Shown: in pieces, positions 1-41,586 of the stretch | Numbering within the stretch: position 1 is the first letter of the stretch | Layout of the letters: each line of letters opens with the position of its first letter | Virus record (IMG/VR): IMGVR_UViG_2778261450_000006 | Location: 1 to 41,586 of that record | Strand: one strand, 5' to 3' | Length of the DNA stretch: 41,586 nucleotides | Source: a virus | Lineage: Duplodnaviria; Heunggongvirae; Uroviricota; Caudoviricetes | The notes under the pieces: generated by a model | The model's database searches: none | Told to the model about the DNA's origin: nothing | The model's input: only the letters and a program-made list of their open reading frames with translations | Program-made: the position numbers and the translations under genes

Positions 1-1719
1 ATGATTTTTAGGGATAGCTTGAGAGTATTACCTTATGGTCGAGTAGATAATGATTTCTTCCAGATAGAAGAAAGACGTTCATGGAATGCAGGGCGATATT
101 ATTGGTCTAATAGAAGGATTTTTGGTTATATTGGAATTACTCAATCCAGTAATAAAGAGCTGAAAGATAAGTCGGGGAGAGAGGGATTCATAAGAAACCA
201 GGCTGCAAGAGAACTGAAAACTATTATATCTAATTTGTTAACTGAACTTGCTGATAGATTTTTTGGTTCACGTTCTGATGACCGTAAAGAGCTTTTAGAA
301 CAAGTTAAGCGTGAAAAAGAGTTAAGAAAATCTGCTCAACAACAAGCTCGAAAATCAACACAAAAAAGTTTTTCAGAAGCTTTGAAGAATCAGACACCAG
401 TTCTTGATGCTTCCTTGGAGGCTGTTAAAAGGCTGAAAACTAAGCTTGATAAAACTGATGGTTCGTTAGATTTAAACTATCTTAAAATTATAGACAGTGA
501 TCTTACAAACTTAGATGCGTTGCGCAGTGAAATTAAAACGCCTATCAAACCTCCAAAACTTGGAATGTATGAAGAGAAATATAGAGACTACAGAGATAAA
601 TTTAATGAGTTCTCTGCGTATATTCTACAAATGAAGTTAGCAATTAATAAACTTGATTCTGAATTAAATAAACTTGAGCCTTCATTGTCAGCGAAAAATC
701 ACCTTGAAAAAAATCAAGGTATTATTAATTCTAAACTAACTAAGTTTAATAACACGATAGAGGAGAAGATACATTCTCTTTTAAAAAAATGGGCCGATGA
801 AATAAAGGTTGATCGAAGTGATTATTATGCTAAAACTATATCAGTTGTTGATTCAATAGATAATGATTCACAAATTGAAAATGTGTTTAATTTGCTCGAT
901 AGTTTATATGTTGAGTCAGTTGATACCCTAACTTTCAAATATCAATCAATAATAAAAGGTCTCGATAGATTATTTGAAGGTATAAACTTAGATTCAGCAT
1001 TCTCATTATCTGAAGAAGAACGCTCATATTTTGAAGAAAAAGCTAAAAGTTTAAACGCGCTTGCACAGTTAGGTATTAGTGTTGAGATAATATCTCATGA
1101 ACTTGAAGAAATGGATTCTATGGTAACCAGAGGACTAAACTCTCTTCCTACTTCTGTAAAAGAACACCCTGGTTTTTCATTGGCGTTAAATGCTCACAGA
1201 TCGCTTACTCAACAAATACGTTTCTTATCACCTTTGAAAATATCAGGTTATCAATCCAGGCAGAGAATAACTGGAAAAAATATCATGGATTATGTCCTGA
1301 AGTTCTTTGGGGAGCGTTTCGAACGGCAACGAATAACTATTGAATTTAGTGAAGAGTTTAAGCAAATCGCAATAACAGATATACCATCAAGGATCTATCC
1401 TGTTTTTACTAATATTATCAACAATGCAATGTATTGGGTCAGTCTGTCAAATAATAGGCTCATAAAGATTGGTTTTGTGAATTCTTTGGTTATCATAGCA
1501 AATTCTGGTCCGGCAATTGATACCGATGATATCCCGCGACTATTTGAACTATTTTATAGCAAAAGAGCAAATGGACATGGGGTAGGTCTGTATCTATGTC
1601 GAGAAAACCTTGCTGTTGCACATCATAAAATATGGTATTCAGAACCTGATGAAGGCGATAACTATTTAATAAAAGATGGCGCTAATTTTGTGATCCAGTT
1701 CAATGGAGTGGAGTTCTAA
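1..1719 (+). CDS. Histidine-kinase-like protein (HisKA-like H-box plus GHKL ATPase domain); N-terminal ~380 aa charged and coiled-coil-like; possibly 5'-truncated by window edge
   Basis: ORF begins at base 1. C-terminal third carries H-box-like ISHELEEM, N-box FTNIINNAMYW, G1-like ANSGPAIDTDD and G2 GHGVGLYLCRENL. Stop overlaps start region of the downstream gene. AT-rich. Confidence 0.6.
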   Translation: MIFRDSLRVLPYGRVDNDFFQIEERRSWNAGRYYWSNRRIFGYIGITQSSNKELKDKSGREGFIRNQAARELKTIISNLLTELADRFFGSRSDDRKELLEQVKREKELRKSAQQQARKSTQKSFSEALKNQTPVLDASLEAVKRLKTKLDKTDGSLDLNYLKIIDSDLTNLDALRSEIKTPIKPPKLGMYEEKYRDYRDKFNEFSAYILQMKLAINKLDSELNKLEPSLSAKNHLEKNQGIINSKLTKFNNTIEEKIHSLLKKWADEIKVDRSDYYAKTISVVDSIDNDSQIENVFNLLDSLYVESVDTLTFKYQSIIKGLDRLFEGINLDSAFSLSEEERSYFEEKAKSLNALAQLGISVEIISHELEEMDSMVTRGLNSLPTSVKEHPGFSLALNAHRSLTQQIRFLSPLKISGYQSRQRITGKNIMDYVLKFFGERFERQRITIEFSEEFKQIAITDIPSRIYPVFTNIINNAMYWVSLSNNRLIKIGFVNSLVIIANSGPAIDTDDIPRLFELFYSKRANGHGVGLYLCRENLAVAHHKIWYSEPDEGDNYLIKDGANFVIQFNGVEF

Positions 1720-1720
1720 T

Positions 1721-3469
1721 ATGACAGTGGCAAATTATAATTCTCTTGTCCAGAAAACTTTCTGCGAAAATGCAATTCGTTCCGTTGTCATGATTGATGA
1801 CGATTTTCTGACGTATTCTGAATCAATCAGGGCGTTGAATAACGAAGTTGATTTAGACTACAACAAAATTGACTCATCTAAACGAGCCGCTACTCTTGAG
1901 AGCTTTTTTCAATCTAAAAATATGATTTGTGATGTTGACAATGGTTCTGTTAATTTCGATGTGGATCGGATTAGAAAATCAGATCTTATTATTGTAGATT
2001 ATCATCTTGATAATAATGCACCTGATAAAACACTTAAACTATTACAAGATTTGAAAGACTCCGATCATTTAAATATGATTGTAATATATACTAGAGAGAA
2101 TTTAGAAACGGTTTGGATGCAGATATCATCGACTCTCAAAGGTGCTCTGGATATCAACAGCTTGATCATTGACTACGATAATGAAGATGTCCAAAGTTAT
2201 TGGGAAGACGTTGTATTACCGAACTTAAATGATAATGGTAATAAAGCTCTCACAAGAGATGAAACAATAGCCTATATTAAAGACAGTAAGCCTTGTAGAA
2301 GAATTAAAAGATTAATACATGATGATGCTGTGTTGGAGGATCAAAAGGATAAAAACTTCATTGCAAAAATGATTGCAGAATATGCTGTGTCTAGAAATGC
2401 AATTATTTCTAGCAACACATCTGGCAATGTCATTCGGGGTGATGAAAGCGGAGTAAAATGGATTCAATGTGGTAATATCTTTGTCTCCCTATTTCATAAG
2501 GTTCAAGATGATCATGAAAACGATGGAGATAGGATTTGGCAAACTCTCAATGATTCTCTCATTGAATGGAAACCATCTTATTATCAGTTAATAAAATCTG
2601 AAATTCAGAATGCAATCGAAGCTGAGGCTTTATCTTTTGTAAATCATTTGGCTAACGATCATTACGGTCAAGCTGCGTGGTTAAATGAGATATTAAAATC
2701 AGACTCGCCTGATATTAGATGTAGAAATATTGACTTTGTATTTGGTAATTTATCAGAAGAGCTTTATCAAAGACTTAAAAATAATAATACGCTGGATGAA
2801 TTTATCAAAAGTGTTTTTGATAGCTATTCAAATGAATACGCTAACAGCGGAGTTGCTGCATTGCTCCAATATTGCTCTTCAAAAATGGATCTGCCATCAA
2901 ATAATGATACTTATCACGAAATGTATCATGCTTTAAATATGAATTTGTCTTCAAAGAATTTTGAAGATGGTCATATTTCTACTGGCACTATTTTCTTTGA
3001 TACAGAGTCGAACAAATGGTATTTATGTGTATCTGCGGCATGTGATTTGGTTCCTACTCAGGGTAACGACCCTCACCATGTAAGATTAAGTCCGCACAGG
3101 CTCATTAAAGTTCTGGAGCTTTTTAACGCCAGTCAGAGTAAAGCATTGCCATTTGCTGAACATTCGAAATATATATATGTAATGCATAAAAATCAAAGAA
3201 AATATCTCTCTATTTTCGAAGGGGATAAAACGCTTCCTGTTGTTGATTATATGGTGGTGTTGAATCATGGAACAACAGTTGATGGCGAAGAAAAAAATAT
3301 TATTTCTGCCGTGTTTTTAAGTAATATGGATGGCAACGTGCAAAATGTTCCTGTCCGACTCAAACTTAAATCTCAACTGAGAACTGGTTATGCAGAAAGA
3401 TATCAGGCTATAGCGTCTCAGTATAGCTCAAGGATTGGTGTGGATTATGTATCAATGATGCTACCATAA
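1721..3469 (+). CDS. Receiver (REC) domain protein with ~450-aa C-terminal domain of unknown function (candidate effector)
   Basis: ATG at 1721 preceded by GGAGTGGAG (track ORF starts 1703). N-terminus has REC-like pattern VVMIDDD ... DLIIVDYHLDN ... NMIVIYT. No HTH or other recognisable output domain. Coupled to upstream kinase-like gene. Confidence 0.6.
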   Translation: MTVANYNSLVQKTFCENAIRSVVMIDDDFLTYSESIRALNNEVDLDYNKIDSSKRAATLESFFQSKNMICDVDNGSVNFDVDRIRKSDLIIVDYHLDNNAPDKTLKLLQDLKDSDHLNMIVIYTRENLETVWMQISSTLKGALDINSLIIDYDNEDVQSYWEDVVLPNLNDNGNKALTRDETIAYIKDSKPCRRIKRLIHDDAVLEDQKDKNFIAKMIAEYAVSRNAIISSNTSGNVIRGDESGVKWIQCGNIFVSLFHKVQDDHENDGDRIWQTLNDSLIEWKPSYYQLIKSEIQNAIEAEALSFVNHLANDHYGQAAWLNEILKSDSPDIRCRNIDFVFGNLSEELYQRLKNNNTLDEFIKSVFDSYSNEYANSGVAALLQYCSSKMDLPSNNDTYHEMYHALNMNLSSKNFEDGHISTGTIFFDTESNKWYLCVSAACDLVPTQGNDPHHVRLSPHRLIKVLELFNASQSKALPFAEHSKYIYVMHKNQRKYLSIFEGDKTLPVVDYMVVLNHGTTVDGEEKNIISAVFLSNMDGNVQNVPVRLKLKSQLRTGYAERYQAIASQYSSRIGVDYVSMMLP

Positions 3470-3540
3470 TTATTATATTTTAGGCGTGGTGATTTTTTTT
3501 CGCCATGCCTATTTTATATTTATCATCACAATGATGTTGT

Positions 3541-3957
3541 TTATTTTTGTTTAAGTCTTCTAAGCTTCATGCATTCTAATGAGAATAATAATAGAGTTGT
3601 GCTGTATATAAAGCCAGAGTTAGTTAATAACTTTAAATTTAATGCTTCAGGATTTTCACTGAGAAAGTGAAAGGCATAAACTAAGTATACAGCTAAAGTA
3701 GCCGTTCCAATTGTTGGTCCAATATCGCCTTGATCATGAGGTTCAAGGTTTACATTGAACTTGAAGATTAGCCATTCAAATCCCCAAGTAAAAAAAACAA
3801 CTAATATCATGGCTGCGAATAATTTCGCGATGTTATCTGCTGATGGATTCATCAGAACAGATTGTTTCTGAAAAAATTCACAAAGTGAGAGTCCGAAAAA
3901 AATAAAAAAAAGTGGTCTGGAACTAAATTTTTCAAAAACTTTGAATAGGGTTTCCAT
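3541..3957 (-). CDS. Small multi-pass membrane protein (hypothetical)
   Basis: 138-aa ORF with several hydrophobic stretches (LFFIFFGLSL, AAMILVVFFTWGFEWLIF, TATLAVYLVYAF, FIYSTTLLLFSL). Lies directly downstream of the P4-type integrase on the same strand. Confidence 0.45.
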   Translation of the reverse strand: METLFKVFEKFSSRPLFFIFFGLSLCEFFQKQSVLMNPSADNIAKLFAAMILVVFFTWGFEWLIFKFNVNLEPHDQGDIGPTIGTATLAVYLVYAFHFLSENPEALNLKLLTNSGFIYSTTLLLFSLECMKLRRLKQK

Positions 3958-3995
3958 TTTCTTTACCTTCAGGATTATATTAGCTATTCTGATAC

Positions 3996-5225
3996 TTAGG
4001 CTACCAGAGCATTTGATCTTTGAGCTTGAACGTAATCACTCCACCATTGCATCAAACTCTGTCGCTCTATCAGATATTCTGCACGATTGTATGCTGCGAT
4101 AATTTCATCTTTTTTCGAGTGGGCAAGCGCTGCCTCAAGAACTTCAGCTCTGAATTTACCAGACTCCTCTGCCGCTGTTCGTGCAATAGAACGCATACCG
4201 TGAGCTACAAGCTCGCCTCCGAACCCCATTCGGATGATAGCTGCGTTGGCTGTTTGTTCATGCATATGATTAAGAGGCGCTTTTATGCTGGGGAAAACCC
4301 ATTCTCTATGCCCACTTATTGATTTCATTAATTCAAGGATGCGCAAAGCTTCTTTACTCAAAGGAACTTTGTGAAGCTTTTTCATTTTCATGAAATCAGC
4401 AGGAATGTTCCAAATGCTGTTGGTTGTATCAATATCAGACCACCTTGCGCGAACGGCTTCACCCGGACGAACCCATGTCAACAATTGCCATTCAATTAGC
4501 ATACGTGTTTCCAACCGGATTGACGCATTCGTCAAAGATTCCATAAACCTTGGCAATTCGCTTGGGGGAAGGGCAGGCATATTTTGCTTTTTTGGTTTAC
4601 TGAATCTTTGACCAAGGTTGTCAGCCGGGTTGAACTCAATAAGTTCTTCAGTAGCTGCCCACCGGAAGATTTCATTCAGACGTGAAATGATACGGCGTAG
4701 AGTTTCCAATACGCCTCGTTGCTCAATAGGATCAAGGTGTTGTTTTAAGAGCTTAGGTCGGATCTCATTGATAGGGACATTACCCAGACCGGGAAAGACA
4801 TTTCTCTCTAAGCTGCGCCAGATGTCTGCTGCATGGTCTTGTGAGATACCTGATGTCTTTACCTTCTCATCTAACCATTTCCGCGCTACGGCTTGGAGAG
4901 TGTGCTCAGTAGCACTCTTTAATGCCTTCGCCTTATCGTTGTTATGGATTTGGGGATCAACACCATTTGCCAGAAAGGAGAGATATTCATCACGTAAGGC
5001 TCTGGCTCTTGCAAGGGTAAGGTGAGGATATGTCCCAAGGCTCATTTTGGTTCTTTTCTTGCTCACTGGTACTGCATACCTGAAATACCAATTTTTCTTG
5101 CCTCCTTTCGCCAAAGGAGCGATTCGTAGAATCAGACCATCACCGTCAAACAAGTTGATTTCTTTATCGGCTGGCTTGGTGCTTTTGATTTCAGTGTCAG
5201 TGAGCTTCTTAGCGATTTTTGCCAT
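3996..5225 (-). CDS. intA: P4-type tyrosine integrase (IntA/CP4-57-like)
   Basis: N-terminus MAKIAKKLTDTEIKSTKPADKEINLFDGDGL and C-terminal HGMRS...AHS...AYNRAEYL..QWW motifs typical of P4-family integrases. Start chosen at the internal ATG (5223-5225) with GAGGG RBS; track ORF extends to 5267. Adjacent to the 45-bp ssrA 3' fragment. Confidence 0.85.
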   Translation of the reverse strand: MAKIAKKLTDTEIKSTKPADKEINLFDGDGLILRIAPLAKGGKKNWYFRYAVPVSKKRTKMSLGTYPHLTLARARALRDEYLSFLANGVDPQIHNNDKAKALKSATEHTLQAVARKWLDEKVKTSGISQDHAADIWRSLERNVFPGLGNVPINEIRPKLLKQHLDPIEQRGVLETLRRIISRLNEIFRWAATEELIEFNPADNLGQRFSKPKKQNMPALPPSELPRFMESLTNASIRLETRMLIEWQLLTWVRPGEAVRARWSDIDTTNSIWNIPADFMKMKKLHKVPLSKEALRILELMKSISGHREWVFPSIKAPLNHMHEQTANAAIIRMGFGGELVAHGMRSIARTAAEESGKFRAEVLEAALAHSKKDEIIAAYNRAEYLIERQSLMQWWSDYVQAQRSNALVA

Positions 5226-5390
5226 TTTGGGACCCTCGGTTTTTGGACCCTTCTTAATGGGTCCCATTCAGGGTGCCATAACTCGTAGTTCTCAGCAATT
5301 CTCACTGGACGACAATAGACGTAAAAAAGCCCGCAGAGCTTGTGCTGTGTGGGCTTAGTAGACTTCATTGAACTTCAAACAACTAAAAAG

Positions 5391-5435
5391 TGGTGGAGCT
5401 GGCGGGAGTTGAACCCGCGTCCGAAATTCCTACAT
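5391..5435. repeat. 45-bp direct repeat identical to the 3' end of ssrA (att core; prophage attR and original island att)
   Basis: tggtggagctggcgggagttgaacccgcgtccgaaattcctacat is identical to 40527-40571; flanks diverge on both sides. Confidence 0.9.
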
Positions 5436-5528
5436 ACCATTTTCACTATAACAAAAACATTAACTTGCGTTTAAAATCATCAAGTTAGTATTATCTTATG
5501 TTTGTCCGTTTTACTCATTTTTAATGCT

Positions 5529-5548
5529 CTGTCGCCAATCTGTCGCCA
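5529..5548 (+). repeat. Two direct copies of CTGTCGCCA 11 bp apart (candidate integrase arm-type sites)
   Basis: ctgtcgcca at 5529-5537 and 5540-5548; the same 9-10-mer recurs as an inverted pair at 40430-40468 near the other prophage end. Confidence 0.4.
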
Positions 5549-5550
5549 CA

Positions 5551-6201
5551 TTATCCGCTGCTTGAGTTGAAATCTGTGGGTTTACGGAGATTAGATCTTA
5601 TGGTTTTTTCAGCGATACGAATAGTCGAAAATTTATGCAGGTTCATCAGTGCTATACAAATCCCAAGTGCAAAAAAGTAGCTGGACATTCCTAATCTTTG
5701 CATATCAGTAAGTTTATTAATTTTCTCTAAAATATGTTGGGTTACTAATCCTTCGTATACAAAAGGTATGGAAGTTATAAAACCGCCAATAAAATAGAAT
5801 GTTAAGCTTATCAGCTTTATAGATTTTCTATATATCCAAAAGCGATATCTTTTTTTTGTCCATTTAAATATTTGTTTTTCACTACTAATAGAAATTAGTT
5901 TTTGACACTTGCTATAGTTATCAATGTCATTAACTGGATCGTTAACACCTAAAAGAATCTCTCTCTGTTCTGGAGTTAGGTTCTTATCTTTTGTTATTGC
6001 AGCAATACCATAATTATATGCAACTTTCTTGATTTTGGGATCTTCAGTATTCTTATATAGATTGTATGCAAACTCGCTAATGTTTTTGCGCGAGTTGAAA
6101 ATCTTATCTTTGGGGAAAACCCAGCCGGATCTTACCGCGAGCATCTGTATGATCGGGGTAATTATCGCGACAGAATACTTAATTATCTCGTTTATGTTCA
6201 T
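5551..6201 (-). CDS. AT-rich cargo protein with C-terminal transmembrane segments (hypothetical; moron between attR and int)
   Basis: 216-aa ORF, lysine-rich and AT-rich, hydrophobic segments LISLTFYFIGGFITSIPFVY and MSSYFFALGICIALM. Not part of the canonical P2/186 gene set at this position. Confidence 0.5.
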   Translation of the reverse strand: MNINEIIKYSVAIITPIIQMLAVRSGWVFPKDKIFNSRKNISEFAYNLYKNTEDPKIKKVAYNYGIAAITKDKNLTPEQREILLGVNDPVNDIDNYSKCQKLISISSEKQIFKWTKKRYRFWIYRKSIKLISLTFYFIGGFITSIPFVYEGLVTQHILEKINKLTDMQRLGMSSYFFALGICIALMNLHKFSTIRIAEKTIRSNLRKPTDFNSSSG

Positions 6202-6215
6202 GATCCATTGTTTAC

Positions 6216-7232
6216 TTAAATTAAGTTATAAAGAGGGTTTTTTGTTACTGCATCCTCCAGGTGGTCTGGAGAGAAGTGTGCATAAATCATCGTCATTTTA
6301 ATATCTGAGTGCCCTAAAATATCACGTAAAACGAGTATGTTCCCACCGTTCATCATAAAATGGCTGGCAAATGTATGGCGCAGGACGTGGGTGCATTGGC
6401 CTTCCGGTAGTTCAATACCGGCCCGTTTTACCGCCCGTTCAAAGGCTTTTCTGCATGGTGTGAATAATTTCCCTCGGTTTTTGGGTAGCTCGTTGTACAG
6501 ATCCTGAGATATCGGTACGGTACGGTTTTTTTTACCCTTGGTCTTTGTATAGGTAATCCGGTATTTCGATAGTTGATGGCCCTGCAGGTTTTCAGCTTCA
6601 CTCCAACGAGCACCGGTTGCTAGGCATATTTTTGCAATCATTAGCAGACTGGGGCTTTGAGAATCAGCACAGGCATCCAGCAGACGTTTAATTTCCTCCG
6701 GGGTTAGGAACGCCAGTTCACCCTCCGTAATTTTAAATGTTGGAAGCCCGGCAAGCGGGTTGGGGGCTGACCAGTGGCCCAGCTTTTTCAGTGTACCAAA
6801 AACAGATGATAGGTTGCGCTGTTCAAGGTTTACCGTGCGGGGCTTAACGGGTGACATGAACGAGCCGTCTTCATTTTGGACCTCCCCCTTTAATCTGGCT
6901 TCCCGATATTTTGTGAAATCACCTGCTGTCAGCTCAGAGGCGATGGGATCGCCTAGACCATTACAGATAATTCTAAGTTTCGCCATCAGGCGTTTGGGGT
7001 CTGCGAGTGTTTGACCATATAGGGAATACCACTGCTCAATCACTTCTGATAATCGCCGCCGATCTTCCTTCTCACCAAGCCATGGCTTTTTGTTTACTTC
7101 GTTCATGGTGAAGTTTTCGAATGCTATGGCTTCGCCTTTCGTGGCAAATTGCTTACGCACGCGCTTGCCATTGCGTCCATTGGGATAGCACTCACACAAC
7201 CATTTTCCGTTCGGCTGTTTTCTGATGGTCAT
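6216..7232 (-). CDS. int: P2/186-family tyrosine integrase
   Basis: 338 aa; GRNGKRVRKQF...AFE N-terminus and C-terminal LATGARWSEA ... HVLRHTFASHFMMNGG ... LGHSDIKMTMIYAHF catalytic region, as in P2 Int. Confidence 0.9.
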   Translation of the reverse strand: MTIRKQPNGKWLCECYPNGRNGKRVRKQFATKGEAIAFENFTMNEVNKKPWLGEKEDRRRLSEVIEQWYSLYGQTLADPKRLMAKLRIICNGLGDPIASELTAGDFTKYREARLKGEVQNEDGSFMSPVKPRTVNLEQRNLSSVFGTLKKLGHWSAPNPLAGLPTFKITEGELAFLTPEEIKRLLDACADSQSPSLLMIAKICLATGARWSEAENLQGHQLSKYRITYTKTKGKKNRTVPISQDLYNELPKNRGKLFTPCRKAFERAVKRAGIELPEGQCTHVLRHTFASHFMMNGGNILVLRDILGHSDIKMTMIYAHFSPDHLEDAVTKNPLYNLI

Positions 7233-7233
7233 A

Positions 7234-7866
7234 TCAAAGGCTCTTAATGATTTTCAGTGCACGGCCTACTACCTCAATGTCATCCAGGCCACACTCAAAC
7301 GATGAATCATCCTGATGCACTACTAATCTGTTTCCCGGGAGTCGAGTCAATTTAACAATGCTTTTTATCCCGTCGATATCGACTAACCACATACCATTCA
7401 CTGGTGGTGTTTGGTTGCGATCTATTAAATAAGAATCACCAGAAGTAGTCACCAGCAGTAGGTTGCTTGAGTCTGAGGGGAGTATGCTGCTATCAATGAT
7501 TGCTTTTCCAGCATCGACCAATAAACCACCGTTGAGAGTCGCCTTGTCAATTTCAGGAGATACTAGTTCAGAAAGAGGTACAACCTTGCTGGAGTTCACG
7601 GAATTGATATTTTTTTTAGGTTCAATGTTTGGACCTGGCTCCCCCTGTCCGGTGGTTAGCCACAGTAAAGAAACTCCTGTTTCCAAGGCGCACTGAATCA
7701 CCCACTCTGCAGGAAAACTATCTCTTAAGTATCTGTTTGCCATGGTGCTTTTTGATGCGCCTAAGTGATCGCAAAGTTGCTGTCTGGACTTGAAATCATA
7801 GGCTGCCATTAGTCTATGGATAGCTTCTCTTCCCCCTGTATTCTCTCCAGCCTTTACCTGTATCAT
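7234..7866 (-). CDS. cI: CI-type immunity repressor (186 CI-like)
   Basis: 210 aa directly upstream of int on the same strand, divergent from apl/cII; N-terminal motif QCALETGVSLLWLTTGQG resembles 186 CI. Confidence 0.8.
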   Translation of the reverse strand: MIQVKAGENTGGREAIHRLMAAYDFKSRQQLCDHLGASKSTMANRYLRDSFPAEWVIQCALETGVSLLWLTTGQGEPGPNIEPKKNINSVNSSKVVPLSELVSPEIDKATLNGGLLVDAGKAIIDSSILPSDSSNLLLVTTSGDSYLIDRNQTPPVNGMWLVDIDGIKSIVKLTRLPGNRLVVHQDDSSFECGLDDIEVVGRALKIIKSL

Positions 7867-7877
7867 TTTTTAATCCT

Positions 7878-7930
7878 GTTGACGTATCAAATATTGGATC
7901 GTAGTATCTCGATGTATCAAATATTGAATC
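7878..7930. promoter_or_regulatory. Immunity switch region: candidate rightward promoter (TTGACG 7878-7883, TAGTAT 7902-7907) with two 17-bp direct-repeat operator-like elements
   Basis: gtatcaaatattggatc (7884-7900) and gtatcaaatattgaatc (7914-7930) lie between divergent cI and apl. Confidence 0.4.
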
Positions 7931-7985
7931 AATTAAAACGAGATAAAACGACGTAAACCAAACCTTAATCGGGAGATACTGCACT

Positions 7986-8228
7986 ATGAGCACTGATATT
8001 TCAATTCGTGTACCAAAAGAGATGGCTACGCCTGCAGAGTTCGCGGAATGGGAAGGTATCTCCCGCGGCTCCGTGTATCAAAAAATTCACCATGGTCAGC
8101 TTGCTAAATACATGGTCAAGAAAGAAAAAAATAAAGGCCGCGTAAACCTTCGTTATCTGATGTACAAAACTGATCAGGTCCGTGAATCCCTCGGTCATTC
8201 CAACTTCCGCGTCATTGTTGGTAAGTAA
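7986..8228 (+). CDS. apl: Apl/Cox-like excisionase and transcriptional regulator
   Basis: 80-aa ORF first in the rightward early operon, divergent from cI, followed by cII-like gene; position and size match 186 apl. Confidence 0.7.
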   Translation: MSTDISIRVPKEMATPAEFAEWEGISRGSVYQKIHHGQLAKYMVKKEKNKGRVNLRYLMYKTDQVRESLGHSNFRVIVGK

Positions 8229-8260
8229 GTTCAATTATGGGAACTTTCTAAGGGGGCACC

Positions 8261-8770
8261 ATGTTTGATTACAAGATTTCCAAACATCCGCATTTCGATG
8301 AAGCCTGTAGGGCTTTTGCACTGCGTCACAACCTGGTGCAACTGGCAGAACGTGCAGGCATGAATGTACAGATTCTGCGGAACAAGCTGAACCCAGCTCA
8401 GCCTCATTTATTAACCGCACCAGAAATCTGGCTGCTTACCGATCTGACTGAAGATTCAACGCTGGTAGATGGTTTTCTGGCACAGATTCATTGTCTGCCA
8501 TGTGTACCGATTAATGAGGTGGCAAAAGAGAAACTGCCACATTACGTCATGAGTGCAACCGCAGAGATCGGGCGTGTTGCTGCAGGTGCGGTATCTGGCG
8601 ATGTAAAAACCTGTGCCGGTCGTCGTGATGCTATCAGCAGCATTAACTCTGTAACACGACTGATGGCGCTGGCGGCTGTTTCATTGCAGGCCCGTTTACA
8701 GGCTAATCCTGCGATGGCGAGTGCAGTTGATACCGTGACTGGCCTCGGTGCTTCATTCGGTTTGCTGTGA
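8261..8770 (+). CDS. cII: CII-like lysogeny-establishment activator (186 CII family)
   Basis: [24 protein letters not shown]...[33 protein letters not shown] closely resembles 186 CII as recalled. Confidence 0.8.
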
Positions 8771-8777
8771 GGTGCTT

Positions 8778-9074
8778 ATGCTGACGAAAGAACCATCATT
8801 TGCATCGCTGCTGGTAAAACAAAGCCCGGCAATGCACTACGGTCACGGCTGGATCATGGGTGAGGATGGTAAACGCTGGCACCCGTGCCGTTCACAAGAT
8901 GAATTGCTGTCTGAATTGACCACGGGGAAACGGAGAAAGTCAAAATGTATGCAGCGGAAAGTGAAGTGGTTTATCAGTTTCGTTACAGAGGGGAGAGTTA
9001 TTCAGTACCTGAAGATGATTTGCTCTGTTGTTATCCGTCGTTGTCGGGCGATGGCAGTTACTTTTTCACGCTAA
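8778..9074 (+). CDS. Hypothetical early protein (extent uncertain; 3' part overlaps next ORF)
   Basis: ATG at 8778 just after cII stop; reading frame stays open to 9074 but overlaps the better-supported ORF starting at 8945. Confidence 0.3.
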   Translation: MLTKEPSFASLLVKQSPAMHYGHGWIMGEDGKRWHPCRSQDELLSELTTGKRRKSKCMQRKVKWFISFVTEGRVIQYLKMICSVVIRRCRAMAVTFSR

Positions 9075-9169
9075 AGGATGGGACGTTTTTACGAGGAGAG
9101 CAGGTTAAAGAAACGATACGAAAAAATGTATCTCCTCTCGAACGTTACCGTAAGAACAAAGAACAATAG
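8945..9169 (+). CDS. Hypothetical early protein
   Basis: 74-aa ORF with GGAGAAAG RBS upstream of ATG. Confidence 0.45.
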   Translation: MYAAESEVVYQFRYRGESYSVPEDDLLCCYPSLSGDGSYFFTLKDGTFLRGEQVKETIRKNVSPLERYRKNKEQ

Positions 9170-9191
9170 TTGCGTTTTGGGGATATGAATT

Positions 9192-9533
9192 ATGGCAATT
9201 AATGGCGCTGCAGCGACTGTTCCATTAAGCCCCGGTGAACGCCTGAATGGACTTAATCATATTGCGGAGTTAAGGGCGAAAGTATTTGGCCTTAATATTG
9301 AGTCAGAGCTTGAGCGGTTTATTAAAGATATGCGTGATCCACGGGATATCAATAATGAACAAAATAAACGGGCACTGGCTGCCATATTCTTTATGGCAAA
9401 AATTCCAGCTGAACGTCATAGCATCAGCATTAATGAGCTGACCACTGACGAAAAGCGGGAGTTGATTAAAGCAATGAATCATTTTCGTGCAGTGGTGAGC
9501 TTATTTCCCAGACGGCTAACCATGCCGAATTAA
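9192..9533 (+). CDS. Hypothetical phage early protein
   Basis: 113-aa ORF in early operon with plausible RBS. Confidence 0.5.
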   Translation: MAINGAAATVPLSPGERLNGLNHIAELRAKVFGLNIESELERFIKDMRDPRDINNEQNKRALAAIFFMAKIPAERHSISINELTTDEKRELIKAMNHFRAVVSLFPRRLTMPN

Positions 9534-9600
9534 CCAACTAATGAAATTAATGGCGTAAACCCGCCGGGCATCCCTTTATCTAAATTCAGGAGAATTGATT

Positions 9601-9834
9601 ATGCGTAATATTGAAACCCTCTCGACTAAAACCGGACCGGATGACGCAGGGCTTAATATTTTACTGACAGAGGCTCGTCTGGAAGAACGCCGGGCAAGGG
9701 CTGAAGCAATGGCAGCTCGCCTTGATAGCCTGGCGTGTCATATCACATCCCGCCAGCTAAACCACGTCGAAGCGGCAGAACTGCTGCGTGTAACTGCTGA
9801 AGCAATCCAGAACGAAGCGCAGGAGATCCACTAA
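9601..9834 (+). CDS. Hypothetical phage early protein
   Basis: ATG at 9601 preceded by AGGAG (track ORF starts at TTG 9595); stop overlaps next start (TAATG). Confidence 0.5.
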   Translation: MRNIETLSTKTGPDDAGLNILLTEARLEERRARAEAMAARLDSLACHITSRQLNHVEAAELLRVTAEAIQNEAQEIH

Positions 9835-10061
9835 TGGCTGATGCAATGGATCTCGTACAGCAGCGCGTTGAAGAAGAACGCCAGCGCCATATTCGTGCTG
9901 CCCGTGCCAAAACACCGGGCGTGTCTCGCGTGCTTTGTATTGAATGTGAAGCGCCAATTCCGCCAGCACGACGCCGCGCCATTCCGGGAGTGCAGCTTTG
10001 CATTACCTGCCAGGAAATCGTAGAGCTGAAAGGCAAACATTACAACGGAGGTGCTGTATGA
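9834..10061 (+). CDS. TraR/DksA-family C4 zinc-finger protein
   Basis: 75 aa with CIECEAPIP...CITCQ four-cysteine motif typical of phage TraR/DksA-like proteins. Confidence 0.7.
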
Positions 10062-10360
10062 CAAGGGCAGTGCGTATCCATCAATTAAAAATTGCACCTA
10101 AGTATTTCAACGCTGTGGTTGCAGGTCAAAAGACGGCTGAACTTCGTAAAGACGATCGTGGCTATAAAGTTGGTGATGTTCTTTCTCTTTGCGAATGGAA
10201 GCATGGCGTATTTACGGGTAGGGAATGGGCCGCTGTTATCTCTCATGTGCTTCCGGTTAATGACGTCATGGCAGTTTCAGAACAATGGGTGATGCTATCA
10301 ATTCGCCCATTAACTCCATTAGAAGCTTTGGGATATGTTATTGCAGGAGGTGCTGTATGA
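10058..10360 (+). CDS. Hypothetical protein, possibly ASCH-like/DUF3850 fold
   Basis: 100-aa ORF starting at ATG 10058 with GGAGG RBS; start and stop junctions overlap neighbours (ATGA). Confidence 0.5.
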
Positions 10361-11214
10361 GCACCATCCTGAAATGGGCAGGTAATAAAACTGCCATTAT
10401 GTCCGAACTGAAAAAACATCTTCCTGCTGGCCCGCGACTGGTTGAACCTTTCGCGGGTTCCTGTGCTGTGATGATGGAGACGGATTACCCCAGCTATCTT
10501 GTTGCGGATATTAATCCTGATTTAATCAACCTCTATAAAAAGGTTGCTGCTGATTGTGAATCGTTTATATCTCGCGCCAGAGTTTTATTTGAGATCGCAA
10601 ACAGGGAGGTGGCTTATTACAACATAAGGCAGGAGTTTAATTACTCAACTGAAATTACTGATTTCATGAAAGCGGTATATTTCCTGTATCTAAATCGTCA
10701 CGGTTACCGTGGTTTATGTCGCTATAACAAGAGCGGGCATTTCAACATTCCCTACGGTAATTATAAAAATCCGTATTTCCCTGAAAAAGAAATTCGCGCA
10801 TTTGCAGAAAAAGCCCAGCGAGCAACGTTTATCTGCGCCAGCTTTGATGAAACGCTGGCGATGTTGAAAGCGGGGGATGTGGTGTATTGCGATCCGCCGT
10901 ATGACGGTACGTTTTCCGGCTATCACACTGACGGCTTCACTGAAGATGACCAGTATCACCTGGCATCTGTTCTTGAACATCGGTCATCAGAAGGACATCC
11001 GGTCATTGTTTCTAACAGTGACACATCCCTGATCCGTTCGCTGTATCGCAATTTTACTCACCACTACATCAAGGCAAAACGCAGCATCGGTGTGGCAGCT
11101 GGCGAGGGTAAATCAGCAACAGAAATCATTGCTGTTTCCGGGCCGCGCTGCTGGGTGGGATTTGATTATTCGCGTGGCGTGGATAGTTCTGCCGTGTACG
11201 GAGTACGTGCATGA
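10357..11214 (+). CDS. dam: Orphan DNA adenine methyltransferase (Dam family)
   Basis: Start [18 protein letters not shown] (AdoMet-binding) and DPPY catalytic motif; no adjacent restriction endonuclease gene. Confidence 0.85.
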
Positions 11215-13625
11215 GTCATGCCGATATGAACAACTGCTGCGGCTTTAACGAAGCTGCCGCATCGTTCTCATGGAACAGCCCGAAAAAGGCCATTAACCCT
11301 TATCTGGACCCGGCGGAAGTTGCGCCGGTTTCTACGCTTTCAAACCTGATCACTCTGTACGCTGCCGATAACGAGCAGGAACAGCTGCGCCGTGAGGCGC
11401 TGAGTGATCAGGTCTGGGAGCGTTATTTCTTTAATGAATCCCGTGATCCTGTCCAGCGCGAAATGGAGCAGGATAAGCTCATTAGTCGGGCAAAGCTGGC
11501 GCATGAGCAGCAGCGTTTTAACCCGGACATGGTCATTCTGGCAGACGTCAGCGCCCAGCCCTCCCATATCAGCAAGCCGCTGATGCAACGTATTGAATAC
11601 TTCAGCAGCCTTGGCAGGCCAAAGGCTTATTCCCGCTATTTGCGTGAGACGATTAAGCCATGTCTGGAACGGCTGGAGCATGTACGCGACAGTCAGCTAT
11701 CCACATCTTTTCGCTTTATGGCAAGCCATGAAGGGCTGGACGGCCTGCTGATTCTGCCTGAAATGAGTCAGGATCAGGTGAAACGCCTGTCCACCCTTGT
11801 TGCTGCGCATATGAGCATGTGCCTTGATGCAGCTTGTGGCGATTTGTATGTCACCGATGACGTTAAGCCAGAAGAAATCCGCAAGACATGGGAAAAGGTG
11901 GCAGCAGAAACCCTGCGACTGGATGTCATACCGCCTGCGTTTGAGCAACTCCGCCGGAAAAGAAACCGCCGTAAACCCGTGCCATATGAACTCATTCCGG
12001 GTTCGCTGGCGCGTATGTTGTGCGCCGATTGGTGGTACCGGAAATTATGGAAGATGCGTTGCGAATGGCGGGAAGAGCAGTTGCGTGCTGTTTGCCTGGT
12101 CAGCAAAAAAGCATCTCCCTATGTCAGCTATGAAGCCGTGATGCATAAACGTGAGCAGCGCCGTAAGTCGCTGGAGTTTTTCCGTTCTCATGAACTGGTG
12201 AACGAAGACGGCGACACGCTGGACATGGAGGATGTGGTAAACGCCAGCAGCAGCAACCCTGCGCATCGCCGCAATGAGATGATGGCCTGTGTTAAAGGTC
12301 TGGAGCTTATCGCGGAAATGCGCGGTGACTGCGCCGTTTTCTACACCATCACCTGTCCGTCACGTTTCCATTCCACGCTAAATAACGGCAGGCCCAACCC
12401 GACCTGGACAAATACGACGGTAAGACAAAGCAGTGATTATCTGGTCGGCATGTTTGCTGCATTTCGTAAGGCGATGCACAAAGCCGGATTGCGCTGGTAT
12501 GGCGTGCGGGTGGCTGAGCCGCATCATGACGGTACAGTTCACTGGCACCTGTTGTGTTTTATGCGCAAAAAAGATCGCCGCACCATTACTGCTTTGTTGC
12601 GTAAGTTTGCCATTCGTGAAGACCGCGAGGAGCTGGGTAATAACACGGGACCACGCTTTAAGTCTGAGCTGATAAACCCGCGCAAAGGTACGCCAACAAG
12701 CTACATCGCGAAATACATCAGTAAGAACATTGACGGGCGTGGTCTGGCTGGCGAGATCAGCAAGGAAACGGGTAAATCCCTGCGTGATAACGCTGAATAC
12801 GTTAATGCCTGGGCGTCTCTGCATCGTGTTCAGCAATTCCGCTTCTTTGGCATTCCGGGGCGTCAGGCTTACCGTGAACTGCGATTGCTGGCTGGTCAGG
12901 CGGCAAGGCAACAGGGGGACAAAAAAGCAGGTGCGCCGGTACTGGATAACCCGCGCCTTGATGCAATCCTGGCTGCTGCTGATGCTGGTTGTTTTGCCAC
13001 CTACATCATGAAGCAGGGCGGCGTACTGGTTCCCCGCAAATATCACCTCATCAGAACTGCTTATGAAATCAACGAAGAACCGACCGCATATGGCGATCAC
13101 GGTATTCGTATTTATGGCATCTGGTCACCCATTGCAGAGGGCAAGATCTGCACTCATGCGGTGAAGTGGAAAATGGTTCGTAAGGCTGTTGACGTTCAGG
13201 AGGCGGCAGCCGACCAGGGCGCTTGCGCCCCTTGGACTCGTGGCAATAACTGTCCCCTTGCTGAAAATTTGAACCAACAAGGGAAAGACAAATCAGCTGA
13301 TGGGGATACCAGAACGGAAATCACCCGCATGGATGACAAGGAATTGCACGATTACCTGCACAGTATGAGCAAAAAAGAGCGCCGGGAACTGGCAGCAAGG
13401 TTACGCCTGGTTAAACCGAAACGGCGTAAAGACTACAAACAGCGAATTACAGATCATCAGCGACAGCAGCTCGTCTATGAACTGAAGTCCAGAGGATTTG
13501 ATGGCAGCGAGAAAGAGGTCGATTTACTCCTTCGCGGCGGCAGTATTCCGTCAGGAGCAGGCCTGCGTATCTTCTATCGGAACCAGCGTCTGCAGGAGGA
13601 TGATAAATGGCGGAACCTGTATTAA
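11211..13625 (+). CDS. A: Replication initiation protein A (rolling-circle nickase, P2 gpA family)
   Basis: 804 aa; HUH-like VHWHLL motif and YIAKYISK tyrosine motif; position between early genes and SOS operon. Confidence 0.9.
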
Positions 13626-13717
13626 TTACGCAGGTTAACAATTCGTGCTCTTAATAATACCAGGCATATCAGGCTGATGAGCGTAAAAAAACGTTTTACA
13701 TCAGTAAGATTATTATA

Positions 13718-13737
13718 TACTGTAAATATAAACAGTG
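13718..13737. promoter_or_regulatory. LexA (SOS) box overlapping the promoter of the tum/dinI-like operon
   Basis: tactgtaaatataaacagtg is a perfect CTGT-N8-ACAG match, ~40 bp upstream of the 13778 ORF. Confidence 0.7.
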
Positions 13738-13777
13738 GTTATGTATACAGTGTTGCTTTGGTGTCATAGGAGGAAAG

Positions 13778-13966
13778 ATGCAGGACTATTTTTTGGAGTC
13801 TTTGAAGCTCCAGCGCATTGATTTTTTTCTTAAGCTTGTAGCGGCTAGTGAGTGTAGTGATGAAGAGAAGGGGCTGGCCCTGCAGTGGGTTTCTGAACTG
13901 ACAGATGAACTCATGGCAAAAATCAGAACCCACGAATACAACCGCTCAATGGATGTCATCAGCTGA
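13778..13966 (+). CDS. Small SOS-controlled protein, candidate Tum-like antirepressor N-terminal module
   Basis: 62-aa ORF with AGGAGG RBS directly downstream of the LexA box; position corresponds to 186 tum. Confidence 0.45.
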   Translation: MQDYFLESLKLQRIDFFLKLVAASECSDEEKGLALQWVSELTDELMAKIRTHEYNRSMDVIS

Positions 13967-13976
13967 GGTGACTTTT

Positions 13977-14210
13977 ATGCGCATTGAAATAATGATCGAT
14001 AAAGAGCAGAAGATTAGCCAGTCTACCCTGGACGCTCTGGAGTCAGAGCTTTACCGCAACCTGCAACCCATCTATCCCAAGACAGCTATCCGCATCCGTA
14101 AAGGGTCGGCAAACGGCGTTGAGCTGAGTGGCTTAAAGCTTGATGAAGACAAAAAGCGGGTGATGGAAATTATGCAGCAGGTTTGGGAAGACGACAGCTG
14201 GCTGCACTAA
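13977..14210 (+). CDS. dinI: DinI-family protein
   Basis: MRIEIMIDKEQKISQSTLDALESEL...EDKKRVMEIMQQVWEDDSW resembles E. coli DinI; ATG 13977 with GAGGTG RBS (track ORF starts 13905). Confidence 0.75.
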   Translation: MRIEIMIDKEQKISQSTLDALESELYRNLQPIYPKTAIRIRKGSANGVELSGLKLDEDKKRVMEIMQQVWEDDSWLH

Positions 14211-14283
14211 GGAACGTTCCTGATGTAAGAACTTGATTCTGACGTCAGCAAGGTTGAACAACGAGAGTAGCGAGGCGTTAGCC

Positions 14284-14544
14284 ATGGGTAAAAAAGACAG
14301 TAATCACCAGATTATTTATCGGGGCCAGGTGCTGGAACGGTTTACCCCTGGCGGCTGGGTCTTCTTTCAACGCCCAAAGGAGTGTGGCGGAGGTTTTTGG
14401 TTGGGCCGCACCTATGAAGACTGCTTCTGGCTTGAGCTGGAATTCCCCGTTTCGCTATATGACGGCCTGGAGTTTTTGATGGAAGTCACCAGGGTAGAGC
14501 AGAGAAGTGATGAGGTTGACGCGAATTATTCCCTGTTTGATTAA
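14284..14544 (+). CDS. Hypothetical protein
   Basis: 86-aa ORF from ATG 14284 (track ORF starts 14233); no recognisable motif. Confidence 0.4.
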   Translation: MGKKDSNHQIIYRGQVLERFTPGGWVFFQRPKECGGGFWLGRTYEDCFWLELEFPVSLYDGLEFLMEVTRVEQRSDEVDANYSLFD

Positions 14545-14592
14545 AAATGTATTAGCTTATAATGGAATACTATTTTTGCAGGTGGGGGCGCA

Positions 14593-15204
14593 ATGGATTT
14601 AGTCTTTAAAATTCTGGCTTCGTTGGGTGGGGTGTCTTTTGTTGCATCTGGCATATTTGTTTGGATCGGGAAAGTTTATTTAGAAAGATATAAGTCGCGG
14701 CTAAACAAAGATATTGCTGAATTTCAATCACAACTGAGTGCAACTAATGAAAGAATAAAGGCTAAGTTAGACAATTCTGTTTATGTAACGAAAGCGTATT
14801 TTGATAAGGAGTTATCAGCATATAGTCTCATTTGGAATTCGATGTTTGAAACCAGAGAAAGCGTGCTTAAGCTGAGGCCTGCGCTGGATCATTTTGACCC
14901 CAACGAACCATTTGAAGAGAGAAAATTTAGAAGGTTGAAAGTTTTTTTCGATGCATTTAATACTTTTGTTACAAGTGTTGAGTCTAACAAACCGTTCATC
15001 TCACCAGAGGTTTATATAATCTTGGACCGTTTCCGGAAGGAATGCCTTTCAGAGTCAATATCGTTTCAGCATGGCGATCCAGAATTTGACTGGCAAAATT
15101 ATTGGAAAGAGGCAGAGTTGAACCGTACAACCATCACCAAGCTTTTTGATGAGACGTGTGATGCAATTCGAGACAGGATGCACACATTAACTGTGGTTAC
15201 GTAG
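14593..15204 (+). CDS. Membrane-anchored protein of unknown function (single N-terminal TM helix; cargo)
   Basis: 203 aa, hydrophobic N-terminus ILASLGGVSFVASGIFVWIG followed by a soluble domain; AT-rich; followed by a terminator. Confidence 0.5.
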   Translation: MDLVFKILASLGGVSFVASGIFVWIGKVYLERYKSRLNKDIAEFQSQLSATNERIKAKLDNSVYVTKAYFDKELSAYSLIWNSMFETRESVLKLRPALDHFDPNEPFEERKFRRLKVFFDAFNTFVTSVESNKPFISPEVYIILDRFRKECLSESISFQHGDPEFDWQNYWKEAELNRTTITKLFDETCDAIRDRMHTLTVVT

Positions 15205-15295
15205 TTTTCCAAAAAGTCTCGATGCCCGCTTTGGCGATTGTGCATGTCTATGCCGCATGAATCCGCATGATCGTTTGAGGATCGTTTTAGCTGAG

Positions 15296-15319
15296 GCCCG
15301 CTAGGAATGGCGGGCTTTT
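15296..15319 (+). terminator. Rho-independent terminator
   Basis: gcccgc / gcgggc stem with 8-nt loop followed by TTTT. Confidence 0.5.
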
Positions 15320-15364
15320 GCTTATGTCATGCAGGCGCATGAAAACCACTACATAAAGCGGGCA

Positions 15365-15383
15365 GGCGTGGCGGGGATACGAG
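15365..15383. other. Candidate cos (cohesive-end) site of the P2/186-family phage
   Basis: ggcgtggcggggatacgag resembles the P2 19-nt cohesive end GGCGAGGCGGGGAAAGCAC as recalled from memory. Confidence 0.35.
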
Positions 15384-15535
15384 CGCGCGCTAAGTCATAT
15401 AAGAGTTATATATTGATTTGATTGCTGGACATGCATACAGTATCGCTCTATCATCTAATAAATCTTAGAGTATTTGGCAATGTTTGGATAAAATGGAACC
15501 TAACTTATTCATAATCCGCTAAACAGGGATGTCAG

Positions 15536-16450
15536 ATGCCATACCAATTGGTAGAGCTTAGCCCCGTAGCTAACGATCTTGAACAGTTAGGAACCAAAGA
15601 GAAGTTTTGGTTCTATTTCTCCGATGACACTGTAAATTTGCAGTTGTTTAAGTACTCTAGGCCAGGTACTGGCGAGCATTGGTCTGAAAAGTGTGCTGCT
15701 GAGTTATGTCATTTGCTTAACATTCCACATGCTAGCTATGATTTGGCGCGATACAATGGTCGATTCGGTGTGGTGACTCAGAATATCATTCCATCTGGTT
15801 TCCGGATGGTAATGGGAAATGAAGTGCTTCACAGTTCGACATTCGATTATCCTGGGCCTTTACAAGCCGGGGAAAAGCCGGTAAGGGTCAGAGAACACAC
15901 TGTCACAAGGGTATTGGGTTGTTTGGATAGGGAATCTATCAAGCCTCCTCCGAGTGTATATGATCTAACCGGGCTAAATGCAGCAGATGTATTTTGTGGA
16001 TATTTGATGCTCGATGCACTTGTGAGTAATCAAGATCGCCATCATGAAAATTGGGCGATCATGCTTAACAATGAAACTGGTGAGCAGTTTTTGTGTCCAA
16101 CATACGATCATGCCGCTAGTTTAGGAAGGGAGATGTTAGATGATGAGCGTAACGAACGGCTTAATACTAAAGATAAAAATCGACAAATCCCATGTTTTGT
16201 AAGAAAAGCTCGCTCTGAGCTATTCAAAGCAAAAACTGATAAAAAGCCCTTGCTGACCGTTGAAGCATTTCAACATGCAGTTGAAGGGAGAGTTGCCGCT
16301 CGCGACCATTGGTTAGGTAAGTTGAGCGTTTTAACAGAAGATTCCATTACAGATGTGTTTAACCAAGTGCCTTCATCGTGTATATCCGACAGTGCACGTA
16401 GATTTGCAACGTTAATGGTAATGGAAAATCGCAGAAGGTTACTAGAATGA
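15536..16450 (+). CDS. HipA-like serine/threonine kinase core (lacks HipA N-terminal subdomain)
   Basis: P-loop-like GTKEKF near N-terminus and catalytic motif LDALVSNQDRHHENWAIM matching the HipA D-x-H-x-x-N region; YDHAASLG follows. AT-rich leader. Confidence 0.7.
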   Translation: MPYQLVELSPVANDLEQLGTKEKFWFYFSDDTVNLQLFKYSRPGTGEHWSEKCAAELCHLLNIPHASYDLARYNGRFGVVTQNIIPSGFRMVMGNEVLHSSTFDYPGPLQAGEKPVRVREHTVTRVLGCLDRESIKPPPSVYDLTGLNAADVFCGYLMLDALVSNQDRHHENWAIMLNNETGEQFLCPTYDHAASLGREMLDDERNERLNTKDKNRQIPCFVRKARSELFKAKTDKKPLLTVEAFQHAVEGRVAARDHWLGKLSVLTEDSITDVFNQVPSSCISDSARRFATLMVMENRRRLLE

Positions 16451-17187
16451 CTAATACAAACTCCGTTTACGTCGCATGGCAGGCACCAGATACCAGAGAC
16501 TGGCATGTTGTTGGTAACTTGCAAGAGCGCAAATCGGGGTATGTTTTCAGGTATACCAAAGGTGCTCTTAAATCTACTAAATTTACAAAGTTTAGCGGCA
16601 TGAGTGATGTTCGTGAAACTTATGTTTCGGAAGAATTGTTTCCTCTTTTTAAAAATCGCCTTTTATCACCGAGACGTCCAGAGTATCCGAGTTTCATTAA
16701 ATGGCTTGGATTTGAAGAAGATAAGGTAAATCCTATCGATATTCTTGCTCGCTCGGGAGGCTTACGAAGCACTGATCAGCTGCAGATTTTCAAAAAAATT
16801 GATGTTGATTCTGATGGTAACTTTGAGCATTTTTTCTTCTTACATGGACTTGGTTACTTAAATAGCTTAGCTAATGCTCGTGTATCTGAATTGAAACCGG
16901 GGCAAATTTTGCGTCTTTGCTTGGATCTTCAAAATGAATACGATGGGGATGCTGTTGTCGTTCGTGCAGATAAACCAGCTGAAATCGTTGGTTACTGCCC
17001 TAGGTATTTAAGTAATGATATCAAGAAGATGTTATTGGATGATCCAAAATCAATCACTTTAACGGTCGAAAAGATTAGCGATGATGCTCCTCATAACTAT
17101 CGGTTATTATGTAAATTATCAGGAGTACTAAGCCAAGCCTGTCAATCGACGCTGATTCCTCAGGATGAGTTTGAACCTATTGAGTAA
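16447..17187 (+). CDS. HIRAN-domain protein with N-terminal HipA-N/HipS-like region
   Basis: C-terminal LKPGQILRLCLDLQNEYDGDAVVVRADKPAEIVGYCPRYL matches the HIRAN signature; start overlaps kinase stop (ATGA). Confidence 0.65.
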   Translation: MTNTNSVYVAWQAPDTRDWHVVGNLQERKSGYVFRYTKGALKSTKFTKFSGMSDVRETYVSEELFPLFKNRLLSPRRPEYPSFIKWLGFEEDKVNPIDILARSGGLRSTDQLQIFKKIDVDSDGNFEHFFFLHGLGYLNSLANARVSELKPGQILRLCLDLQNEYDGDAVVVRADKPAEIVGYCPRYLSNDIKKMLLDDPKSITLTVEKISDDAPHNYRLLCKLSGVLSQACQSTLIPQDEFEPIE

Positions 17188-17196
17188 ATGAAGAAA

Positions 17197-17220
17197 AGCC
17201 ACCAAACGGTGGCTTTTCTT
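17197..17220. terminator. Bidirectional rho-independent terminator between the HIRAN gene and convergent Q
   Basis: agccacc-aaac-ggtggct stem-loop flanked by A-run and T-run. Confidence 0.6.
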
Positions 17221-17221
17221 A

Positions 17222-18262
17222 TTATGGGACTATATCTAGCGAGTAGGTATTAAACTGTATCGCCTCCTTGCCAAGCCAATCATTCATCTCCTGTAATCGC
17301 TTTTGTAGTGGCATTAGCTCATTTCGGACGAATACACGGCTTGCCTTTTCCACATCCCCAAACCCCCCAACATTATTCGGCATAATCCCCATCATTTGCG
17401 GCGGCACGCGGTGCGCTGCCATCATGTCATCCCGACTCACGTTCTTGATGTTAAGAAATTCATCCTTCGCCGCGACTTCTGACAATGGGATGATCTGAAG
17501 CCCGTCTTTTTTGCCGTTAGGTGAGTACATAAACAGGTTGCGGAAGTTGCCTGGACCTTTGGCGCTTTTCATCGCGTTGCGGAGGTTGTTCACATCCTCC
17601 TGATTCTGCGCGGCATCGGTCATGTACATGATGAAGCCTGCATGGCTGCCGTTAATGTAATACTTACGGCGGAACAACGTGGCGGACTCGTTGAGCAGGG
17701 CTGACGGAATGGCAGAAAGATAACCGGGCAGGCCGTAGATCTCCTGGTTGATATCCGGTTCCATCAGATGAAAGATGCTGCCTTTCGTGAACTGATACGG
17801 CTGCGTAGTCATGCCGTATTGCACAAACCAGTAGGTATCCAGGTCTAACCCGCGTCGGGTGTATTTTGCCAGAGCAGGCTCAAGGGCGATAACTTCACCG
17901 AAGCGGTTCGTGCGTTTCTCCAGGTAGGCGTTACCAAATACCAGATAGTCCTGCACAAAACGTGAAAAAGCCTGCTGGCTGAGCAGCGGGTGGGGGATGT
18001 AGGTACTGGTCAGAATGTTGCATTTCACCGCAATTGGTGAACTGTGATGCACGGCGGCGCGGAAGGTGCGCGCCAGTCCGTCAAAGCTTACTGGCGGCTC
18101 ATACCAGCGATCTGTCTGTACGCATTCCACATAGTCCAGTAGTTCGCGGCGGTCCAGAACAGGAACGGGATCACCGAAGCTGAATGCTTCGGCTGTAGTT
18201 TGACTTTTATGCTGGATCTGGTTCGTCGACGCAGCGCGGTTCTTCTTACTCTTTCCCATCAA
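17222..18262 (-). CDS. Q: Portal protein (P2 gpQ family)
   Basis: 346 aa, size and position (leftward, paired with P, divergent from O) match P2 Q. Confidence 0.9.
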   Translation of the reverse strand: MMGKSKKNRAASTNQIQHKSQTTAEAFSFGDPVPVLDRRELLDYVECVQTDRWYEPPVSFDGLARTFRAAVHHSSPIAVKCNILTSTYIPHPLLSQQAFSRFVQDYLVFGNAYLEKRTNRFGEVIALEPALAKYTRRGLDLDTYWFVQYGMTTQPYQFTKGSIFHLMEPDINQEIYGLPGYLSAIPSALLNESATLFRRKYYINGSHAGFIMYMTDAAQNQEDVNNLRNAMKSAKGPGNFRNLFMYSPNGKKDGLQIIPLSEVAAKDEFLNIKNVSRDDMMAAHRVPPQMMGIMPNNVGGFGDVEKASRVFVRNELMPLQKRLQEMNDWLGKEAIQFNTYSLDIVP

Positions 18263-20025
18263 AAAATCTCCACAATATTACTGGTATTGGCGGACTCGCC
18301 CTGCAGTGGTTCGTTAAACAGTGCGTGCATTGTTGCCCAGGCCAGATCGGCGTGGCTGGCTTCTTCGCTGCGGCTGGCTTCATAGGTTGGGCGGTTGCCA
18401 CTGGCGGTGGTTGCGCGACGGATTGCCATGAATGACTGCGCAATGTCGGTGTGCCCGGCGTCAAACTCCAGACGGCGGTGGCTGATAATGTCGTAGGCCT
18501 TGAGTACCAGGGCGTTTTTAACGTTGGGGTTGTAGACAAACTCCCGGACGGCAGGAAAGAACGCTTTCACGTTCTCGTAAACCCCGTGACCAACGCCGGT
18601 TGAGTCGATACCGATATAAGTCACGTTGTACTGTTCGGTAAGTTTTTTGATGGCGTCAGCCTGGGCGCGGAAGTCCATCCCGCGCCACTGGTGACGCTCA
18701 AGAATGCGGAACTTACCACCCGGCACGGCTGGCGGTGCCACCACCACGCATCCAGCGCTGTCGCCGTTTTGCGTACCTTTTGCCGGGTCATAACCGATCC
18801 ACACTTCGCGCCAGCCAAACGGGCGCAGCGCCAGTGCATGAAAGTCGGTCCAGACTTCCCAACTGTCCACCATGCACGCCTGCAGCTCGCTGAGCGGAAA
18901 CACGGACGCGAGATCGTCCACAAACTCGCACATCAGCAGGTTCTGGTATTCGTCTGGGCTGTACTCCATGCGTAGCTGGTCGAGGTCGAACAGGTTACAG
19001 CCGCCGCGCACCGCATCTTCCACGGTGACTATCTGGCGGTATTGCCCGTCTGCGCACAGCAGGCCGGGGGCCAGATTGCTGTGGGACAGGTCGATGTCCA
19101 CCTTATCGGCTTTGTTGCGCCCACGGTTGAACAGCGCACCGGACCAGAACGGATAAGCACTGTGTGTCAGACTGGATGGCGTGGAAAAATAGGTTTGTCG
19201 CCATTTTTTGTGAATAGCCATACCGGAAGCCACTTTGCGCAGCTCCTGGAATTTCGGTATCCAGAAATATTCATCCAGATACAGGTTGCCGTGGTAACTC
19301 TGGGCCGTGCGGGCATTGGTGCCGAGGAAGTAAAGCGTGGCCCCGTTAGGAAGCACCATCGGATCGCCTTTCAGCTCCACCTCCACTTCTTTGGCAAAGT
19401 CGATGATGTACTGTTTAAAGACGTGGGCCTGAGCCTTGCTGGCAGAAAGGAAAATCTGGTTACGCCCGGTCAGCAGGGCGTCAATCAGGGCTTCACGGGC
19501 AAATTAAAAGGTCGCGCCGATCTGGCGTGACTTCAGCAGGTTGCGGATGCGGTTGGTTTTTCCGGCTTCCCACCAGTGGCGCTGGTAGTTGAACATAGAG
19601 GAATGGAAGATTTCTTCCAGTTTCTCAATCTGTTCATCGGTGAAAACATTCTTTTCCGGCTGACGACGTGGGCCTTTGTTGCGGTTGGCAACGTTAGGGT
19701 TTAAGTCGGCTTCGTTGCCGCCATTGTTAAACTTGCCGATCCGCGCGTGGCGCTCAGACTGGCGTGCCAGCAGGTCAATTTCTTTGAAATCTTTCCCTTC
19801 TTTGTGCTCCTTCATAATGAGCTGGCAGTAGCGTGCGGCGGTGGTGAGCTGCATCTGATCCAGCGGCCCATAGTCACCCCACTTGTCGCGTTTTTTCCAG
19901 CTGTGAACGGTTGCAACTTTCTCGCCCAGCATTTCAGCAATGCGGGCGACGCGGTATCCCTGAAAGTACAGCAGCATGGCCTGCCGACGGGGATCGAGAT
20001 CTGCGGGTGTCAGTGTGGTGTTCAT
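18259..20025 (-). pseudogene. P: Terminase ATPase (large) subunit gpP interrupted by an in-frame TAA
   Basis: ORFs 19504-20025 and 18259-19386 are in the same frame; a single TAA at 19504-19506 (minus strand) is the only stop, and the 39 codons between it and the next Met (FAREALIDALLTGRNQIFLSASKAQAHVFKQYIIDFAKEV) continue the protein. Combined length 588 codons. Confidence 0.8.
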
Positions 20026-20071
20026 GGCACAAACCTACAGCCTTGAATGAAGGCTTTCCCCGCCTGCGGTT

Positions 20072-20089
20072 TGTGTGGTTGTTGGTACA
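20072..20089. promoter_or_regulatory. Candidate Ogr-dependent late promoter element (TGT-N12-ACA) in the P/O divergent region
   Basis: tgtgtggttgttggtaca lies between divergent P and O, as for P2 late promoters. Confidence 0.45.
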
Positions 20090-20167
20090 AATACCGCGCA
20101 TTGTTTCACTGCCCCCATCACCGCAACCATAAGGCTCCAGTAAGTTTTTTCTAACGGAGCACGGCTC

Positions 20168-21001
20168 ATGACAGTGAAAGCAAAGCGTTTTCGCATCGGG
20201 GTGGAAGGTGCCACCACCGACGGACGCGAAATCCAGCGTGAATGGCTGGAACAGATGGCAGCCAGCTACAACCCGGCGGTGTATACCGCGCTGATTAACC
20301 TTGAGCACATCAAGTCTTATCTGCCGGACAGCACCTTTAACCGCTACGGCAAGGTGACTGCGCTGTTTGCTGAAGAAATCACGGAAGGTCCGCTGGCAGG
20401 CAAGATGGCGCTGTATGCCGACGTTGAGCCAACGGAGTCCCTGGTGGAACTGGTGAAAAAAGGCCAGAAATTATTCACCTCTATGGAAGTCAGCCCGAAG
20501 TTTGCTGATACGGGCAAAGCCTACCTGGTCGGCCTGGCTGCCACTGATGACCCTGCCAGTCTGGGCACTGAAATGCTGACATTCAGCGCCAGTGCAGCCC
20601 ATAACCCGCTGGCAAACCGCAAGCAGAATCCCGCCAATCTTTTTACCGCTGCAGAGGAAACGGTGATCGAACTGGAAGAAATCCAGGATGACAAACCGTC
20701 CCTGTTTGCCCGTGTCACGGCGCTGTTCACCAAAAAAGAGCAGTCCGATGACGCCCGGTTCTCTGATGTGCATAAGGCCGTGGAACTGGTCGCCACTGAG
20801 CAGCAGAACCTGAGTGCGCGCACCGAAAAATCCCTGTCTGAGCAGGAAGAACGCCTGTCTGAGCTGGAGACTGCCCTGCAGGCACAGCAGACCGCCTTTA
20901 ACGAACTGGTGGACAAGCTGAGCCATGAAGACAGCCGCCAGGACTACCGCCAGCGTGCAACAGGCGGTAACGCCCCCGCTGACACTCTGACCAATTGCTG
21001 A
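20168..21001 (+). CDS. O: Capsid scaffolding protein (P2 gpO family)
   Basis: 277 aa, position and size match P2 O. Confidence 0.9.
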   Translation: MTVKAKRFRIGVEGATTDGREIQREWLEQMAASYNPAVYTALINLEHIKSYLPDSTFNRYGKVTALFAEEITEGPLAGKMALYADVEPTESLVELVKKGQKLFTSMEVSPKFADTGKAYLVGLAATDDPASLGTEMLTFSASAAHNPLANRKQNPANLFTAAEETVIELEEIQDDKPSLFARVTALFTKKEQSDDARFSDVHKAVELVATEQQNLSARTEKSLSEQEERLSELETALQAQQTAFNELVDKLSHEDSRQDYRQRATGGNAPADTLTNC

Positions 21002-21017
21002 TGGAGCACAAAACCTG

Positions 21018-22076
21018 ATGAAGAAGAATACCCGCTTTGCTTTTAACGCTTACCTGCAGCAGCTGGCGCGTCTGAACGGTGTGGCAGTTGAAGAACTGTC
21101 CAGCAAGTTCACCGTGGAGCCGTCTGTACAGCAGACGCTGGAAGACCAGATCCAGCAGTCCGCCGCTTTCCTGACGCTGATTAACGTCACGCCAGTGACT
21201 GAGCAGTCCGGTCAGCTGCTGGGGCTGGGTGTTGGCAGCACCATTGCCGGAACCACTGACACCACCGCGAAAGAGCGTGAACCTGTCGATCCGACGCTGA
21301 TGGTCGATGTGGAATATAAATGCGAGCAGACCAACTTTGACACGGTGCTGACCTACGCGAAGCTGGACCTGTGGGCGAAGTTTCAGGATTTCCAGGTGCG
21401 TATCCGTGACGCCATCGTGAAACGTCAGGCACTGGACCGCATCATGATCGGCTTTAACGGCGTGAAGCGTGCGAAAACCTCCAACCGTAGTGAAAACCCG
21501 CTACTGCAGGATGTGAACAAAGGCTGGCTGCAGAAAATCCGTGAGGATGCACCGGATCACGTCATGGGCAGCACCACCACGGGCGGTGAAACCACACCGG
21601 GTGCGGTGAAAGTCGGTAAAGGTGGCGAATATGCCAACCTGGACGCAGTGGTGATGGATGCCGTCAATGAGCTTATCGACGTGGTCTACCAGGACGATGA
21701 CGATCTGGTGGTGATTTGCGGTCGTGAACTGCTGTCTGACAAGTATTTCCCGCTGGTCAACAAAGAGCAGGAAAACAGTGAAAAACTGGCTGCCGATATG
21801 ATCATCAGCCAGAAACGCATGGGTGGCCTGCAGGCCGTGCGTGCGCCGTTCTTCCCGCCGAATGCGCTGCTGATCACCCGTCTGGATAACCTGTCCATCT
21901 ACTGGCAGGAAGACACCCGCCGCCGTTCAGTTATCGACAACCCGAAACGTGACCGGATTGAAAACTTTGAATCCGTTAACGAAGCCTATGTGGTTGAGGA
22001 CTACCGCTGCGCCGCACTGGTGGAAAACATCCAGATTGGCGATTTCAGCGCCGCTGCAGCAGAAGCCGGAGCGTAA
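21018..22076 (+). CDS. N: Major capsid protein (P2 gpN family)
   Basis: 352 aa, follows O; size matches P2 N. Confidence 0.9.
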   Translation: MKKNTRFAFNAYLQQLARLNGVAVEELSSKFTVEPSVQQTLEDQIQQSAAFLTLINVTPVTEQSGQLLGLGVGSTIAGTTDTTAKEREPVDPTLMVDVEYKCEQTNFDTVLTYAKLDLWAKFQDFQVRIRDAIVKRQALDRIMIGFNGVKRAKTSNRSENPLLQDVNKGWLQKIREDAPDHVMGSTTTGGETTPGAVKVGKGGEYANLDAVVMDAVNELIDVVYQDDDDLVVICGRELLSDKYFPLVNKEQENSEKLAADMIISQKRMGGLQAVRAPFFPPNALLITRLDNLSIYWQEDTRRRSVIDNPKRDRIENFESVNEAYVVEDYRCAALVENIQIGDFSAAAAEAGA

Positions 22077-22079
22077 CCC

Positions 22080-22730
22080 ATGAGCCTGAGTCCCGCACGG
22101 CAGCATCGCCTGCGCGTTCAGGCTGAACAGGCCGCCCGTGAGGGCGGCAGCGTTCGCCACGCGTCGGGCTATGACCTGATGCTGCTGCAACTGGCGGAAG
22201 ACCGCCGCCGTCTCAAGGGCGTTCAGTCCACGGTCAAAAAAGCGGAGATTAAGGTGGAACTGCTGCCGAAGTACGCCGCCTGGGCAGAGGGTGTCCTGAC
22301 TGCCGGAGGCGCACAGCAGGATGACGTGCTGATGTACGTGATGCTGTGGCGCATTGATGCCGGAGATTATGCCGGGGCGCTGGAGATCGGGCGTCACGCC
22401 CTGCGTCATGGCTGGGTGATGCCGTTAGGTAACCGCAACGTGCAGACCGTGCTGGCAGAGGAAATGGCAGATGCAGCCCAGAGCGCAATGCTTGCCGCCA
22501 CCGGCTTTGATGCCGATCTGTTGCTGCAGACCCTGGAGCTGACAGACGGTATGGATATGCCGGACCAGTCACGGGCGCGTCTGCATAAAGCGATTGGCGC
22601 TGTCCTGAGTGAAAGCAACCCGGCTTCCGCCCTTAATCATCTCAACCATGCGTTACAGCTCGATCCCCGCTGTGGCGTGAAAAAAGACAAACAGCAGCTG
22701 GAGCGCAGACTGCGCAATGACAGCCGCTGA
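22080..22730 (+). CDS. M: Terminase small/endonuclease subunit (P2 gpM family)
   Basis: 216 aa following N. Confidence 0.85.
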   Translation: MSLSPARQHRLRVQAEQAAREGGSVRHASGYDLMLLQLAEDRRRLKGVQSTVKKAEIKVELLPKYAAWAEGVLTAGGAQQDDVLMYVMLWRIDAGDYAGALEIGRHALRHGWVMPLGNRNVQTVLAEEMADAAQSAMLAATGFDADLLLQTLELTDGMDMPDQSRARLHKAIGAVLSESNPASALNHLNHALQLDPRCGVKKDKQQLERRLRNDSR

Positions 22731-22825
22731 CAGAACGTGCCCCCGCGCACGGGCGGCACGGGGTGGCGAAAGGCACTGCCACATCAAAACCCCGTCCACC
22801 GCCCTCTATTTCAGGAGAAAGCAGC

Positions 22826-23290
22826 ATGAAGTTTGTTGCGCCAGAACAGGCACCGGAACAGGCGGAAATCATCAGAAATACGCCGTTCTGGCCTGATGTG
22901 GACCTGTCGGAGTTTCGCAGTGTCATGCGCACTGACGGCACGGTGACGCAGCCGCGTTTAAAGCAGGTTGCGCTGTCGGCAATTTCGGAGGTCAACGCAG
23001 AGCTGTATGAGTTTCGCAGACGCCAGCAGATGCTGGGGTATGCCTCGCTGGCAGAAGTCCCGGCGGAACAACTGGACGGCAAAAGTGAGCGCATTCAGCA
23101 CTATTTCAACGCGGTTTACTGCTGGGCACGCGCCATGCTCAACGAACGTTACCAGGACTATGACGCCACGGCATCCGGTGCGAAGCGAGGCGAGGAACTG
23201 GCGGAAGCAAGCGGTGATTTATGGCGTGACGCCCGCTGGGCCATCAGCCGGGTGCAGGATGCGCCGCACTGCACAGTGGAGCTTATCTGA
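22826..23290 (+). CDS. L: Head completion protein (P2 gpL family)
   Basis: Start at ATG 22826 with AGGAG RBS (track ORF begins 22763). Confidence 0.8.
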   Translation: MKFVAPEQAPEQAEIIRNTPFWPDVDLSEFRSVMRTDGTVTQPRLKQVALSAISEVNAELYEFRRRQQMLGYASLAEVPAEQLDGKSERIQHYFNAVYCWARAMLNERYQDYDATASGAKRGEELAEASGDLWRDARWAISRVQDAPHCTVELI

Positions 23291-23493
23291 TGAAAGTGCG
23301 TGCGCATCAGTATGACACGGTGGACGCGCTTTGCTGGCGTCATTACGGGCGCACGCAGGGTGTCACGGAGCAGGTACTGAAGGCAAATCCGGGGCTTGCC
23401 GAATACAGCCCCTTTTTACCTCACGGGCTGCAGGTGGAGCTGCCGGACATTCCGACCACCACCACCGTGCAGACCGTCCAGCTATGGGACTGA
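23290..23493 (+). CDS. X: Tail protein X (P2 gpX family)
   Basis: 67 aa; start overlaps L stop. Confidence 0.8.
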   Translation: MKVRAHQYDTVDALCWRHYGRTQGVTEQVLKANPGLAEYSPFLPHGLQVELPDIPTTTTVQTVQLWD

Positions 23494-23496
23494 ATT

Positions 23497-23712
23497 ATGA
23501 CGCTTGAGCGAATCAGCGCCTTTATCACGTATTGCATCGCCGTCGTGCTGGCCTGGCTGGGCGATTTGTCCATCAAGGATGCCTCAACGCTGGGCGGCCT
23601 GATGATTGGTGTGCTGATGCTGGCTATCAACTGGTACTACAAACACAAAGCCTACCAGCTTCTGCGCGACGGGCAGATCTCGCGGGAGGACTATGAATCC
23701 ATCAATCGTTAA
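23497..23712 (+). CDS. Y: Holin (class with two TM helices; P2 Y position)
   Basis: 71 aa, two hydrophobic helices and charged C-terminus, immediately upstream of endolysin. Confidence 0.7.
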   Translation: MTLERISAFITYCIAVVLAWLGDLSIKDASTLGGLMIGVLMLAINWYYKHKAYQLLRDGQISREDYESINR

Positions 23713-24208
23713 ACGCTGCCTTGTCGGGACCGTGCTGGCTATTGCTGCCACGCTGCCGGGTTTTCAGCAGCTTCACACCTCCGTGGAGGGGCTGAAACTG
23801 ATTGCCGATTACGAAGGCTGTCGTCTGCAGCCGTATCAGTGCAGCGCGGGTGTCTGGACCGACGGCATTGGTAATACATCGGGCGTCATTCCCGGCAAAA
23901 CCATTACGGAGCGACAGGCAGCAGAAGGGCTGATCTCCAACGTGCTGCGTGTGGAGCGGGCGCTGGAAAGGTGTGTGAAGCAACAGCCGCCGCAGAAGGT
24001 GTATGACGCTGCGGTGTCGTTTGCCTTCAACGTGGGTACGGGCAATGCCTGCAGTTCCACGCTGGTGAAATTACTCAATCAGCGGCGCTGGGCGGATGCA
24101 TGCCGACAGTTGCCGCGCTGGGTTTATGTGAAAGGTGTTTTTAATCAGGGGCTGGATAACCGCCGTGCGCGGGAGATGGCCTGGTGCCTTAAAGGAGCTG
24201 GACTATGA
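23693..24208 (+). CDS. K: Endolysin, lysozyme-like with N-terminal signal-anchor-release (SAR) segment
   Basis: Hydrophobic N-terminus CLVGTVLAIAATLPG followed by lysozyme motif LIADYEGCRLQPYQCSAGVWTDGIGNT. Confidence 0.8.
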   Translation: MNPSIVKRCLVGTVLAIAATLPGFQQLHTSVEGLKLIADYEGCRLQPYQCSAGVWTDGIGNTSGVIPGKTITERQAAEGLISNVLRVERALERCVKQQPPQKVYDAAVSFAFNVGTGNACSSTLVKLLNQRRWADACRQLPRWVYVKGVFNQGLDNRRAREMAWCLKGAGL

Positions 24209-24633
24209 CGCGTGCACTGGCAGTAGTGGTGGCGCTGGCACTCGTTGCGCTGGGCTGGCAGTCGTGGCGGCTTAACAGCGCCAGCCACACCATCGAAACG
24301 CAGCGCACGGCGCTGAAAAGTAAAGCGCAGGAACTGACGAAGAAAAACAGCCAACTGATCGGTCTGTCCATTCTGGCTGAAACCAATAACCGGGAGCAGG
24401 CGCGGCTCTATGCCGAAGCAGAACAGACCAGCGCACTGCTGAGACAACGACAACGCCGGATCGAGGAACTGAAACGTGAGAACGAGGATTTACGCCGCTG
24501 GGCTGATACTCCTTTGCCTGCTGACATTATCCGGCTGCGGGAACGTCCGGCACTCACCGGAGGTGCAGCTTACCGTCAGTGGTTGTCCGCGAGTGACGCC
24601 GTGTCGGCTGGAGCAGGCAGCGCCGCGCACTAA
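24205..24633 (+). CDS. lysB: Spanin inner-membrane subunit (LysB/Rz-like)
   Basis: N-terminal TM helix ALAVVVALALVALGW, coiled-coil periplasmic domain. Confidence 0.75.
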   Translation: MTRALAVVVALALVALGWQSWRLNSASHTIETQRTALKSKAQELTKKNSQLIGLSILAETNNREQARLYAEAEQTSALLRQRQRRIEELKRENEDLRRWADTPLPADIIRLRERPALTGGAAYRQWLSASDAVSAGAGSAAH

Positions 24634-24766
24634 CGGTGATCTGAACGCATTGCTGGATGAAACGGAGGCCGCCTGGGCGGTCTGTGCAGACAAAGTGGAC
24701 ATGATTATTGCGTGTCAGGAGCGAAACAGTGAACAAACCACAGTCCCTGCGCCACGCCCTCAATAA
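24476..24766 (+). CDS. lysC: Spanin outer-membrane lipoprotein subunit (LysC/Rz1-like), in +1 frame overlapping lysB
   Basis: GTG start, signal peptide with lipobox LTLSGC, proline-rich mature region; embedded in and extending past lysB. Confidence 0.6.
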   Translation: MRTRIYAAGLILLCLLTLSGCGNVRHSPEVQLTVSGCPRVTPCRLEQAAPRTNGDLNALLDETEAAWAVCADKVDMIIACQERNSEQTTVPAPRPQ

Positions 24767-25160
24767 AGCAGTGCCTTATGTCCGCAATAACCCGGACAAA
24801 CTGCATCTGTTTGTGGATAACGGTTCGCTGGTTGCCACGGGGGCCAGCTCCATGTCATGGGAGTACCGTTATACCCTCAACGTGGTGATTGAGGATTTCA
24901 GCGGCGACCAGAATCTGCTGATGGCCCCGGTTTTGCTGTGGCTGCGTGATAACCAGCCCGATGCCATCAATAACCCGGCGTTACGGGAAAAACTATTCAC
25001 CTTTGAGGTGGATATTTTGCGCAACGATGTCTGTGATATCAGCCTTAACCTGCAACTGACGGAGCGTGTGCTGGTCAGCACTGACGGCAGTGTGTCGAGT
25101 GTTGAAGCGGTAGCGGAACCCGATGAACCTGAAGAAATGTGGACGGTGAAACGTGGCTGA
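24729..25160 (+). CDS. R: Tail completion protein R (P2 gpR family)
   Basis: GTG 24729 preceded by AGGAG (track ORF starts at TTG 24708). Confidence 0.8.
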   Translation: MNKPQSLRHALNKAVPYVRNNPDKLHLFVDNGSLVATGASSMSWEYRYTLNVVIEDFSGDQNLLMAPVLLWLRDNQPDAINNPALREKLFTFEVDILRNDVCDISLNLQLTERVLVSTDGSVSSVEAVAEPDEPEEMWTVKRG

Positions 25161-25599
25161 ACTGCAGAAGGTGGACGATTGGCTGAGTGCTTTGCTGGCG
25201 AATCTGGAACCAGCCGCAAGAAGCCGCATGATGCGCCAGCTGGCGCAGGAACTGCGCCGGACACAGCAGCAGAATATCAGAATGCAGCGCAATCCAGATG
25301 GCAGCAGTTATGAACCTCGACGGGTAACAGCACGCAGTAAAAAGGGGCGCATCAAACGTCAGATGTTTGCAAAGCTGCGCACCACAAAATACCTGAAAAC
25401 TGCCGCCAGCGCCGACTCTGCCAGCGTACAGTTTGAAGGTAAGGTGCAGCGTATTGCCCGTGTTCACCATTACGGCCTGCGCGATCGTGTAAGCCGCCGG
25501 GGGCCAGAGGTACGTTATGCGGAGCGGCTGTTACTAGGTTTTACTTCATCTGACAAAGATGAAATTGCATCTGTCGTTTATAAATGGCTAAGGCCTTAA
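25153..25599 (+). CDS. S: Tail completion protein S (P2 gpS family)
   Basis: 148 aa, GTG start overlapping R stop. Confidence 0.85.
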   Translation: MAELQKVDDWLSALLANLEPAARSRMMRQLAQELRRTQQQNIRMQRNPDGSSYEPRRVTARSKKGRIKRQMFAKLRTTKYLKTAASADSASVQFEGKVQRIARVHHYGLRDRVSRRGPEVRYAERLLLGFTSSDKDEIASVVYKWLRP

Positions 25600-25613
25600 T
25601 TCCTTCGTTATAT

Positions 25614-26600
25614 TTACTCTTTGTAAATTCGATCTGGCTCGTTGTACTCTATTTCTCTCAGTCGACCATTTTTAATGGTGAAATTACCTTTTTCTGATTT
25701 AAATTCCCCACCACATTTACAAGGCTTGTTATCAGAAAGAGTGTAGTTTTTTAGTATTAGTTCATCATCGTTGTCAAAGGTGGGGATTATTTTTTTAGTT
25801 TCAGCGCATTGCGTGCACTTAACTTGCAATTCCGGGAGTGTGGTACAAGCTGTAAGGCTCAGTTCGACATTCTCTGGAACAATGTAATATCCTAGCAATG
25901 GTGTCCCACGACTTTCTGAAACACCTTTGTATGTATTGGTTATGCCTCCAATAAATGCAAGGATTTCATCATACGCTTGAGTATTACGCATTGTTACCCA
26001 GCAATCTCGATCTTCATAACTATACTCACGACCTGCAACGCAAATTGCTGTAACGTAACGAAAGTCTTCTTTGTATATTTTTTTATACCTTTCGGCTTCA
26101 GTAATTCCATTTGGTGATAAGTCACTACTTAGAGCAAATATTACCGAGCGAAGTTTCTCTATTTTGTGTTGGATTAGTTTGCCTGATTCATCTTTTATTC
26201 CAGGTAAGTAACCGAATTTCTCATTAAGTTCTTTTGCACTTGAGTGTGCAGAGCTGAGTTCCGATGAACTTAATGTGGTTTTTACCTCAATGGTATATAG
26301 AACTGATTCTATTGGGAATAACCCTGTGGCACCATCGATTAATATCGGAGGGAGTATTGATTTATTGTAAATAATAATATCTATTTGAGGTGATAACTTT
26401 CCTGAATACTGTTCAATGATTTGCCCTGTGCCAATGCCAACATCTGCGGGCAAAAGAGGTCGAAATAGTTGACTTAATAATATTTCTAGAACAGCTCCCT
26501 TAACACCCTGGTGGGAAAATCCTGCAGCACTTTTGGCTTGAGCAATCGCCGATTCGACCTTCCCTCTAAGTAAAGCCTGATACTGGTTCTTATTTTTCAT
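25614..26600 (-). CDS. Cargo protein: PD-(D/E)xK-like nuclease fold with C-terminal zinc-ribbon (candidate anti-phage defence gene)
   Basis: 328-aa antisense ORF between S and V, strongly AT-rich against a GC-rich late operon. Motifs PQIDIIIYN ... ESVLYTIEVKT (D ... E-x-K) and C-terminal CTQCAETKK ... CKCGG cysteine cluster. Confidence 0.6.
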   Translation of the reverse strand: MKNKNQYQALLRGKVESAIAQAKSAAGFSHQGVKGAVLEILLSQLFRPLLPADVGIGTGQIIEQYSGKLSPQIDIIIYNKSILPPILIDGATGLFPIESVLYTIEVKTTLSSSELSSAHSSAKELNEKFGYLPGIKDESGKLIQHKIEKLRSVIFALSSDLSPNGITEAERYKKIYKEDFRYVTAICVAGREYSYEDRDCWVTMRNTQAYDEILAFIGGITNTYKGVSESRGTPLLGYYIVPENVELSLTACTTLPELQVKCTQCAETKKIIPTFDNDDELILKNYTLSDNKPCKCGGEFKSEKGNFTIKNGRLREIEYNEPDRIYKE

Positions 26601-26714
26601 GTTTGTTTCTCAACCAAGTAGTTAACAATTTTTATATAGTAATTCTTAATTGTGTCATGGACCAGACTAAGCTCACCTTGTTCTTAGATACATCATTCAT
26701 GGCAATCTATAGCT

Positions 26715-27293
26715 ATGAACGCACAACTCACAGAAATCATGCGCCTTATCACCAACCTAATCCGCACCGGAACTGTAACGGAAGTGGACCGGGACAACTG
26801 GCTGTGCCGGGTGAAAACGGGTGAGCTTGAAACCAACTGGATTAACTGGCTGACGCTGCGCGCGGGCAACTCGCGCACCTGGTGGAAACCGTCTGTGGGG
26901 GAGCAGGTTGTGCTGTTCAGCCTGGGCGGCAATCTGGAAACCGCCTTTGCCCTGCCTGCCGTCTATTCAAACCAGTTTCCGCCGCCGTCCAAGTCTGAGG
27001 ACGGCAACGTGACGGAATACCCAGACGGCGGTTGGTTTGAGTACGACCCCGAAACCGGGCGCTGGTACGTTCGGGGTATTAAATCCATGGTGATCGAGGC
27101 GGTGGATAACGTCACCTTCAAAACCGGGGAGTTTATCGTGGAAGCCGACACCACCCGTATTAACAGTGAGGTGGTGATCAACGGTGGTGTGACTCAGGGC
27201 GGCGGCCCGATGAGTTCCAACGAGATCGTGGTGGATGACCACGCGCACAATAAAGTGAAGTCTGGCGGCGACACATCGGGAGGCCCGGTATGA
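26715..27293 (+). CDS. V: Baseplate spike/assembly protein V (P2 gpV family)
   Basis: 192 aa, first gene of baseplate block V-W-J-I. Confidence 0.9.
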   Translation: MNAQLTEIMRLITNLIRTGTVTEVDRDNWLCRVKTGELETNWINWLTLRAGNSRTWWKPSVGEQVVLFSLGGNLETAFALPAVYSNQFPPPSKSEDGNVTEYPDGGWFEYDPETGRWYVRGIKSMVIEAVDNVTFKTGEFIVEADTTRINSEVVINGGVTQGGGPMSSNEIVVDDHAHNKVKSGGDTSGGPV

Positions 27294-27649
27294 CGATGTA
27301 TTACGGCATGAACAGCGCAACGGGCAGGGCCATTACCGATATTGAGCACCTCAATCAGTCTGTTAAAGACATACTCATCACGCCACAGGGTAGCCGCATT
27401 GCCCGTCGGGAATATGGTTCTCTGCTGTCGGCACTGATAGACCAGCCACAAAATCCGGCACTACGCCTGCAGGTCATGTCGGCAGTGTATGTGGCGCTGA
27501 GTCGCTGGGAGCCACGGCTGACGCTGGATTCCATCACCATTAACAGCAATTTTGACGGTTCAATGGTGGTGGAGCTGACCGGGCGGCGTAATAACGGTGT
27601 GCCTGTTTCCCTTTCCGTATCAACAGGAGCAGAGAATGGCAGTGATTGA
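27290..27649 (+). CDS. W: Baseplate protein W (P2 gpW family)
   Basis: 119 aa, overlapping V stop. Confidence 0.9.
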   Translation: MTMYYGMNSATGRAITDIEHLNQSVKDILITPQGSRIARREYGSLLSALIDQPQNPALRLQVMSAVYVALSRWEPRLTLDSITINSNFDGSMVVELTGRRNNGVPVSLSVSTGAENGSD

Positions 27650-28544
27650 CCTTTCGCAGTTGCCTGCGCCGCAGATTGTGGATGTGCCGGACTTTGAGAC
27701 GCTGCTTGCCGAACGCAAGGCCGAATTTGTTGCGCTTCATCCGAAAGATGAGCAGGAAGCAGTGATCCGCACGCTTGAACTGGAATCTGAACCCGTCACC
27801 AAATTGCTGCAGGAGAACGCTTACCGTGAGTTGCTTCTGCGCCAGCGCATTAACGAAGCCGCGCAGGCTGTGATGGTGGCTTACGCTATGGGCAGCGATC
27901 TTGACCAGATCGCTGCCAACTACAACGTGAAACGCCTGACGGTGACGCCTGCTGATAATGACGCTGTGCCGCCCGTTGCTGCAGTGATGGAAAGCGATGA
28001 AGCGTTACGCCTGCGTGTGCCTGCAGCCTTTGAGGGGCTTTCAGTTGCGGGACCAACTGCCGCTTATGAATTTCATGCCCGAAGCGCCGACGGTCGGGTG
28101 GCGGATGCCAGTGCAACCAGTCCGGCACCTGCAGAGGTGGTGCTGACAGTCCTTAGCCGCGAAGGCGACGGAACAGCAGAAAAAGACCTGCTGGATGTGG
28201 TGGAGAAAGCACTGAACAGTGAGAATGTCCGCCCGGTGGCTGACCGTCTGACGGTTCGCAGCGCGGAAATCATCCCGTACCGCGTGGAAGCCACCATTTT
28301 TCTCTATCCGGGACCGGAAGCAGAGCCGGTAATGGCAGCGGCAAAAGCCAGCCTGCAGAAGTACATCGCCAGTCAGACGCGTCTTGGTCGGGATATTCGC
28401 CGTAGCGCCATCTTTGCCGCCCTGCATGTTGAGGGTGTGCAGCGTGTGGAGCTGGCTTCTCCTCTGGCGGATGTGGTCCTGAACAAAACACAGGCGGCAT
28501 CATGTACGCAGTGGAGCGTAACCAACGGAGGAACGGATGAATAG
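27636..28544 (+). CDS. J: Baseplate protein J (P2 gpJ family)
   Basis: ATG 27636 with AGGAG RBS (track ORF starts 27597); 302 aa. Confidence 0.9.
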   Translation: MAVIDLSQLPAPQIVDVPDFETLLAERKAEFVALHPKDEQEAVIRTLELESEPVTKLLQENAYRELLLRQRINEAAQAVMVAYAMGSDLDQIAANYNVKRLTVTPADNDAVPPVAAVMESDEALRLRVPAAFEGLSVAGPTAAYEFHARSADGRVADASATSPAPAEVVLTVLSREGDGTAEKDLLDVVEKALNSENVRPVADRLTVRSAEIIPYRVEATIFLYPGPEAEPVMAAAKASLQKYIASQTRLGRDIRRSAIFAALHVEGVQRVELASPLADVVLNKTQAASCTQWSVTNGGTDE

Positions 28545-29142
28545 TCTGCTGCCACCGGGTTCAACACCACTGGAGCGCCGACTGGCGCAAACCTGCAGCG
28601 GGATTTCTGATCTGCAGGTGCCGCTTCGTGACTTGTGGAATCCGGCAACCTGCCCGGTCAGTTTCCTGCCTTATCTCGCCTGGGCGTTCTCTGTGGATCG
28701 CTGGGACGAGGGCTGGACAGAAAGCGTCAAGCGCCAGGTGGTGAAGGATGCTTTTTATATTCATCAGCATAAAGGGACCACCAGTGCCGTGCGTCGGGTG
28801 GTGGAGCCGTTCGGCTTTCTGATCCGCATTATTGAGTGGTGGCAGACCGGAGAGACACCGGGCACGTTTCGTCTGGATATCGGCGTGCAGGACCAGGGCA
28901 TCACTGAAGATACCTATCTGGAACTTGAGCGACTGATAAGCGATGCCAAACCATGTAGCCGTCACATGATCGGCATGTCCATCAACCTGCAGACCAGCGG
29001 CCCGCATTGGGTGGGAGCCGCCAGCTATCTTGGCGAAGAAATCACGATCTATCCGTATATCAACGAAACAATTATTTCCGGCGGCACCGCGCATGAAGGC
29101 GGGGCGGTCCATGTTATTGACACAATGAGAGTGAATCCATGA
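28537..29142 (+). CDS. I: Baseplate/tail protein I (P2 gpI family)
   Basis: 201 aa, overlaps J stop and H start. Confidence 0.85.
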   Translation: MNSLLPPGSTPLERRLAQTCSGISDLQVPLRDLWNPATCPVSFLPYLAWAFSVDRWDEGWTESVKRQVVKDAFYIHQHKGTTSAVRRVVEPFGFLIRIIEWWQTGETPGTFRLDIGVQDQGITEDTYLELERLISDAKPCSRHMIGMSINLQTSGPHWVGAASYLGEEITIYPYINETIISGGTAHEGGAVHVIDTMRVNP

Positions 29143-30644
29143 GCACAAAATTTTATACCCTGCTGACGGATATTGGCGCGGCGAAACTTGCCAGCGCCGC
29201 CGCGCTCGGTGTGCCTTTAAAAATTACCCATATGGCGGTCGGCGATGGCGGCGGAACATTGCCAACGCCGGACGCAAAGCAGACAGCATTAGTAAATGAG
29301 AAACGCCGGGCTGCGCTGAATATGCTCTATATCGACCCGCAGAACAGCAGCCAGATTATTGCCGAACAGGTGATCCCTGAAAACGAGGGCGGTTGGTGGA
29401 TACGTGAAGTGGGCTTGTTTGATGAGTCCGGGGCATTGATTGCCGTGGGCAACTGCCCGGAAAGCTATAAGCCACAACTGGCTGAAGGCAGCGGGCGCAC
29501 CCAGACCGTGCGCATGGTGCTGATTACCAGCAGCACGGACAATATCACACTGAAAATCGACCCTGCCGTCGTGCTGGCAACCCGCAAGTATGTGGATGAC
29601 AAAGCACTGGAGTTGAAGGTGTACGTGGATGACCTGATGGCAAAACATCTTGCCGCACCGGACCCGCATTCACAGTATGCACCCAAAGAAAGTCCGACGT
29701 TTACCGGGACACCCAAAGCGCCAACGCCAGCAGCAGGGAATAACACCACGCAGATTGCGACCACCGCGTTTGTTCAGGCGGCTCTGACGGCTCTTATTAA
29801 TGGTGCGCCAGCCACGCTGGACACGCTGAAAGAAATAGCCGCAGCCATTAACAATGATCCGAAATTCAGTACCACCATTAACAATGCACTGGCACTGAAA
29901 GCGCCGCTGTCGAGTCCGGCACTCACCGGAACGCCAACCGCACCTACTGCGGCACAGTCGGTCAACAATACACAGATTGCCACCACGGCATTTGTGAAAT
30001 CGGCGATTGCGGCAATGGTGGGTTCTGCACCTGCGGCACTGGATACACTGAACGAACTGGCGGCGGCGCTGGGGAATGATCCGAACTTTGCCACGACAAT
30101 GCTTAATGCGCTGGCAGGTAAACAACCGCTGGACAATACGCTGACTAATTTGAGTGGAAAGGATGTCGCTGGTCTTCTCGCATACCTTGGTTTGGGAGAA
30201 GGTTCTCCAGCTATTGGCGTTCCGTTCTTCTGGCCGTCCGCTGCAATGCCAAATACTGTAATCGACAGCTGGTCCAGTATGGTGTTTTTGAAGTTCAACG
30301 GCGCGAAATTCTCTGCCACTGATTATCCTGTGCTGGCGAAAGTGTTTCCTTCGCTGGTATTACCTGAAGCCCGCGGTGATTTCATTCGTATCTGGGATGA
30401 CGGGCGAGGTGCAGATGGTGGTCGTGAATTATTAAGCTGGCAGGCAGCTACAAACTTTTCTCAGTTTGCCGGGAATATAGGCGAAGGTGCGGGACACGCA
30501 ATTAACTTTCATGATGGCATCGCCGGAAATCAGCCAGGATTTTCACGATTTAATTTCACCAGTAACTCTGTGGGTGATGGTGTGAATTTTGTTGCTGTCA
30601 GACCGCGAAATATTGCATTTAACTTTCTGGTGAGGGCTAAATAA
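29139..30644 (+). CDS. H: Tail fibre protein H (constant N-terminal region plus currently expressed variable C-terminal cassette)
   Basis: 501 aa with repeated tail-fibre motifs (TQIATTAFV ... NDPKFSTT; NTQIATTAFVKSAIAA ... NDPNFATT). The recombination site encoding LGLGE lies at 30175-30200 inside the gene. Confidence 0.9.
   Translation: MSTKFYTLLTDIGAAKLASAAALGVPLKITHMAVGDGGGTLPTPDAKQTALVNEKRRAALNMLYIDPQNSSQIIAEQVIPENEGGWWIREVGLFDESGALIAVGNCPESYKPQLAEGSGRTQTVRMVLITSSTDNITLKIDPAVVLATRKYVDDKALELKVYVDDLMAKHLAAPDPHSQYAPKESPTFTGTPKAPTPAAGNNTTQIATTAFVQAALTALINGAPATLDTLKEIAAAINNDPKFSTTINNALALKAPLSSPALTGTPTAPTAAQSVNNTQIATTAFVKSAIAAMVGSAPAALDTLNELAAALGNDPNFATTMLNALAGKQPLDNTLTNLSGKDVAGLLAYLGLGEGSPAIGVPFFWPSAAMPNTVIDSWSSMVFLKFNGAKFSATDYPVLAKVFPSLVLPEARGDFIRIWDDGRGADGGRELLSWQAATNFSQFAGNIGEGAGHAINFHDGIAGNQPGFSRFNFTSNSVGDGVNFVAVRPRNIAFNFLVRAK
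30175..30200. repeat. Invertase crossover site (hix/gix/cix-like 26-bp site) inside tail fibre gene H
   Basis: ttctcgcatacc-TT-ggtttgggagaa; the 14 bp ttggtttgggagaa is repeated in inverted orientation at 31980-31993. Confidence 0.6.
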
Positions 30645-31237
30645 TGAAACCTGTTTTTGATGAAAATGGGCTGGCTACAGTGCCGGGCGATATGCGTTGT
30701 TTTTATTATGATGCTGAAACATCTGAGTATACGGGCTGGTCTGATGAATATATTAATACTGGCGTAAGTATGCCCGCCTGTTCCACTGGTATTGACCCTG
30801 GCGAAAACATTCCGGGAAAAGTGGCAGTATTTACGGGTAAGGGATGGAGCCATGAAGAAGACCATCGCAATGAGACTGTTTACTCAACAGAAAATGGCGC
30901 AGCTGTTACAGTGGATTATATCGGTGCCATCAAAGACGGTTATGTCACGCTTTCACCGTTAACGCCATACGATAAATGGGATGGTGAGAAATGGGTGACG
31001 GATACCGAGGCACAGCATAGCGCCGCAGTAGACGCGGCAGAAGCACAACGTCAGTCACTGATTGATACTGTAATGGCTTCCATTAGTCTGATTCAACTGA
31101 AATTGCAGGCCGGACGGAAACTGACGCAGGCAGAAACAACCCGACTTAACGCCGTGCTGGATTACATTGACGCGGTGACGGTAACAGATACCAGCACCGC
31201 GCCGGATATCATCTGGCCTGAACTGCCGGAGGCGTAG
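30644..31237 (+). CDS. G: Tail fibre assembly protein (P2 gpG/Tfa family), currently expressed copy
   Basis: 197 aa directly after H; C-terminal motif LDYIDAVTVTDTSTAPDIIWPELP shared with the inverted copy. Confidence 0.8.
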   Translation: MKPVFDENGLATVPGDMRCFYYDAETSEYTGWSDEYINTGVSMPACSTGIDPGENIPGKVAVFTGKGWSHEEDHRNETVYSTENGAAVTVDYIGAIKDGYVTLSPLTPYDKWDGEKWVTDTEAQHSAAVDAAEAQRQSLIDTVMASISLIQLKLQAGRKLTQAETTRLNAVLDYIDAVTVTDTSTAPDIIWPELPEA

Positions 31238-31628
31238 GCCATTCAATATCTGGCGCACTGGAAGTATCGACCAGCTCCAGTGCGTCCAGATAATCCAGCC
31301 ACAAATTATATTGCGCCAGTTCCTCACCTTTCAGACGACCAATAGCCGCTTTACCAGGCCATTGCCTGCTGTTCATGTGCTCGTTGGCTTCATTAATAAG
31401 TTTTCCTTTTTTCAACTCTGCCAATGCAATAAGGTTTTCTTTTGATAAAGGTGGTTGCTCTGTCAAAACCGGATATCCCTCCTGATTGCTGACTATTTTC
31501 ATGCCATTATCCTGACCATCCAGTAGTGACAGCCATTCATCCGTGGTTATCTCAACAGCATCTGAAGGTGCTTTATTTAAATCGGTAAAAAAACCATTTT
31601 CTTTTTGTGAATAGAAGTATCTGTCCAT
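31209..31628 (-). CDS. Alternative tail fibre assembly protein (inverted copy)
   Basis: 139 aa on opposite strand; C-terminus LWLDYLDALELVDTSSAPDIEWPTP parallels the + strand Tfa; 3' ends overlap convergently. Confidence 0.75.
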   Translation of the reverse strand: MDRYFYSQKENGFFTDLNKAPSDAVEITTDEWLSLLDGQDNGMKIVSNQEGYPVLTEQPPLSKENLIALAELKKGKLINEANEHMNSRQWPGKAAIGRLKGEELAQYNLWLDYLDALELVDTSSAPDIEWPTPPAVQAR

Positions 31629-31631
31629 TTA

Positions 31632-31991
31632 TCAATCTCCAAAAGCAATCCAGTAAGCAAAAGGATTTATTCCTTGCTCAGTCACAGATGACATCAGGGA
31701 AAATTGCGATGGTGAAACAGGTAATGCTGCAAAACTAACCATTGTTGACACACCTGACCGTGCATTATCGTACGATGCAACAACACAATAATTGGTATTG
31801 CTGAAAGATATCGGCAGGGTGATATTTACAGGTGAGCCTAATGGCCCTGATGCTGATATTCCCATTTGAATGATGGTTCCATCAGGCAATTTTCTCCAGC
31901 GATTAGAACTCGGATTTCTTTTCCAGGCTGACATATCCGGTATCTGATTTTCTCCTGTGCCTACATCCCTTTTCGCCGCTTCTCCCAAACC
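31632..31991 (-). CDS. Alternative tail-fibre C-terminal cassette (promoterless; fused to H constant region after inversion)
   Basis: Minus-strand frame reads ...GLGEAAKRDVGTGENQIPDMSAWKRN... from the crossover site. No independent start expected; the Met in the track ORF (to 32033) lies beyond the site. Confidence 0.6.
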   Translation of the reverse strand, partial: GLGEAAKRDVGTGENQIPDMSAWKRNPSSNRWRKLPDGTIIQMGISASGPLGSPVNITLPISFSNTNYCVVASYDNARSGVSTMVSFAALPVSPSQFSLMSSVTEQGINPFAYWIAFGD

Positions 31992-32005
31992 AACGTTTAT
32001 GAAAA
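31980..32005. repeat. Invertase crossover site (inverted partner of 30175-30200)
   Basis: ttctcccaaacc-AA-cgtttatgaaaa; reverse complement shares ttggtttgggagaa with the H-internal site. Confidence 0.6.
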
Positions 32006-32060
32006 TGCAGAGATAACGGCTAACTGGCATCATCTCCGGTTTTTATTCAGGGGGATGATC

Positions 32061-32627
32061 ATGCTTATTGGCTATGTACGCGTGTCAACAAATGACCAGA
32101 ACACCGATTTGCAACGTAATGCACTGAACTGCGCGGGATGTGAGCGGATTTTTGAGGATAAAATCAGTGGCACTAAGTCCGACAGACCGGGGCTGAAAAA
32201 GCTGCTCAGGACACTATCGGCAGGAGACACGCTGGTTGTCTGGAAGCTGGACAGGTTGGGGCGCAGTATGCGGCATCTTGTTACGCTGATAGAGGAGTTG
32301 CGCCAGCGTGGTGTGAATTTCCGAAGCCTGACTGACAGTATTGATACCAGTACCCCAATGGGCCGTTTCTTTTTTCATGTCATGGGTGCCCTGGCTGAAA
32401 TGGAACGCGAACTGATAGTTGAACGTACCAGGGCAGGGCTGGCTGCAGCTCGTGCCAAAGGCAGAGTAGGTGGACGCCGTCCTAAGTTGACCACCGAACA
32501 GTGGGCACAGATTGGGCGTTTACTCGAGGCCGGAGAATCAAGACAGCGTATTGCACTGATTTTTGATGTGGGTGTTTCCACAATTTATAGAAAATTTCCG
32601 GCAAATAAGAGTAATGAATCCCCCTGA
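32061..32627 (+). CDS. Serine DNA invertase (Hin/Gin/Cin/Pin family)
   Basis: MLIGYVRVSTNDQNTDLQ with catalytic Ser in YVRVST, resolvase core and C-terminal HTH (GVSTIYRKF). ATG 32061 with GGGGG RBS (track ORF starts 32055). Confidence 0.9.
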   Translation: MLIGYVRVSTNDQNTDLQRNALNCAGCERIFEDKISGTKSDRPGLKKLLRTLSAGDTLVVWKLDRLGRSMRHLVTLIEELRQRGVNFRSLTDSIDTSTPMGRFFFHVMGALAEMERELIVERTRAGLAAARAKGRVGGRRPKLTTEQWAQIGRLLEAGESRQRIALIFDVGVSTIYRKFPANKSNESP

Positions 32628-32675
32628 ATCAGCATTATTTTGATTATCCCTGCAAGTAGACAAATACCGTCATTT

Positions 32676-32693
32676 TGTGTGAATAACGGTACA
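32676..32693. promoter_or_regulatory. Candidate Ogr-dependent late promoter element (TGT-N12-ACA) upstream of FI
   Basis: tgtgtgaataacggtaca ~85 bp upstream of the FI start. Confidence 0.45.
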
Positions 32694-32769
32694 ACTGCGC
32701 TTAGCTGTTTGTCAGGCACAATCACTTCAACATAGGGCGAAGCCTAATCCAATCAGGAGGTTCGCCACT

Positions 32770-33942
32770 ATGGCTCAGGATTACCACCACGGGGTGCGCG
32801 TTGTTGAAGTCAACGAAGGCACCCGATCCATTACCACGGTGAGCACCGCCATCGTGGGCATGGTCTGCACGGGCGATGATGCCGATGCAAAAATGTTTCC
32901 TCTTAACAAACCTGTGCTGATCACTGATGTGCTGACTGCCAGCGGTAAAGCGGGTGAGTCCGGCACGCTGGCCCGTTCGCTGGATGCCATCGCTGACCAG
33001 GCAAAACCCGTGACCGTTGTTGTGCGTGTGCCGCAGGGTGAAACGGAAGAAGAAACCACGACCAATATCATCGGCGCAGTGACTGCTGAAGGTAAAAAAA
33101 CAGGCATGAAAGCTCTGTTATCTGCCCAGTCACAGCTCGGCGTTAAACCGCGCATTCTCGGCGTGCCAGGTCACGATAACAAAGCCGTTGCGACTGAGTT
33201 GCTGAGCGTGGCGCAAAGCCTGCGTGGGTTTGCTTACCTGTCAGCGTATGGCTGCAAGACGGTACAGGAGGCGATCACTTACCGTGAAAACTTCAGCCAG
33301 CGCGAAGGAATGCTGATCTGGCCCGACTTTACTGGCTGGGACACGGTGCTGAATGCCGAAGCAACGGCATATGCCACCGCCCGTGCACTTGGTCTGCGTG
33401 CCAAAATTGATGAGCAGACCGGGTGGCACAAAAGCCTGTCCAACGTGGGCGTGAACGGTGTCACCGGAATTTCTGCAGATGTGTTCTGGGATCTGCAGGA
33501 CCCGGCAACCGATGCAGGTCTGCTGAACCAGAACGACGTCACCACGCTTGTGCGTAAAGACGGTTTCCGCTTCTGGGGTTCCCGCTGTCTGAGCGATGAT
33601 CCGCTTTTTGCCTTCGAAAACTACACCCGCACGGCGCAGGTGCTGACGGACACAATGGCAGAAGCACACATGTGGGCGGTGGATAAACCGCTTAACCCGT
33701 CGCTGGCCCGCGACATTATCGAAGGTATCCGCGCCAAAATACGCAGCCTGGTCAGTCAGGGCTATCTCATTGGTGGTGATTGCTGGCTGGATGAGTCGGT
33801 GAACGACAAAGACACGCTGAAAGCCGGAAAACTCACCATCGACTATGACTACACGCCAGTGCCGCCACTTGAAAATCTGATGCTGCGCCAGCGCATCACC
33901 GATCAGTACCTGGTGAATTTCGCCAGCCAGGTCAGCGCGTAA
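32770..33942 (+). CDS. FI: Contractile tail sheath protein (P2 gpFI family)
   Basis: 390 aa with AGGAGG RBS. Confidence 0.9.
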
Positions 33943-33951
33943 GGGGACAAC

Positions 33952-34467
33952 ATGGCTTTACCACGCAAATTAAAACATCTGAACCTGTTTAACGACGGGA
34001 ACAACTGGCAGGGGATCGTTGAGTCGCTGACGCTGCCGAAATTCACCCGCAAATATGAGAAGTATCGCGGCGGCGGAATGCCGGGTGCAGTGGATGTGGA
34101 TCTGGGGCTTGATGACAGTGCGCTGGACACAGAATTTTCCATTGGTGGTACTGAACTGCTGCTGTTTAAGCAGATGGGCAAAGCCACGGTAGATGGCATT
34201 CAGCTGCGCTTTACCGGCTCTATCCAGCGTGACGATACCGGGGAAGTGCAGGCCGTGGAGCTTGTGGTGCGTGGACGTCACAAAGAAGTGGATTCCGGCG
34301 AGTGGAAGACGGGCGAAAGCAACACCACCAAAGTGACCAGTACCAACAGCTACGCGAAGCTGACCATCAATGGTGAGGTGCTCTATGAAGTGGACCTTAT
34401 CAACATGGTGGAAATTGTGGACGGTGTGGACCTGATGGAAGCGCACCGCAACGCCCTCGGCCTCTGA
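33952..34467 (+). CDS. FII: Tail tube protein (P2 gpFII family)
   Basis: 171 aa immediately after sheath gene. Confidence 0.9.
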   Translation: MALPRKLKHLNLFNDGNNWQGIVESLTLPKFTRKYEKYRGGGMPGAVDVDLGLDDSALDTEFSIGGTELLLFKQMGKATVDGIQLRFTGSIQRDDTGEVQAVELVVRGRHKEVDSGEWKTGESNTTKVTSTNSYAKLTINGEVLYEVDLINMVEIVDGVDLMEAHRNALGL

Positions 34468-34521
34468 TGTATCTGAACGGCGCGGGATACCGCGCCAGAA
34501 CCCAATTTACAGGACAGCAAA

Positions 34522-34824
34522 ATGAGCGATAAGCAGACTGAAAAGACTATTCAACTGGATACCCCCATCAAGCGCGGTAAAACAGAAATCACCGAAATTG
34601 TGCTGCGTAAACCGCAGTCCGGTGCGCTGCGCGGTACACGCCTGCAGGCCATTATGGATATGGATGTGAACGCGATGATGACCGTGATCCCCCGTATCTC
34701 CAGTCCGGCACTGACTGCACAGGAAATTGCAGAGATGGACCCGGCAGATCTCACTGCCATGTCGGTTGAGGTTGTCACTTTTTTGTTGAAGAAGTCGGTG
34801 CTTGCCGGTTTACCGACAGCCTGA
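34522..34824 (+). CDS. E: Tail assembly chaperone E (P2 gpE family)
   Basis: 100 aa upstream of tape measure; contains slippery T TTT TTG near 3' end. Confidence 0.85.
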   Translation: MSDKQTEKTIQLDTPIKRGKTEITEIVLRKPQSGALRGTRLQAIMDMDVNAMMTVIPRISSPALTAQEIAEMDPADLTAMSVEVVTFLLKKSVLAGLPTA

Positions 34825-34958
34825 CGGTTGACGATCTGGTGGCTGATATCGCCACCATCTTTCACTGGCCGCCATCCGTTACTGACGTTATGCCGCTGAC
34901 CGAAGTGCTGGAATGGCGGTATAAAGCGATTCAGAGAAGCGGGGCCAACGATGAGTGA
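34522..34958 (+). CDS. Predicted E+E' fusion product made by -1 programmed frameshift at TTTTTTG (34779-34785)
   Basis: The -1 frame after the heptamer stays open for 57 codons and stops at TGA 34956-34958, overlapping the T start; same architecture as P2 E/E'. Confidence 0.5.
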
Positions 34959-37900
34959 TAACAACCTGCGGCTGCAGGTCATTCTTAATGCGGTTGACAA
35001 ACTCACCCGCCCATTCCGTGTTGCACAGGCCAGTTCGAAAGAGCTGGCTGGCGCAATTCAGAATACCCGAAACAGCCTCAAAGAACTGAATAAGCAGGCT
35101 GGCAGAATTGATGAATTTCGCAAGACGCGCTCGCAACTAGCCATAACAGCCAACAACCTGAACGCAGCCCGCGAAGAGGCGGCAAAACTCGCCACACAAT
35201 TTGCTGCCACTAACAGGCCAACCGCCGCGCAGGCAAAGTTATTCAGTCAGGCCAAAACACGAGTACAGGAACTTCAGCAGACCTATAACGGCTTGTTGGG
35301 GGCGGTCCAGAGACAACGTCAGGCACTTAAAGAATCAGGGATTGATACCAGACAACTCAGTAGTGCCCAGCGAGAACTTAAGAAAAATGCTGAAGAAACA
35401 AGGCAGGCACTGGAGGGCCAGCAAAAAGCACTTAAACGTCTGGGTGAACAACAGGCACGGATGAACGCTGCCAGAGAACAATACTCAAGACGGCTTGAAG
35501 TGCGCGATCGCATCGCAGGAGCCGGAGCCACTACCACGGCTGCAGGGCTGGCAATGGGTGCGCCAGTGATGGCAGCAGTAAAAAGCTATACCAGCATGGA
35601 AGATGCCATGAAAGGTGTGGCAAAGCAGGTCAATGGTCTGCGTGATGATAATGGCAACCGCACTGCGCGTTTTTACGAAATGCAGGATGCCATCAAGGCT
35701 GCCAGCGAACAGTTGCCGATGGAAAACGGTGCTGTGGACTTTGCCGCACTGGTTGAAGGTGGTGCGCGCATGAACGTCGCAAATCCTGACGACAGCTGGG
35801 AAGACCAGAAACGTGACCTGCTGGCCTTCGCCAGCACGGCAGCAAAGGCGGCAACAGCCTTTGAGCTGCCAGCGGATGAACTGTCAGAAAGTCTGGGGAA
35901 AATCGCCCAGCTCTACAAAATCCCTACCCGCAATATTGAACAGCTCGGTGATGCGCTGAACTATCTGGATGATAACGCCATGTCGAAAGGGTCAGACATC
36001 ATTGATGTCATGCAACGCCTGGGCGGTGTGGCAGATCGTCTGGATTATCGTAAAGCGGCGGCGCTGGGTTCCACCTTCCTGACACTGGGCGCTGCGCCGG
36101 AGGTTGCTGCCAGTGCAGCAAACGCGATGGTGCGTGAATTGTCCATTGCCACCATGCAAAGTAAGAGTTTCTTTGAAGGGATGAATCTGCTGAAACTCAA
36201 TCCTGAAGTGATTGAAAAGCAGATGACGAAGGATGCGATGGGAACTATCCAGCGTGTGCTGGAGAAGGTGAACGCACTGCCGCAGGACAAGCGTCTGTCT
36301 GCCATGACCATGTTGTTTGGTAAAGAGTTTGGTGATGATGCAGCGAAACAGGCAAACAACCTTCCGGAACTGCAGCGCCAGCTAAAACTGACAGCGGGCA
36401 ATGATGCGCTCGGTTCCATGCAGAAAGAATCCGACATCAACAAAGACTCACTTTCCGCTCAGTGGTTGCTGGTCAAAACCGGAGCGCAGAACACCTTCAG
36501 CAGCCTGGGCGAAACGCTGCGCCAGCCGCTGATGGATATTCTGTACACGGTAAAAAGCATCACGGGGGCGTTGCGCCGCTGGGTGGAAGCTAACCCGGAA
36601 CTGACAGGCACACTGATGAAAGTAGCGGCTGTTGTGGCTGCGGTTACCGTAGGCCTCGGCACCTTAGCGGTGGCGCTGGCTGCAGTGCTGGGGCCGCTGG
36701 CAGTCATCCGTCTGGGATTCTCTGTGCTGGGTATCAAAACGTTACCTTCCGTTACGGCAGCAGTAACACGAACCAGCAGCGCGTTGTCCTGGTTAGCTGG
36801 CGCTCCACTGGCACTGCTGCGACGCGGGCTTGCTTCATCGGGCAACGCAGCGGGTTTACTTACTGCGCCGTTGTCGTCTTTGCGCCGCACCGCATCACTG
36901 ACGGGGAATGTCCTGAAAACTGTAGCAGGTGTGCCGGTTGCACTGTTGCGGTCTGGATTATCCGGTTTACGTGCGGTTGCTGTGATGTTTATGAATCCAC
37001 TGGCAGCACTACGCGGTGGACTGGCTGCCGCAGGCGCGGTGCTGCGTGTGCTGGCATCCGGTCCGCTGGCGATGCTGCGCGTTGCCCTGTATGCCGTATC
37101 TGGTCTGTTAGGTGCTCTGCTCAGTCCGATAGGTCTTGTGGTTACTGCACTGGCGGGCGTGGCGCTGGTTGTCTGGAAATACTGGCAACCCATCACCGCA
37201 TTTCTCGGTGGCGTGGTGGAAGGATTCAAAGCGGCGGCAGGTCCCATCAGTGCTGCATTCGAACCGCTTAAGCCCGTGTTCCAGTGGATTGGCGACAAAG
37301 TACAGGCGTTGTGGGGCTGGTTTACTGATCTGCTGACGCCTGTTAAGTCGACCTCTGCCGAACTGCAGAGCGCAGCGGCAATGGGGCGACGATTCGGGGA
37401 GGCACTGGCGGAAGGGCTGAATATGGTCATGCATCCGTTGGACTCCCTGAAATCCGGCGTTTCCTGGTTGCTGGAGAAACTCGGTATTGTCAGTAAAGAG
37501 GCTGCAAAGGCGAAACTGCCGGAAAGCGTGACGCGTCAGCAACCTGCGACGGTGAATGCAGACGGTAAAGTGATGATGCCATCGGGTGGTTTTCCGTCAT
37601 GGGGATATGGCTTTGCGGGGATGTATGACAGCGGCGGCTATATCCCGCGCGGGCAGTTCGGCATTGTCGGTGAAAACGGGCCTGAAATTGTCAACGGTCC
37701 GGCAAACGTGACCAGTCGGAGAAATACAGCTGCACTGGCTGCCGTTGTTGCCGGAATGATGGGCGTTGCTGCCGCGCCTGCAGAGCTTCCGCCGTTACAT
37801 CCTTTGGCACTTCCCGCGAAAGGCGGCGAAGCGATGGTGAGTCGTGCAGCCACTGTGCCGCCCGCTCAACGGATTGAGGCACCGACGCAGATCATCATCC

Positions 37901-38028
37901 AGACGCAGCCAGGACAAAGTGCGCAGGATATTGCGCGGGAGGTGGCACGCCAGCTTGATGAACGTGAACGCAGGCTGAAGGCAAAAGCCAGGAGTAACTA
38001 CAGCGATCAGGGGGGATACGACGCATGA
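34951..38028 (+). CDS. T: Tail tape measure protein (P2 gpT family)
   Basis: 1025 aa, coiled-coil N-terminal half, central hydrophobic Ala/Leu-rich block with tandem ~14-aa repeats, between E and U. Confidence 0.9.
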   Translation: MSDNNLRLQVILNAVDKLTRPFRVAQASSKELAGAIQNTRNSLKELNKQAGRIDEFRKTRSQLAITANNLNAAREEAAKLATQFAATNRPTAAQAKLFSQAKTRVQELQQTYNGLLGAVQRQRQALKESGIDTRQLSSAQRELKKNAEETRQALEGQQKALKRLGEQQARMNAAREQYSRRLEVRDRIAGAGATTTAAGLAMGAPVMAAVKSYTSMEDAMKGVAKQVNGLRDDNGNRTARFYEMQDAIKAASEQLPMENGAVDFAALVEGGARMNVANPDDSWEDQKRDLLAFASTAAKAATAFELPADELSESLGKIAQLYKIPTRNIEQLGDALNYLDDNAMSKGSDIIDVMQRLGGVADRLDYRKAAALGSTFLTLGAAPEVAASAANAMVRELSIATMQSKSFFEGMNLLKLNPEVIEKQMTKDAMGTIQRVLEKVNALPQDKRLSAMTMLFGKEFGDDAAKQANNLPELQRQLKLTAGNDALGSMQKESDINKDSLSAQWLLVKTGAQNTFSSLGETLRQPLMDILYTVKSITGALRRWVEANPELTGTLMKVAAVVAAVTVGLGTLAVALAAVLGPLAVIRLGFSVLGIKTLPSVTAAVTRTSSALSWLAGAPLALLRRGLASSGNAAGLLTAPLSSLRRTASLTGNVLKTVAGVPVALLRSGLSGLRAVAVMFMNPLAALRGGLAAAGAVLRVLASGPLAMLRVALYAVSGLLGALLSPIGLVVTALAGVALVVWKYWQPITAFLGGVVEGFKAAAGPISAAFEPLKPVFQWIGDKVQALWGWFTDLLTPVKSTSAELQSAAAMGRRFGEALAEGLNMVMHPLDSLKSGVSWLLEKLGIVSKEAAKAKLPESVTRQQPATVNADGKVMMPSGGFPSWGYGFAGMYDSGGYIPRGQFGIVGENGPEIVNGPANVTSRRNTAALAAVVAGMMGVAAAPAELPPLHPLALPAKGGEAMVSRAATVPPAQRIEAPTQIIIQTQPGQSAQDIAREVARQLDERERRLKAKARSNYSDQGGYDA

Positions 38029-38510
38029 TGATGGTGCTGGGATTGTACGTGTTTATGCTGCGCACTGTGCCGTATCAGGAACTGCAGTATCAACGCAGCT
38101 GGCGACATGCGGCAAACAGCCGGGTCAACCGACGTCCGTCCACGCAGTTTCTGGGACCGGACAACGACATGCTGACGCTTTCTGGTGTTCTTATGCCGGA
38201 GATAACAGGCGGCAGGCTGTCGTTGCTGGTACTGGAGCAGATGGCAGAACAGGGGAAAGCATGGCCCCTGATTGAAGGCAGCGGCACGATTTACGGCATG
38301 TATGTGATTGAGGGACTGAATCAGACTAAAACGGAGTTTTTCCGCGACGGTATGCCGCGCCGGATTGAGTTCACCCTGTCGCTCAAACGGGTGGATGAAT
38401 CCCTGTCCGATATGTTCGGTGATCTCAGTGCGCAACTGAATAATCTGCAGGACACGGCAACGTCTGCCTTAAGCGATATCAGTAAAACGGTGGGAGGGCT
38501 GCTGTCGTGA
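38025..38510 (+). CDS. U: Tail protein U (P2 gpU family)
   Basis: 161 aa, overlaps T stop. Confidence 0.9.
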   Translation: MMMVLGLYVFMLRTVPYQELQYQRSWRHAANSRVNRRPSTQFLGPDNDMLTLSGVLMPEITGGRLSLLVLEQMAEQGKAWPLIEGSGTIYGMYVIEGLNQTKTEFFRDGMPRRIEFTLSLKRVDESLSDMFGDLSAQLNNLQDTATSALSDISKTVGGLLS

Positions 38511-39607
38511 ATTTCAGCTCTGAACTGCTTAACAAAGGCAACAAAACTCCCGCATTCAGCATCAGTATTGAGGGCAGGGATATCACCACTGTGCTGGATA
38601 ACCGCCTGATGAGTTTGACGCTGACGGACAATCGGGGCTTTGAAGCAGACCAGCTTGATCTGGAGCTGGACGACGCCGACGGAAAAATCGTGCTGCCGCG
38701 CCGTGGTGCGGTTATTACGCTGGCGCTGGGCTGGAAGGGGCAGCCGCTTTTCCCGAAAGGGGCATTCACGGTGGACGAGATTGAACACACTGGCGCACCG
38801 GACCGCCTGACTATCCGGGCGCGAAGTGCTGATTTTCGTGAAACGCTGAATACCCGCCGTGAAAAGTCGTGGCACAAGACCACCGTTGGGGAAGTGGTGA
38901 AGGAAATAGCTGCACGGCACAAACTGAAGATGGCATTGGGTAAAGACCTGTCAGATAAACCCGTGGAACATATAGACCAGACCAATGAGAGTGACGGCAG
39001 TTTTCTGATGCGACTGGCGCGCCAGTACGGTGCTATTGCATCGGTGAAAAATGGCAATCTGTTATTCATCCGGCAGGGACAGGGCAAAAGCGCCAGCGGT
39101 AAACCACTGCCGGTGATCACTATCACGCGTAAGGACGGCGACAGTCACCGCTTTACCCTGGCAGATCGCGGAGCCTATACGGGCGTCATTGCCAGCTGGT
39201 TGCATACCCGCGAACCCGCGAAGAAAGAAAGCACCACGGTGAAGCGTAAGCGCAGAACTAAGAAGCAGAAGAAAGAGCCGGAAGCGAAGCAGGGCGATTA
39301 TCTGGTGGGGACGGATGAAAACGTGCTGGTACTTAATCGCACTTATGCCAACCGGAGCAACGCCGAACGAGCGGCGAAAATGCAGTGGGAACGCCTGCAA
39401 CGCGGTGTTGCGTCATTCTCGCTACAACTGGCGGAAGGTCGGGCAGATCTCTACACGGAAATGCCTGTGAAGGTCAGTGGCTTTAAACAGCCAATAGATG
39501 ATGCGGAATGGACCATTACGACTCTGACACATACCGTCAGCCCGGATAACGGTTTTACGACCAGTATTGAACTTGAAGTGAAAATTGGTGATCTTGAAAT
39601 GGAATAA
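38507..39607 (+). CDS. D: Tail protein D (P2 gpD family)
   Basis: GTG start overlapping U stop with GGGAGGG RBS; 366 aa. Confidence 0.9.
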   Translation: MNFSSELLNKGNKTPAFSISIEGRDITTVLDNRLMSLTLTDNRGFEADQLDLELDDADGKIVLPRRGAVITLALGWKGQPLFPKGAFTVDEIEHTGAPDRLTIRARSADFRETLNTRREKSWHKTTVGEVVKEIAARHKLKMALGKDLSDKPVEHIDQTNESDGSFLMRLARQYGAIASVKNGNLLFIRQGQGKSASGKPLPVITITRKDGDSHRFTLADRGAYTGVIASWLHTREPAKKESTTVKRKRRTKKQKKEPEAKQGDYLVGTDENVLVLNRTYANRSNAERAAKMQWERLQRGVASFSLQLAEGRADLYTEMPVKVSGFKQPIDDAEWTITTLTHTVSPDNGFTTSIELEVKIGDLEME

Positions 39608-39675
39608 ATGGTTCTCAATATTGATATTTTGTGTATCATTGCAATGATTCTGATAGCAAAGGTAGGGATCTGGAT

Positions 39676-39894
39676 ATGATGAATTGTCCAAAGTGTGGTC
39701 ATGCGGCGCACACAAGGAGCAGTTTTCAAGTAACAGAAAGCACCAAAGAGCGTTACTGCCAGTGCCAAAATATTAACTGCGGGAGCACTTTTGTTACCCA
39801 TGAAACAGTGGTCCGGTTTATTGTGACACCTGCAGTGATTGCCACAGCCCCTCCACATCCATTGCCAGGTGGTCAGGGCCATATGAATTTTTAA
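39676..39894 (+). CDS. ogr: Ogr/Delta-type zinc-finger late transcription activator
   Basis: MMNCPKCGHAAHTRSS ... CQCQNINCGSTF ... PHPLPGG resembles P2 Ogr; track ORF begins upstream at 39631. Confidence 0.85.
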   Translation: MMNCPKCGHAAHTRSSFQVTESTKERYCQCQNINCGSTFVTHETVVRFIVTPAVIATAPPHPLPGGQGHMNF

Positions 39895-39901
39895 GAAAGA
39901 G

Positions 39902-39922
39902 AACCTGCTACGGCAGGTTTTT
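39902..39922. terminator. Rho-independent terminator after ogr (possibly bidirectional)
   Basis: aacctgc-tacg-gcaggtt stem-loop followed by TTTATT; also closes the convergent minus-strand gene. Confidence 0.6.
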
Positions 39923-40403
39923 ATTCATCTGGGATCTCACCCGTTTCAAGAAAATGTATAAAGCCAGGCTCATCTATGATGATAGTGCCTTTCATCCTGG
40001 CTGCCGATACTTTTGATGGGCCTGCATTGTAACCGCAACAGAGCATCTGAAGGTTTTGGGTTACAGATGTTCTTACCGTTAATCCTTGTTCATTCGCCTT
40101 ATCAACCAACCTTTCTTTATCTGCTTTCTTAAATCCGGTGAAACACACATCGAATGTATTTTTTTTCGGACCTGACTGCTTAGTGAGATGTGAGTAGTTT
40201 TCGGGGAGGAATGACGCGCATTCCTGAATGGCTTGTTCTTGTGAATCGTATTGTTTAAGAATGCGGTCTTTTCGGAAGGTTTTTATTCGATCGGTGTTCT
40301 TACAAATGCCCTGTATGTGATTTTCGCTATAACTGATGCTCTGTATTGAGTGAACACCGATACGACCATTTGCATTGATGTAAACAAAGTGAAGTTCTTC
40401 CAT
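39921..40403 (-). CDS. Cargo protein with WYL-like N-terminal region and BRCT-like C-terminal domain
   Basis: 160 aa, AT-rich, between ogr and attL. N-terminal RIKTFRKDRI resembles the WYL signature; C-terminal CFTGFKKADKERLVDKANEQGLTV ... GTIIIDEPGFIHFL resembles a BRCT fold. Confidence 0.5.
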   Translation of the reverse strand: MEELHFVYINANGRIGVHSIQSISYSENHIQGICKNTDRIKTFRKDRILKQYDSQEQAIQECASFLPENYSHLTKQSGPKKNTFDVCFTGFKKADKERLVDKANEQGLTVRTSVTQNLQMLCCGYNAGPSKVSAARMKGTIIIDEPGFIHFLETGEIPDE

Positions 40404-40429
40404 GTCAAACCTCTTTGCATGATTTCAAG

Positions 40430-40468
40430 ATGGCGACAGGCAAGATGGACGCAAAAGTCTGTCGCCAT
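40430..40468. repeat. Inverted pair of CTGTCGCCAT (candidate integrase arm-type sites or hairpin) near attL
   Basis: atggcgacag (40430-40439) and ctgtcgccat (40459-40468); same motif as the direct repeats at 5529-5548. Confidence 0.4.
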
Positions 40469-40484
40469 TTTGCCGCCACTACCT

Positions 40485-40518
40485 AAGAAAAAGGGGCTAC
40501 GCTTTCACGTAACCCCTT
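40485..40518 (-). terminator. ssrA rho-independent terminator (supplied by the prophage side of attL)
   Basis: On the minus strand, 9 nt past the tmRNA 3' end: 11-bp stem (one G-U pair), 6-nt loop, then UUUUUCU. Confidence 0.55.
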
Positions 40519-40526
40519 GATTTATT

Positions 40527-40571
40527 TGGTGGAGCTGGCGGGAGTTGAACCCGCGTCCGAAATTCCTACAT
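40527..40571. repeat. 45-bp att core (3' end of ssrA), direct repeat of 5391-5435
   Basis: Exact 45/45 identity; it is the 3'-terminal 45 nt of the tmRNA gene. Confidence 0.9.
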
Positions 40572-40767
40572 CCTCGGTACTACATGCTTAGTCAGTCTTT
40601 ACATTCGCTTGCCAGCTGCGGACGGACACGCCACTAACAAACTAGCCTGATTAAGTTTTAACGCTTCAACCCCAGGCAGGGCTTCCACGCGATCTCTTTT
40701 GGGTTTGACCTCTCTTGATCCCCGTCCTAAGAGCGGAGGCTAGGGAGAGAGGGCTCTAAGCAGGTTA

Positions 40768-40800
40768 TTAAGCTGCTAAAGCGTAGTTTTCGTCGTTTGC
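40768..40800 (-). other. tmRNA tag-peptide reading frame (ANDENYALAA, stop)
   Basis: Minus-strand GCA AAC GAC GAA AAC TAC GCT TTA GCA GCT TAA inside ssrA. Confidence 0.9.
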
Positions 40801-40903
40801 GACTATTTTTTGCGGCTTTTTACGAGGCCAACCGCCCCTCGGCATGCACCTTGGGTTTCGCAAATCCCGTCGAATCCAGAATCAGCCCCAATGTGTAAAG
40901 GTA

Positions 40904-40909
40904 AGTATA
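40904..40909 (-). promoter_or_regulatory. Possible -10 element (TATACT) of the ssrA promoter
   Basis: TATACT on the minus strand ~15-20 nt upstream of the mature tmRNA 5' end; no convincing -35 found. Confidence 0.3.
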
Positions 40910-41103
40910 CCAGATTTATGAGCGCCATGACCAGCCTCAATGGCGTTATCGTTAAAGATTTAGCACCCATGTAGCCTGATTTTTATTCGATTAAGCAATG
41001 GGATGGCAACATTTGTGTCGGATGTGATAGCCAATAAGATGTTCATTCGCGCCGCCGGAGAGGGAGGCGCGGTGAGGAACTGGTCAATAATTGGAGTGCA
41101 GGT

Positions 41104-41586
41104 TTAACGGTGGGCGTTTTTCATGATACGTGCTTTATCCACCTGCCATTCGCGTTCTTTGATATCTGAACGTTTATCGTGCTGTTTTTTACCTTTGGCG
41201 ACGCCGATTTTCACTTTGCACCAGGCATTTTTCCAGTACAGGGAGAGCGCCACTACGGTATAGCCTTCTCGATTGACGCGACCGTACAATGAGTCCAGTT
41301 CGCGTTGGTTGAGAAGTAACTTGCGGGTACGGGTAGGATCGCACACCACATGCGTGGAGGCCACGGCCATTGGCGTGATGTTAGCGCCAAACAGAAATGC
41401 CTCTCCGTCACGCAGAAGGACGTAGCTGTCGCTGATATTGGCTTTTCCTGCGCGCAGGGATTTAACCTCCCAGCCTTGCAGGGCAAGTCCCGCTTCGAAC
41501 TCTTCTTCGATAAAGTATTCGTGACGGGCGCGCTTGTTAAGCGCGATGGTCGCTGAACCAGGTTTATGTGCTTTTTTCTTCGTCAT
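41104..41586 (-). CDS. smpB: SsrA-binding protein SmpB
   Basis: 160-aa product [58 protein letters not shown]... matches E. coli SmpB; start codon is the last three bases of the window. Confidence 0.95.

What the first reader, a model, noticed from the sequence alone, without database searches (positions are those of the whole stretch)
18259..20025. Terminase ATPase gene P interrupted by a single in-frame ochre codon, so the prophage is likely packaging-defective
The two minus-strand ORFs covering gpP are in the same frame, separated only by TAA at 19504-19506. The 39 codons after the stop continue a terminase-like sequence before the next Met. From memory, P2 gpP has Tyr at the corresponding position (GATFYF), so this looks like a TAC/TAT to TAA point mutation. 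All other structural genes appear intact, suggesting recent inactivation or domestication while cargo genes are retained.
Basis: partly seen in the sequence, partly recalled or inferred. Interest (0 to 1): 0.6.

Follow-up and report, generated by a model that had tools for sequence, protein, structure and literature searches.

The report
Nonsense mutation in prophage terminase gene
A single base change has put a stop codon early in the DNA-packaging motor gene of an otherwise complete P2-type prophage of E. coli, which most likely leaves the prophage unable to make infectious particles; this is ordinary, very recent prophage decay (or, less likely, a base-call error), not a new kind of system.

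Summary
On the minus strand, 20025..18259 is a 588-codon homologue of P2 gene P, the terminase large (ATPase) subunit. Its codon 174 is TAA (19506..19504). In 1767 nt, the only difference from the intact alleles of E. coli CI5 and 442/2 is C->A at gene nt 522 (G->T at + strand 19504), which turns TAC (Tyr) into TAA. P2 and 186 also read KSRQIGATFYF here.

The stop lies 12 residues into the Terminase_6N ATPase domain. Neither fragment can be a working terminase.

Every other protein of the viable phage Cartapus has a full-length, stop-free counterpart in the window. The cos site, both 45-bp att repeats at ssrA, the late-promoter activator site and a LexA box are all present.

The TAA allele was found only in the window's own source, draft assembly GCA_002549415.1. 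It is absent from 1140 complete E. coli genomes that carry the site, from IMG/VR and from JGI metagenomes.

Other gpP lesions occur elsewhere at a background rate, about 3% of the IMG/VR copies checked. My verdict is a strain-specific, recent loss-of-function mutation. Sequencing error is not excluded, and nothing here indicates selection or domestication. Interest is low.

The parts
18259..20025 (-). Gene P homologue (terminase large/ATPase subunit), 588 codons, pseudogene because of one internal stop
   Evidence: Pfam on the Tyr-restored protein: Terminase_5 11-68 (3e-27), Terminase_6N 162-382 (3e-65), Terminase_6C 410-571 (2e-49). 63-64% identical to P2 gpP and 186 orf12, and identical to the CI5 allele apart from codon 174.
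19504..19506 (-). Ochre codon TAA = codon 174; the mutated base is + strand 19504 (T here, G in intact alleles)
   Evidence: The intact alleles checked at this base read TAC: CI5, S21, 442/2, Cartapus and 80 of 80 IMG/VR loci. The next base is T (UAAU context).
19507..20025 (-). N-terminal fragment that would be made (173 aa): gpP-type helix-turn-helix domain, linker and P-loop-like KSRQIGAT
   Evidence: Called as a separate 173-aa gene in the source assembly.
18259..19503 (-). Untranslated remainder of gene P (codons 175-588); the first possible restart is GTG 19386 or GTG 19380
   Evidence: Called as a 373-aa 'Terminase_6N, Terminase_6C' gene in the source assembly. It lacks the first 52 residues of the ATPase domain.
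17222..18259 (-). Portal gene Q homologue (345 aa); its ATG overlaps the TGA of gene P by one base (TGATG), so it lies downstream in the same operon
   Evidence: (96% to the Cartapus portal, no stops). P2 has the same P-Q operon layout and the same 1-nt overlap.
20072..20089 (-). TGT-N12-ACA dyad in the P/O divergent intergenic region (late-promoter activator site of P2 type)
   Evidence: Read directly. The P2 record annotates an activator binding site for pO and pP at the equivalent place. That the dyad is the Ogr consensus is from my own knowledge.
22080..22730 (+). Gene M homologue (terminase small subunit), intact
   Evidence: 216 of 216 aa aligned, 97.7% to Cartapus, no stops.
15333..15391 (+). 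cos site, identical to the annotated cos of phage Cartapus
   Evidence: 159 of 159 nt identical across the Cartapus genome ends.
5391..5435 (+). attL: 45-bp direct repeat of the 3' end of ssrA
   Evidence: 45 of 45 identical to 40527-40571.
40527..40571 (+). attR: 45-bp repeat inside the 3' end of the tmRNA gene (40527-40889, minus strand)
13718..13737 (+). LexA-box-like palindrome TACTGTAAATATAAACAGTG upstream of a 62-aa gene and a DinI-like gene (186 tum-type arrangement)
   Evidence: It is the only CTGT-N8-ACAG in the window, but one match is within chance expectation (0.57). Its function is inferred from position.

Best explanation
A genuine, very recent, strain-specific point mutation changed Tyr174 (TAC) of the terminase large subunit gene to an ochre stop (TAA). 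The change is a G->T transversion at + strand 19504. The gene sits in an otherwise complete, 35-kb, 186/P2-type (Elveevirus-like) prophage integrated at ssrA. Translation ends after 173 residues, just past the P-loop-like KSRQIGAT and 12 residues into the ATPase domain. The product therefore has the N-terminal DNA-binding-type domain but no ATPase core and no C-terminal nuclease. Any restart product lacks the P-loop.

Shown: the lesion, its uniqueness, and the intactness of everything else.

Inferred: on induction the prophage can still excise, replicate, express late genes, build proheads and tails, and lyse the cell. It cannot cut cos or package DNA, so it yields no infectious particles and cannot supply terminase to a P4-type satellite. 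Expression of the downstream portal gene may also fall through polarity. No selection needs to be invoked, because terminase is not used during lysogeny, so the mutation is neutral for the lysogen.
For: The lesion and its wild-type state. The domain map places the stop at residue 174 of 588, inside Terminase_6N (162-382).

The allele is absent elsewhere. None of 1140 complete E. coli genomes that carry the 61-mer has it. It has no hits in JGI metagenome contigs or IMG/VR. All 80 IMG/VR loci fetched read TAC. Twenty-five contigs with the identical portal and the same cargo genes all carry a 588-aa gpP.

The window is 100% identical over 20.5 kb to GCA_002549415.1 contig NOCP01000026.1, and the index lists that contig in 3 samples.

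The rest of the prophage is intact compared with the viable phage Cartapus, including M, Q, O, N, L, the tail genes, int, gpA and ogr, with cos identical. The att repeats are perfect.

P2 DNA packaging requires gpM and gpP (PMC7552001). No tRNA gene, and so no suppressor, lies in the window. UAAU is the strongest E. coli termination context (my own knowledge).
Against: The source is a draft WGS assembly, and neither read depth nor sequencing platform is visible here. I could not establish whether the '3 samples' are independent. No phenotype is available. The rest of the source genome could not be examined for a second P2-like prophage that could supply gpP in trans, or for an ochre suppressor. 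The assignment of KSRQIGAT as the Walker A motif rests on my memory of T4 gp17 and lambda gpA motifs. PDB sequence searches gave no terminase hit to confirm it.
Confidence: 0.8

Rival explanations
1. Base-call or assembly error: the strain really has TAC, and the prophage is fully functional.
For: The allele is seen only in one draft assembly. It is the sole difference from intact alleles in 1767 nt. G->T / C->A is the signature of oxidative damage artefacts in library preparation (my own knowledge).
Against: Consensus substitution errors are rare in short-read assemblies at normal depth, and damage artefacts occur at low allele fraction, so they seldom reach the consensus (my own knowledge). 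The index reports the same contig in 3 samples. The site is not a long homopolymer. Real gpP lesions do occur at a measurable rate in other assemblies (2 of 64 in IMG/VR; several), so a real mutation is not improbable a priori.
Confidence: 0.13
2. The mutation is real, but the prophage still spreads. gpP could be supplied in trans by a co-resident or superinfecting P2-like phage that recognises the same cos. The allele could be repaired by recombination with such a phage. Or the stop could be read through by a host ochre suppressor (a tyrT-type suppressor would even restore Tyr).
For: cos, att, int and all other genes are intact, so only gpP is missing. A terminase-defective O157 prophage (Sp4) is packaged, most likely by the terminase of another prophage with a near-identical cos (PMC2669165). 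Some E. coli genomes carry 2-3 copies of this gene (1278 places in 1231 genomes).
Against: Only about 4% of carrier genomes have more than one copy. No tRNA gene lies in the window. Natural isolates rarely carry ochre suppressors, and UAAU terminates efficiently (my own knowledge). The rest of the source genome could not be searched.
Confidence: 0.06
3. Adaptive domestication: loss of terminase was selected. The host would then keep the prophage's defence cargo and immunity (and perhaps free contractile tails) without releasing infectious phage.
For: The cargo genes are present and intact: PDC-M03 A+B next to cos, and a DUF6602 / PD-(D/E)xK protein between S and V. Independent lesions of gpP are found in other assemblies, three of them at or beside the same codon. 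A divergent IMG/VR element has TAA at the same codon.
Against: A terminase null does not stop induction from killing the cell, since the lysis genes are intact, so the benefit is unclear. The allele is confined to one assembly and has no descendant diversity. No second lesion has accumulated. In IMG/VR, control Tyr codons give the same background (1, 0 and 0 true hits against 1), and both true hits lie in heavily decayed remnants. No indels occur at the site in IMG/VR or JGI metagenomes. The look-up that found the clustered lesions was biased towards codons 144-215.
Confidence: 0.04

Closest known systems
Escherichia phage Cartapus (Peduoviridae, Elveevirus; OV696611.1 / NC_070909.1)
   Same: The gene order is the same and most proteins are near-identical. 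Many are 100% identical, including FI, FII, E, U, D, ogr, R, L and holin (T is 99.8%). gpP is 99.7% identical. The cos is identical and the lysis-lysogeny module is 186-like.
   Different: Cartapus gpP has Tyr174 and is a complete 588-aa protein. The cargo next to cos differs (DUF4145 against PDC-M03 A+B), as do the cargo between S and V, the cI allele (51%) and the tail-fibre tip.
Intact gpP alleles in E. coli prophages (for example WP_001098431.1 in strain CI5, NZ_CP011018.1; strain 442/2, CP076282.1)
   Same: 1766 of 1767 nt are identical. 442/2 also shares the portal and the PDC-M03 cargo (99.6% over 7 kb).
   Different: They read TAC at codon 174. The CI5 prophage sits at a different attachment site (ybjL/rcdA) and is mosaic elsewhere.
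Phage P2 gene P and phage 186 orf12 (terminase large subunit); classical P2 conditional-lethal nonsense mutants in head genes
   Same: The same three-domain protein at 63-64% identity, with an invariant KSRQIGATFYF. The same P-Q operon, with a 1-nt overlap, divergent from the O operon. A nonsense codon in P is functionally what a laboratory P amber mutant is (my own knowledge).
   Different: This is a natural ochre allele in a prophage of a sequenced isolate, not a laboratory mutant. The phage belongs to a different genus from P2 and 186.
Defective prophages with single-gene packaging lesions (for example Sp4 of E. coli O157 Sakai, terminase small subunit gene nu1 disrupted by an IS)
   Same: An otherwise largely functional prophage that lacks its own terminase activity (PMC2669165).
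   Different: The Sp4 lesion is an IS insertion in the small subunit gene of a lambdoid phage, and packaging in trans was shown experimentally. Here the lesion is a point mutation in the large subunit of a P2-type phage, with no experimental data.

Membership tests
P2-type terminase large subunit (gpP; Pfam Terminase_5 + Terminase_6N + Terminase_6C) | N-terminal gpP-type helix-turn-helix domain (Terminase_5) | tested here: met
   residues 11-68, E 3e-27, full model coverage; encoded upstream of the stop.
P2-type terminase large subunit (gpP; Pfam Terminase_5 + Terminase_6N + Terminase_6C) | ATPase domain and RNaseH-like nuclease domain encoded in the same frame | tested here: met
   on the sequence with Tyr restored: Terminase_6N 162-382 (3e-65) and Terminase_6C 410-571 (2e-49). 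Alignment to P2 and 186.
P2-type terminase large subunit (gpP; Pfam Terminase_5 + Terminase_6N + Terminase_6C) | Uninterrupted reading frame giving a single polypeptide of about 588 aa (needed for a functional member) | tested here: not met
   TAA at codon 174. By sequence it is a member of the family, but a pseudogene.
P2-type terminase large subunit (gpP; Pfam Terminase_5 + Terminase_6N + Terminase_6C) | ATP-dependent cos cleavage and DNA packaging together with gpM | not testable with these tools
   Needs induction and packaging assays. The requirement for gpM and gpP is taken from PMC7552001.
Peduoviridae (P2-like) prophage, complete | Hallmark genes L, M, N, O, P, Q and T present | tested here: met
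   all seven have full-length homologues. P is the only one with a stop. The hallmark list is from PMC13100340.
Peduoviridae (P2-like) prophage, complete | cos site, integrase and flanking att repeats | tested here: met
   cos 15333-15391 is identical to Cartapus. Integrase 6216-7232. 45-bp att repeats at 5391-5435 and 40527-40571.
Domesticated prophage / tailocin-like element | Loss of head or packaging genes with tail and lysis genes conserved under purifying selection across a host lineage | tested here: not met
   The head genes are all intact. The lesion is confined to one assembly. No lineage is available in which conservation could be measured.

The most novel reading that the evidence does not exclude
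Codon 174, at the P-loop edge of P2-type terminase genes, might be a recurrent inactivation site. Besides this TAA, a 12-nt deletion that creates TAA, a +1 lesion and a +2 lesion sit at the same codon in three unrelated assemblies. A 64%-identical IMG/VR element also has TAA at the same codon. If that clustering is real, it would point either to a sequence-context mutational hot spot or to repeated selection for terminase-null prophages that keep their defence cargo.
Probability: 0.05. Interest if true: 0.45.

Novelty: already known. Interest (0 to 1): 0.1.

Why it matters
The main value is practical. Gene-content tools would score this prophage as intact, but it is one base away from the viable phage Cartapus and is probably a dead end for particle production and for helping P4-type satellites. 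It illustrates the first step of prophage decay, a single lesion with nothing else yet lost. It could serve as a natural 'P ochre' control if the strain is available. It does not open a new biological question.

Tried and rejected
1. Hot spot at codon 174. Three other assemblies have lesions at or next to the codon. However, the look-ups that found them only return lesions in codons ~144-215, or exactly at 173. IMG/VR and JGI metagenomes show no indel variants at the site. Stop-codon scans at three control Tyr codons gave 1, 0 and 0 true gpP hits against 1 at codon 174, and both true hits lie in multiply damaged remnants. I rejected the idea as unsupported and kept it only as the low-probability novel case.

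2. Contigs ending exactly after codon 173 (L006-L013). I considered a repeated mobile element inserted at the site. I rejected this because the contigs end inside pure gpP sequence with no foreign bases. The exact-length look-up selects such ends, and other partial lengths are also common.

3. Programmed recoding or readthrough. There is no reason to invoke it. The wild type has a sense codon in the relatives whose sequence I checked at this base, the context is UAAU, and no suppressor tRNA lies in the window.

4. A functional split terminase. I rejected it because no start codon exists for 39 codons after the stop, so any C-terminal product lacks the first 52 residues of the ATPase domain.

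5. PDB sequence searches to anchor the Walker A assignment gave only spurious collagen and Wza hits. Literature searches for the T4 and lambda motifs, and for the assembly accession, found nothing.

I replaced it with an N-containing pattern.

Full report
**1. The observation**

Reading the minus strand from 20025 gives ATG AAC ACC ... CAG ATC GGC GCG ACC TTT TAA TTT GCC CGT GAA. The TAA occupies 19506-19504. The ORF list shows 19504..20025 (173 aa) and 18259..19386 (375 aa, GTG start) in the same frame. Translating 20025..18259 straight through gives 588 sense codons, one internal stop at codon 174, and the natural stop. The 39 codons after the stop contain no ATG, GTG or TTG. The coordinates and description in the finding are therefore exact. 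One correction: the downstream ORF begins at a GTG, not at a Met ATG.

**2. What the gene is**

With Tyr restored at codon 174, the protein matches three Pfam families:
- Terminase_5 (gpP-type N-terminal helix-turn-helix), residues 11-68.
- Terminase_6N (ATPase), residues 162-382.
- Terminase_6C (RNaseH-like nuclease), residues 410-571.

It is 63-64% identical to P2 gpP and to 186 orf12. All three share an invariant KSRQIGATFYF.

The stop falls 12 residues into the ATPase domain, directly after KSRQIGAT. From my own knowledge of the T4 gp17 and lambda gpA motifs, I take KSRQIGAT to be the deviant Walker A loop. I could not confirm this here, because PDB sequence searches gave no terminase hit.

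**3. What the mutation is**

The closest alleles in complete E. coli genomes are 99.9% identical.
- Against strain CI5, the only difference in 1767 nt is gene nt 522, A here and C there: TAC (Tyr) -> TAA. On the + strand this is G->T at 19504.
- Strain S21 differs at that base and one other.
- Phage Cartapus differs at 51 bases, of which only two change the protein: this one and E215D.
- Strain 442/2 shares the same portal and the same cargo genes, and differs in gpP by this base alone.

**4. Where the window comes from, and how widespread the allele is**

The window is 100% identical over 20.5 kb to contig NOCP01000026.1 of the draft assembly GCA_002549415.1. The index lists that contig in 3 samples.

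A 61-nt query centred on the TAA matched 1140 complete E. coli genomes, none without a mismatch. The exact TAA-bearing sequence is absent from JGI metagenome contigs and from IMG/VR. The same 29-mer with any base at the mutated position hits at least 120 IMG/VR contigs. All 80 that were fetched have C, and 62 of 64 with the whole gene in view are intact.

The exact portal protein of this prophage is listed in 386 index blocks. In the 25 contigs read, gpP is a 588-aa gene. The allele is therefore private to the source strain or clone.

**5. The rest of the prophage**

I translated all 46 annotated proteins of the viable phage Cartapus and searched them against the window. Every one that has a counterpart aligns full length, or up to a mosaic boundary in the tail-fibre region, with no stop codons. 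The only exception is gpP, with one stop.

- The Cartapus cos site and its flank are 159 of 159 nt identical to the window. This places cos at 15333-15391.
- A perfect 45-bp direct repeat of the 3' end of ssrA lies at 5391-5435 and at 40527-40571. It delimits a prophage of about 35 kb.
- The P/O intergenic region carries a TGT-N12-ACA dyad at 20072-20089 (read). P2 annotates its late activator site at the equivalent place.
- The single CTGT-N8-ACAG in the window lies just upstream of a 62-aa gene and a DinI-like gene. This is the arrangement of the SOS-controlled tum region of 186 (my own knowledge).

The element thus looks one base away from a working, probably SOS-inducible phage.

**6. Consequence (inferred)**

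P2 DNA packaging requires gpM and gpP (PMC7552001). A 173-residue product has no ATPase core and no nuclease. A restart at GTG 214 or 216 would lack the P-loop and the first 52 residues of the ATPase domain. UAAU is an efficient terminator (my own knowledge), and no tRNA gene is in the window.

I therefore expect induction to give excision, replication, late gene expression, proheads, tails and lysis, but no cos cutting, no filled heads and no infectious particles. The prophage should also give no terminase to a P4-type satellite.

The portal gene starts one base inside the stop codon of P (TGATG), as in P2. The nonsense codon leaves about 1.2 kb of untranslated message ahead of it, so portal expression may also be lowered by polarity. 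This last point is inference only.

**7. Rivals**

(a) Base-call error. This cannot be excluded for a draft assembly, and the change is the only difference from intact alleles. Consensus substitution errors are rare, though, and the contig is reported in three samples. I give it about 0.13.

(b) Rescue in trans, by recombination or by suppression. There is precedent for packaging of a terminase-defective prophage by a neighbour's terminase in O157 Sakai (PMC2669165). Only about 4% of carrier genomes hold more than one copy of this gene, and I could not inspect the rest of the source genome.

(c) Selected domestication. Nothing measured supports it. The lysis genes are intact, so a terminase null still dies on induction. 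The allele has no population spread.

**8. A lead I followed and dropped**

Looking up the 373-aa C-terminal product and the 173-aa N-terminal product returned other assemblies with independent gpP lesions:
- a CAG->TAG nonsense at codon 148;
- a +1 at nt 588;
- a -1 at nt 599;
- larger deletions;
- three lesions at or next to codon 174: a +1 complex change, a +2 insertion, and a 12-nt deletion that creates TAA.

A degenerate scan also found TAA at the same codon in a 64%-identical IMG/VR element. This looked like a possible hot spot, but several points argue against it:
- The look-ups can only return lesions in codons ~144-215, or exactly at 173.
- No indel variants of the site exist in IMG/VR or JGI metagenomes.
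- The same kind of stop scan at three control Tyr codons gave 1, 0 and 0 genuine gpP hits.
- Both genuine hits, L152 and L157, lie in remnants with other deletions or several stops.

The clustering is within what background decay and ascertainment can give. I keep it only as a 5% 'novel case'.

**9. Verdict**

The finding is accurate, and its main interpretation is well supported. It is an ordinary event: one recent nonsense mutation that turns an otherwise complete P2-type prophage into a probable packaging-null. This is an already-known kind of prophage decay. Interest is low (0.1). The decisive checks are a read pile-up at the base and an induction experiment.

Noticed in passing
window 15536-16450 (+) and 16447-17187 (+): The two-gene cargo between cos and the portal gene matches the PADLOC candidate defence system PDC-M03 (A: E 2e-122; B: E 3e-93). 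In Pfam, B has a HIRAN domain and A a weak HipA_C-like hit. The same pair sits at this position in many E. coli prophages whose gpP is intact.
   Followed up: partly
window 25614-26600 (-): A 328-aa DUF6602 protein is inserted in the opposite orientation between tail genes S and V. PADLOC matches it to PD-(D/E)xK / NucC-like nuclease models (E 7e-32). Cartapus has a different small gene at this spot.
   Followed up: partly
window 1-5267: Left of attL lies a second, tandem ssrA-associated island. It has a P4-type tyrosine integrase (3996-5267, minus strand), a 138-aa ORF, and a pair of overlapping genes with HEF_HK/HATPase_c (1-1719) and Response_reg_2 (1703-3469) domains. None of these has a PADLOC hit.
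   Followed up: no
L005 (ERR13370085), L016 (ERR4791153), L022 (SRR25629214); gene nt 519-532, equivalent to window 19494-19507: Three unrelated assemblies carry independent lesions at or next to the same codon 174 of gpP: a 12-nt deletion that creates TAA, TTTTAC->TTTTTTC, and TAT->TATCG. Ascertainment bias and negative controls argue against a true hot spot, but these were not tested on an unbiased data set.
   Followed up: partly
L152 (IMGVR_UViG_3300031134_000035) 198-226 (-): A divergent P2-like element (gpP N-terminus 64% identical) also has TTT TAA TTT at the homologous codon. The same element has lost the region from mid-capsid gene N to the holin gene, so it is a decayed remnant.
   Followed up: yes
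window 13718-13737 (+): A LexA-box-like palindrome TACTGTAAATATAAACAGTG lies upstream of a 62-aa ORF (13778-13963) and a DinI-like gene (13977-14207). This suggests 186-type SOS induction through a Tum-like antirepressor.
   Followed up: partly
window 30644-32627: An invertible tail-fibre segment: alternative fibre-tip and assembly genes on the minus strand (31209-31628, 31632-32033), next to a Gin-type DNA invertase (32055-32627) that is 100% identical to that of Cartapus.
   Followed up: no
L006-L013: Eight short Logan/ENA contigs end within 0-2 nt after codon 173 of gpP. The exact-length look-up explains this, but the 173-aa partial is seen on more contigs (27) than any of the other partial lengths listed for the cluster (at most 11).
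   Followed up: partly

What the first reader, a model, noticed from the sequence alone, without database searches (positions are those of the whole stretch)
25600..26714. Antisense AT-rich cargo gene between tail genes S and V encoding a PD-(D/E)xK-like protein with a zinc-ribbon tail
A 328-aa gene is inserted tail-to-tail 15 bp after gpS, antisense to the GC-rich late operon and strongly AT-rich. It carries a plausible PD-(D/E)xK nuclease core (IDIIIYN ... ESVLYTIEVK) and a C-terminal cysteine cluster (CTQCAETKK ... CKCGG). From memory the S/V junction is a known moron site in P2-like phages. No good TGT-N12-ACA late-promoter element remains upstream of V (best is TGT-N12-ACT at 26651-26668), suggesting the insertion changed V operon control.
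Basis: partly seen in the sequence, partly recalled or inferred. Interest (0 to 1): 0.75.

Follow-up and report, generated by a model that had tools for sequence, protein, structure and literature searches.

The report
Prophage-carried stand-alone NucC-like nuclease
A P2-like prophage carries, between tail genes S and V, a foreign gene for a DNA-cutting enzyme that has the fold of the bacterial immune nuclease NucC but lacks two of NucC's signal-binding residues and has a zinc-ribbon tail, so it is most likely a one-gene anti-phage weapon whose trigger is unknown.

Summary
A 328-aa ORF (25614..26600, minus strand, 38% GC against 56% in the flanks) lies tail-to-tail 14 bp after gpS, antisense to the late genes of an apparently complete P2-like prophage integrated at ssrA.

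Relatives 60-64% identical occupy the same S/V slot in Kluyvera, metagenomes and 12 of 14 IMG/VR contigs. An intact copy also survives in a decayed prophage remnant in Enterobacter hormaechei. In P2 and five other phages the slot holds unrelated AT-rich antisense genes.

The closest validated precedent is Damona, a single-gene DUF6602 defence. The best reading is a stand-alone defence nuclease, a new variant of a known kind.

The TGT-N12-ACT element sits 55.5 bp upstream of the V ATG, exactly where relatives have a perfect site.

The parts
25614..26600 (-). Cargo gene: a 328-aa stand-alone NucC-like (DUF6602) PD-(D/E)xK nuclease with a C-terminal zinc ribbon
25881..26600 (-). NucC-like nuclease core, aa 1-240. 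Catalytic I73-D74 ... E105-V-K107 has the same x30 spacing as NucC IDx30EAK.
25617..25880 (-). C-terminal all-beta domain, aa 241-328, with four cysteines (C262, C265, C294, C296). Predicted zinc ribbon, function unknown, proposed sensor or regulator.
25527..26698 (.). Variable cassette relative to insert-free relatives: 1172 bp replacing 125 bp. It includes the last ~24 codons of S, the cargo gene and the V promoter region.
   Evidence: blastn against Klebsiella phage 4LV2017: homology ends at 25526 and resumes at 26699. The S C-terminal ~20 aa differ with each cargo allele.
26651..26668 (+). Late-promoter (P_V) activator-binding site, TGT-N12-ACT, with one mismatch in the right half-site
   Evidence: Centred 55.5 bp upstream of the V ATG, the same position as the perfect TGT-N12-ACA sites in 4LV2017, L012 and L017. 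The P2 annotation places its activator site ~55 bp upstream of the V start.
26631..26658 (-). Candidate sigma-70 promoter of the cargo gene: ATGACA, 16 nt, TATAAA. The -10 ends 30 nt before the ATG. The -35 overlaps the activator site.
   Evidence: My own consensus scan, 10 of 12 matches. The tool's stricter scan did not report it. This is a prediction only.
25153..25599 (+). gpS (tail completion), the left flank. Its last ~24 codons belong to the AT-rich variable segment.
   Evidence: ORF. Pfam Phage_tail_S on the identical Salmonella locus. Boundary.
26715..27293 (+). gpV (baseplate spike), the right flank and first gene of the V operon
   Evidence: ORF. Pfam Phage_base_V on the identical Salmonella locus.

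Best explanation
This is a single-gene anti-phage defence (superinfection-exclusion or abortive-infection) nuclease. It is carried as cargo in the one-gene S/V slot of a P2-like prophage.

Shown here:
- The protein has the complete NucC fold and an intact ID-x30-E-x-K catalytic site.
- It carries an extra C-terminal four-cysteine domain.
- It has no conserved partner gene.
- It is a rare, AT-rich, horizontally moving accessory gene that keeps turning up in this slot.

Inferred:
- It is expressed in the lysogen from its own promoter, divergent from P_V.
- It rests as an inactive NucC-like trimer.
- On infection by another phage, two trimers assemble and bring active sites together to cut double-stranded DNA with little sequence specificity, as in NucC.
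- The switch is not cyclic tri-AMP. Two cA3-contacting residues are replaced (R53 to invariant Asp, Y81 to Ile) and no cyclase is nearby.
- The trigger is instead sensed directly, either through the zinc-ribbon domain or through the remodelled pocket.
- During the prophage's own lytic growth, late transcription from the O operon reads into the gene antisense (no terminator was found after S), and activator binding overlaps the gene's putative -35. Together these would turn it down.

For: Sequence: phmmer and hmmsearch hit four NucC structures, at 4e-7 and 7e-12. PADLOC hits PD_DExK and NucC.

Catalytic and cysteine conservation.

No partner: there is no recurrent neighbouring protein family in 23 loci. 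No cyclase or Cas10 appears in the Pfam-annotated contexts. The cassette holds no other ORF or Rfam RNA.

Accessory and mobile:
- 0 of 50,697 phage records carry a full-length homologue.
- 3 of 5,426 E. coli complete genomes carry it.
- 22 loci were found among 185,579 species representatives, spread over several phyla.
- GC is 38% against 56% in the flanks.

Same slot: alleles 60-64% identical lie between S and V in Kluyvera, in metagenomes and in 12 of 14 IMG/VR contigs. A Janthinobacterium P2-like prophage whose S and V are only 45% and 33% identical also carries a relative there.

Retention after prophage decay: E. hormaechei keeps an intact 326-aa copy, with the P_V promoter and 36 bp of V, inside a heavily deleted P2 remnant. 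That protein is indexed in 779 blocks of the collection.

The slot carries defence-like cargo elsewhere: SEN8 has an FRG protein there that matches PADLOC candidate PDC-S15.

Precedent: Damona, a single-gene DUF6602 cassette also matched by the Cas PD_DExK and CBASS small-endonuclease profiles, protects against phages and is reported mostly in prophages (bioRxiv 10.1101/2024.07.02.601686).
Against: There is no experimental phenotype for this protein or its subfamily. It did not match any complete defence system in PADLOC 2.0, only effector-type profiles. Homology to the actual Damona protein could not be tested. A motif scan of species representatives returned no Vibrio cholerae locus, so Damona is at best a distant relative. 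Trimer or hexamer assembly, DNA cleavage and the trigger are all inferred. The cargo promoter is a consensus match that is not seen in the other alleles. A constitutively expressed non-specific nuclease needs tight control, and I cannot show where that control comes from.
Confidence: 0.6

Rival explanations
1. It is an orphan cA3-responsive NucC effector. The prophage supplies only the nuclease, which is switched on by cyclic tri-AMP made by a CBASS or type III CRISPR system elsewhere in the host genome.
For: The whole NucC fold, including the embellishments that build the allosteric pocket, is retained. The four segments that form the pocket in NucC correspond by position to strongly conserved stretches here: residue 53, 82-85, 129-145 and 222-239.
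Against: R53 and Y81 are each essential for cA3 activation of NucC and are kept in all four solved NucCs. Here they are replaced by an invariant Asp and a nearly invariant Ile. No cyclase lies near any of the loci examined. The gene travels alone between hosts on phages, so it cannot rely on the recipient having a cA3 source.
Confidence: 0.07
2. It serves the phage itself: either a nuclease used in the P2-like phage's own cycle (host DNA degradation, recombination or processing) or a counter-defence factor, not immunity for the lysogen.
For: It lies inside the late region of a phage. Some phage nucleases degrade host DNA or immune signals. A Janthinobacterium relative is co-directional with the late genes.
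Against: It is absent from nearly all P2-like phages, so it is not needed for growth. In enterobacterial phages it is antisense to the late operon. Most family members lie outside phages, next to toxin-antitoxin genes or in islands. It stays intact in a dead prophage remnant.
Confidence: 0.12
3. It is a solitary sequence-specific restriction endonuclease or a selfish toxin-like nuclease, kept by addiction and not by immunity.
Confidence: 0.08
4. It is non-functional cargo: a decaying moron with no current role.
For: It is rare (3 of 5,426 E. coli genomes). No strong promoter or terminator was detected by the tool's scan.
Against: The full-length ORF is preserved at 50-70% identity across classes of bacteria, with 43 invariant positions that include the catalytic residues. 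The four cysteines are invariant in the full-length forms. The gene is intact where the flanking phage genes have been deleted.
Confidence: 0.05

Closest known systems
NucC (CBASS / type III CRISPR cA3-activated endonuclease; PDB 6p7p, 6q1h, 6uxf, 7zgv)
Damona (single-gene DUF6602 defence from the Vibrio cholerae chromosomal integron; Darracq et al., bioRxiv 10.1101/2024.07.02.601686)
   Same: Both are single-gene systems with a DUF6602 domain. Both are matched by the Cas PD_DExK and CBASS small-endonuclease (NucC) profiles. Damona homologues are reported to occur preferentially in prophages.
   Different: No V. cholerae locus carried this subfamily's conserved motifs. Most members of the wider family are ~240-aa cores without the zinc ribbon, so Damona may be one of those. 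In that paper Damona's prophage homologues are reported from Acinetobacter, and it does not mention P2-like phages.
P2 Orf30 and other S/V-slot morons of P2-like phages
   Same: The position is the same (between S and V). Each is a single, AT-rich gene antisense to the late genes, with the P_V activator site kept on the V side.
   Different: There is no sequence similarity to Orf30 (BLASTP E 0.72). Orf30 and three of the other five cargo proteins match nothing in Pfam or PADLOC. SEN8's is an FRG / PDC-S15 protein, and ST512's has only a marginal PADLOC hit (E 0.007, Type I specificity subunit).
Type II restriction endonucleases of the NgoMIV / SgrAI / Bse634I group
   Different: There is no methyltransferase partner. 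The match is much weaker than to NucC. The NucC-specific additions are present.

Membership tests
NucC (cA3-activated CBASS / type III CRISPR effector) | Restriction-endonuclease-like fold with the NucC-specific embellishments | tested here: met
NucC (cA3-activated CBASS / type III CRISPR effector) | Active-site motif ID-x30-E-A-K (D73, E104, K106 in E. coli NucC) | tested here: met
   I73-D74, then 30 residues, then E105-V106-K107. D74, E105 and K107 are invariant in 51 homologues.
NucC (cA3-activated CBASS / type III CRISPR effector) | cA3-binding residues R53 and Y81, each essential for activation | tested here: not met
   HMMER alignments to four NucC structures place D53 (invariant) opposite R53 and I82 (at least 90% conserved) opposite Y81. 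All four NucCs keep R and Y.
NucC (cA3-activated CBASS / type III CRISPR effector) | cA3-binding T226/V227 and the gate-loop latch H136/Y141 | not testable with these tools
   Sequence alignments stop at about residue 133, and residue-level structural superposition was not available. A conserved loop (F129, Y131, G134, H145) and a conserved 222-239 segment exist at the corresponding positions.
NucC (cA3-activated CBASS / type III CRISPR effector) | Encoded next to a CD-NTase or a Cas10 cyclase | tested here: not met
   The neighbours in the prophage are tail genes. No cyclase appears in the Pfam-annotated contexts. No recurrent neighbouring family appears in 23 loci.
NucC (cA3-activated CBASS / type III CRISPR effector) | Homotrimer that hexamerises on activation | not testable with these tools
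   Only single-chain prediction was available.
Damona (single-gene DUF6602 defence) | DUF6602 domain, also matched by the Cas PD_DExK and CBASS small-endonuclease profiles | tested here: met
   Pfam PF20247 at 77 bits against a cut-off of 27. PADLOC PD_DExK 6.6e-32 and NucC 7e-14.
Damona (single-gene DUF6602 defence) | Acts as a single gene | tested here: met
   Genomic evidence only: there is no conserved neighbour and no other ORF in the cassette.
Damona (single-gene DUF6602 defence) | Sequence homology to the V. cholerae Damona protein or the DefenseFinder Damona profile | not testable with these tools
   The sequence is not in the held text or supplement. The scan of species representatives with this subfamily's motifs returned no V. 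cholerae locus.
Damona (single-gene DUF6602 defence) | Demonstrated anti-phage phenotype | not testable with these tools
   This needs an experiment.
P2-like phage S/V (orf30) cargo slot | Non-essential gene between S and V, upstream of a retained P_V activator site | tested here: met
   Position. Absent from the closest phages. Activator-like site at the canonical 55.5-bp position. Six other phages carry other cargo there.
Type II restriction-modification | Cognate methyltransferase adjacent | tested here: not met
   None in the window cassette or in any homologous locus.

The most novel reading that the evidence does not exclude
This would be a NucC-fold nuclease that has given up cyclic-oligonucleotide control and become a self-contained sensor-effector. 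There are two versions. In the first, the zinc-ribbon domain recognises a phage protein or DNA structure directly and licenses trimer-to-hexamer assembly. In the second, the remodelled and still strongly conserved pocket (D53, I82/P84/P85, F129/Y131/H145, N222/Y224/R231) binds a different, so far unknown small-molecule signal. The swapping of C-terminal modules across the wider family (none, zinc ribbon, or helical extension) would then be a set of alternative triggers on one effector core. The P2 S/V slot would be a one-gene immunity locus comparable to the old/tin and Z/fun hotspots.
Probability: 0.2. Interest if true: 0.8.

Novelty: new variant of a known kind. Interest (0 to 1): 0.55.

Why it matters
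NucC is the textbook case of an immune nuclease switched on by a cyclic trinucleotide. Here the same fold and active site travel alone on a phage, with two of the signal-binding residues replaced and a zinc-ribbon module added. The HMM search found more than 4,500 sequence clusters of relatives, most of them the ~240-aa core alone. Finding what activates this version would show how an effector can be uncoupled from second-messenger signalling and re-wired to another trigger.

It would also establish the S/V junction of P2-like phages as a one-gene immunity slot. The current defence-hotspot literature only touches on that site. Its cargo includes P2 Orf30, which is still of unknown function. 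The experiments are simple: clone one gene, challenge with a phage panel, and mutate D74, K107 and the cysteines.

Tried and rejected
1. Relation to P2 Orf30, which occupies the same slot: none (BLASTP E 0.72, no Pfam hit).
2. A partner gene, cyclase, methyltransferase or antitoxin: none in the cassette and no recurrent neighbour in 23 loci.
3. An RNA element or antisense RNA: the only Rfam hit is a chance-level rliB match (E 0.14, 21.7 bits against a gathering score of 40).
4. A terminator between S and the cargo gene: none found.
6. Viral structural relatives in BFVD: none at E of 0.001 or better.
7. Full-length homologues in deposited phage genomes: none. Two Klebsiella phages have a 98-residue partial match at 37% identity.
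8. Recovering the Damona sequence: not in the preprint text or its held supplement. No V. cholerae locus came out of the genome scan. The supplement of the 2026 NAR paper on P2/P4 defence is not held.
9. The afdb50 fold library was not available.
10. NCBIfam gave no family. PHROGs gave only a weak family of unknown function.

Full report
**Observation**

The window holds a P2-like prophage bounded by 45-bp direct repeats at 5391-5435 and 40527-40571. The right-hand repeat is the 3' end of the tmRNA gene ssrA at 40527-40889. The gene order is the usual one: int, C, A, Q, P, O, N, M, L, lysis genes, R, S, V, W, J, I, H, G, FI, FII, T, U, D. Names for the O-to-H region come from the Pfam-annotated identical Salmonella locus.

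Between S (25153..25599) and V (26715..27293) lies a 328-aa ORF on the opposite strand, 25614..26600. GC falls to 0.36-0.42 across 25450-26800, against 0.52-0.60 on both sides. The gene is 38% GC against 56% in its flanks.

**Borders of the insert**

Klebsiella phage 4LV2017 and about 40 similar phage records match the S and V flanks at 83-89% identity but lack the insert. Homology ends at 25526 and resumes at 26699. So 1172 bp here replace 125 bp there. The variable segment therefore includes the last ~24 codons of S and the whole promoter region of V, not only the ORF. The C-terminal ~20 residues of gpS differ with each cargo allele.

**What the protein is**

- Pfam places aa 25-126 in DUF6602 (77 bits, cut-off 27).
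- PADLOC matches the CRISPR-associated PD_DExK profile (7e-32) and two NucC profiles (7e-14).
- Sequence searches of the PDB find only NucC, from four species (4e-7 with the single sequence, 7e-12 with a family profile).
- An AlphaFold model built on 51 homologues is confident (pLDDT 87, pTM 0.84).

Residues 1-240 are therefore a complete NucC-like core, not merely a generic PD-(D/E)xK domain. NucC's catalytic motif is ID-x30-EAK, with D73, E104 and K106 (bioRxiv 10.1101/694703). Here it is I73-D74, thirty residues, then E105-V-K107. D74, E105 and K107 are invariant in all 51 aligned homologues.

**Where it departs from NucC**

NucC is activated when cyclic tri-AMP binds a pocket on the trimer axis. 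Mutating R53, Y81, T226, or the gate-loop residues H136 or Y141 abolishes activation. In every HMMER alignment to the four solved NucCs, R53 faces D53 of this family (invariant) and Y81 faces I82 (at least 90% conserved). All four NucCs keep the Arg and the Tyr. I could not align T226/V227 or the gate loop at residue level.

No cyclase is nearby. In the prophage the neighbours are tail genes. In Marinomonas and Paraburkholderia the neighbours are toxin-antitoxin and unrelated genes. An all-against-all comparison of flanking ORFs in 23 loci found no recurrent neighbouring family. The cassette itself holds no second plausible ORF and no Rfam RNA. This is a stand-alone gene, and the cA3 membership test fails on two defining features.

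**The C-terminal domain**

The domain is dispensable for the fold. Forms of 252 aa that end just after the core occupy the same S/V slot in other prophages. A profile search of 1.84 billion representative proteins found 4,533 clusters at E up to 0.001, and 251 at E up to 1e-30. Most of the listed relatives below the top dozen are 235-255 aa cores without a ribbon. A few carry a different C-terminal extension that looks helical from its sequence. The module at the C-terminus thus varies on a constant nuclease core. That is what one expects of a regulatory or sensing part; this is inference.

**Distribution**

- The identical protein is in Salmonella enterica, in the same prophage position.
- The identical 1172-bp cassette is in 3 of 5,426 complete E. 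coli genomes, annotated only as 'DUF6602 domain-containing protein'.
- No deposited phage genome (50,697 records) has a full-length homologue.
- BFVD has no structural match.
- Alleles only 60-64% identical sit in the same slot in a Kluyvera prophage, in metagenomic prophages and in 12 of 14 IMG/VR contigs that carry a relative.
- A Janthinobacterium P2-like prophage whose S and V are only 45% and 33% identical also has a relative between S and V, there co-directional with the late genes.
- Elsewhere the family is sparse and patchy: 22 loci among 185,579 species representatives, across Gamma-, Beta-, Alpha- and Epsilonproteobacteria, Desulfobacteraceae, a Planctomycetota MAG and a Bacillota MAG.
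- In Enterobacter hormaechei an intact 326-aa copy lies next to ssrA in a heavily deleted P2-like remnant. It keeps the V promoter and the first 36 bp of V on one side, and fragments of the terminase and gpA genes further on. S and the rest of the late genes are gone. That protein is indexed in 779 blocks of the collection.

Survival of the cargo gene in a dead prophage argues that it benefits the host.

**The slot**

P2 itself has the non-essential Orf30, antisense, between a terminator after S and the P_V activator site. Orf30 is unrelated to this protein. Salmonella phages SEN8 and RE-2010, Escherichia phage Cartapus, and Klebsiella phages ST437-OXA245phi4.1 and ST512-KPC3phi13.2 each carry a different antisense gene there (ST512 also has a short 51-aa annotated ORF on the sense strand). 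These genes are 32-38% GC against flanks of 53-58%. SEN8's gene is an FRG-domain protein matching the PADLOC candidate PDC-S15. ST512's has only a marginal PADLOC hit (E 0.007). The other three match nothing.

The literature treats the A-Q (old/tin) and Z/fun sites as the main P2 defence hotspots (bioRxiv 10.1101/2024.10.15.618418). A 2026 survey adds 'a hotspot within the tail genes', downstream of GpL, holding 16% of P2 systems (PMC13586616). The S/V slot is thus known as a moron site, but its cargo is essentially uncharacterised.

**The V promoter**

That count is no more than chance. But the TGT-N12-ACT at 26651-26668 is centred 55.5 bp upstream of the V ATG. Perfect sites occupy exactly that position in 4LV2017 (no insert), in the Kluyvera prophage and in a metagenomic prophage that carry other alleles. 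P2's annotated activator site is also about 55 bp upstream of its V start.

The cassette therefore brings a P_V promoter of normal geometry with one substitution in one half-site. The prophage looks complete, and the same cassette is found in several hosts. I see no evidence that V control was changed. Whether the substitution weakens activation is untested.

**Expression of the cargo gene (inference only)**

On the minus strand, ATGACA-16 nt-TATAAA (26658..26631) matches the sigma-70 consensus at 10 of 12 positions, and the -10 ends 30 nt before the ATG. The tool's stricter scan did not list it, and the other alleles show no equally good match. Its -35 lies inside the activator site. No terminator-like hairpin separates S from the cargo gene. 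Late transcripts from the O operon would therefore run antisense through the gene. Both features would lower expression during the prophage's own lytic growth, but neither is shown.

**Known precedent**

The only paper in the library that mentions DUF6602 describes Damona. It is a single-gene cassette of the Vibrio cholerae chromosomal integron that reduces phage plating. It carries DUF6602, is also matched by the Cas PD_DExK and CBASS small-endonuclease profiles, and has homologues found preferentially in prophages (bioRxiv 10.1101/2024.07.02.601686). That is the same profile signature as here.

I could not obtain the Damona sequence. The genome scan with this subfamily's two most conserved motifs returned no V. 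cholerae locus. Membership in Damona proper is therefore untested. At most this protein is a distinct, zinc-ribbon-bearing branch of the same broad family.

**Verdict**

The most likely function is a one-gene anti-phage nuclease expressed by the lysogen. It probably works like NucC at the catalytic end (oligomerisation-dependent, largely non-specific dsDNA cleavage) but uses a trigger other than cA3 (confidence about 0.6).

Rivals, in order:
- a role in the phage's own cycle or in counter-defence (0.12);
- a solitary restriction-like or addictive nuclease (0.08);
- an orphan cA3 effector (0.07);
- dead cargo (0.05).

It is a new variant of a known kind. The fold, the catalytic chemistry, single-gene DUF6602 defence and the moron slot are all known. 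New here are the combination of the NucC fold with two replaced cA3 contacts and an added zinc ribbon, the gene's repeated association with the P2 S/V slot, and the open question of what switches it on.

Noticed in passing
window 15536-17187 (+): The classical P2 A-Q (old/tin) hotspot of the same prophage holds a two-gene candidate defence system. The first is a 304-aa protein matching PADLOC PDC-M03A (2e-122, with a weak HipA_C kinase hit). The second is a 246-aa protein matching PDC-M03B (3e-93, HIRAN domain). A DinI-like gene lies at 13905-14210. This prophage therefore carries at least two separate putative immunity cargos.
   Followed up: partly
window 1-5390: A second AT-rich element (32-35% GC) is integrated in tandem at ssrA, to the left of the prophage. 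It has its own tyrosine integrase (3996..5267, minus strand). It also has two large genes with the conflict-system domains HEF_HK + HATPase_c (1..1719, cut by the window edge) and Response_reg_2 PF19192 (1703..3469). Neither matches PADLOC.
   Followed up: partly
window 5551-6201 (-): A 216-aa ORF with no Pfam or PADLOC match lies between the left att repeat (5391-5435) and the prophage integrase (6216..7232). The 2026 NAR survey lists this att-int interval as a minor P2 defence hotspot.
   Followed up: no
L006 5851-6000 and 7050-11075 (Enterobacter hormaechei, GCA_051194655.1): The E. hormaechei homologue sits in a decayed P2-like remnant next to ssrA. It retains the P_V activator site (TGTGTGGCTGGAGGTACA) and 36 bp of V upstream of the cargo gene. 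Collinear fragments of the terminase and gpA genes follow, and the tail and head genes are deleted. This is a clear case of a prophage cargo gene outliving its phage.
   Followed up: partly
L032 2842-6055 (Janthinobacterium kumbetense): A very divergent P2-like prophage of a betaproteobacterium (S 45% and V 33% identical) carries a relative (51% identity) in the same S/V slot. There it lies on the same strand as the late genes, unlike all the enterobacterial cases.
   Followed up: no
L020 4308-4925 (metagenomic prophage with the 252-aa short form): In the prophages that carry the short form without the zinc ribbon, gene V is called as two pieces (68 aa and 123 aa). This suggests a disrupted baseplate gene and possibly a defective prophage. 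My V-start coordinate for this locus was therefore unreliable.
   Followed up: no
window 31209-32627: After tail-fibre genes H and G there is a stretch of lower GC (45-51%). It holds two minus-strand ORFs (31209..31628 and 31632..32033) and a 190-aa plus-strand ORF (32055..32627). In the identical Salmonella locus this corresponds to tail-fibre-assembly fragments next to a resolvase/invertase, which suggests an invertible host-range segment.
   Followed up: no
L002 1240-1267 (phage P2): P2's own annotated P_V activator site is not a perfect TGT-N12-ACA either. The spacing reads as N11 or N14 around TGTTGTCTGGTAGTTCTACA. Imperfect P_V sites therefore exist in a fully functional phage.
   Followed up: partly

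What the first reader, a model, noticed from the sequence alone, without database searches (positions are those of the whole stretch)
30175..32627. Invertible tail-fibre cassette with a Hin/Gin-family invertase occupying the G-to-FI position
Two 26-bp crossover-type sites in inverted orientation share the 14-bp core ttggtttgggagaa. One lies inside gene H at the codons for LGLGE; the other is adjacent to the serine invertase gene. Inversion of ~1.8 kb would fuse the H constant region to an alternative C-terminal cassette (minus-strand frame GLGEAAKRDVGTGENQ...) and place the alternative assembly gene downstream, switching host range as in Mu G and P1 C segments.
Basis: partly seen in the sequence, partly recalled or inferred. 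Interest (0 to 1): 0.55.

Follow-up and report, generated by a model that had tools for sequence, protein, structure and literature searches.

The report
Invertible tail-fibre switch in P2-like prophage
This is an ordinary, well-known phage device: a Pin/Gin-type enzyme flips a 1.8-kb DNA segment, so a P2-like E. coli prophage can make either of two tail-fibre tips, which probably gives it two host ranges.

Summary
Two 26-bp sites, 30175-30200 and 31980-32005, lie in inverted orientation. They share the exact 14-mer TTGGTTTGGGAGAA and the same 2-bp core. The left site sits on the LGLGE codons of the P2 gene-H homologue. The right site sits 81 bp upstream of a 188-aa serine invertase that is 72% identical to Mu Gin and 83.5% to e14 PinE.

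An in-silico flip keeps the reading frame. It produces a 469-aa alternative fibre followed directly by its own assembly chaperone.

Inversion is supported by comparison with relatives. The flipped isomer exists full-length in two E. coli chromosomes at 96.6% identity. In strain 13TMH22 the chromosomal prophage and its excised circular copy have identical flanks and carry the segment in opposite orientations, joined exactly at these sites. The same 14-mer is the published, experimentally verified inversion repeat of the e14 P segment.

The arrangement is already annotated in relatives such as phage Cartapus, whose invertase is identical, and is described in the literature for Fels-2 and for P2-like prophages of enteropathogenic E. 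coli (EPEC). So this is a known system.

Three things remain open. The Fis enhancer is only tentatively located, at 32082-32145. Inversion was not seen in this copy. The prophage's terminase gene carries a nonsense codon.

The parts
29139..30644 (+). Tail-fibre gene, P2 gene-H homologue, 501 aa. The constant part runs 29139 to about 30188. The currently expressed variable C-terminal cassette Sv runs 30189-30644.
   Evidence: ORF. Pfam Phage_tail_fib N-terminal domain, E = 1.3e-65. The C-terminal 151 aa match the C-terminal ends of PHROG tail-fibre families (phrog_3100, 2.5e-52).
30175..30200 (+). Left 26-bp crossover site, TTCTCGCATACC-TT-GGTTTGGGAGAA, inside gene H on the LGLGE codons. The core TT is at 30187-30188.
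   Evidence: The inner arm plus core equals the published e14 P-segment inversion repeat TTGGTTTGGGAGAAGG (PMC12529663).
30187..31993 (.). Invertible segment of about 1.8 kb, measured core to core.
   Evidence: Homology to E. coli WS3294A switches strand exactly here: window 30184-32005 aligns inverted while both flanks align direct. The same breakpoints appear in 13TMH22.
30644..31237 (+). Tail-fibre assembly chaperone U (197 aa), cognate to Sv. Its start overlaps the H stop codon.
   Evidence: Pfam Caudo_TAP 2.7e-27. phrog_105 1.7e-84.
31209..31628 (-). Alternative assembly chaperone U' (139 aa). It is silent in this orientation. Its 3' end overlaps that of U by 29 bp.
   Evidence: Pfam Caudo_TAP 2.3e-26. 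phrog_188 1.5e-53. After the flip it starts 3 nt past the H' stop codon.
31632..31991 (-). Silent alternative fibre C-terminal cassette Sv' (GLGEAAKRDVGTGENQ...). The ORF's extension up to 32033 is only read-through across the site, not a real N-terminus.
   Evidence: Pfam Gp53-like_C 1.7e-13. phrog_2557 and phrog_1396, C-terminal ends. The in-frame fusion gives a 469-aa H', the same length as the annotated fibre of WS3294A.
31980..32005 (+). Right 26-bp crossover site, TTCTCCCAAACC-AA-CGTTTATGAAAA. The core AA is at 31992-31993.
   Evidence: It is identical over all 26 bp to the right site of the e14 P segment in K-12. Related loci hold a copy of the 14-mer at the same 81-bp offset from the invertase ATG.
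32061..32627 (+). Serine DNA invertase of the Pin/Gin/Cin/Hin (Din) family, 188 aa.
   Evidence: Pfam Resolvase 2.3e-53 and HTH_7 1.5e-15. Gin structures 3UJ3 and 4M6F at E = 8e-93, with the catalytic Ser9 in place. It is 100% identical to phage Cartapus gp23, 98.9% to 13TMH22, 83.5% to PinE and 72% to Gin.
32082..32145 (.). Candidate recombinational (Fis) enhancer inside the 5' part of the invertase gene. It has Fis-like 15-mers at each end: GTGTCAACAAATGAC (32082-32096) and GCGCGGGATGTGAGC (32131-32145). This assignment is tentative.
   Evidence: G-N13-C 15-mers occupy the same gene positions, +29 and +78, in Mu gin. The span is 64 bp and starts about 97 bp from the right site centre, close to the 65-bp Hin enhancer that sits about 100 bp from hix (PMC3798978). 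Synonymous diversity is reduced in codons 8-29, and codons 9-13 never vary across 76 sequences. Coding constraint and 5'-end effects are not excluded.

Best explanation
The region is a Pin/Gin-type site-specific inversion switch for the tail fibre of a P2-like (Peduoviridae, Elveevirus-like) prophage. The prophage is integrated at the 3' end of ssrA in an E. coli chromosome.

**Proposed mechanism.** The 188-aa serine invertase (32061-32627) binds as dimers to the two 26-bp sites. One site lies inside the fibre gene H and the other just upstream of the invertase's own gene. By analogy with Hin and Gin, the two sites are brought together with a Fis-bound enhancer in the 5' part of the invertase gene. 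The enzyme cuts both sites at the central TT/AA dinucleotide, rotates one half of the complex by 180 degrees and religates, which inverts about 1.8 kb.

**What each orientation expresses.**
- Orientation in the window: late transcription gives H constant region plus Sv (501 aa) and chaperone U.
- Flipped orientation: it gives H constant region plus Sv' (469 aa, gp53-like tip) and chaperone U'.

A lysogen population would therefore release particles with two different receptor-binding tips, as a bet-hedging device for host range.

**Shown here:** the anatomy, preservation of reading frame, family membership of the invertase, identity of the sites with experimentally proven e14 sites, and the existence of both isomers in near-identical relatives.

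**Inferred:** activity of this particular copy, Fis and enhancer dependence, and the effect on host range.
For: - **Sites and frame.**
- **Invertase family and catalytic serine.**
- **Site architecture.** It is the same as Mu gixL/gixR and e14. The repeat TTGGTTTGGGAGAA is the one at which e14 inversion was shown experimentally (PMC12529663).
- **The flipped isomer exists.** The in-silico flipped sequence (3101 bp) matches E. coli WS3294A and SA31-1 in a single piece, with 100% coverage and 96.6% identity. No complete E. coli genome covers the window's own orientation in full.
- **Both isomers in one strain.** In strain 13TMH22 the chromosomal prophage and the circular 36-kb copy are 100% identical on both flanks. 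Between the two sites they are inverted, with reciprocal junction sequences. Its invertase differs from the window's at 2 of 188 residues.
- **Recurrence.** 54 of 80 viral contigs with a related invertase hold two copies of the 14-mer, nearly all as a + copy upstream of a - copy. The + copy lies 1.1-2.0 kb upstream (one case 3.5 kb) and the - copy sits at a fixed 81 bp from the ATG.
- **Cassettes.** Both cassettes and both chaperones match tail-fibre tip and assembly families.
- **Literature.** Phase-variable inversions were measured in P2-like prophages of EPEC (PMC4272514). A Fels-2 tail-fibre inversion sits next to fin (PMC7953296). Invertases with adjacent inversions are noted in the P2 Z/fun hotspot (bioRxiv 2024.10.15.618418).
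Against: - Only one orientation is visible in this single sequence.
- The enhancer assignment is weak. Fis sites are degenerate, and the candidate sites overlap the codons of the conserved catalytic motif.
- No convincing sigma-70 promoter for the invertase was found.
- No receptor is known for either cassette, and neither has a solved homologue.
- The prophage's terminase large-subunit gene carries an in-frame TAA at 19504-19506. This copy may therefore be unable to package DNA, which would make the host-range benefit moot for it.
Confidence: 0.9

Rival explanations
1. The switch is a frozen relic. The sites and the invertase look intact, but in this copy the segment no longer inverts, for example because the invertase is not expressed or the enhancer is impaired. 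The prophage would then be decaying.
For: The terminase large subunit has a nonsense codon at 19504-19506, so the prophage may already be defective. No clear invertase promoter was found. Only one orientation is seen here.
Against: The invertase is 100% identical to that of an isolated phage, Cartapus. It differs at 2 of 188 residues from the one in 13TMH22, where both isomers coexist. Both sites are intact, and the right one is identical to the e14 site. All four cassette and chaperone reading frames are open. The terminase lesion is a single substitution in an otherwise 587/589-identical protein, so any decay is very recent.
Confidence: 0.06
2. The switch serves the host rather than the phage. 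In a packaging-defective prophage, one orientation would give a fibre-derived protein that blocks receptors or otherwise protects against other phages, as reported for e14 StfE2 with PinQ. Alternatively the invertase mainly acts in trans on other resident segments.
For: The crossover sites are the same as those of e14, where inversion confers T2 resistance (PMC12529663). The terminase carries a nonsense codon. The prophage also carries candidate defence cargo: PDC-M03 at 15536-17187 and a NucC-like PD-(D/E)xK protein at 25614-26600.
Against: Here both cassettes fuse to a full-length P2-type fibre whose N-terminal domain (Pfam Phage_tail_fib) is intact, within a complete tail operon V-W-J-I-H ... 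FI-FII-E-T-U-D. The same module occurs in isolated, viable phages. No evidence for a host phenotype was obtained.
Confidence: 0.04
3. The inverted repeat is a chance match, and the invertase is an unrelated passenger gene.
For: None beyond the shortness of the repeat.
Against: A second exact 14-mer is expected about 3e-4 times in the window. The repeat sits precisely at the homology and strand breakpoints seen in relatives. It recurs at a fixed offset from the invertase in dozens of loci. The reading frame is preserved across it.
Confidence: 0.005

Closest known systems
P segment / PinE of the E. coli cryptic prophage e14
   Same: The crossover sites are the same: the right site is identical over 26 bp, and the left site shares the 14-mer plus most of the outer arm. 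The invertase is 83.5% identical. The layout is the same: fibre constant part | Sv-U | U'-Sv' | invertase. Segment size is similar, 1797 bp against about 1.8 kb. The chaperone genes are partly homologous, 90% over 421 nt.
   Different: e14 is a defective lambdoid element with a short StfP fibre, whereas here the constant part is a full P2-type gene H. The variable cassettes are mostly different. A module 97.7% identical from the crossover site onward does occur in an unrelated prophage with an e14-like tail, in E. coli ECONIH2.
G segment / Gin of phage Mu, and by my knowledge the C segment / Cin of phage P1
   Same: The gene logic is the same: Sc | Sv U | U' Sv' | invertase. The sites have the same 12-2-12 architecture with an AAACC..GGTTT centre. 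The invertase is 72% identical to Gin, and the Gin crystal structures are the top hits. G-N13-C 15-mers sit at the same positions in the 5' part of both genes.
   Different: The Mu G segment is about 3 kb with much longer variable parts. The core dinucleotide and outer arms differ. The cassettes are unrelated at the DNA level: only the invertase gene aligns. The phage backbone is unrelated.
Invertible tail-fibre regions of other P2-like prophages and phages: Fels-2 fin, the EPEC E2348/69 P2-like prophages, Escherichia phage Cartapus, E. coli 13TMH22
   Same: The position is the same, between the fibre and assembly genes and the sheath gene FI, which is the P2 Z/fun hotspot. The invertase is identical or nearly so. 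Inversion has been observed or inferred in these elements.
   Different: The combination of cassettes differs from element to element. Cartapus carries two gp53-like cassettes. One EPEC prophage has three repeats and four isomers, whereas the window has only two sites.

Membership tests
Din family of serine DNA invertases (Gin/Cin/Pin/Hin) | Small serine recombinase of about 190 aa, with an N-terminal catalytic domain carrying the nucleophilic serine (Ser9 in Gin) and a C-terminal helix-turn-helix | tested here: met
   Pfam Resolvase 2.3e-53 and HTH_7 1.5e-15. Full-length alignment to Gin 3UJ3/4M6F at E = 8e-93, with MLIGYVRVSTNDQ conserved. It is 72% identical to Gin and 83.5% to PinE.
Din family of serine DNA invertases (Gin/Cin/Pin/Hin) | Two 26-bp recombination sites in inverted orientation, each made of two imperfect 12-bp half-sites around a 2-bp core, with the core identical in both sites | tested here: met
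   TTCTCGCATACC-TT-GGTTTGGGAGAA and (reverse complement) TTTTCATAAACG-TT-GGTTTGGGAGAA. The architecture matches Mu gix and e14.
Din family of serine DNA invertases (Gin/Cin/Pin/Hin) | A Fis-bound recombinational enhancer in cis, natively in the 5' part of the invertase gene about 100 bp from one site | tested here: inconclusive
   Fis-like 15-mers lie at 32082-32096 and 32131-32145. Together they span 64 bp and start about 97 bp from the site centre. The same positions are occupied in gin. Synonymous diversity is reduced in codons 8-29, but not uniquely so when one sequence per 95% cluster is used. Fis binding cannot be tested with these tools.
Din family of serine DNA invertases (Gin/Cin/Pin/Hin) | The segment between the sites actually inverts | tested here: inconclusive
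   This copy cannot be tested from one sequence. For near-identical relatives the feature is met: the flipped isomer exists in WS3294A and SA31-1, and both isomers exist in a single assembly of 13TMH22 with reciprocal junctions.
Invertible tail-fibre (host-range) segments of the Mu G / P1 C / e14 P type | One site lies inside the fibre gene, so inversion swaps in-frame C-terminal cassettes, and each cassette is followed by its own assembly chaperone | tested here: met
   H of 501 aa against H' of 469 aa, both open. Two convergent Caudo_TAP genes. Both cassettes match the C-terminal ends of fibre families.
Invertible tail-fibre (host-range) segments of the Mu G / P1 C / e14 P type | The two orientations confer different adsorption or host range | not testable with these tools
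   The cassettes are unrelated to each other: the Sv cassette matches tail-fibre and tail-collar PHROG families, whereas Sv' is gp53-like. No receptor assignment is possible.
P2-like phages (Peduoviridae) | P2 gene order V-W-J-I-H-G ... FI-FII-E-T-U-D, with integrase and CI-type repressor, and close DNA similarity to classified members | tested here: met
   ORF order. Pfam matches for fibre, sheath, integrase and CI. 95.7% identity over 79% to Escherichia phage Cartapus, an Elveevirus. A 45-bp att repeat lies at 5391-5435 and 40527-40571, the latter at the 3' end of ssrA.

The most novel reading that the evidence does not exclude
The prophage appears packaging-defective because of the terminase nonsense codon, yet it keeps a pristine switch whose sites are the same as those of e14. 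The invertase and segment might therefore be retained for the host's benefit. One possibility is cross-talk, in which this invertase flips the e14 P segment and PinE or PinQ flip this one. Another is that one isomer produces a fibre-derived receptor-blocking or tailocin-type function, similar to the recently reported PinQ/StfE2 defence.
Probability: 0.08. Interest if true: 0.4.

Novelty: already known. Interest (0 to 1): 0.1.

Why it matters
It matters little for discovery. The element is a textbook Din-family host-range switch. Its invertase is identical to one already annotated in a RefSeq phage, and its sites are the experimentally proven e14 repeats.

It has three practical uses:
- The silent cassette ORF 31632-32033 and the fibre should be annotated as parts of one phase-variable gene.
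- Assemblies of such prophages can legitimately differ by this inversion.
- The same segment-plus-invertase module, bounded exactly at the crossover site, sits in unrelated prophage backbones. This illustrates how receptor-binding modules move between phages.

Tried and rejected
- **Native orientation.** I searched for the window's own orientation in complete E. coli genomes. No full-length match exists; the best is 83% coverage in two pieces. The informative hits came from the flipped query.
- **Receptors.** PDB sequence searches with the two cassettes gave nothing significant. The best hit was T4 gp37 at E = 0.022, so no receptor could be inferred.
- **Promoters and terminators.** The scan of 29000-32900 found fewer promoter-like sites than in shuffled sequence, and none for the invertase.
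- **Literature on the enhancer.** I tried to recover the Hin and Gin enhancer sequences. A sequence-word search found only unrelated papers. Two PMC ids were not held, and one search was malformed. The Fis-site positions therefore rest on comparison with Mu gin, the general description in PMC3798978, and my own recollection of the Hin sites.
- **First Fis scan.** It suggested sites at +104 and +151. I dropped these in favour of +29 and +78, which are conserved in position with gin and fit the stated distance of about 100 bp and span of 65 bp.
- **Extra sites.** I looked for more crossover sites that would indicate a multiple-inversion system of the kind seen in one EPEC P2-like prophage. None exist in the window.
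Full report
**Context**

The window is an E. coli chromosomal region. Its left 5.5 kb is 99.9% identical to many E. coli genomes. It carries a P2-like prophage of about 35 kb bounded by a 45-bp direct repeat at 5391-5435 and 40527-40571. The second repeat copy is the 3' end of the tmRNA gene ssrA.

The prophage has the P2 tail gene order V, W, J, I, H and then FI, FII, E, T, U, D. It also has an integrase and a CI repressor. It is 95.7% identical over 79% of its length to Escherichia phage Cartapus (Peduoviridae, Elveevirus).

**The observation**

The repeat finder reports arms at 30175-30201 and 31979-32005 (pair I2). Written as 26-bp sites they are:
- TTCTCGCATACC-TT-GGTTTGGGAGAA (left)
- TTCTCCCAAACC-AA-CGTTTATGAAAA (right)

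Each is two 12-bp half-sites around a 2-bp core. The cores read identically once one site is inverted. The shared 14-mer occurs only at these two places in the window, on opposite strands, even when two mismatches are allowed.

The left site lies on the LGLGE codons of the 501-aa gene-H homologue. The right one lies 81 bp upstream of the invertase start at 32061.

**Anatomy**

Between the sites lie four coding units:

| Unit | Coordinates | Strand | Notes |
|---|---|---|---|
| Sv, the expressed C-terminal 151 aa of H | 30189-30644 | + | matches tail-fibre and tail-collar PHROG families |
| Chaperone U, 197 aa | 30644-31237 | + | Caudo_TAP |
| Chaperone U', 139 aa | 31209-31628 | - | Caudo_TAP; overlaps U by 29 bp |
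| Sv', promoterless cassette | 31632-31991 | - | gp53-like C-terminal domain |

Flipping the segment in silico at the core dinucleotides joins H codon 349 to Sv' in frame. This gives a 469-aa protein, and U' starts 3 nt after its stop. That length equals the fibre annotated in E. coli WS3294A, which carries the flipped arrangement.

**The invertase**

The 188-aa product has the resolvase catalytic domain and the HTH_7 domain. It aligns end to end with the Gin crystal-structure sequences at E = 8e-93. The motif MLIGYVRVSTNDQ, which includes the catalytic serine, is conserved.

Its identity to relatives:

| Relative | Identity |
|---|---|
| Cartapus gp23 | 100% |
| Klebsiella phage KP12 | 99.5% |
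| E. coli 13TMH22 and WS3294A | 98.9% |
| e14 PinE | 83.5% |
| Mu Gin | 72% |

**Is it more than a look-alike?**

Three independent comparisons say yes.

1. *The sites are proven sites.* The right site is identical over 26 bp to the right site of the e14 P segment, and the left shares the inner arm and core. Kirigo et al. located e14 inversion experimentally at the repeats TTGGTTTGGGAGAAGG and CCTTCTCCCAAACCAA (PMC12529663).
2. *The flipped isomer exists.* The flipped version of window 29600-32700 matches E. coli WS3294A and SA31-1 over 100% of its length in a single piece at 96.6% identity. Pairwise alignment shows the flanks running direct and window 30184-32005 running inverted.
3. *Both isomers coexist in one strain.* In the assembly of E. 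coli 13TMH22, the chromosomal prophage and a 36-kb circular copy deposited as a plasmid are 100% identical on both flanks. Between the two sites they carry the segment in opposite orientations. The outer half-sites are unchanged and the junction sequences are exactly reciprocal. This is the signature of conservative site-specific inversion within one culture, by an invertase that differs from the window's at 2 of 188 residues.

The architecture is also widespread. Among 80 viral contigs with a related invertase, 54 hold two copies of the 14-mer, nearly all as a + copy upstream of a - copy. The minus copy sits at a fixed 81 bp from the ATG. Most of the remainder are truncated.

**Modularity**

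Relatives with the same H constant region and invertase mostly carry other cassettes. Conversely, the window's segment plus invertase recurs at 97.7% identity in an unrelated prophage with an e14-like tail in E. coli ECONIH2. There the homology begins exactly at the crossover site, window 30176. The window's Sv cassette is found in both the expressed and the silent position in different contigs. All of this is the known behaviour of such modules.

**Enhancer**

Din-family invertases need a Fis-bound enhancer. For Hin this is a 65-bp element with a Fis site at each end, about 100 bp from one hix site (PMC3798978).

In the window, G-N13-C 15-mers lie at 32082-32096 and 32131-32145. They span 64 bp and start about 97 bp from the right-site centre. 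Mu gin has matching 15-mers at the same gene positions.

Across 76 distinct invertase sequences (68-100% nucleotide identity to the window's gene), synonymous diversity is 0.18 in codons 8-29 against a gene mean of 0.26. Codons 9-13 never vary. With one sequence per 95% cluster, one downstream stretch of the gene is equally low, and 5'-end effects are not excluded. I therefore regard the enhancer as plausible but not demonstrated.

**Prior knowledge**

- Inversions in P2-like prophages of EPEC E2348/69 were detected and quantified by sequencing (PMC4272514).
- A Fels-2 tail-fibre inversion next to fin has been described (PMC7953296).
- A survey of P2-like phages notes that the Z/fun hotspot often holds a DNA invertase with inverted neighbouring genes (bioRxiv 2024.10.15.618418).
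- Public records already annotate the same layout: tail fibre, two assembly proteins, DNA invertase.

The finding is therefore already known.

**Caveats**

Inversion of this very copy, Fis dependence and a host-range effect are inferred. The prophage's terminase large-subunit gene carries TAA where an intact homologue has TAT at codon 174, and the two proteins are otherwise 587/589 identical. If that stop is real, this copy cannot package DNA. The switch would then be a very recently orphaned but structurally intact device.

**Verdict**

Novelty is nil and interest is low.

Noticed in passing
window 18259-20025 (- strand); stop codon at 19504-19506: The terminase large-subunit gene (P2 gpP homologue) has a single in-frame TAA at codon 174, where the intact homologue in CP019275.1 has TAT (Tyr). 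The rest of the protein is 587/589 identical. The prophage may be packaging-defective, or this is a sequencing error.
   Followed up: yes
window 15536-16450 and 16447-17187 (+): A two-gene cargo sits between replication gene A and portal gene Q, which is the P2 old/tin hotspot. It matches the PADLOC candidate defence system PDC-M03 (A: 2e-122, with weak HipA_C similarity; B: 3e-93, with a HIRAN domain). A DinI-like ORF lies at 13905-14210.
   Followed up: partly
window 25614-26600 (-): A 328-aa DUF6602 protein with PD-(D/E)xK and NucC-like nuclease matches (PADLOC PD_DExK, 6.6e-32) is inserted between the S and V tail genes, which is the P2 orf30 position. In E. coli WS3294A a P-loop NTPase-fold gene lies directly upstream of V in the same orientation. 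This suggests a further cargo hotspot.
   Followed up: partly
window 5391-5435 and 40527-40571; also 3996-5267 (-): A perfect 45-bp direct repeat equal to the 3' end of ssrA bounds the prophage (attL/attR). Immediately outside the left repeat lies a second, P4-type integrase followed by island genes. The P2-like prophage therefore appears to have inserted in tandem between ssrA and a pre-existing ssrA-associated island.
   Followed up: partly
L008 (E. coli ECONIH2, NZ_CP014667.1) 5012-7439: The same invertible segment (97.7% nucleotide identity) together with a pinE-type invertase gene sits in an unrelated prophage (baseplate J/gp47, DUF2612, short 264-aa fibre). Homology to the window starts exactly at the crossover site. 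The module is exchanged between phage backbones at the site.
   Followed up: partly
L024, L027, L054 (IMG/VR contigs): A few related contigs carry three or four copies of the 14-bp arm. These may be multiple-inversion systems like the one in an EPEC P2-like prophage, or two adjacent elements. I did not examine them.
   Followed up: no
window 39921-40403 (-): A 160-aa ORF lies between gene D and the right attachment site, with only a sub-threshold BRCT match (E = 9e-4). Its function is unknown.
   Followed up: no

What the first reader, a model, noticed from the sequence alone, without database searches (positions are those of the whole stretch)
39895..40526. WYL/BRCT-like cargo gene between ogr and attL
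A 160-aa AT-rich minus-strand gene lies in the short arm between ogr and the ssrA att core. Its N-terminus has a WYL-like motif (RIKTFRKDRI) and its C-terminus resembles a BRCT fold, both ligand- or nucleic-acid-sensing domains used by regulators of defence islands. It shares a terminator with ogr and has its own upstream region with an inverted CTGTCGCCAT pair.
Basis: partly seen in the sequence, partly recalled or inferred. Interest (0 to 1): 0.55.

Follow-up and report, generated by a model that had tools for sequence, protein, structure and literature searches.

The report
Prophage WYL–BRCT DNA-sensing accessory protein
A small gene at the edge of a P2-like prophage encodes a protein made only of two binding domains (WYL and BRCT). 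It belongs to a widespread, unstudied family that normally sits just after the phage repressor gene, and it probably binds unusual DNA rather than acting as a gene regulator or an enzyme.

Summary
A 160-aa, AT-rich minus-strand ORF (39921-40403) lies between ogr and the ssrA att core of a P2-like (Elveevirus, Cartapus-type) prophage.

Two parts of the interpretation change:
- **The inverted CTGTCGCCAT pair is not the gene's operator.** It belongs to a set of TGGCGRCA sites: two tandem pairs 206 bp apart flanking attP. This layout is conserved in Cartapus and in Yersinia phage MLG42, so they are most likely integrase arm-type sites.
- **The gene is not sporadic cargo.** In at least 20 distant P2-like prophages its homologue lies directly downstream of the repressor (cI-WB-int). 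Here it has moved across attP (cI-int-attP-WB), so in the lysogen it lies behind ssrA.

The protein has no HTH, WCX or catalytic domain, so the database names "DNA ligase" and "exonuclease" are wrong. About a quarter of family representatives carry membrane anchors. The best guess is an effector-less binder of ssDNA or 5'-phosphate DNA ends that acts in superinfection exclusion. Function is untested.

The parts
39921..40403 (-). WYL-BRCT ORF, 160 aa (stop codon 39921-39923)
   Evidence: 100% identical to Escherichia phage Cartapus gp32
40212..40403 (-). WYL domain (aa 1-64): five-stranded Sm/SH3-like barrel plus helix; Y8, T42, F43, R44, D46 conserved
39942..40154 (-). BRCT domain (aa 84-154), LigA/RFC1-like; T89-G90, K96, K131 phosphate-pocket residues
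40410..40415 (-). Shine-Dalgarno-like AAGAGG, 6 nt before the ATG
   Evidence: read from the sequence
39902..39919 (.). hairpin between the convergent ogr and WYL-BRCT stop codons; likely a bidirectional terminator
39676..39894 (+). ogr (late-gene activator), convergent neighbour
   Evidence: Cartapus annotation transferred; cluster c5
40491..40518 (-). phage-supplied terminator of ssrA (12-bp stem plus T run), lying between ssrA and the gene
   Evidence: conserved in 7 phages
40527..40571 (.). att core (45-bp identity with 5391-5435) = 3' end of ssrA
5391..5435 (.). second att core copy at the int-proximal prophage end
40460..40478 (-). tandem pair of TGGCGRCA sites (11-bp spacing): proposed Int arm-type sites.
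   Evidence: same layout in Cartapus and MLG42
5530..5548 (-). tandem pair of TGGCGACA sites in the other attP arm, 206 bp from the first pair in the circular phage
7234..7866 (-). 186-type CI repressor. It heads the cI-int-(cargo)-attP-WYL/BRCT string in the excised phage
   Evidence: Pfam Phage_CI_repr + Phage_CI_C
6216..7232 (-). integrase
   Evidence: clusters with the Cartapus integrase
5551..6201 (-). 216-aa membrane protein (phrog_21256, GC 33%) between int and att. Its homologues lie directly after the WYL-BRCT gene in L008 and L010

Best explanation
The gene encodes a soluble two-domain binding protein: an N-terminal WYL domain and a C-terminal LigA/RFC1-type BRCT domain. It has no DNA-sequence-reading (HTH) domain and no catalytic domain. 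It belongs to a large family that is a long-standing accessory gene of the lysogeny module of P2-like phages. In most lineages the gene lies immediately downstream of the repressor, in the same operon. In this Elveevirus lineage the order in the circular phage is cI-int-(cargo)-attP-gene. Integration into ssrA therefore cuts the gene off from the cI-int operon and places it behind ssrA and its phage-supplied terminator.

Proposed mechanism (inferred, not shown): the WYL domain binds single-stranded nucleic acid, and the conserved T-G...K pocket of the BRCT binds a terminal phosphate (5'-phosphate at a DNA end, nick or gap). The protein would then recognise ss/ds junctions or DNA ends and act by occupancy, that is by capping or sequestration. 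The most likely biological role is a lysogenic-conversion function against incoming foreign DNA (superinfection exclusion), comparable in logic to P2 old, tin and fun. Membrane-anchored relatives would do this at the inner membrane.

The inverted CTGTCGCCAT repeat upstream is part of the integrase arm-site array of attP, not an operator of this gene.
For: Shown:
- Folds.
- Conserved residues: WYL FRxDR motif and invariant T89, G90, K131 with K96 at >=90%. K96 aligns with the Arg, and K131 with the GPKK lysines, of yeast Rfc1 BRCT. In that domain K208 lines the 5'-end cavity, and the isolated human domain binds recessed 5'-P DNA at about 10 nM (PMC9293004). The S/T-G plus K pocket is described in PMC10386641.
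- WYL domains of CapW and DriD bind ssDNA (PMC11662680). R44 lies in the conserved FRxDR motif of the WYL domain. I infer, without having aligned the two proteins, that it corresponds to the Arg whose mutation (E. coli CapW R200A) abolishes the ssDNA response.
- No other domain in Pfam, NCBIfam or PADLOC.
- Synteny: the upstream gene is a co-oriented repressor (186-type CI, or HTH+S24), with gaps from a 35-nt overlap to 42 nt in all but one locus (114 nt in L045), in 18 of the 54 genome loci fetched. The same holds in phages PHL101 (4-nt gap) and PV94.
- cI-int-attP-gene order in the circular genome of MLG42.
- The cI-int interval of K139-like P2 phages is a published anti-phage hotspot (PMC9122126). 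Downstream cargo varies: KAP NTPase, TerB-BRCT and others.
- 36-46 of the 150 best family representatives carry unrelated N- or C-terminal TM anchors with K/P-rich linkers. Two of them sit in the same repressor-adjacent slot of Pasteurellaceae P2-like prophages (L043, L048).
- Arm sites.
Against: - No experiment or paper addresses this family.
- The protein is not basic: pI 6.95 overall and 5.3 for the BRCT. This is weak for a non-specific DNA binder.
- The WYL domain lacks the canonical W-Y-L triad (H-I-Q here), the arginines that flank it in CapW, and the WCX domain that completes the ssDNA crevice in CapW and DriD. The ligand could therefore be something else: RNA, a nucleotide, a phosphopeptide or ADP-ribose.
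- No promoter was found between the ssrA terminator and the ATG, so expression in the lysogen is unproven.
- The window's protein has no TM segment.
- Its possible membrane partner (5551-6201) is absent from Cartapus and MLG42. TM proteins are not enriched downstream of homologues (5/25 against a 20% baseline).
Confidence: 0.4

Rival explanations
1. DNA-damage sensor that tunes the prophage's lysis-lysogeny decision. It would bind ssDNA gaps at their 5'-phosphate junction, which is the RecFOR loading site. It would either dampen RecA/SOS activation to stabilise lysogeny (as DinI or PsiB do) or pass damage signals to CI or Int.
For: The family shows constant co-transcription with the repressor. 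WYL domains of DriD, PafBC and CapW are ssDNA damage sensors. The RFC1-type BRCT recognises the 5' junction of gaps. The family's age and vertical inheritance within P2-like phages argue for a phage-lifestyle function rather than shuffled cargo.
Against: This prophage already has the 186-type SOS route: a perfect LexA box at 13720-13735 in front of a DinI/Tum-like ORF, together with a 186-type CI. The family occurs with at least two unrelated repressor types, so a specific repressor contact is unlikely. Membrane-anchored variants fit poorly with a nucleoid-wide gap binder. In this phage the gene is uncoupled from the repressor operon in the lysogen.
Confidence: 0.2
2. One reading: a WYL-type ligand-sensing regulator that controls expression of neighbouring cargo or defence genes or of the prophage. 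The inverted CTGTCGCCAT pair would be its operator.
For: WYL domains are typical of regulators placed upstream of varied defence systems. In many prophages the gene sits at the upstream edge of a variable cargo slot. An inverted repeat lies upstream of the gene.
Against: There is no HTH or any other sequence-specific DNA-binding domain, and no WCX. The inverted repeat is not conserved in close relatives. Its motif belongs to the attP arm-site array. Here the gene has no co-oriented downstream gene at all, being convergent with ogr.
Confidence: 0.1
3. Counter-defence or host-takeover decoy. The protein would soak up the ssDNA or nucleotide signal that host WYL regulators or other sensors use. 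Alternatively, its LigA-like BRCT would compete with host LigA or another BRCT partner.
For: The protein is small and made only of binding domains. The BRCT is most similar to that of LigA. Partner genes and fusions often carry a further BRCT-like module, as in domain X and the TerB-BRCT protein, which suggests BRCT-BRCT contacts.
Against: The gene lies in the lysogenic operon rather than in an early lytic operon. Membrane anchors in a quarter of the family are not expected for a cytosolic sponge. There is no similarity to any known anti-defence protein.
Confidence: 0.1
4. The database annotations are right: the protein is a DNA ligase (phrog_2561, RefSeq phage records) or an exonuclease (Cartapus record).
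For: phrog_2561 is labelled 'DNA ligase' (E 2.5e-77). There are weak NCBIfam hits to LigA and to a DEDDh exonuclease.
Against: All these hits cover only the C-terminal BRCT of the 650-aa ligase or 330-aa exonuclease models, at scores 15-26 bits against cut-offs of 369-1051. The 160-aa protein has no adenylation, OB, Zn, HhH or DEDD domain.
Confidence: 0.01

Closest known systems
wHTH-WYL-WCX regulators (CapW, BrxR, PafBC, DriD)
   Different: No wHTH, no linker helices and no WCX. The W-Y-L triad is H-I-Q, and the arginines flanking it in CapW (RWHVR) are absent. The output domain is a BRCT, so the protein cannot work as a ligand-switched transcription factor.
BRCT domains of NAD+-dependent DNA ligase LigA and of clamp-loader subunit RFC1
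   Same: These are the best sequence and Foldseek matches. They share the FTG...GPxK phosphate-pocket residues. The RFC1 domain binds 5'-phosphorylated recessed DNA ends.
   Different: No catalytic or AAA+ module is attached. The domain is acidic (pI 5.3). DNA or phosphate binding is untested.
Lysogenic-conversion and exclusion genes of P2-like phages (P2 old, tin, fun; the cI-int hotspot of K139-like phages, Rousset et al. 2022)
   Same: It is a prophage accessory gene of low GC. In most lineages it lies in the repressor-int interval that PMC9122126 describes as an anti-phage hotspot.
   Different: It is unrelated in sequence. It is conserved across genera at a fixed place next to the repressor rather than being swapped. 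No exclusion phenotype is known. The comparison with old, tin and fun rests on my own knowledge of P2.
PADLOC candidate PDC-S48
   Same: It shares a BRCT domain: E 1.7e-7, profile positions 334-406 of 411.
   Different: Only the terminal BRCT matches. The rest of the 411-position model is not matched, even by the longer fused relatives.
WYL accessory domain of Pif1-type helicase (PDB 8bnv)
   Same: It is a WYL domain used as an accessory nucleic-acid-binding module outside transcription factors, and it aligns on the same motif.
   Different: There it is attached to a helicase motor. That it binds ssDNA is from my own memory of the literature and was not checked here.

Membership tests
WYL domain (Pfam PF13280) | Sm/SH3-like five-stranded beta-barrel fold | tested here: met
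WYL domain (Pfam PF13280) | Conserved F-R-x-D-R-I motif after the WYL strand | tested here: met
   T42, F43, R44 and D46 are invariant or >=90% conserved. They align with FRLDR/FRFDRI of PafBC, PafC and 8bnv.
WYL domain (Pfam PF13280) | W-Y-L triad on the central strand | tested here: not met
   The equivalent residues are H29-I30-Q31, with family consensus H/Y-I/L-Q.
WYL domain (Pfam PF13280) | Score above the Pfam gathering threshold | tested here: inconclusive
   The window protein gives no Pfam WYL hit at E<=10, and the PADLOC WYL model gives E 0.027. However, 8/50 relatives match at E<=0.1 (best 1.5e-5) and 24/60 at E<=0.001 (best 1.2e-8).
BRCT domain (Pfam PF00533) | beta-alpha-beta-beta-alpha-beta-alpha fold | tested here: met
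BRCT domain (Pfam PF00533) | Score above the Pfam gathering threshold (21.3 bits) | tested here: inconclusive
   The window protein scores 19.9 bits, E 9e-4, just below the cut-off. 43/50 relatives match.
BRCT domain (Pfam PF00533) | Phosphate-binding pocket: S/T-G in the beta1-alpha1 loop plus Lys at the start of alpha2 | tested here: met
   T89, G90 and K131 are invariant in 50 sequences. The pocket definition is taken from PMC10386641. Actual ligand binding is not testable here.
wHTH-WYL-WCX transcription factors (CapW/BrxR/PafBC/DriD) | N-terminal winged helix-turn-helix | tested here: not met
   There is no HTH hit in Pfam or NCBIfam. The protein begins directly with the WYL barrel.
wHTH-WYL-WCX transcription factors (CapW/BrxR/PafBC/DriD) | C-terminal WCX dimerisation and ligand-crevice domain | tested here: not met
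   The WYL domain is followed by two short helices, a low-confidence linker (pLDDT 69) and the BRCT.
NAD+-dependent DNA ligase (label of phrog_2561 and RefSeq phage records) | Adenylation, OB, Zn-finger and HhH domains | tested here: not met
   Only model positions 547-650 of 652 (the BRCT) are matched, at 20.9 bits against a cut-off of 444.
DEDDh exonuclease-BRCT (source of the 'putative exonuclease' label) | DEDD exonuclease domain | tested here: not met
   Only positions 229-307 of 331 are matched, at 26.4 bits against a cut-off of 389.
PADLOC PDC-S48 candidate defence protein | Match over the whole 411-position model | tested here: not met
   Only positions 334-406 are matched.
Tyrosine-integrase arm-type sites of attP (for the upstream repeat) | A repeated short motif on both arms at a fixed distance from the core, conserved among related phages | tested here: met
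   Two tandem TGGCGRCA pairs (11-bp spacing) lie 206 bp apart around the core in the window, Cartapus and MLG42. There are 12 hits against 4.3 expected in the window.
Tyrosine-integrase arm-type sites of attP (for the upstream repeat) | Binding by the integrase N-terminal domain | not testable with these tools
   This needs footprinting or EMSA with the phage Int.

The most novel reading that the evidence does not exclude
WYL-BRCT proteins would be a new, effector-less class of prophage immunity or lysogeny factor. They would recognise ssDNA next to a 5'-phosphate end (incoming phage genome ends, nicks or gaps) and neutralise it by capping alone, often from a membrane tether. In the ssrA-integrating lineage, site-specific recombination would rewire the gene between two transcription units: behind cI-int in the free phage, and behind the very strongly transcribed host ssrA in the lysogen. 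Expression would then report the integration state.
Probability: 0.2. Interest if true: 0.7.

Novelty: new variant of a known kind. Interest (0 to 1): 0.5.

Why it matters
WYL domains are known almost only as ligand switches of transcription factors that control defence systems, and bacterial BRCT domains almost only as appendages of ligases and polymerase-associated proteins. Here the two are joined with nothing else. The family is large: 209 clusters at 50% identity with E<=1e-30. It holds a fixed place next to the immunity repressor of P2-like phages, from Escherichia to Pseudomonas, Burkholderia, Mannheimia and Vibrio.

If the protein binds DNA ends or gaps, it would give a simple and testable case of DNA-structure sensing by a prophage, whether in exclusion or in induction control. 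It would also correct the widespread 'DNA ligase' and 'exonuclease' annotations. Reading the upstream repeat as Int arm sites also defines the attP architecture of ssrA-integrating Elveevirus phages.

Tried and rejected
1. Enzyme annotations (ligase, exonuclease). Rejected: only the BRCT matches.
2. The inverted repeat as a LexA box or operator. Rejected: the orientation is ACAG...CTGT, not CTGT-N8-ACAG. The only LexA box in the window is at 13720-13735. The repeat is not conserved in relatives, and the motif belongs to the att arm array.
3. An own sigma-70 promoter upstream. None was found by scan or by eye, and no Ogr-type TGT-N12-ACA site was seen. This is left open.
4. The 216-aa membrane protein (5551-6201) as an obligate partner. 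It is adjacent to homologues in L008 and L010. However, it is absent from Cartapus and MLG42, and membrane proteins are not enriched downstream of homologues (5/25, equal to the baseline). Not supported.
5. Domain X, found fused at the N- or C-terminus in L011, L013, L024 and L031 and as a separate ORF in L014 and L037. It has no Pfam, PADLOC or named homologue and is absent from the window. Its C-terminal half is weakly BRCT-like.
6. PDC-S48 membership. Rejected.
7. Literature searches for WYL+BRCT, BRCT plus phage defence, and BRCT plus P2-like found no functional study. The only mention of the fusion is a list in Makarova et al. 2014.
8. A profile search of the PDB with the N-terminal domain alone gave only weak E-values (1.3-2), although five of the six hits were WYL proteins. 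The fold search settled the matter.
Full report
**Setting.** The window holds a P2-like prophage integrated into the 3' end of ssrA.
- The tmRNA lies at 40527-40889 (-) and smpB at 41104-41586 (-).
- The 3' end of ssrA is duplicated at 5391-5426. By eye the identity runs for 45 bp, 5391-5435 = 40527-40571. The prophage therefore spans about 5436-40526.
- The region 39600-40560 is 99.9% identical to Escherichia phage Cartapus (Peduoviridae, Elveevirus). There the ORF is gp32, labelled 'putative exonuclease protein'. RefSeq calls the same gene 'DNA ligase' in phage 500465-1.
- The queried stretch 39895-40526 (the gene with its flanks) is covered at >=80% in 171 of 5426 complete E. coli genomes. 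It is named 'BRCT domain-containing protein' or 'hypothetical protein'.

**The observation.**
- The ORF at 39921-40403 (-) is 160 aa, and RIKTFRKDRI starts at residue 39.
- Gene GC is 41% against 51% for the prophage.
- A hairpin at 39902-39919 lies between the convergent stop codons of ogr and this gene. It folds much better than shuffled sequence on both strands, with z -4.6 and -3.6.
- The inverted repeat has arms at 40426-40439 and 40459-40472.

**Fold assignments.** The window protein scores just under the Pfam BRCT threshold: 19.9 bits against 21.3, residues 84-145. It gives no Pfam WYL hit. The PADLOC WYL model gives E 0.027 for residues 26-61.

A search of 5.8 billion proteins returned 122 relatives down to 33% identity. 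In an alignment of 50 of them, Y8, T42, T89, G90, F91, L99, L121, G124 and K131 are invariant. Of those 50, 43 hit Pfam BRCT and 8 hit Pfam WYL, with a best E of 1.5e-5.

AlphaFold2 on this alignment gave a confident model with mean pLDDT 92. It shows a five-stranded barrel (aa 3-52) with two helices, a weaker linker, and a beta-alpha-beta-beta-alpha-beta-alpha domain (aa 85-154).
- **WYL motif.** A profile of the N-terminal domain aligns its HIQGIC...KTFRKDRI stretch with the WYL...FRxDRI motif of PafBC, PafC, PafB and a Pif1-type protein.

The canonical W-Y-L triad itself is replaced by H-I-Q.

**What the domains suggest.** The BRCT keeps the phosphate pocket that defines ligand-binding BRCTs, namely S/T-G after beta1 and a Lys at the start of alpha2 (PMC10386641). 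In the profile alignment with yeast Rfc1, F-T-G aligns with F-T-G, K96 aligns with R174, and the G-P-S-K131 motif aligns with G-P-K208-K209. Rfc1 K208 lines the cavity for the recessed 5' end, and the isolated human RFC1 BRCT binds recessed 5'-phosphate DNA at about 10 nM (PMC9293004).

WYL domains of DriD, PafBC and CapW bind ssDNA (PMC11662680). R44 lies in the conserved FRxDR motif. I infer, without having aligned the two proteins, that it corresponds to the Arg whose mutation (E. coli CapW R200A) abolishes the ssDNA response.

There are three caveats:
- The arginines that flank the WYL strand in CapW are absent here.
- The WCX domain that completes the ssDNA crevice is also absent.
- The protein is not basic: pI 6.95 overall and 5.3 for the BRCT.

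Binding of ssDNA plus a 5'-phosphate end is therefore a reasoned inference, not a result.

**What it is not.**
- There is no HTH, WCX, nuclease or ligase catalytic domain.
- The 'DNA ligase' and 'exonuclease' names come from matches restricted to the terminal BRCT of much longer models, at 15-26 bits against cut-offs of 369-1051.
- The PADLOC candidate PDC-S48 is matched only in its last 73 positions.

**The upstream repeat.** With the degenerate core TGGCGRCA there are 12 hits in the window against 4.3 expected. Five of them lie within about 125 bp of the att cores:
- a tandem pair at 40460/40471 (- strand, 11-bp spacing);
- a tandem pair at 5530/5541 (- strand, 11-bp spacing);
- one inverted copy at 40431.

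In the circular phage the two tandem pairs are 206 bp apart, on either side of the core. Exactly this layout, two tandem pairs 206 bp apart, is found in the int-gene interval of Cartapus. It is also found in Yersinia phage vB_YpM_MLG42, which is only 74% identical.

The inverted copy is present only in the window and Cartapus. In Klebsiella, Citrobacter, Tatumella, Erwinia and Plesiomonas relatives, that stretch is different.

The repeat is thus best read as part of the integrase arm-type site array of attP. This resembles the tandem arm sites I recall for P2 Int, though that recollection was not checked here. It is not an operator of the gene.

The hairpin at 40491-40518, directly after ssrA, is the ssrA terminator that the phage supplies. 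No sigma-70-like promoter was detected between it and the ATG. A Shine-Dalgarno-like AAGAGG lies 6 nt upstream of the ATG.

**Genomic context of the family.** A scan of one genome per species gave 54 loci. I called ORFs and clustered neighbours. Two arrangements dominate, both inside P2-like prophages.

(a) smpB-ssrA-gene, convergent with ogr-D-U-T. This is the window's arrangement and occurs in Erwinia, Klebsiella, Plesiomonas, Tatumella and Citrobacter.

(b) repressor-gene-int, or repressor-gene followed by variable cargo and then int or the tail gene D. This occurs in Providencia, Xenorhabdus, Hafnia, Brenneria, Yersinia, Rahnella, Oceanisphaera, Wohlfahrtiimonas, Pseudomonas, Undibacterium and Pasteurellaceae.
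- In 18 loci the upstream gene is a co-oriented repressor. The gaps run from a 35-nt overlap to 42 nt, except in L045 (114 nt).
- The repressors are of two unrelated kinds: 186-type CI (Phage_CI_repr + Phage_CI_C, as in the window at 7234-7866) and HTH_3 + Peptidase_S24.

Sequenced phages show the same picture:
- Mannheimia phage PHL101: CI (ORF35), then ORF34 after a 4-nt gap.
- Vibrio phage PV94: cI-gp04-gp03-int.
- Burkholderia phages: XRE-hyp-gene, convergent with D.
- Circular genome of Yersinia phage MLG42: cI-int-[287-bp attP]-gene.

All 28 phage records that encode a relative appear to be P2-like. I checked the taxonomy or gene order only for Cartapus, 500465-1, MLG42, PHL101, PV94 and one Burkholderia phage.

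The gene is therefore an old accessory member of the P2-like lysogeny module. In the ssrA-integrating lineage it lies on the far side of attP. Integration cuts it off from cI-int and puts it behind ssrA.

Rousset et al. describe the cI-int interval of K139-like P2 phages as an anti-phage hotspot (PMC9122126). The genes that follow the WYL-BRCT gene do vary. They include a KAP NTPase, a protein with a weak, sub-threshold match to nucleoside 2-deoxyribosyltransferase (E 0.003, 18 bits), a TerB+BRCT protein and membrane proteins.

**Architectural variants.** An exhaustive profile search found 209 clusters (50% identity) at E<=1e-30 and 893 at E<=1e-10.
- Of the 150 best representatives, 86 are 200 aa or shorter. 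That is compatible with the bare two-domain form, although 13-16 of the 90 representatives I did not examine individually also carry a hydrophobic segment.
- 36-46, depending on the hydrophobicity threshold, carry predicted transmembrane segments. These anchors are N-terminal or C-terminal and are mostly unrelated to one another. They are joined to the WYL-BRCT unit by long Lys/Pro-rich linkers. Two of them occupy the repressor-adjacent slot in Pasteurellaceae P2-like prophages (L043, L048).
- About 20 carry an unknown domain 'X' or a further BRCT-like module. X is found fused at either end and as a separate downstream ORF. It has no Pfam or named homologue. The extensions add no known domain.

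Repeated independent acquisition of membrane anchors suggests that the unit often works at the inner face of the membrane. The window's protein has no anchor.

A 216-aa membrane protein (5551-6201) lies on the other side of attP, and its homologues directly follow the gene in L008 and L010. However, it is missing in Cartapus and MLG42. Membrane proteins are also not enriched downstream of homologues (5/25 against a 20% baseline).

**Mechanism: what I commit to.**

Shown:
- a WYL + BRCT architecture with nothing else attached;
- a conserved phosphate pocket and FRxDR motif;
- membership of the repressor operon in most lineages;
- relocation across attP in this lineage;
- the att arm-site nature of the repeat.

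Inferred: the protein recognises single-stranded nucleic acid next to a phosphate-bearing end and acts by occupancy. I rank the possible roles as follows.
- **Lysogenic-conversion role against incoming DNA (superinfection exclusion), about 0.4.** This rests on the hotspot position, the membrane-tethered relatives and the absence of any effector or HTH domain.
- **DNA-damage or SOS-tuning role, about 0.2.** It is the main rival. It is weakened here by a complete 186-type induction route: a LexA box at 13720-13735 in front of a DinI/Tum-like ORF at 13905-14210, together with a 186-type CI.
It lacks a DNA-reading domain.
- **Decoy or LigA-mimic role, about 0.1.**

**Novelty.** The WYL+BRCT combination appears once in the literature I could search, as an item in a list of fusions (Makarova et al. 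2014). No functional work was found. The domains are known. The architecture, without HTH, WCX or an effector, and its fixed place in the P2-like lysogeny module are not described. I rate it a new variant of a known kind, of moderate interest.

Noticed in passing
window 1-5390 (integrase-like ORF 3996-5267, -; att copy 5391-5435): Left of the prophage lies a second integrase gene (423 aa, phrog_1) directly next to the displaced copy of the ssrA 3' end. The P2-like phage therefore sits in tandem with an older ssrA-integrated island. That island also carries two large ORFs (1-1719, 1703-3469) with no PADLOC hit.
   Followed up: partly
window 13720-13735 and 13905-14210: The only perfect LexA-box match in the window (CTGTAAATATAAACAG) lies just upstream of a DinI-like ORF (phrog_189). 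This is where phage 186 carries its SOS-controlled antirepressor tum. Together with the 186-type CI, it suggests an SOS-inducible prophage.
   Followed up: partly
window 15536-17187 (+): Two ORFs in the P2 tin/old-type cargo slot match the PADLOC two-gene candidate defence system PDC-M03 (A: E 2e-122; B: E 3e-93).
   Followed up: no
window 25614-26600 (-): A 328-aa minus-strand ORF is inserted among plus-strand late genes. It has a PD-(D/E)xK / NucC-like nuclease domain (PADLOC PD_DExK, E 7e-32) and is probably another cargo or defence gene.
   Followed up: no
window 5551-6201 (-): This is a very AT-rich (33% GC) 216-aa membrane protein (phrog_21256, unknown function) between int and att. Its homologues lie immediately downstream of the WYL-BRCT gene in Acerihabitans (L008) and Rahnella (L010) prophages.
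   Followed up: partly
L031 5974-7164, L024 5989-7116, L011 5443-6489, L013 5242-6456, L014 6502-7098, L037 2174-3163: An unknown domain of about 200 aa ('X') is fused to the WYL-BRCT unit at either end, or encoded as the next gene. It has no Pfam hit and only hypothetical homologues. Its C-terminal half resembles a BRCT weakly and ends in the same F-x-x-x-L-(E/Q)-T-G motif.
   Followed up: partly
L041 6544-7440 (Undibacterium prophage): The gene after the WYL-BRCT homologue encodes a TerB + BRCT protein. This is a second BRCT protein in the same operon.
   Followed up: no
window 40404-40526 (- strand RNA): If transcribed from ssrA, the leader of the gene would fold into two strong hairpins: the ssrA terminator and the arm-site inverted repeat. 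Together they give -47 kcal/mol, z -5.3. The second hairpin ends about 10 nt before the Shine-Dalgarno sequence. It is not conserved in relatives.
   Followed up: partly
window 31209-32033 (-): Two small minus-strand ORFs (139 and 133 aa) lie in the Z/fun-type slot between the tail-fibre and tail-sheath genes. They have no PADLOC hit.
   Followed up: no
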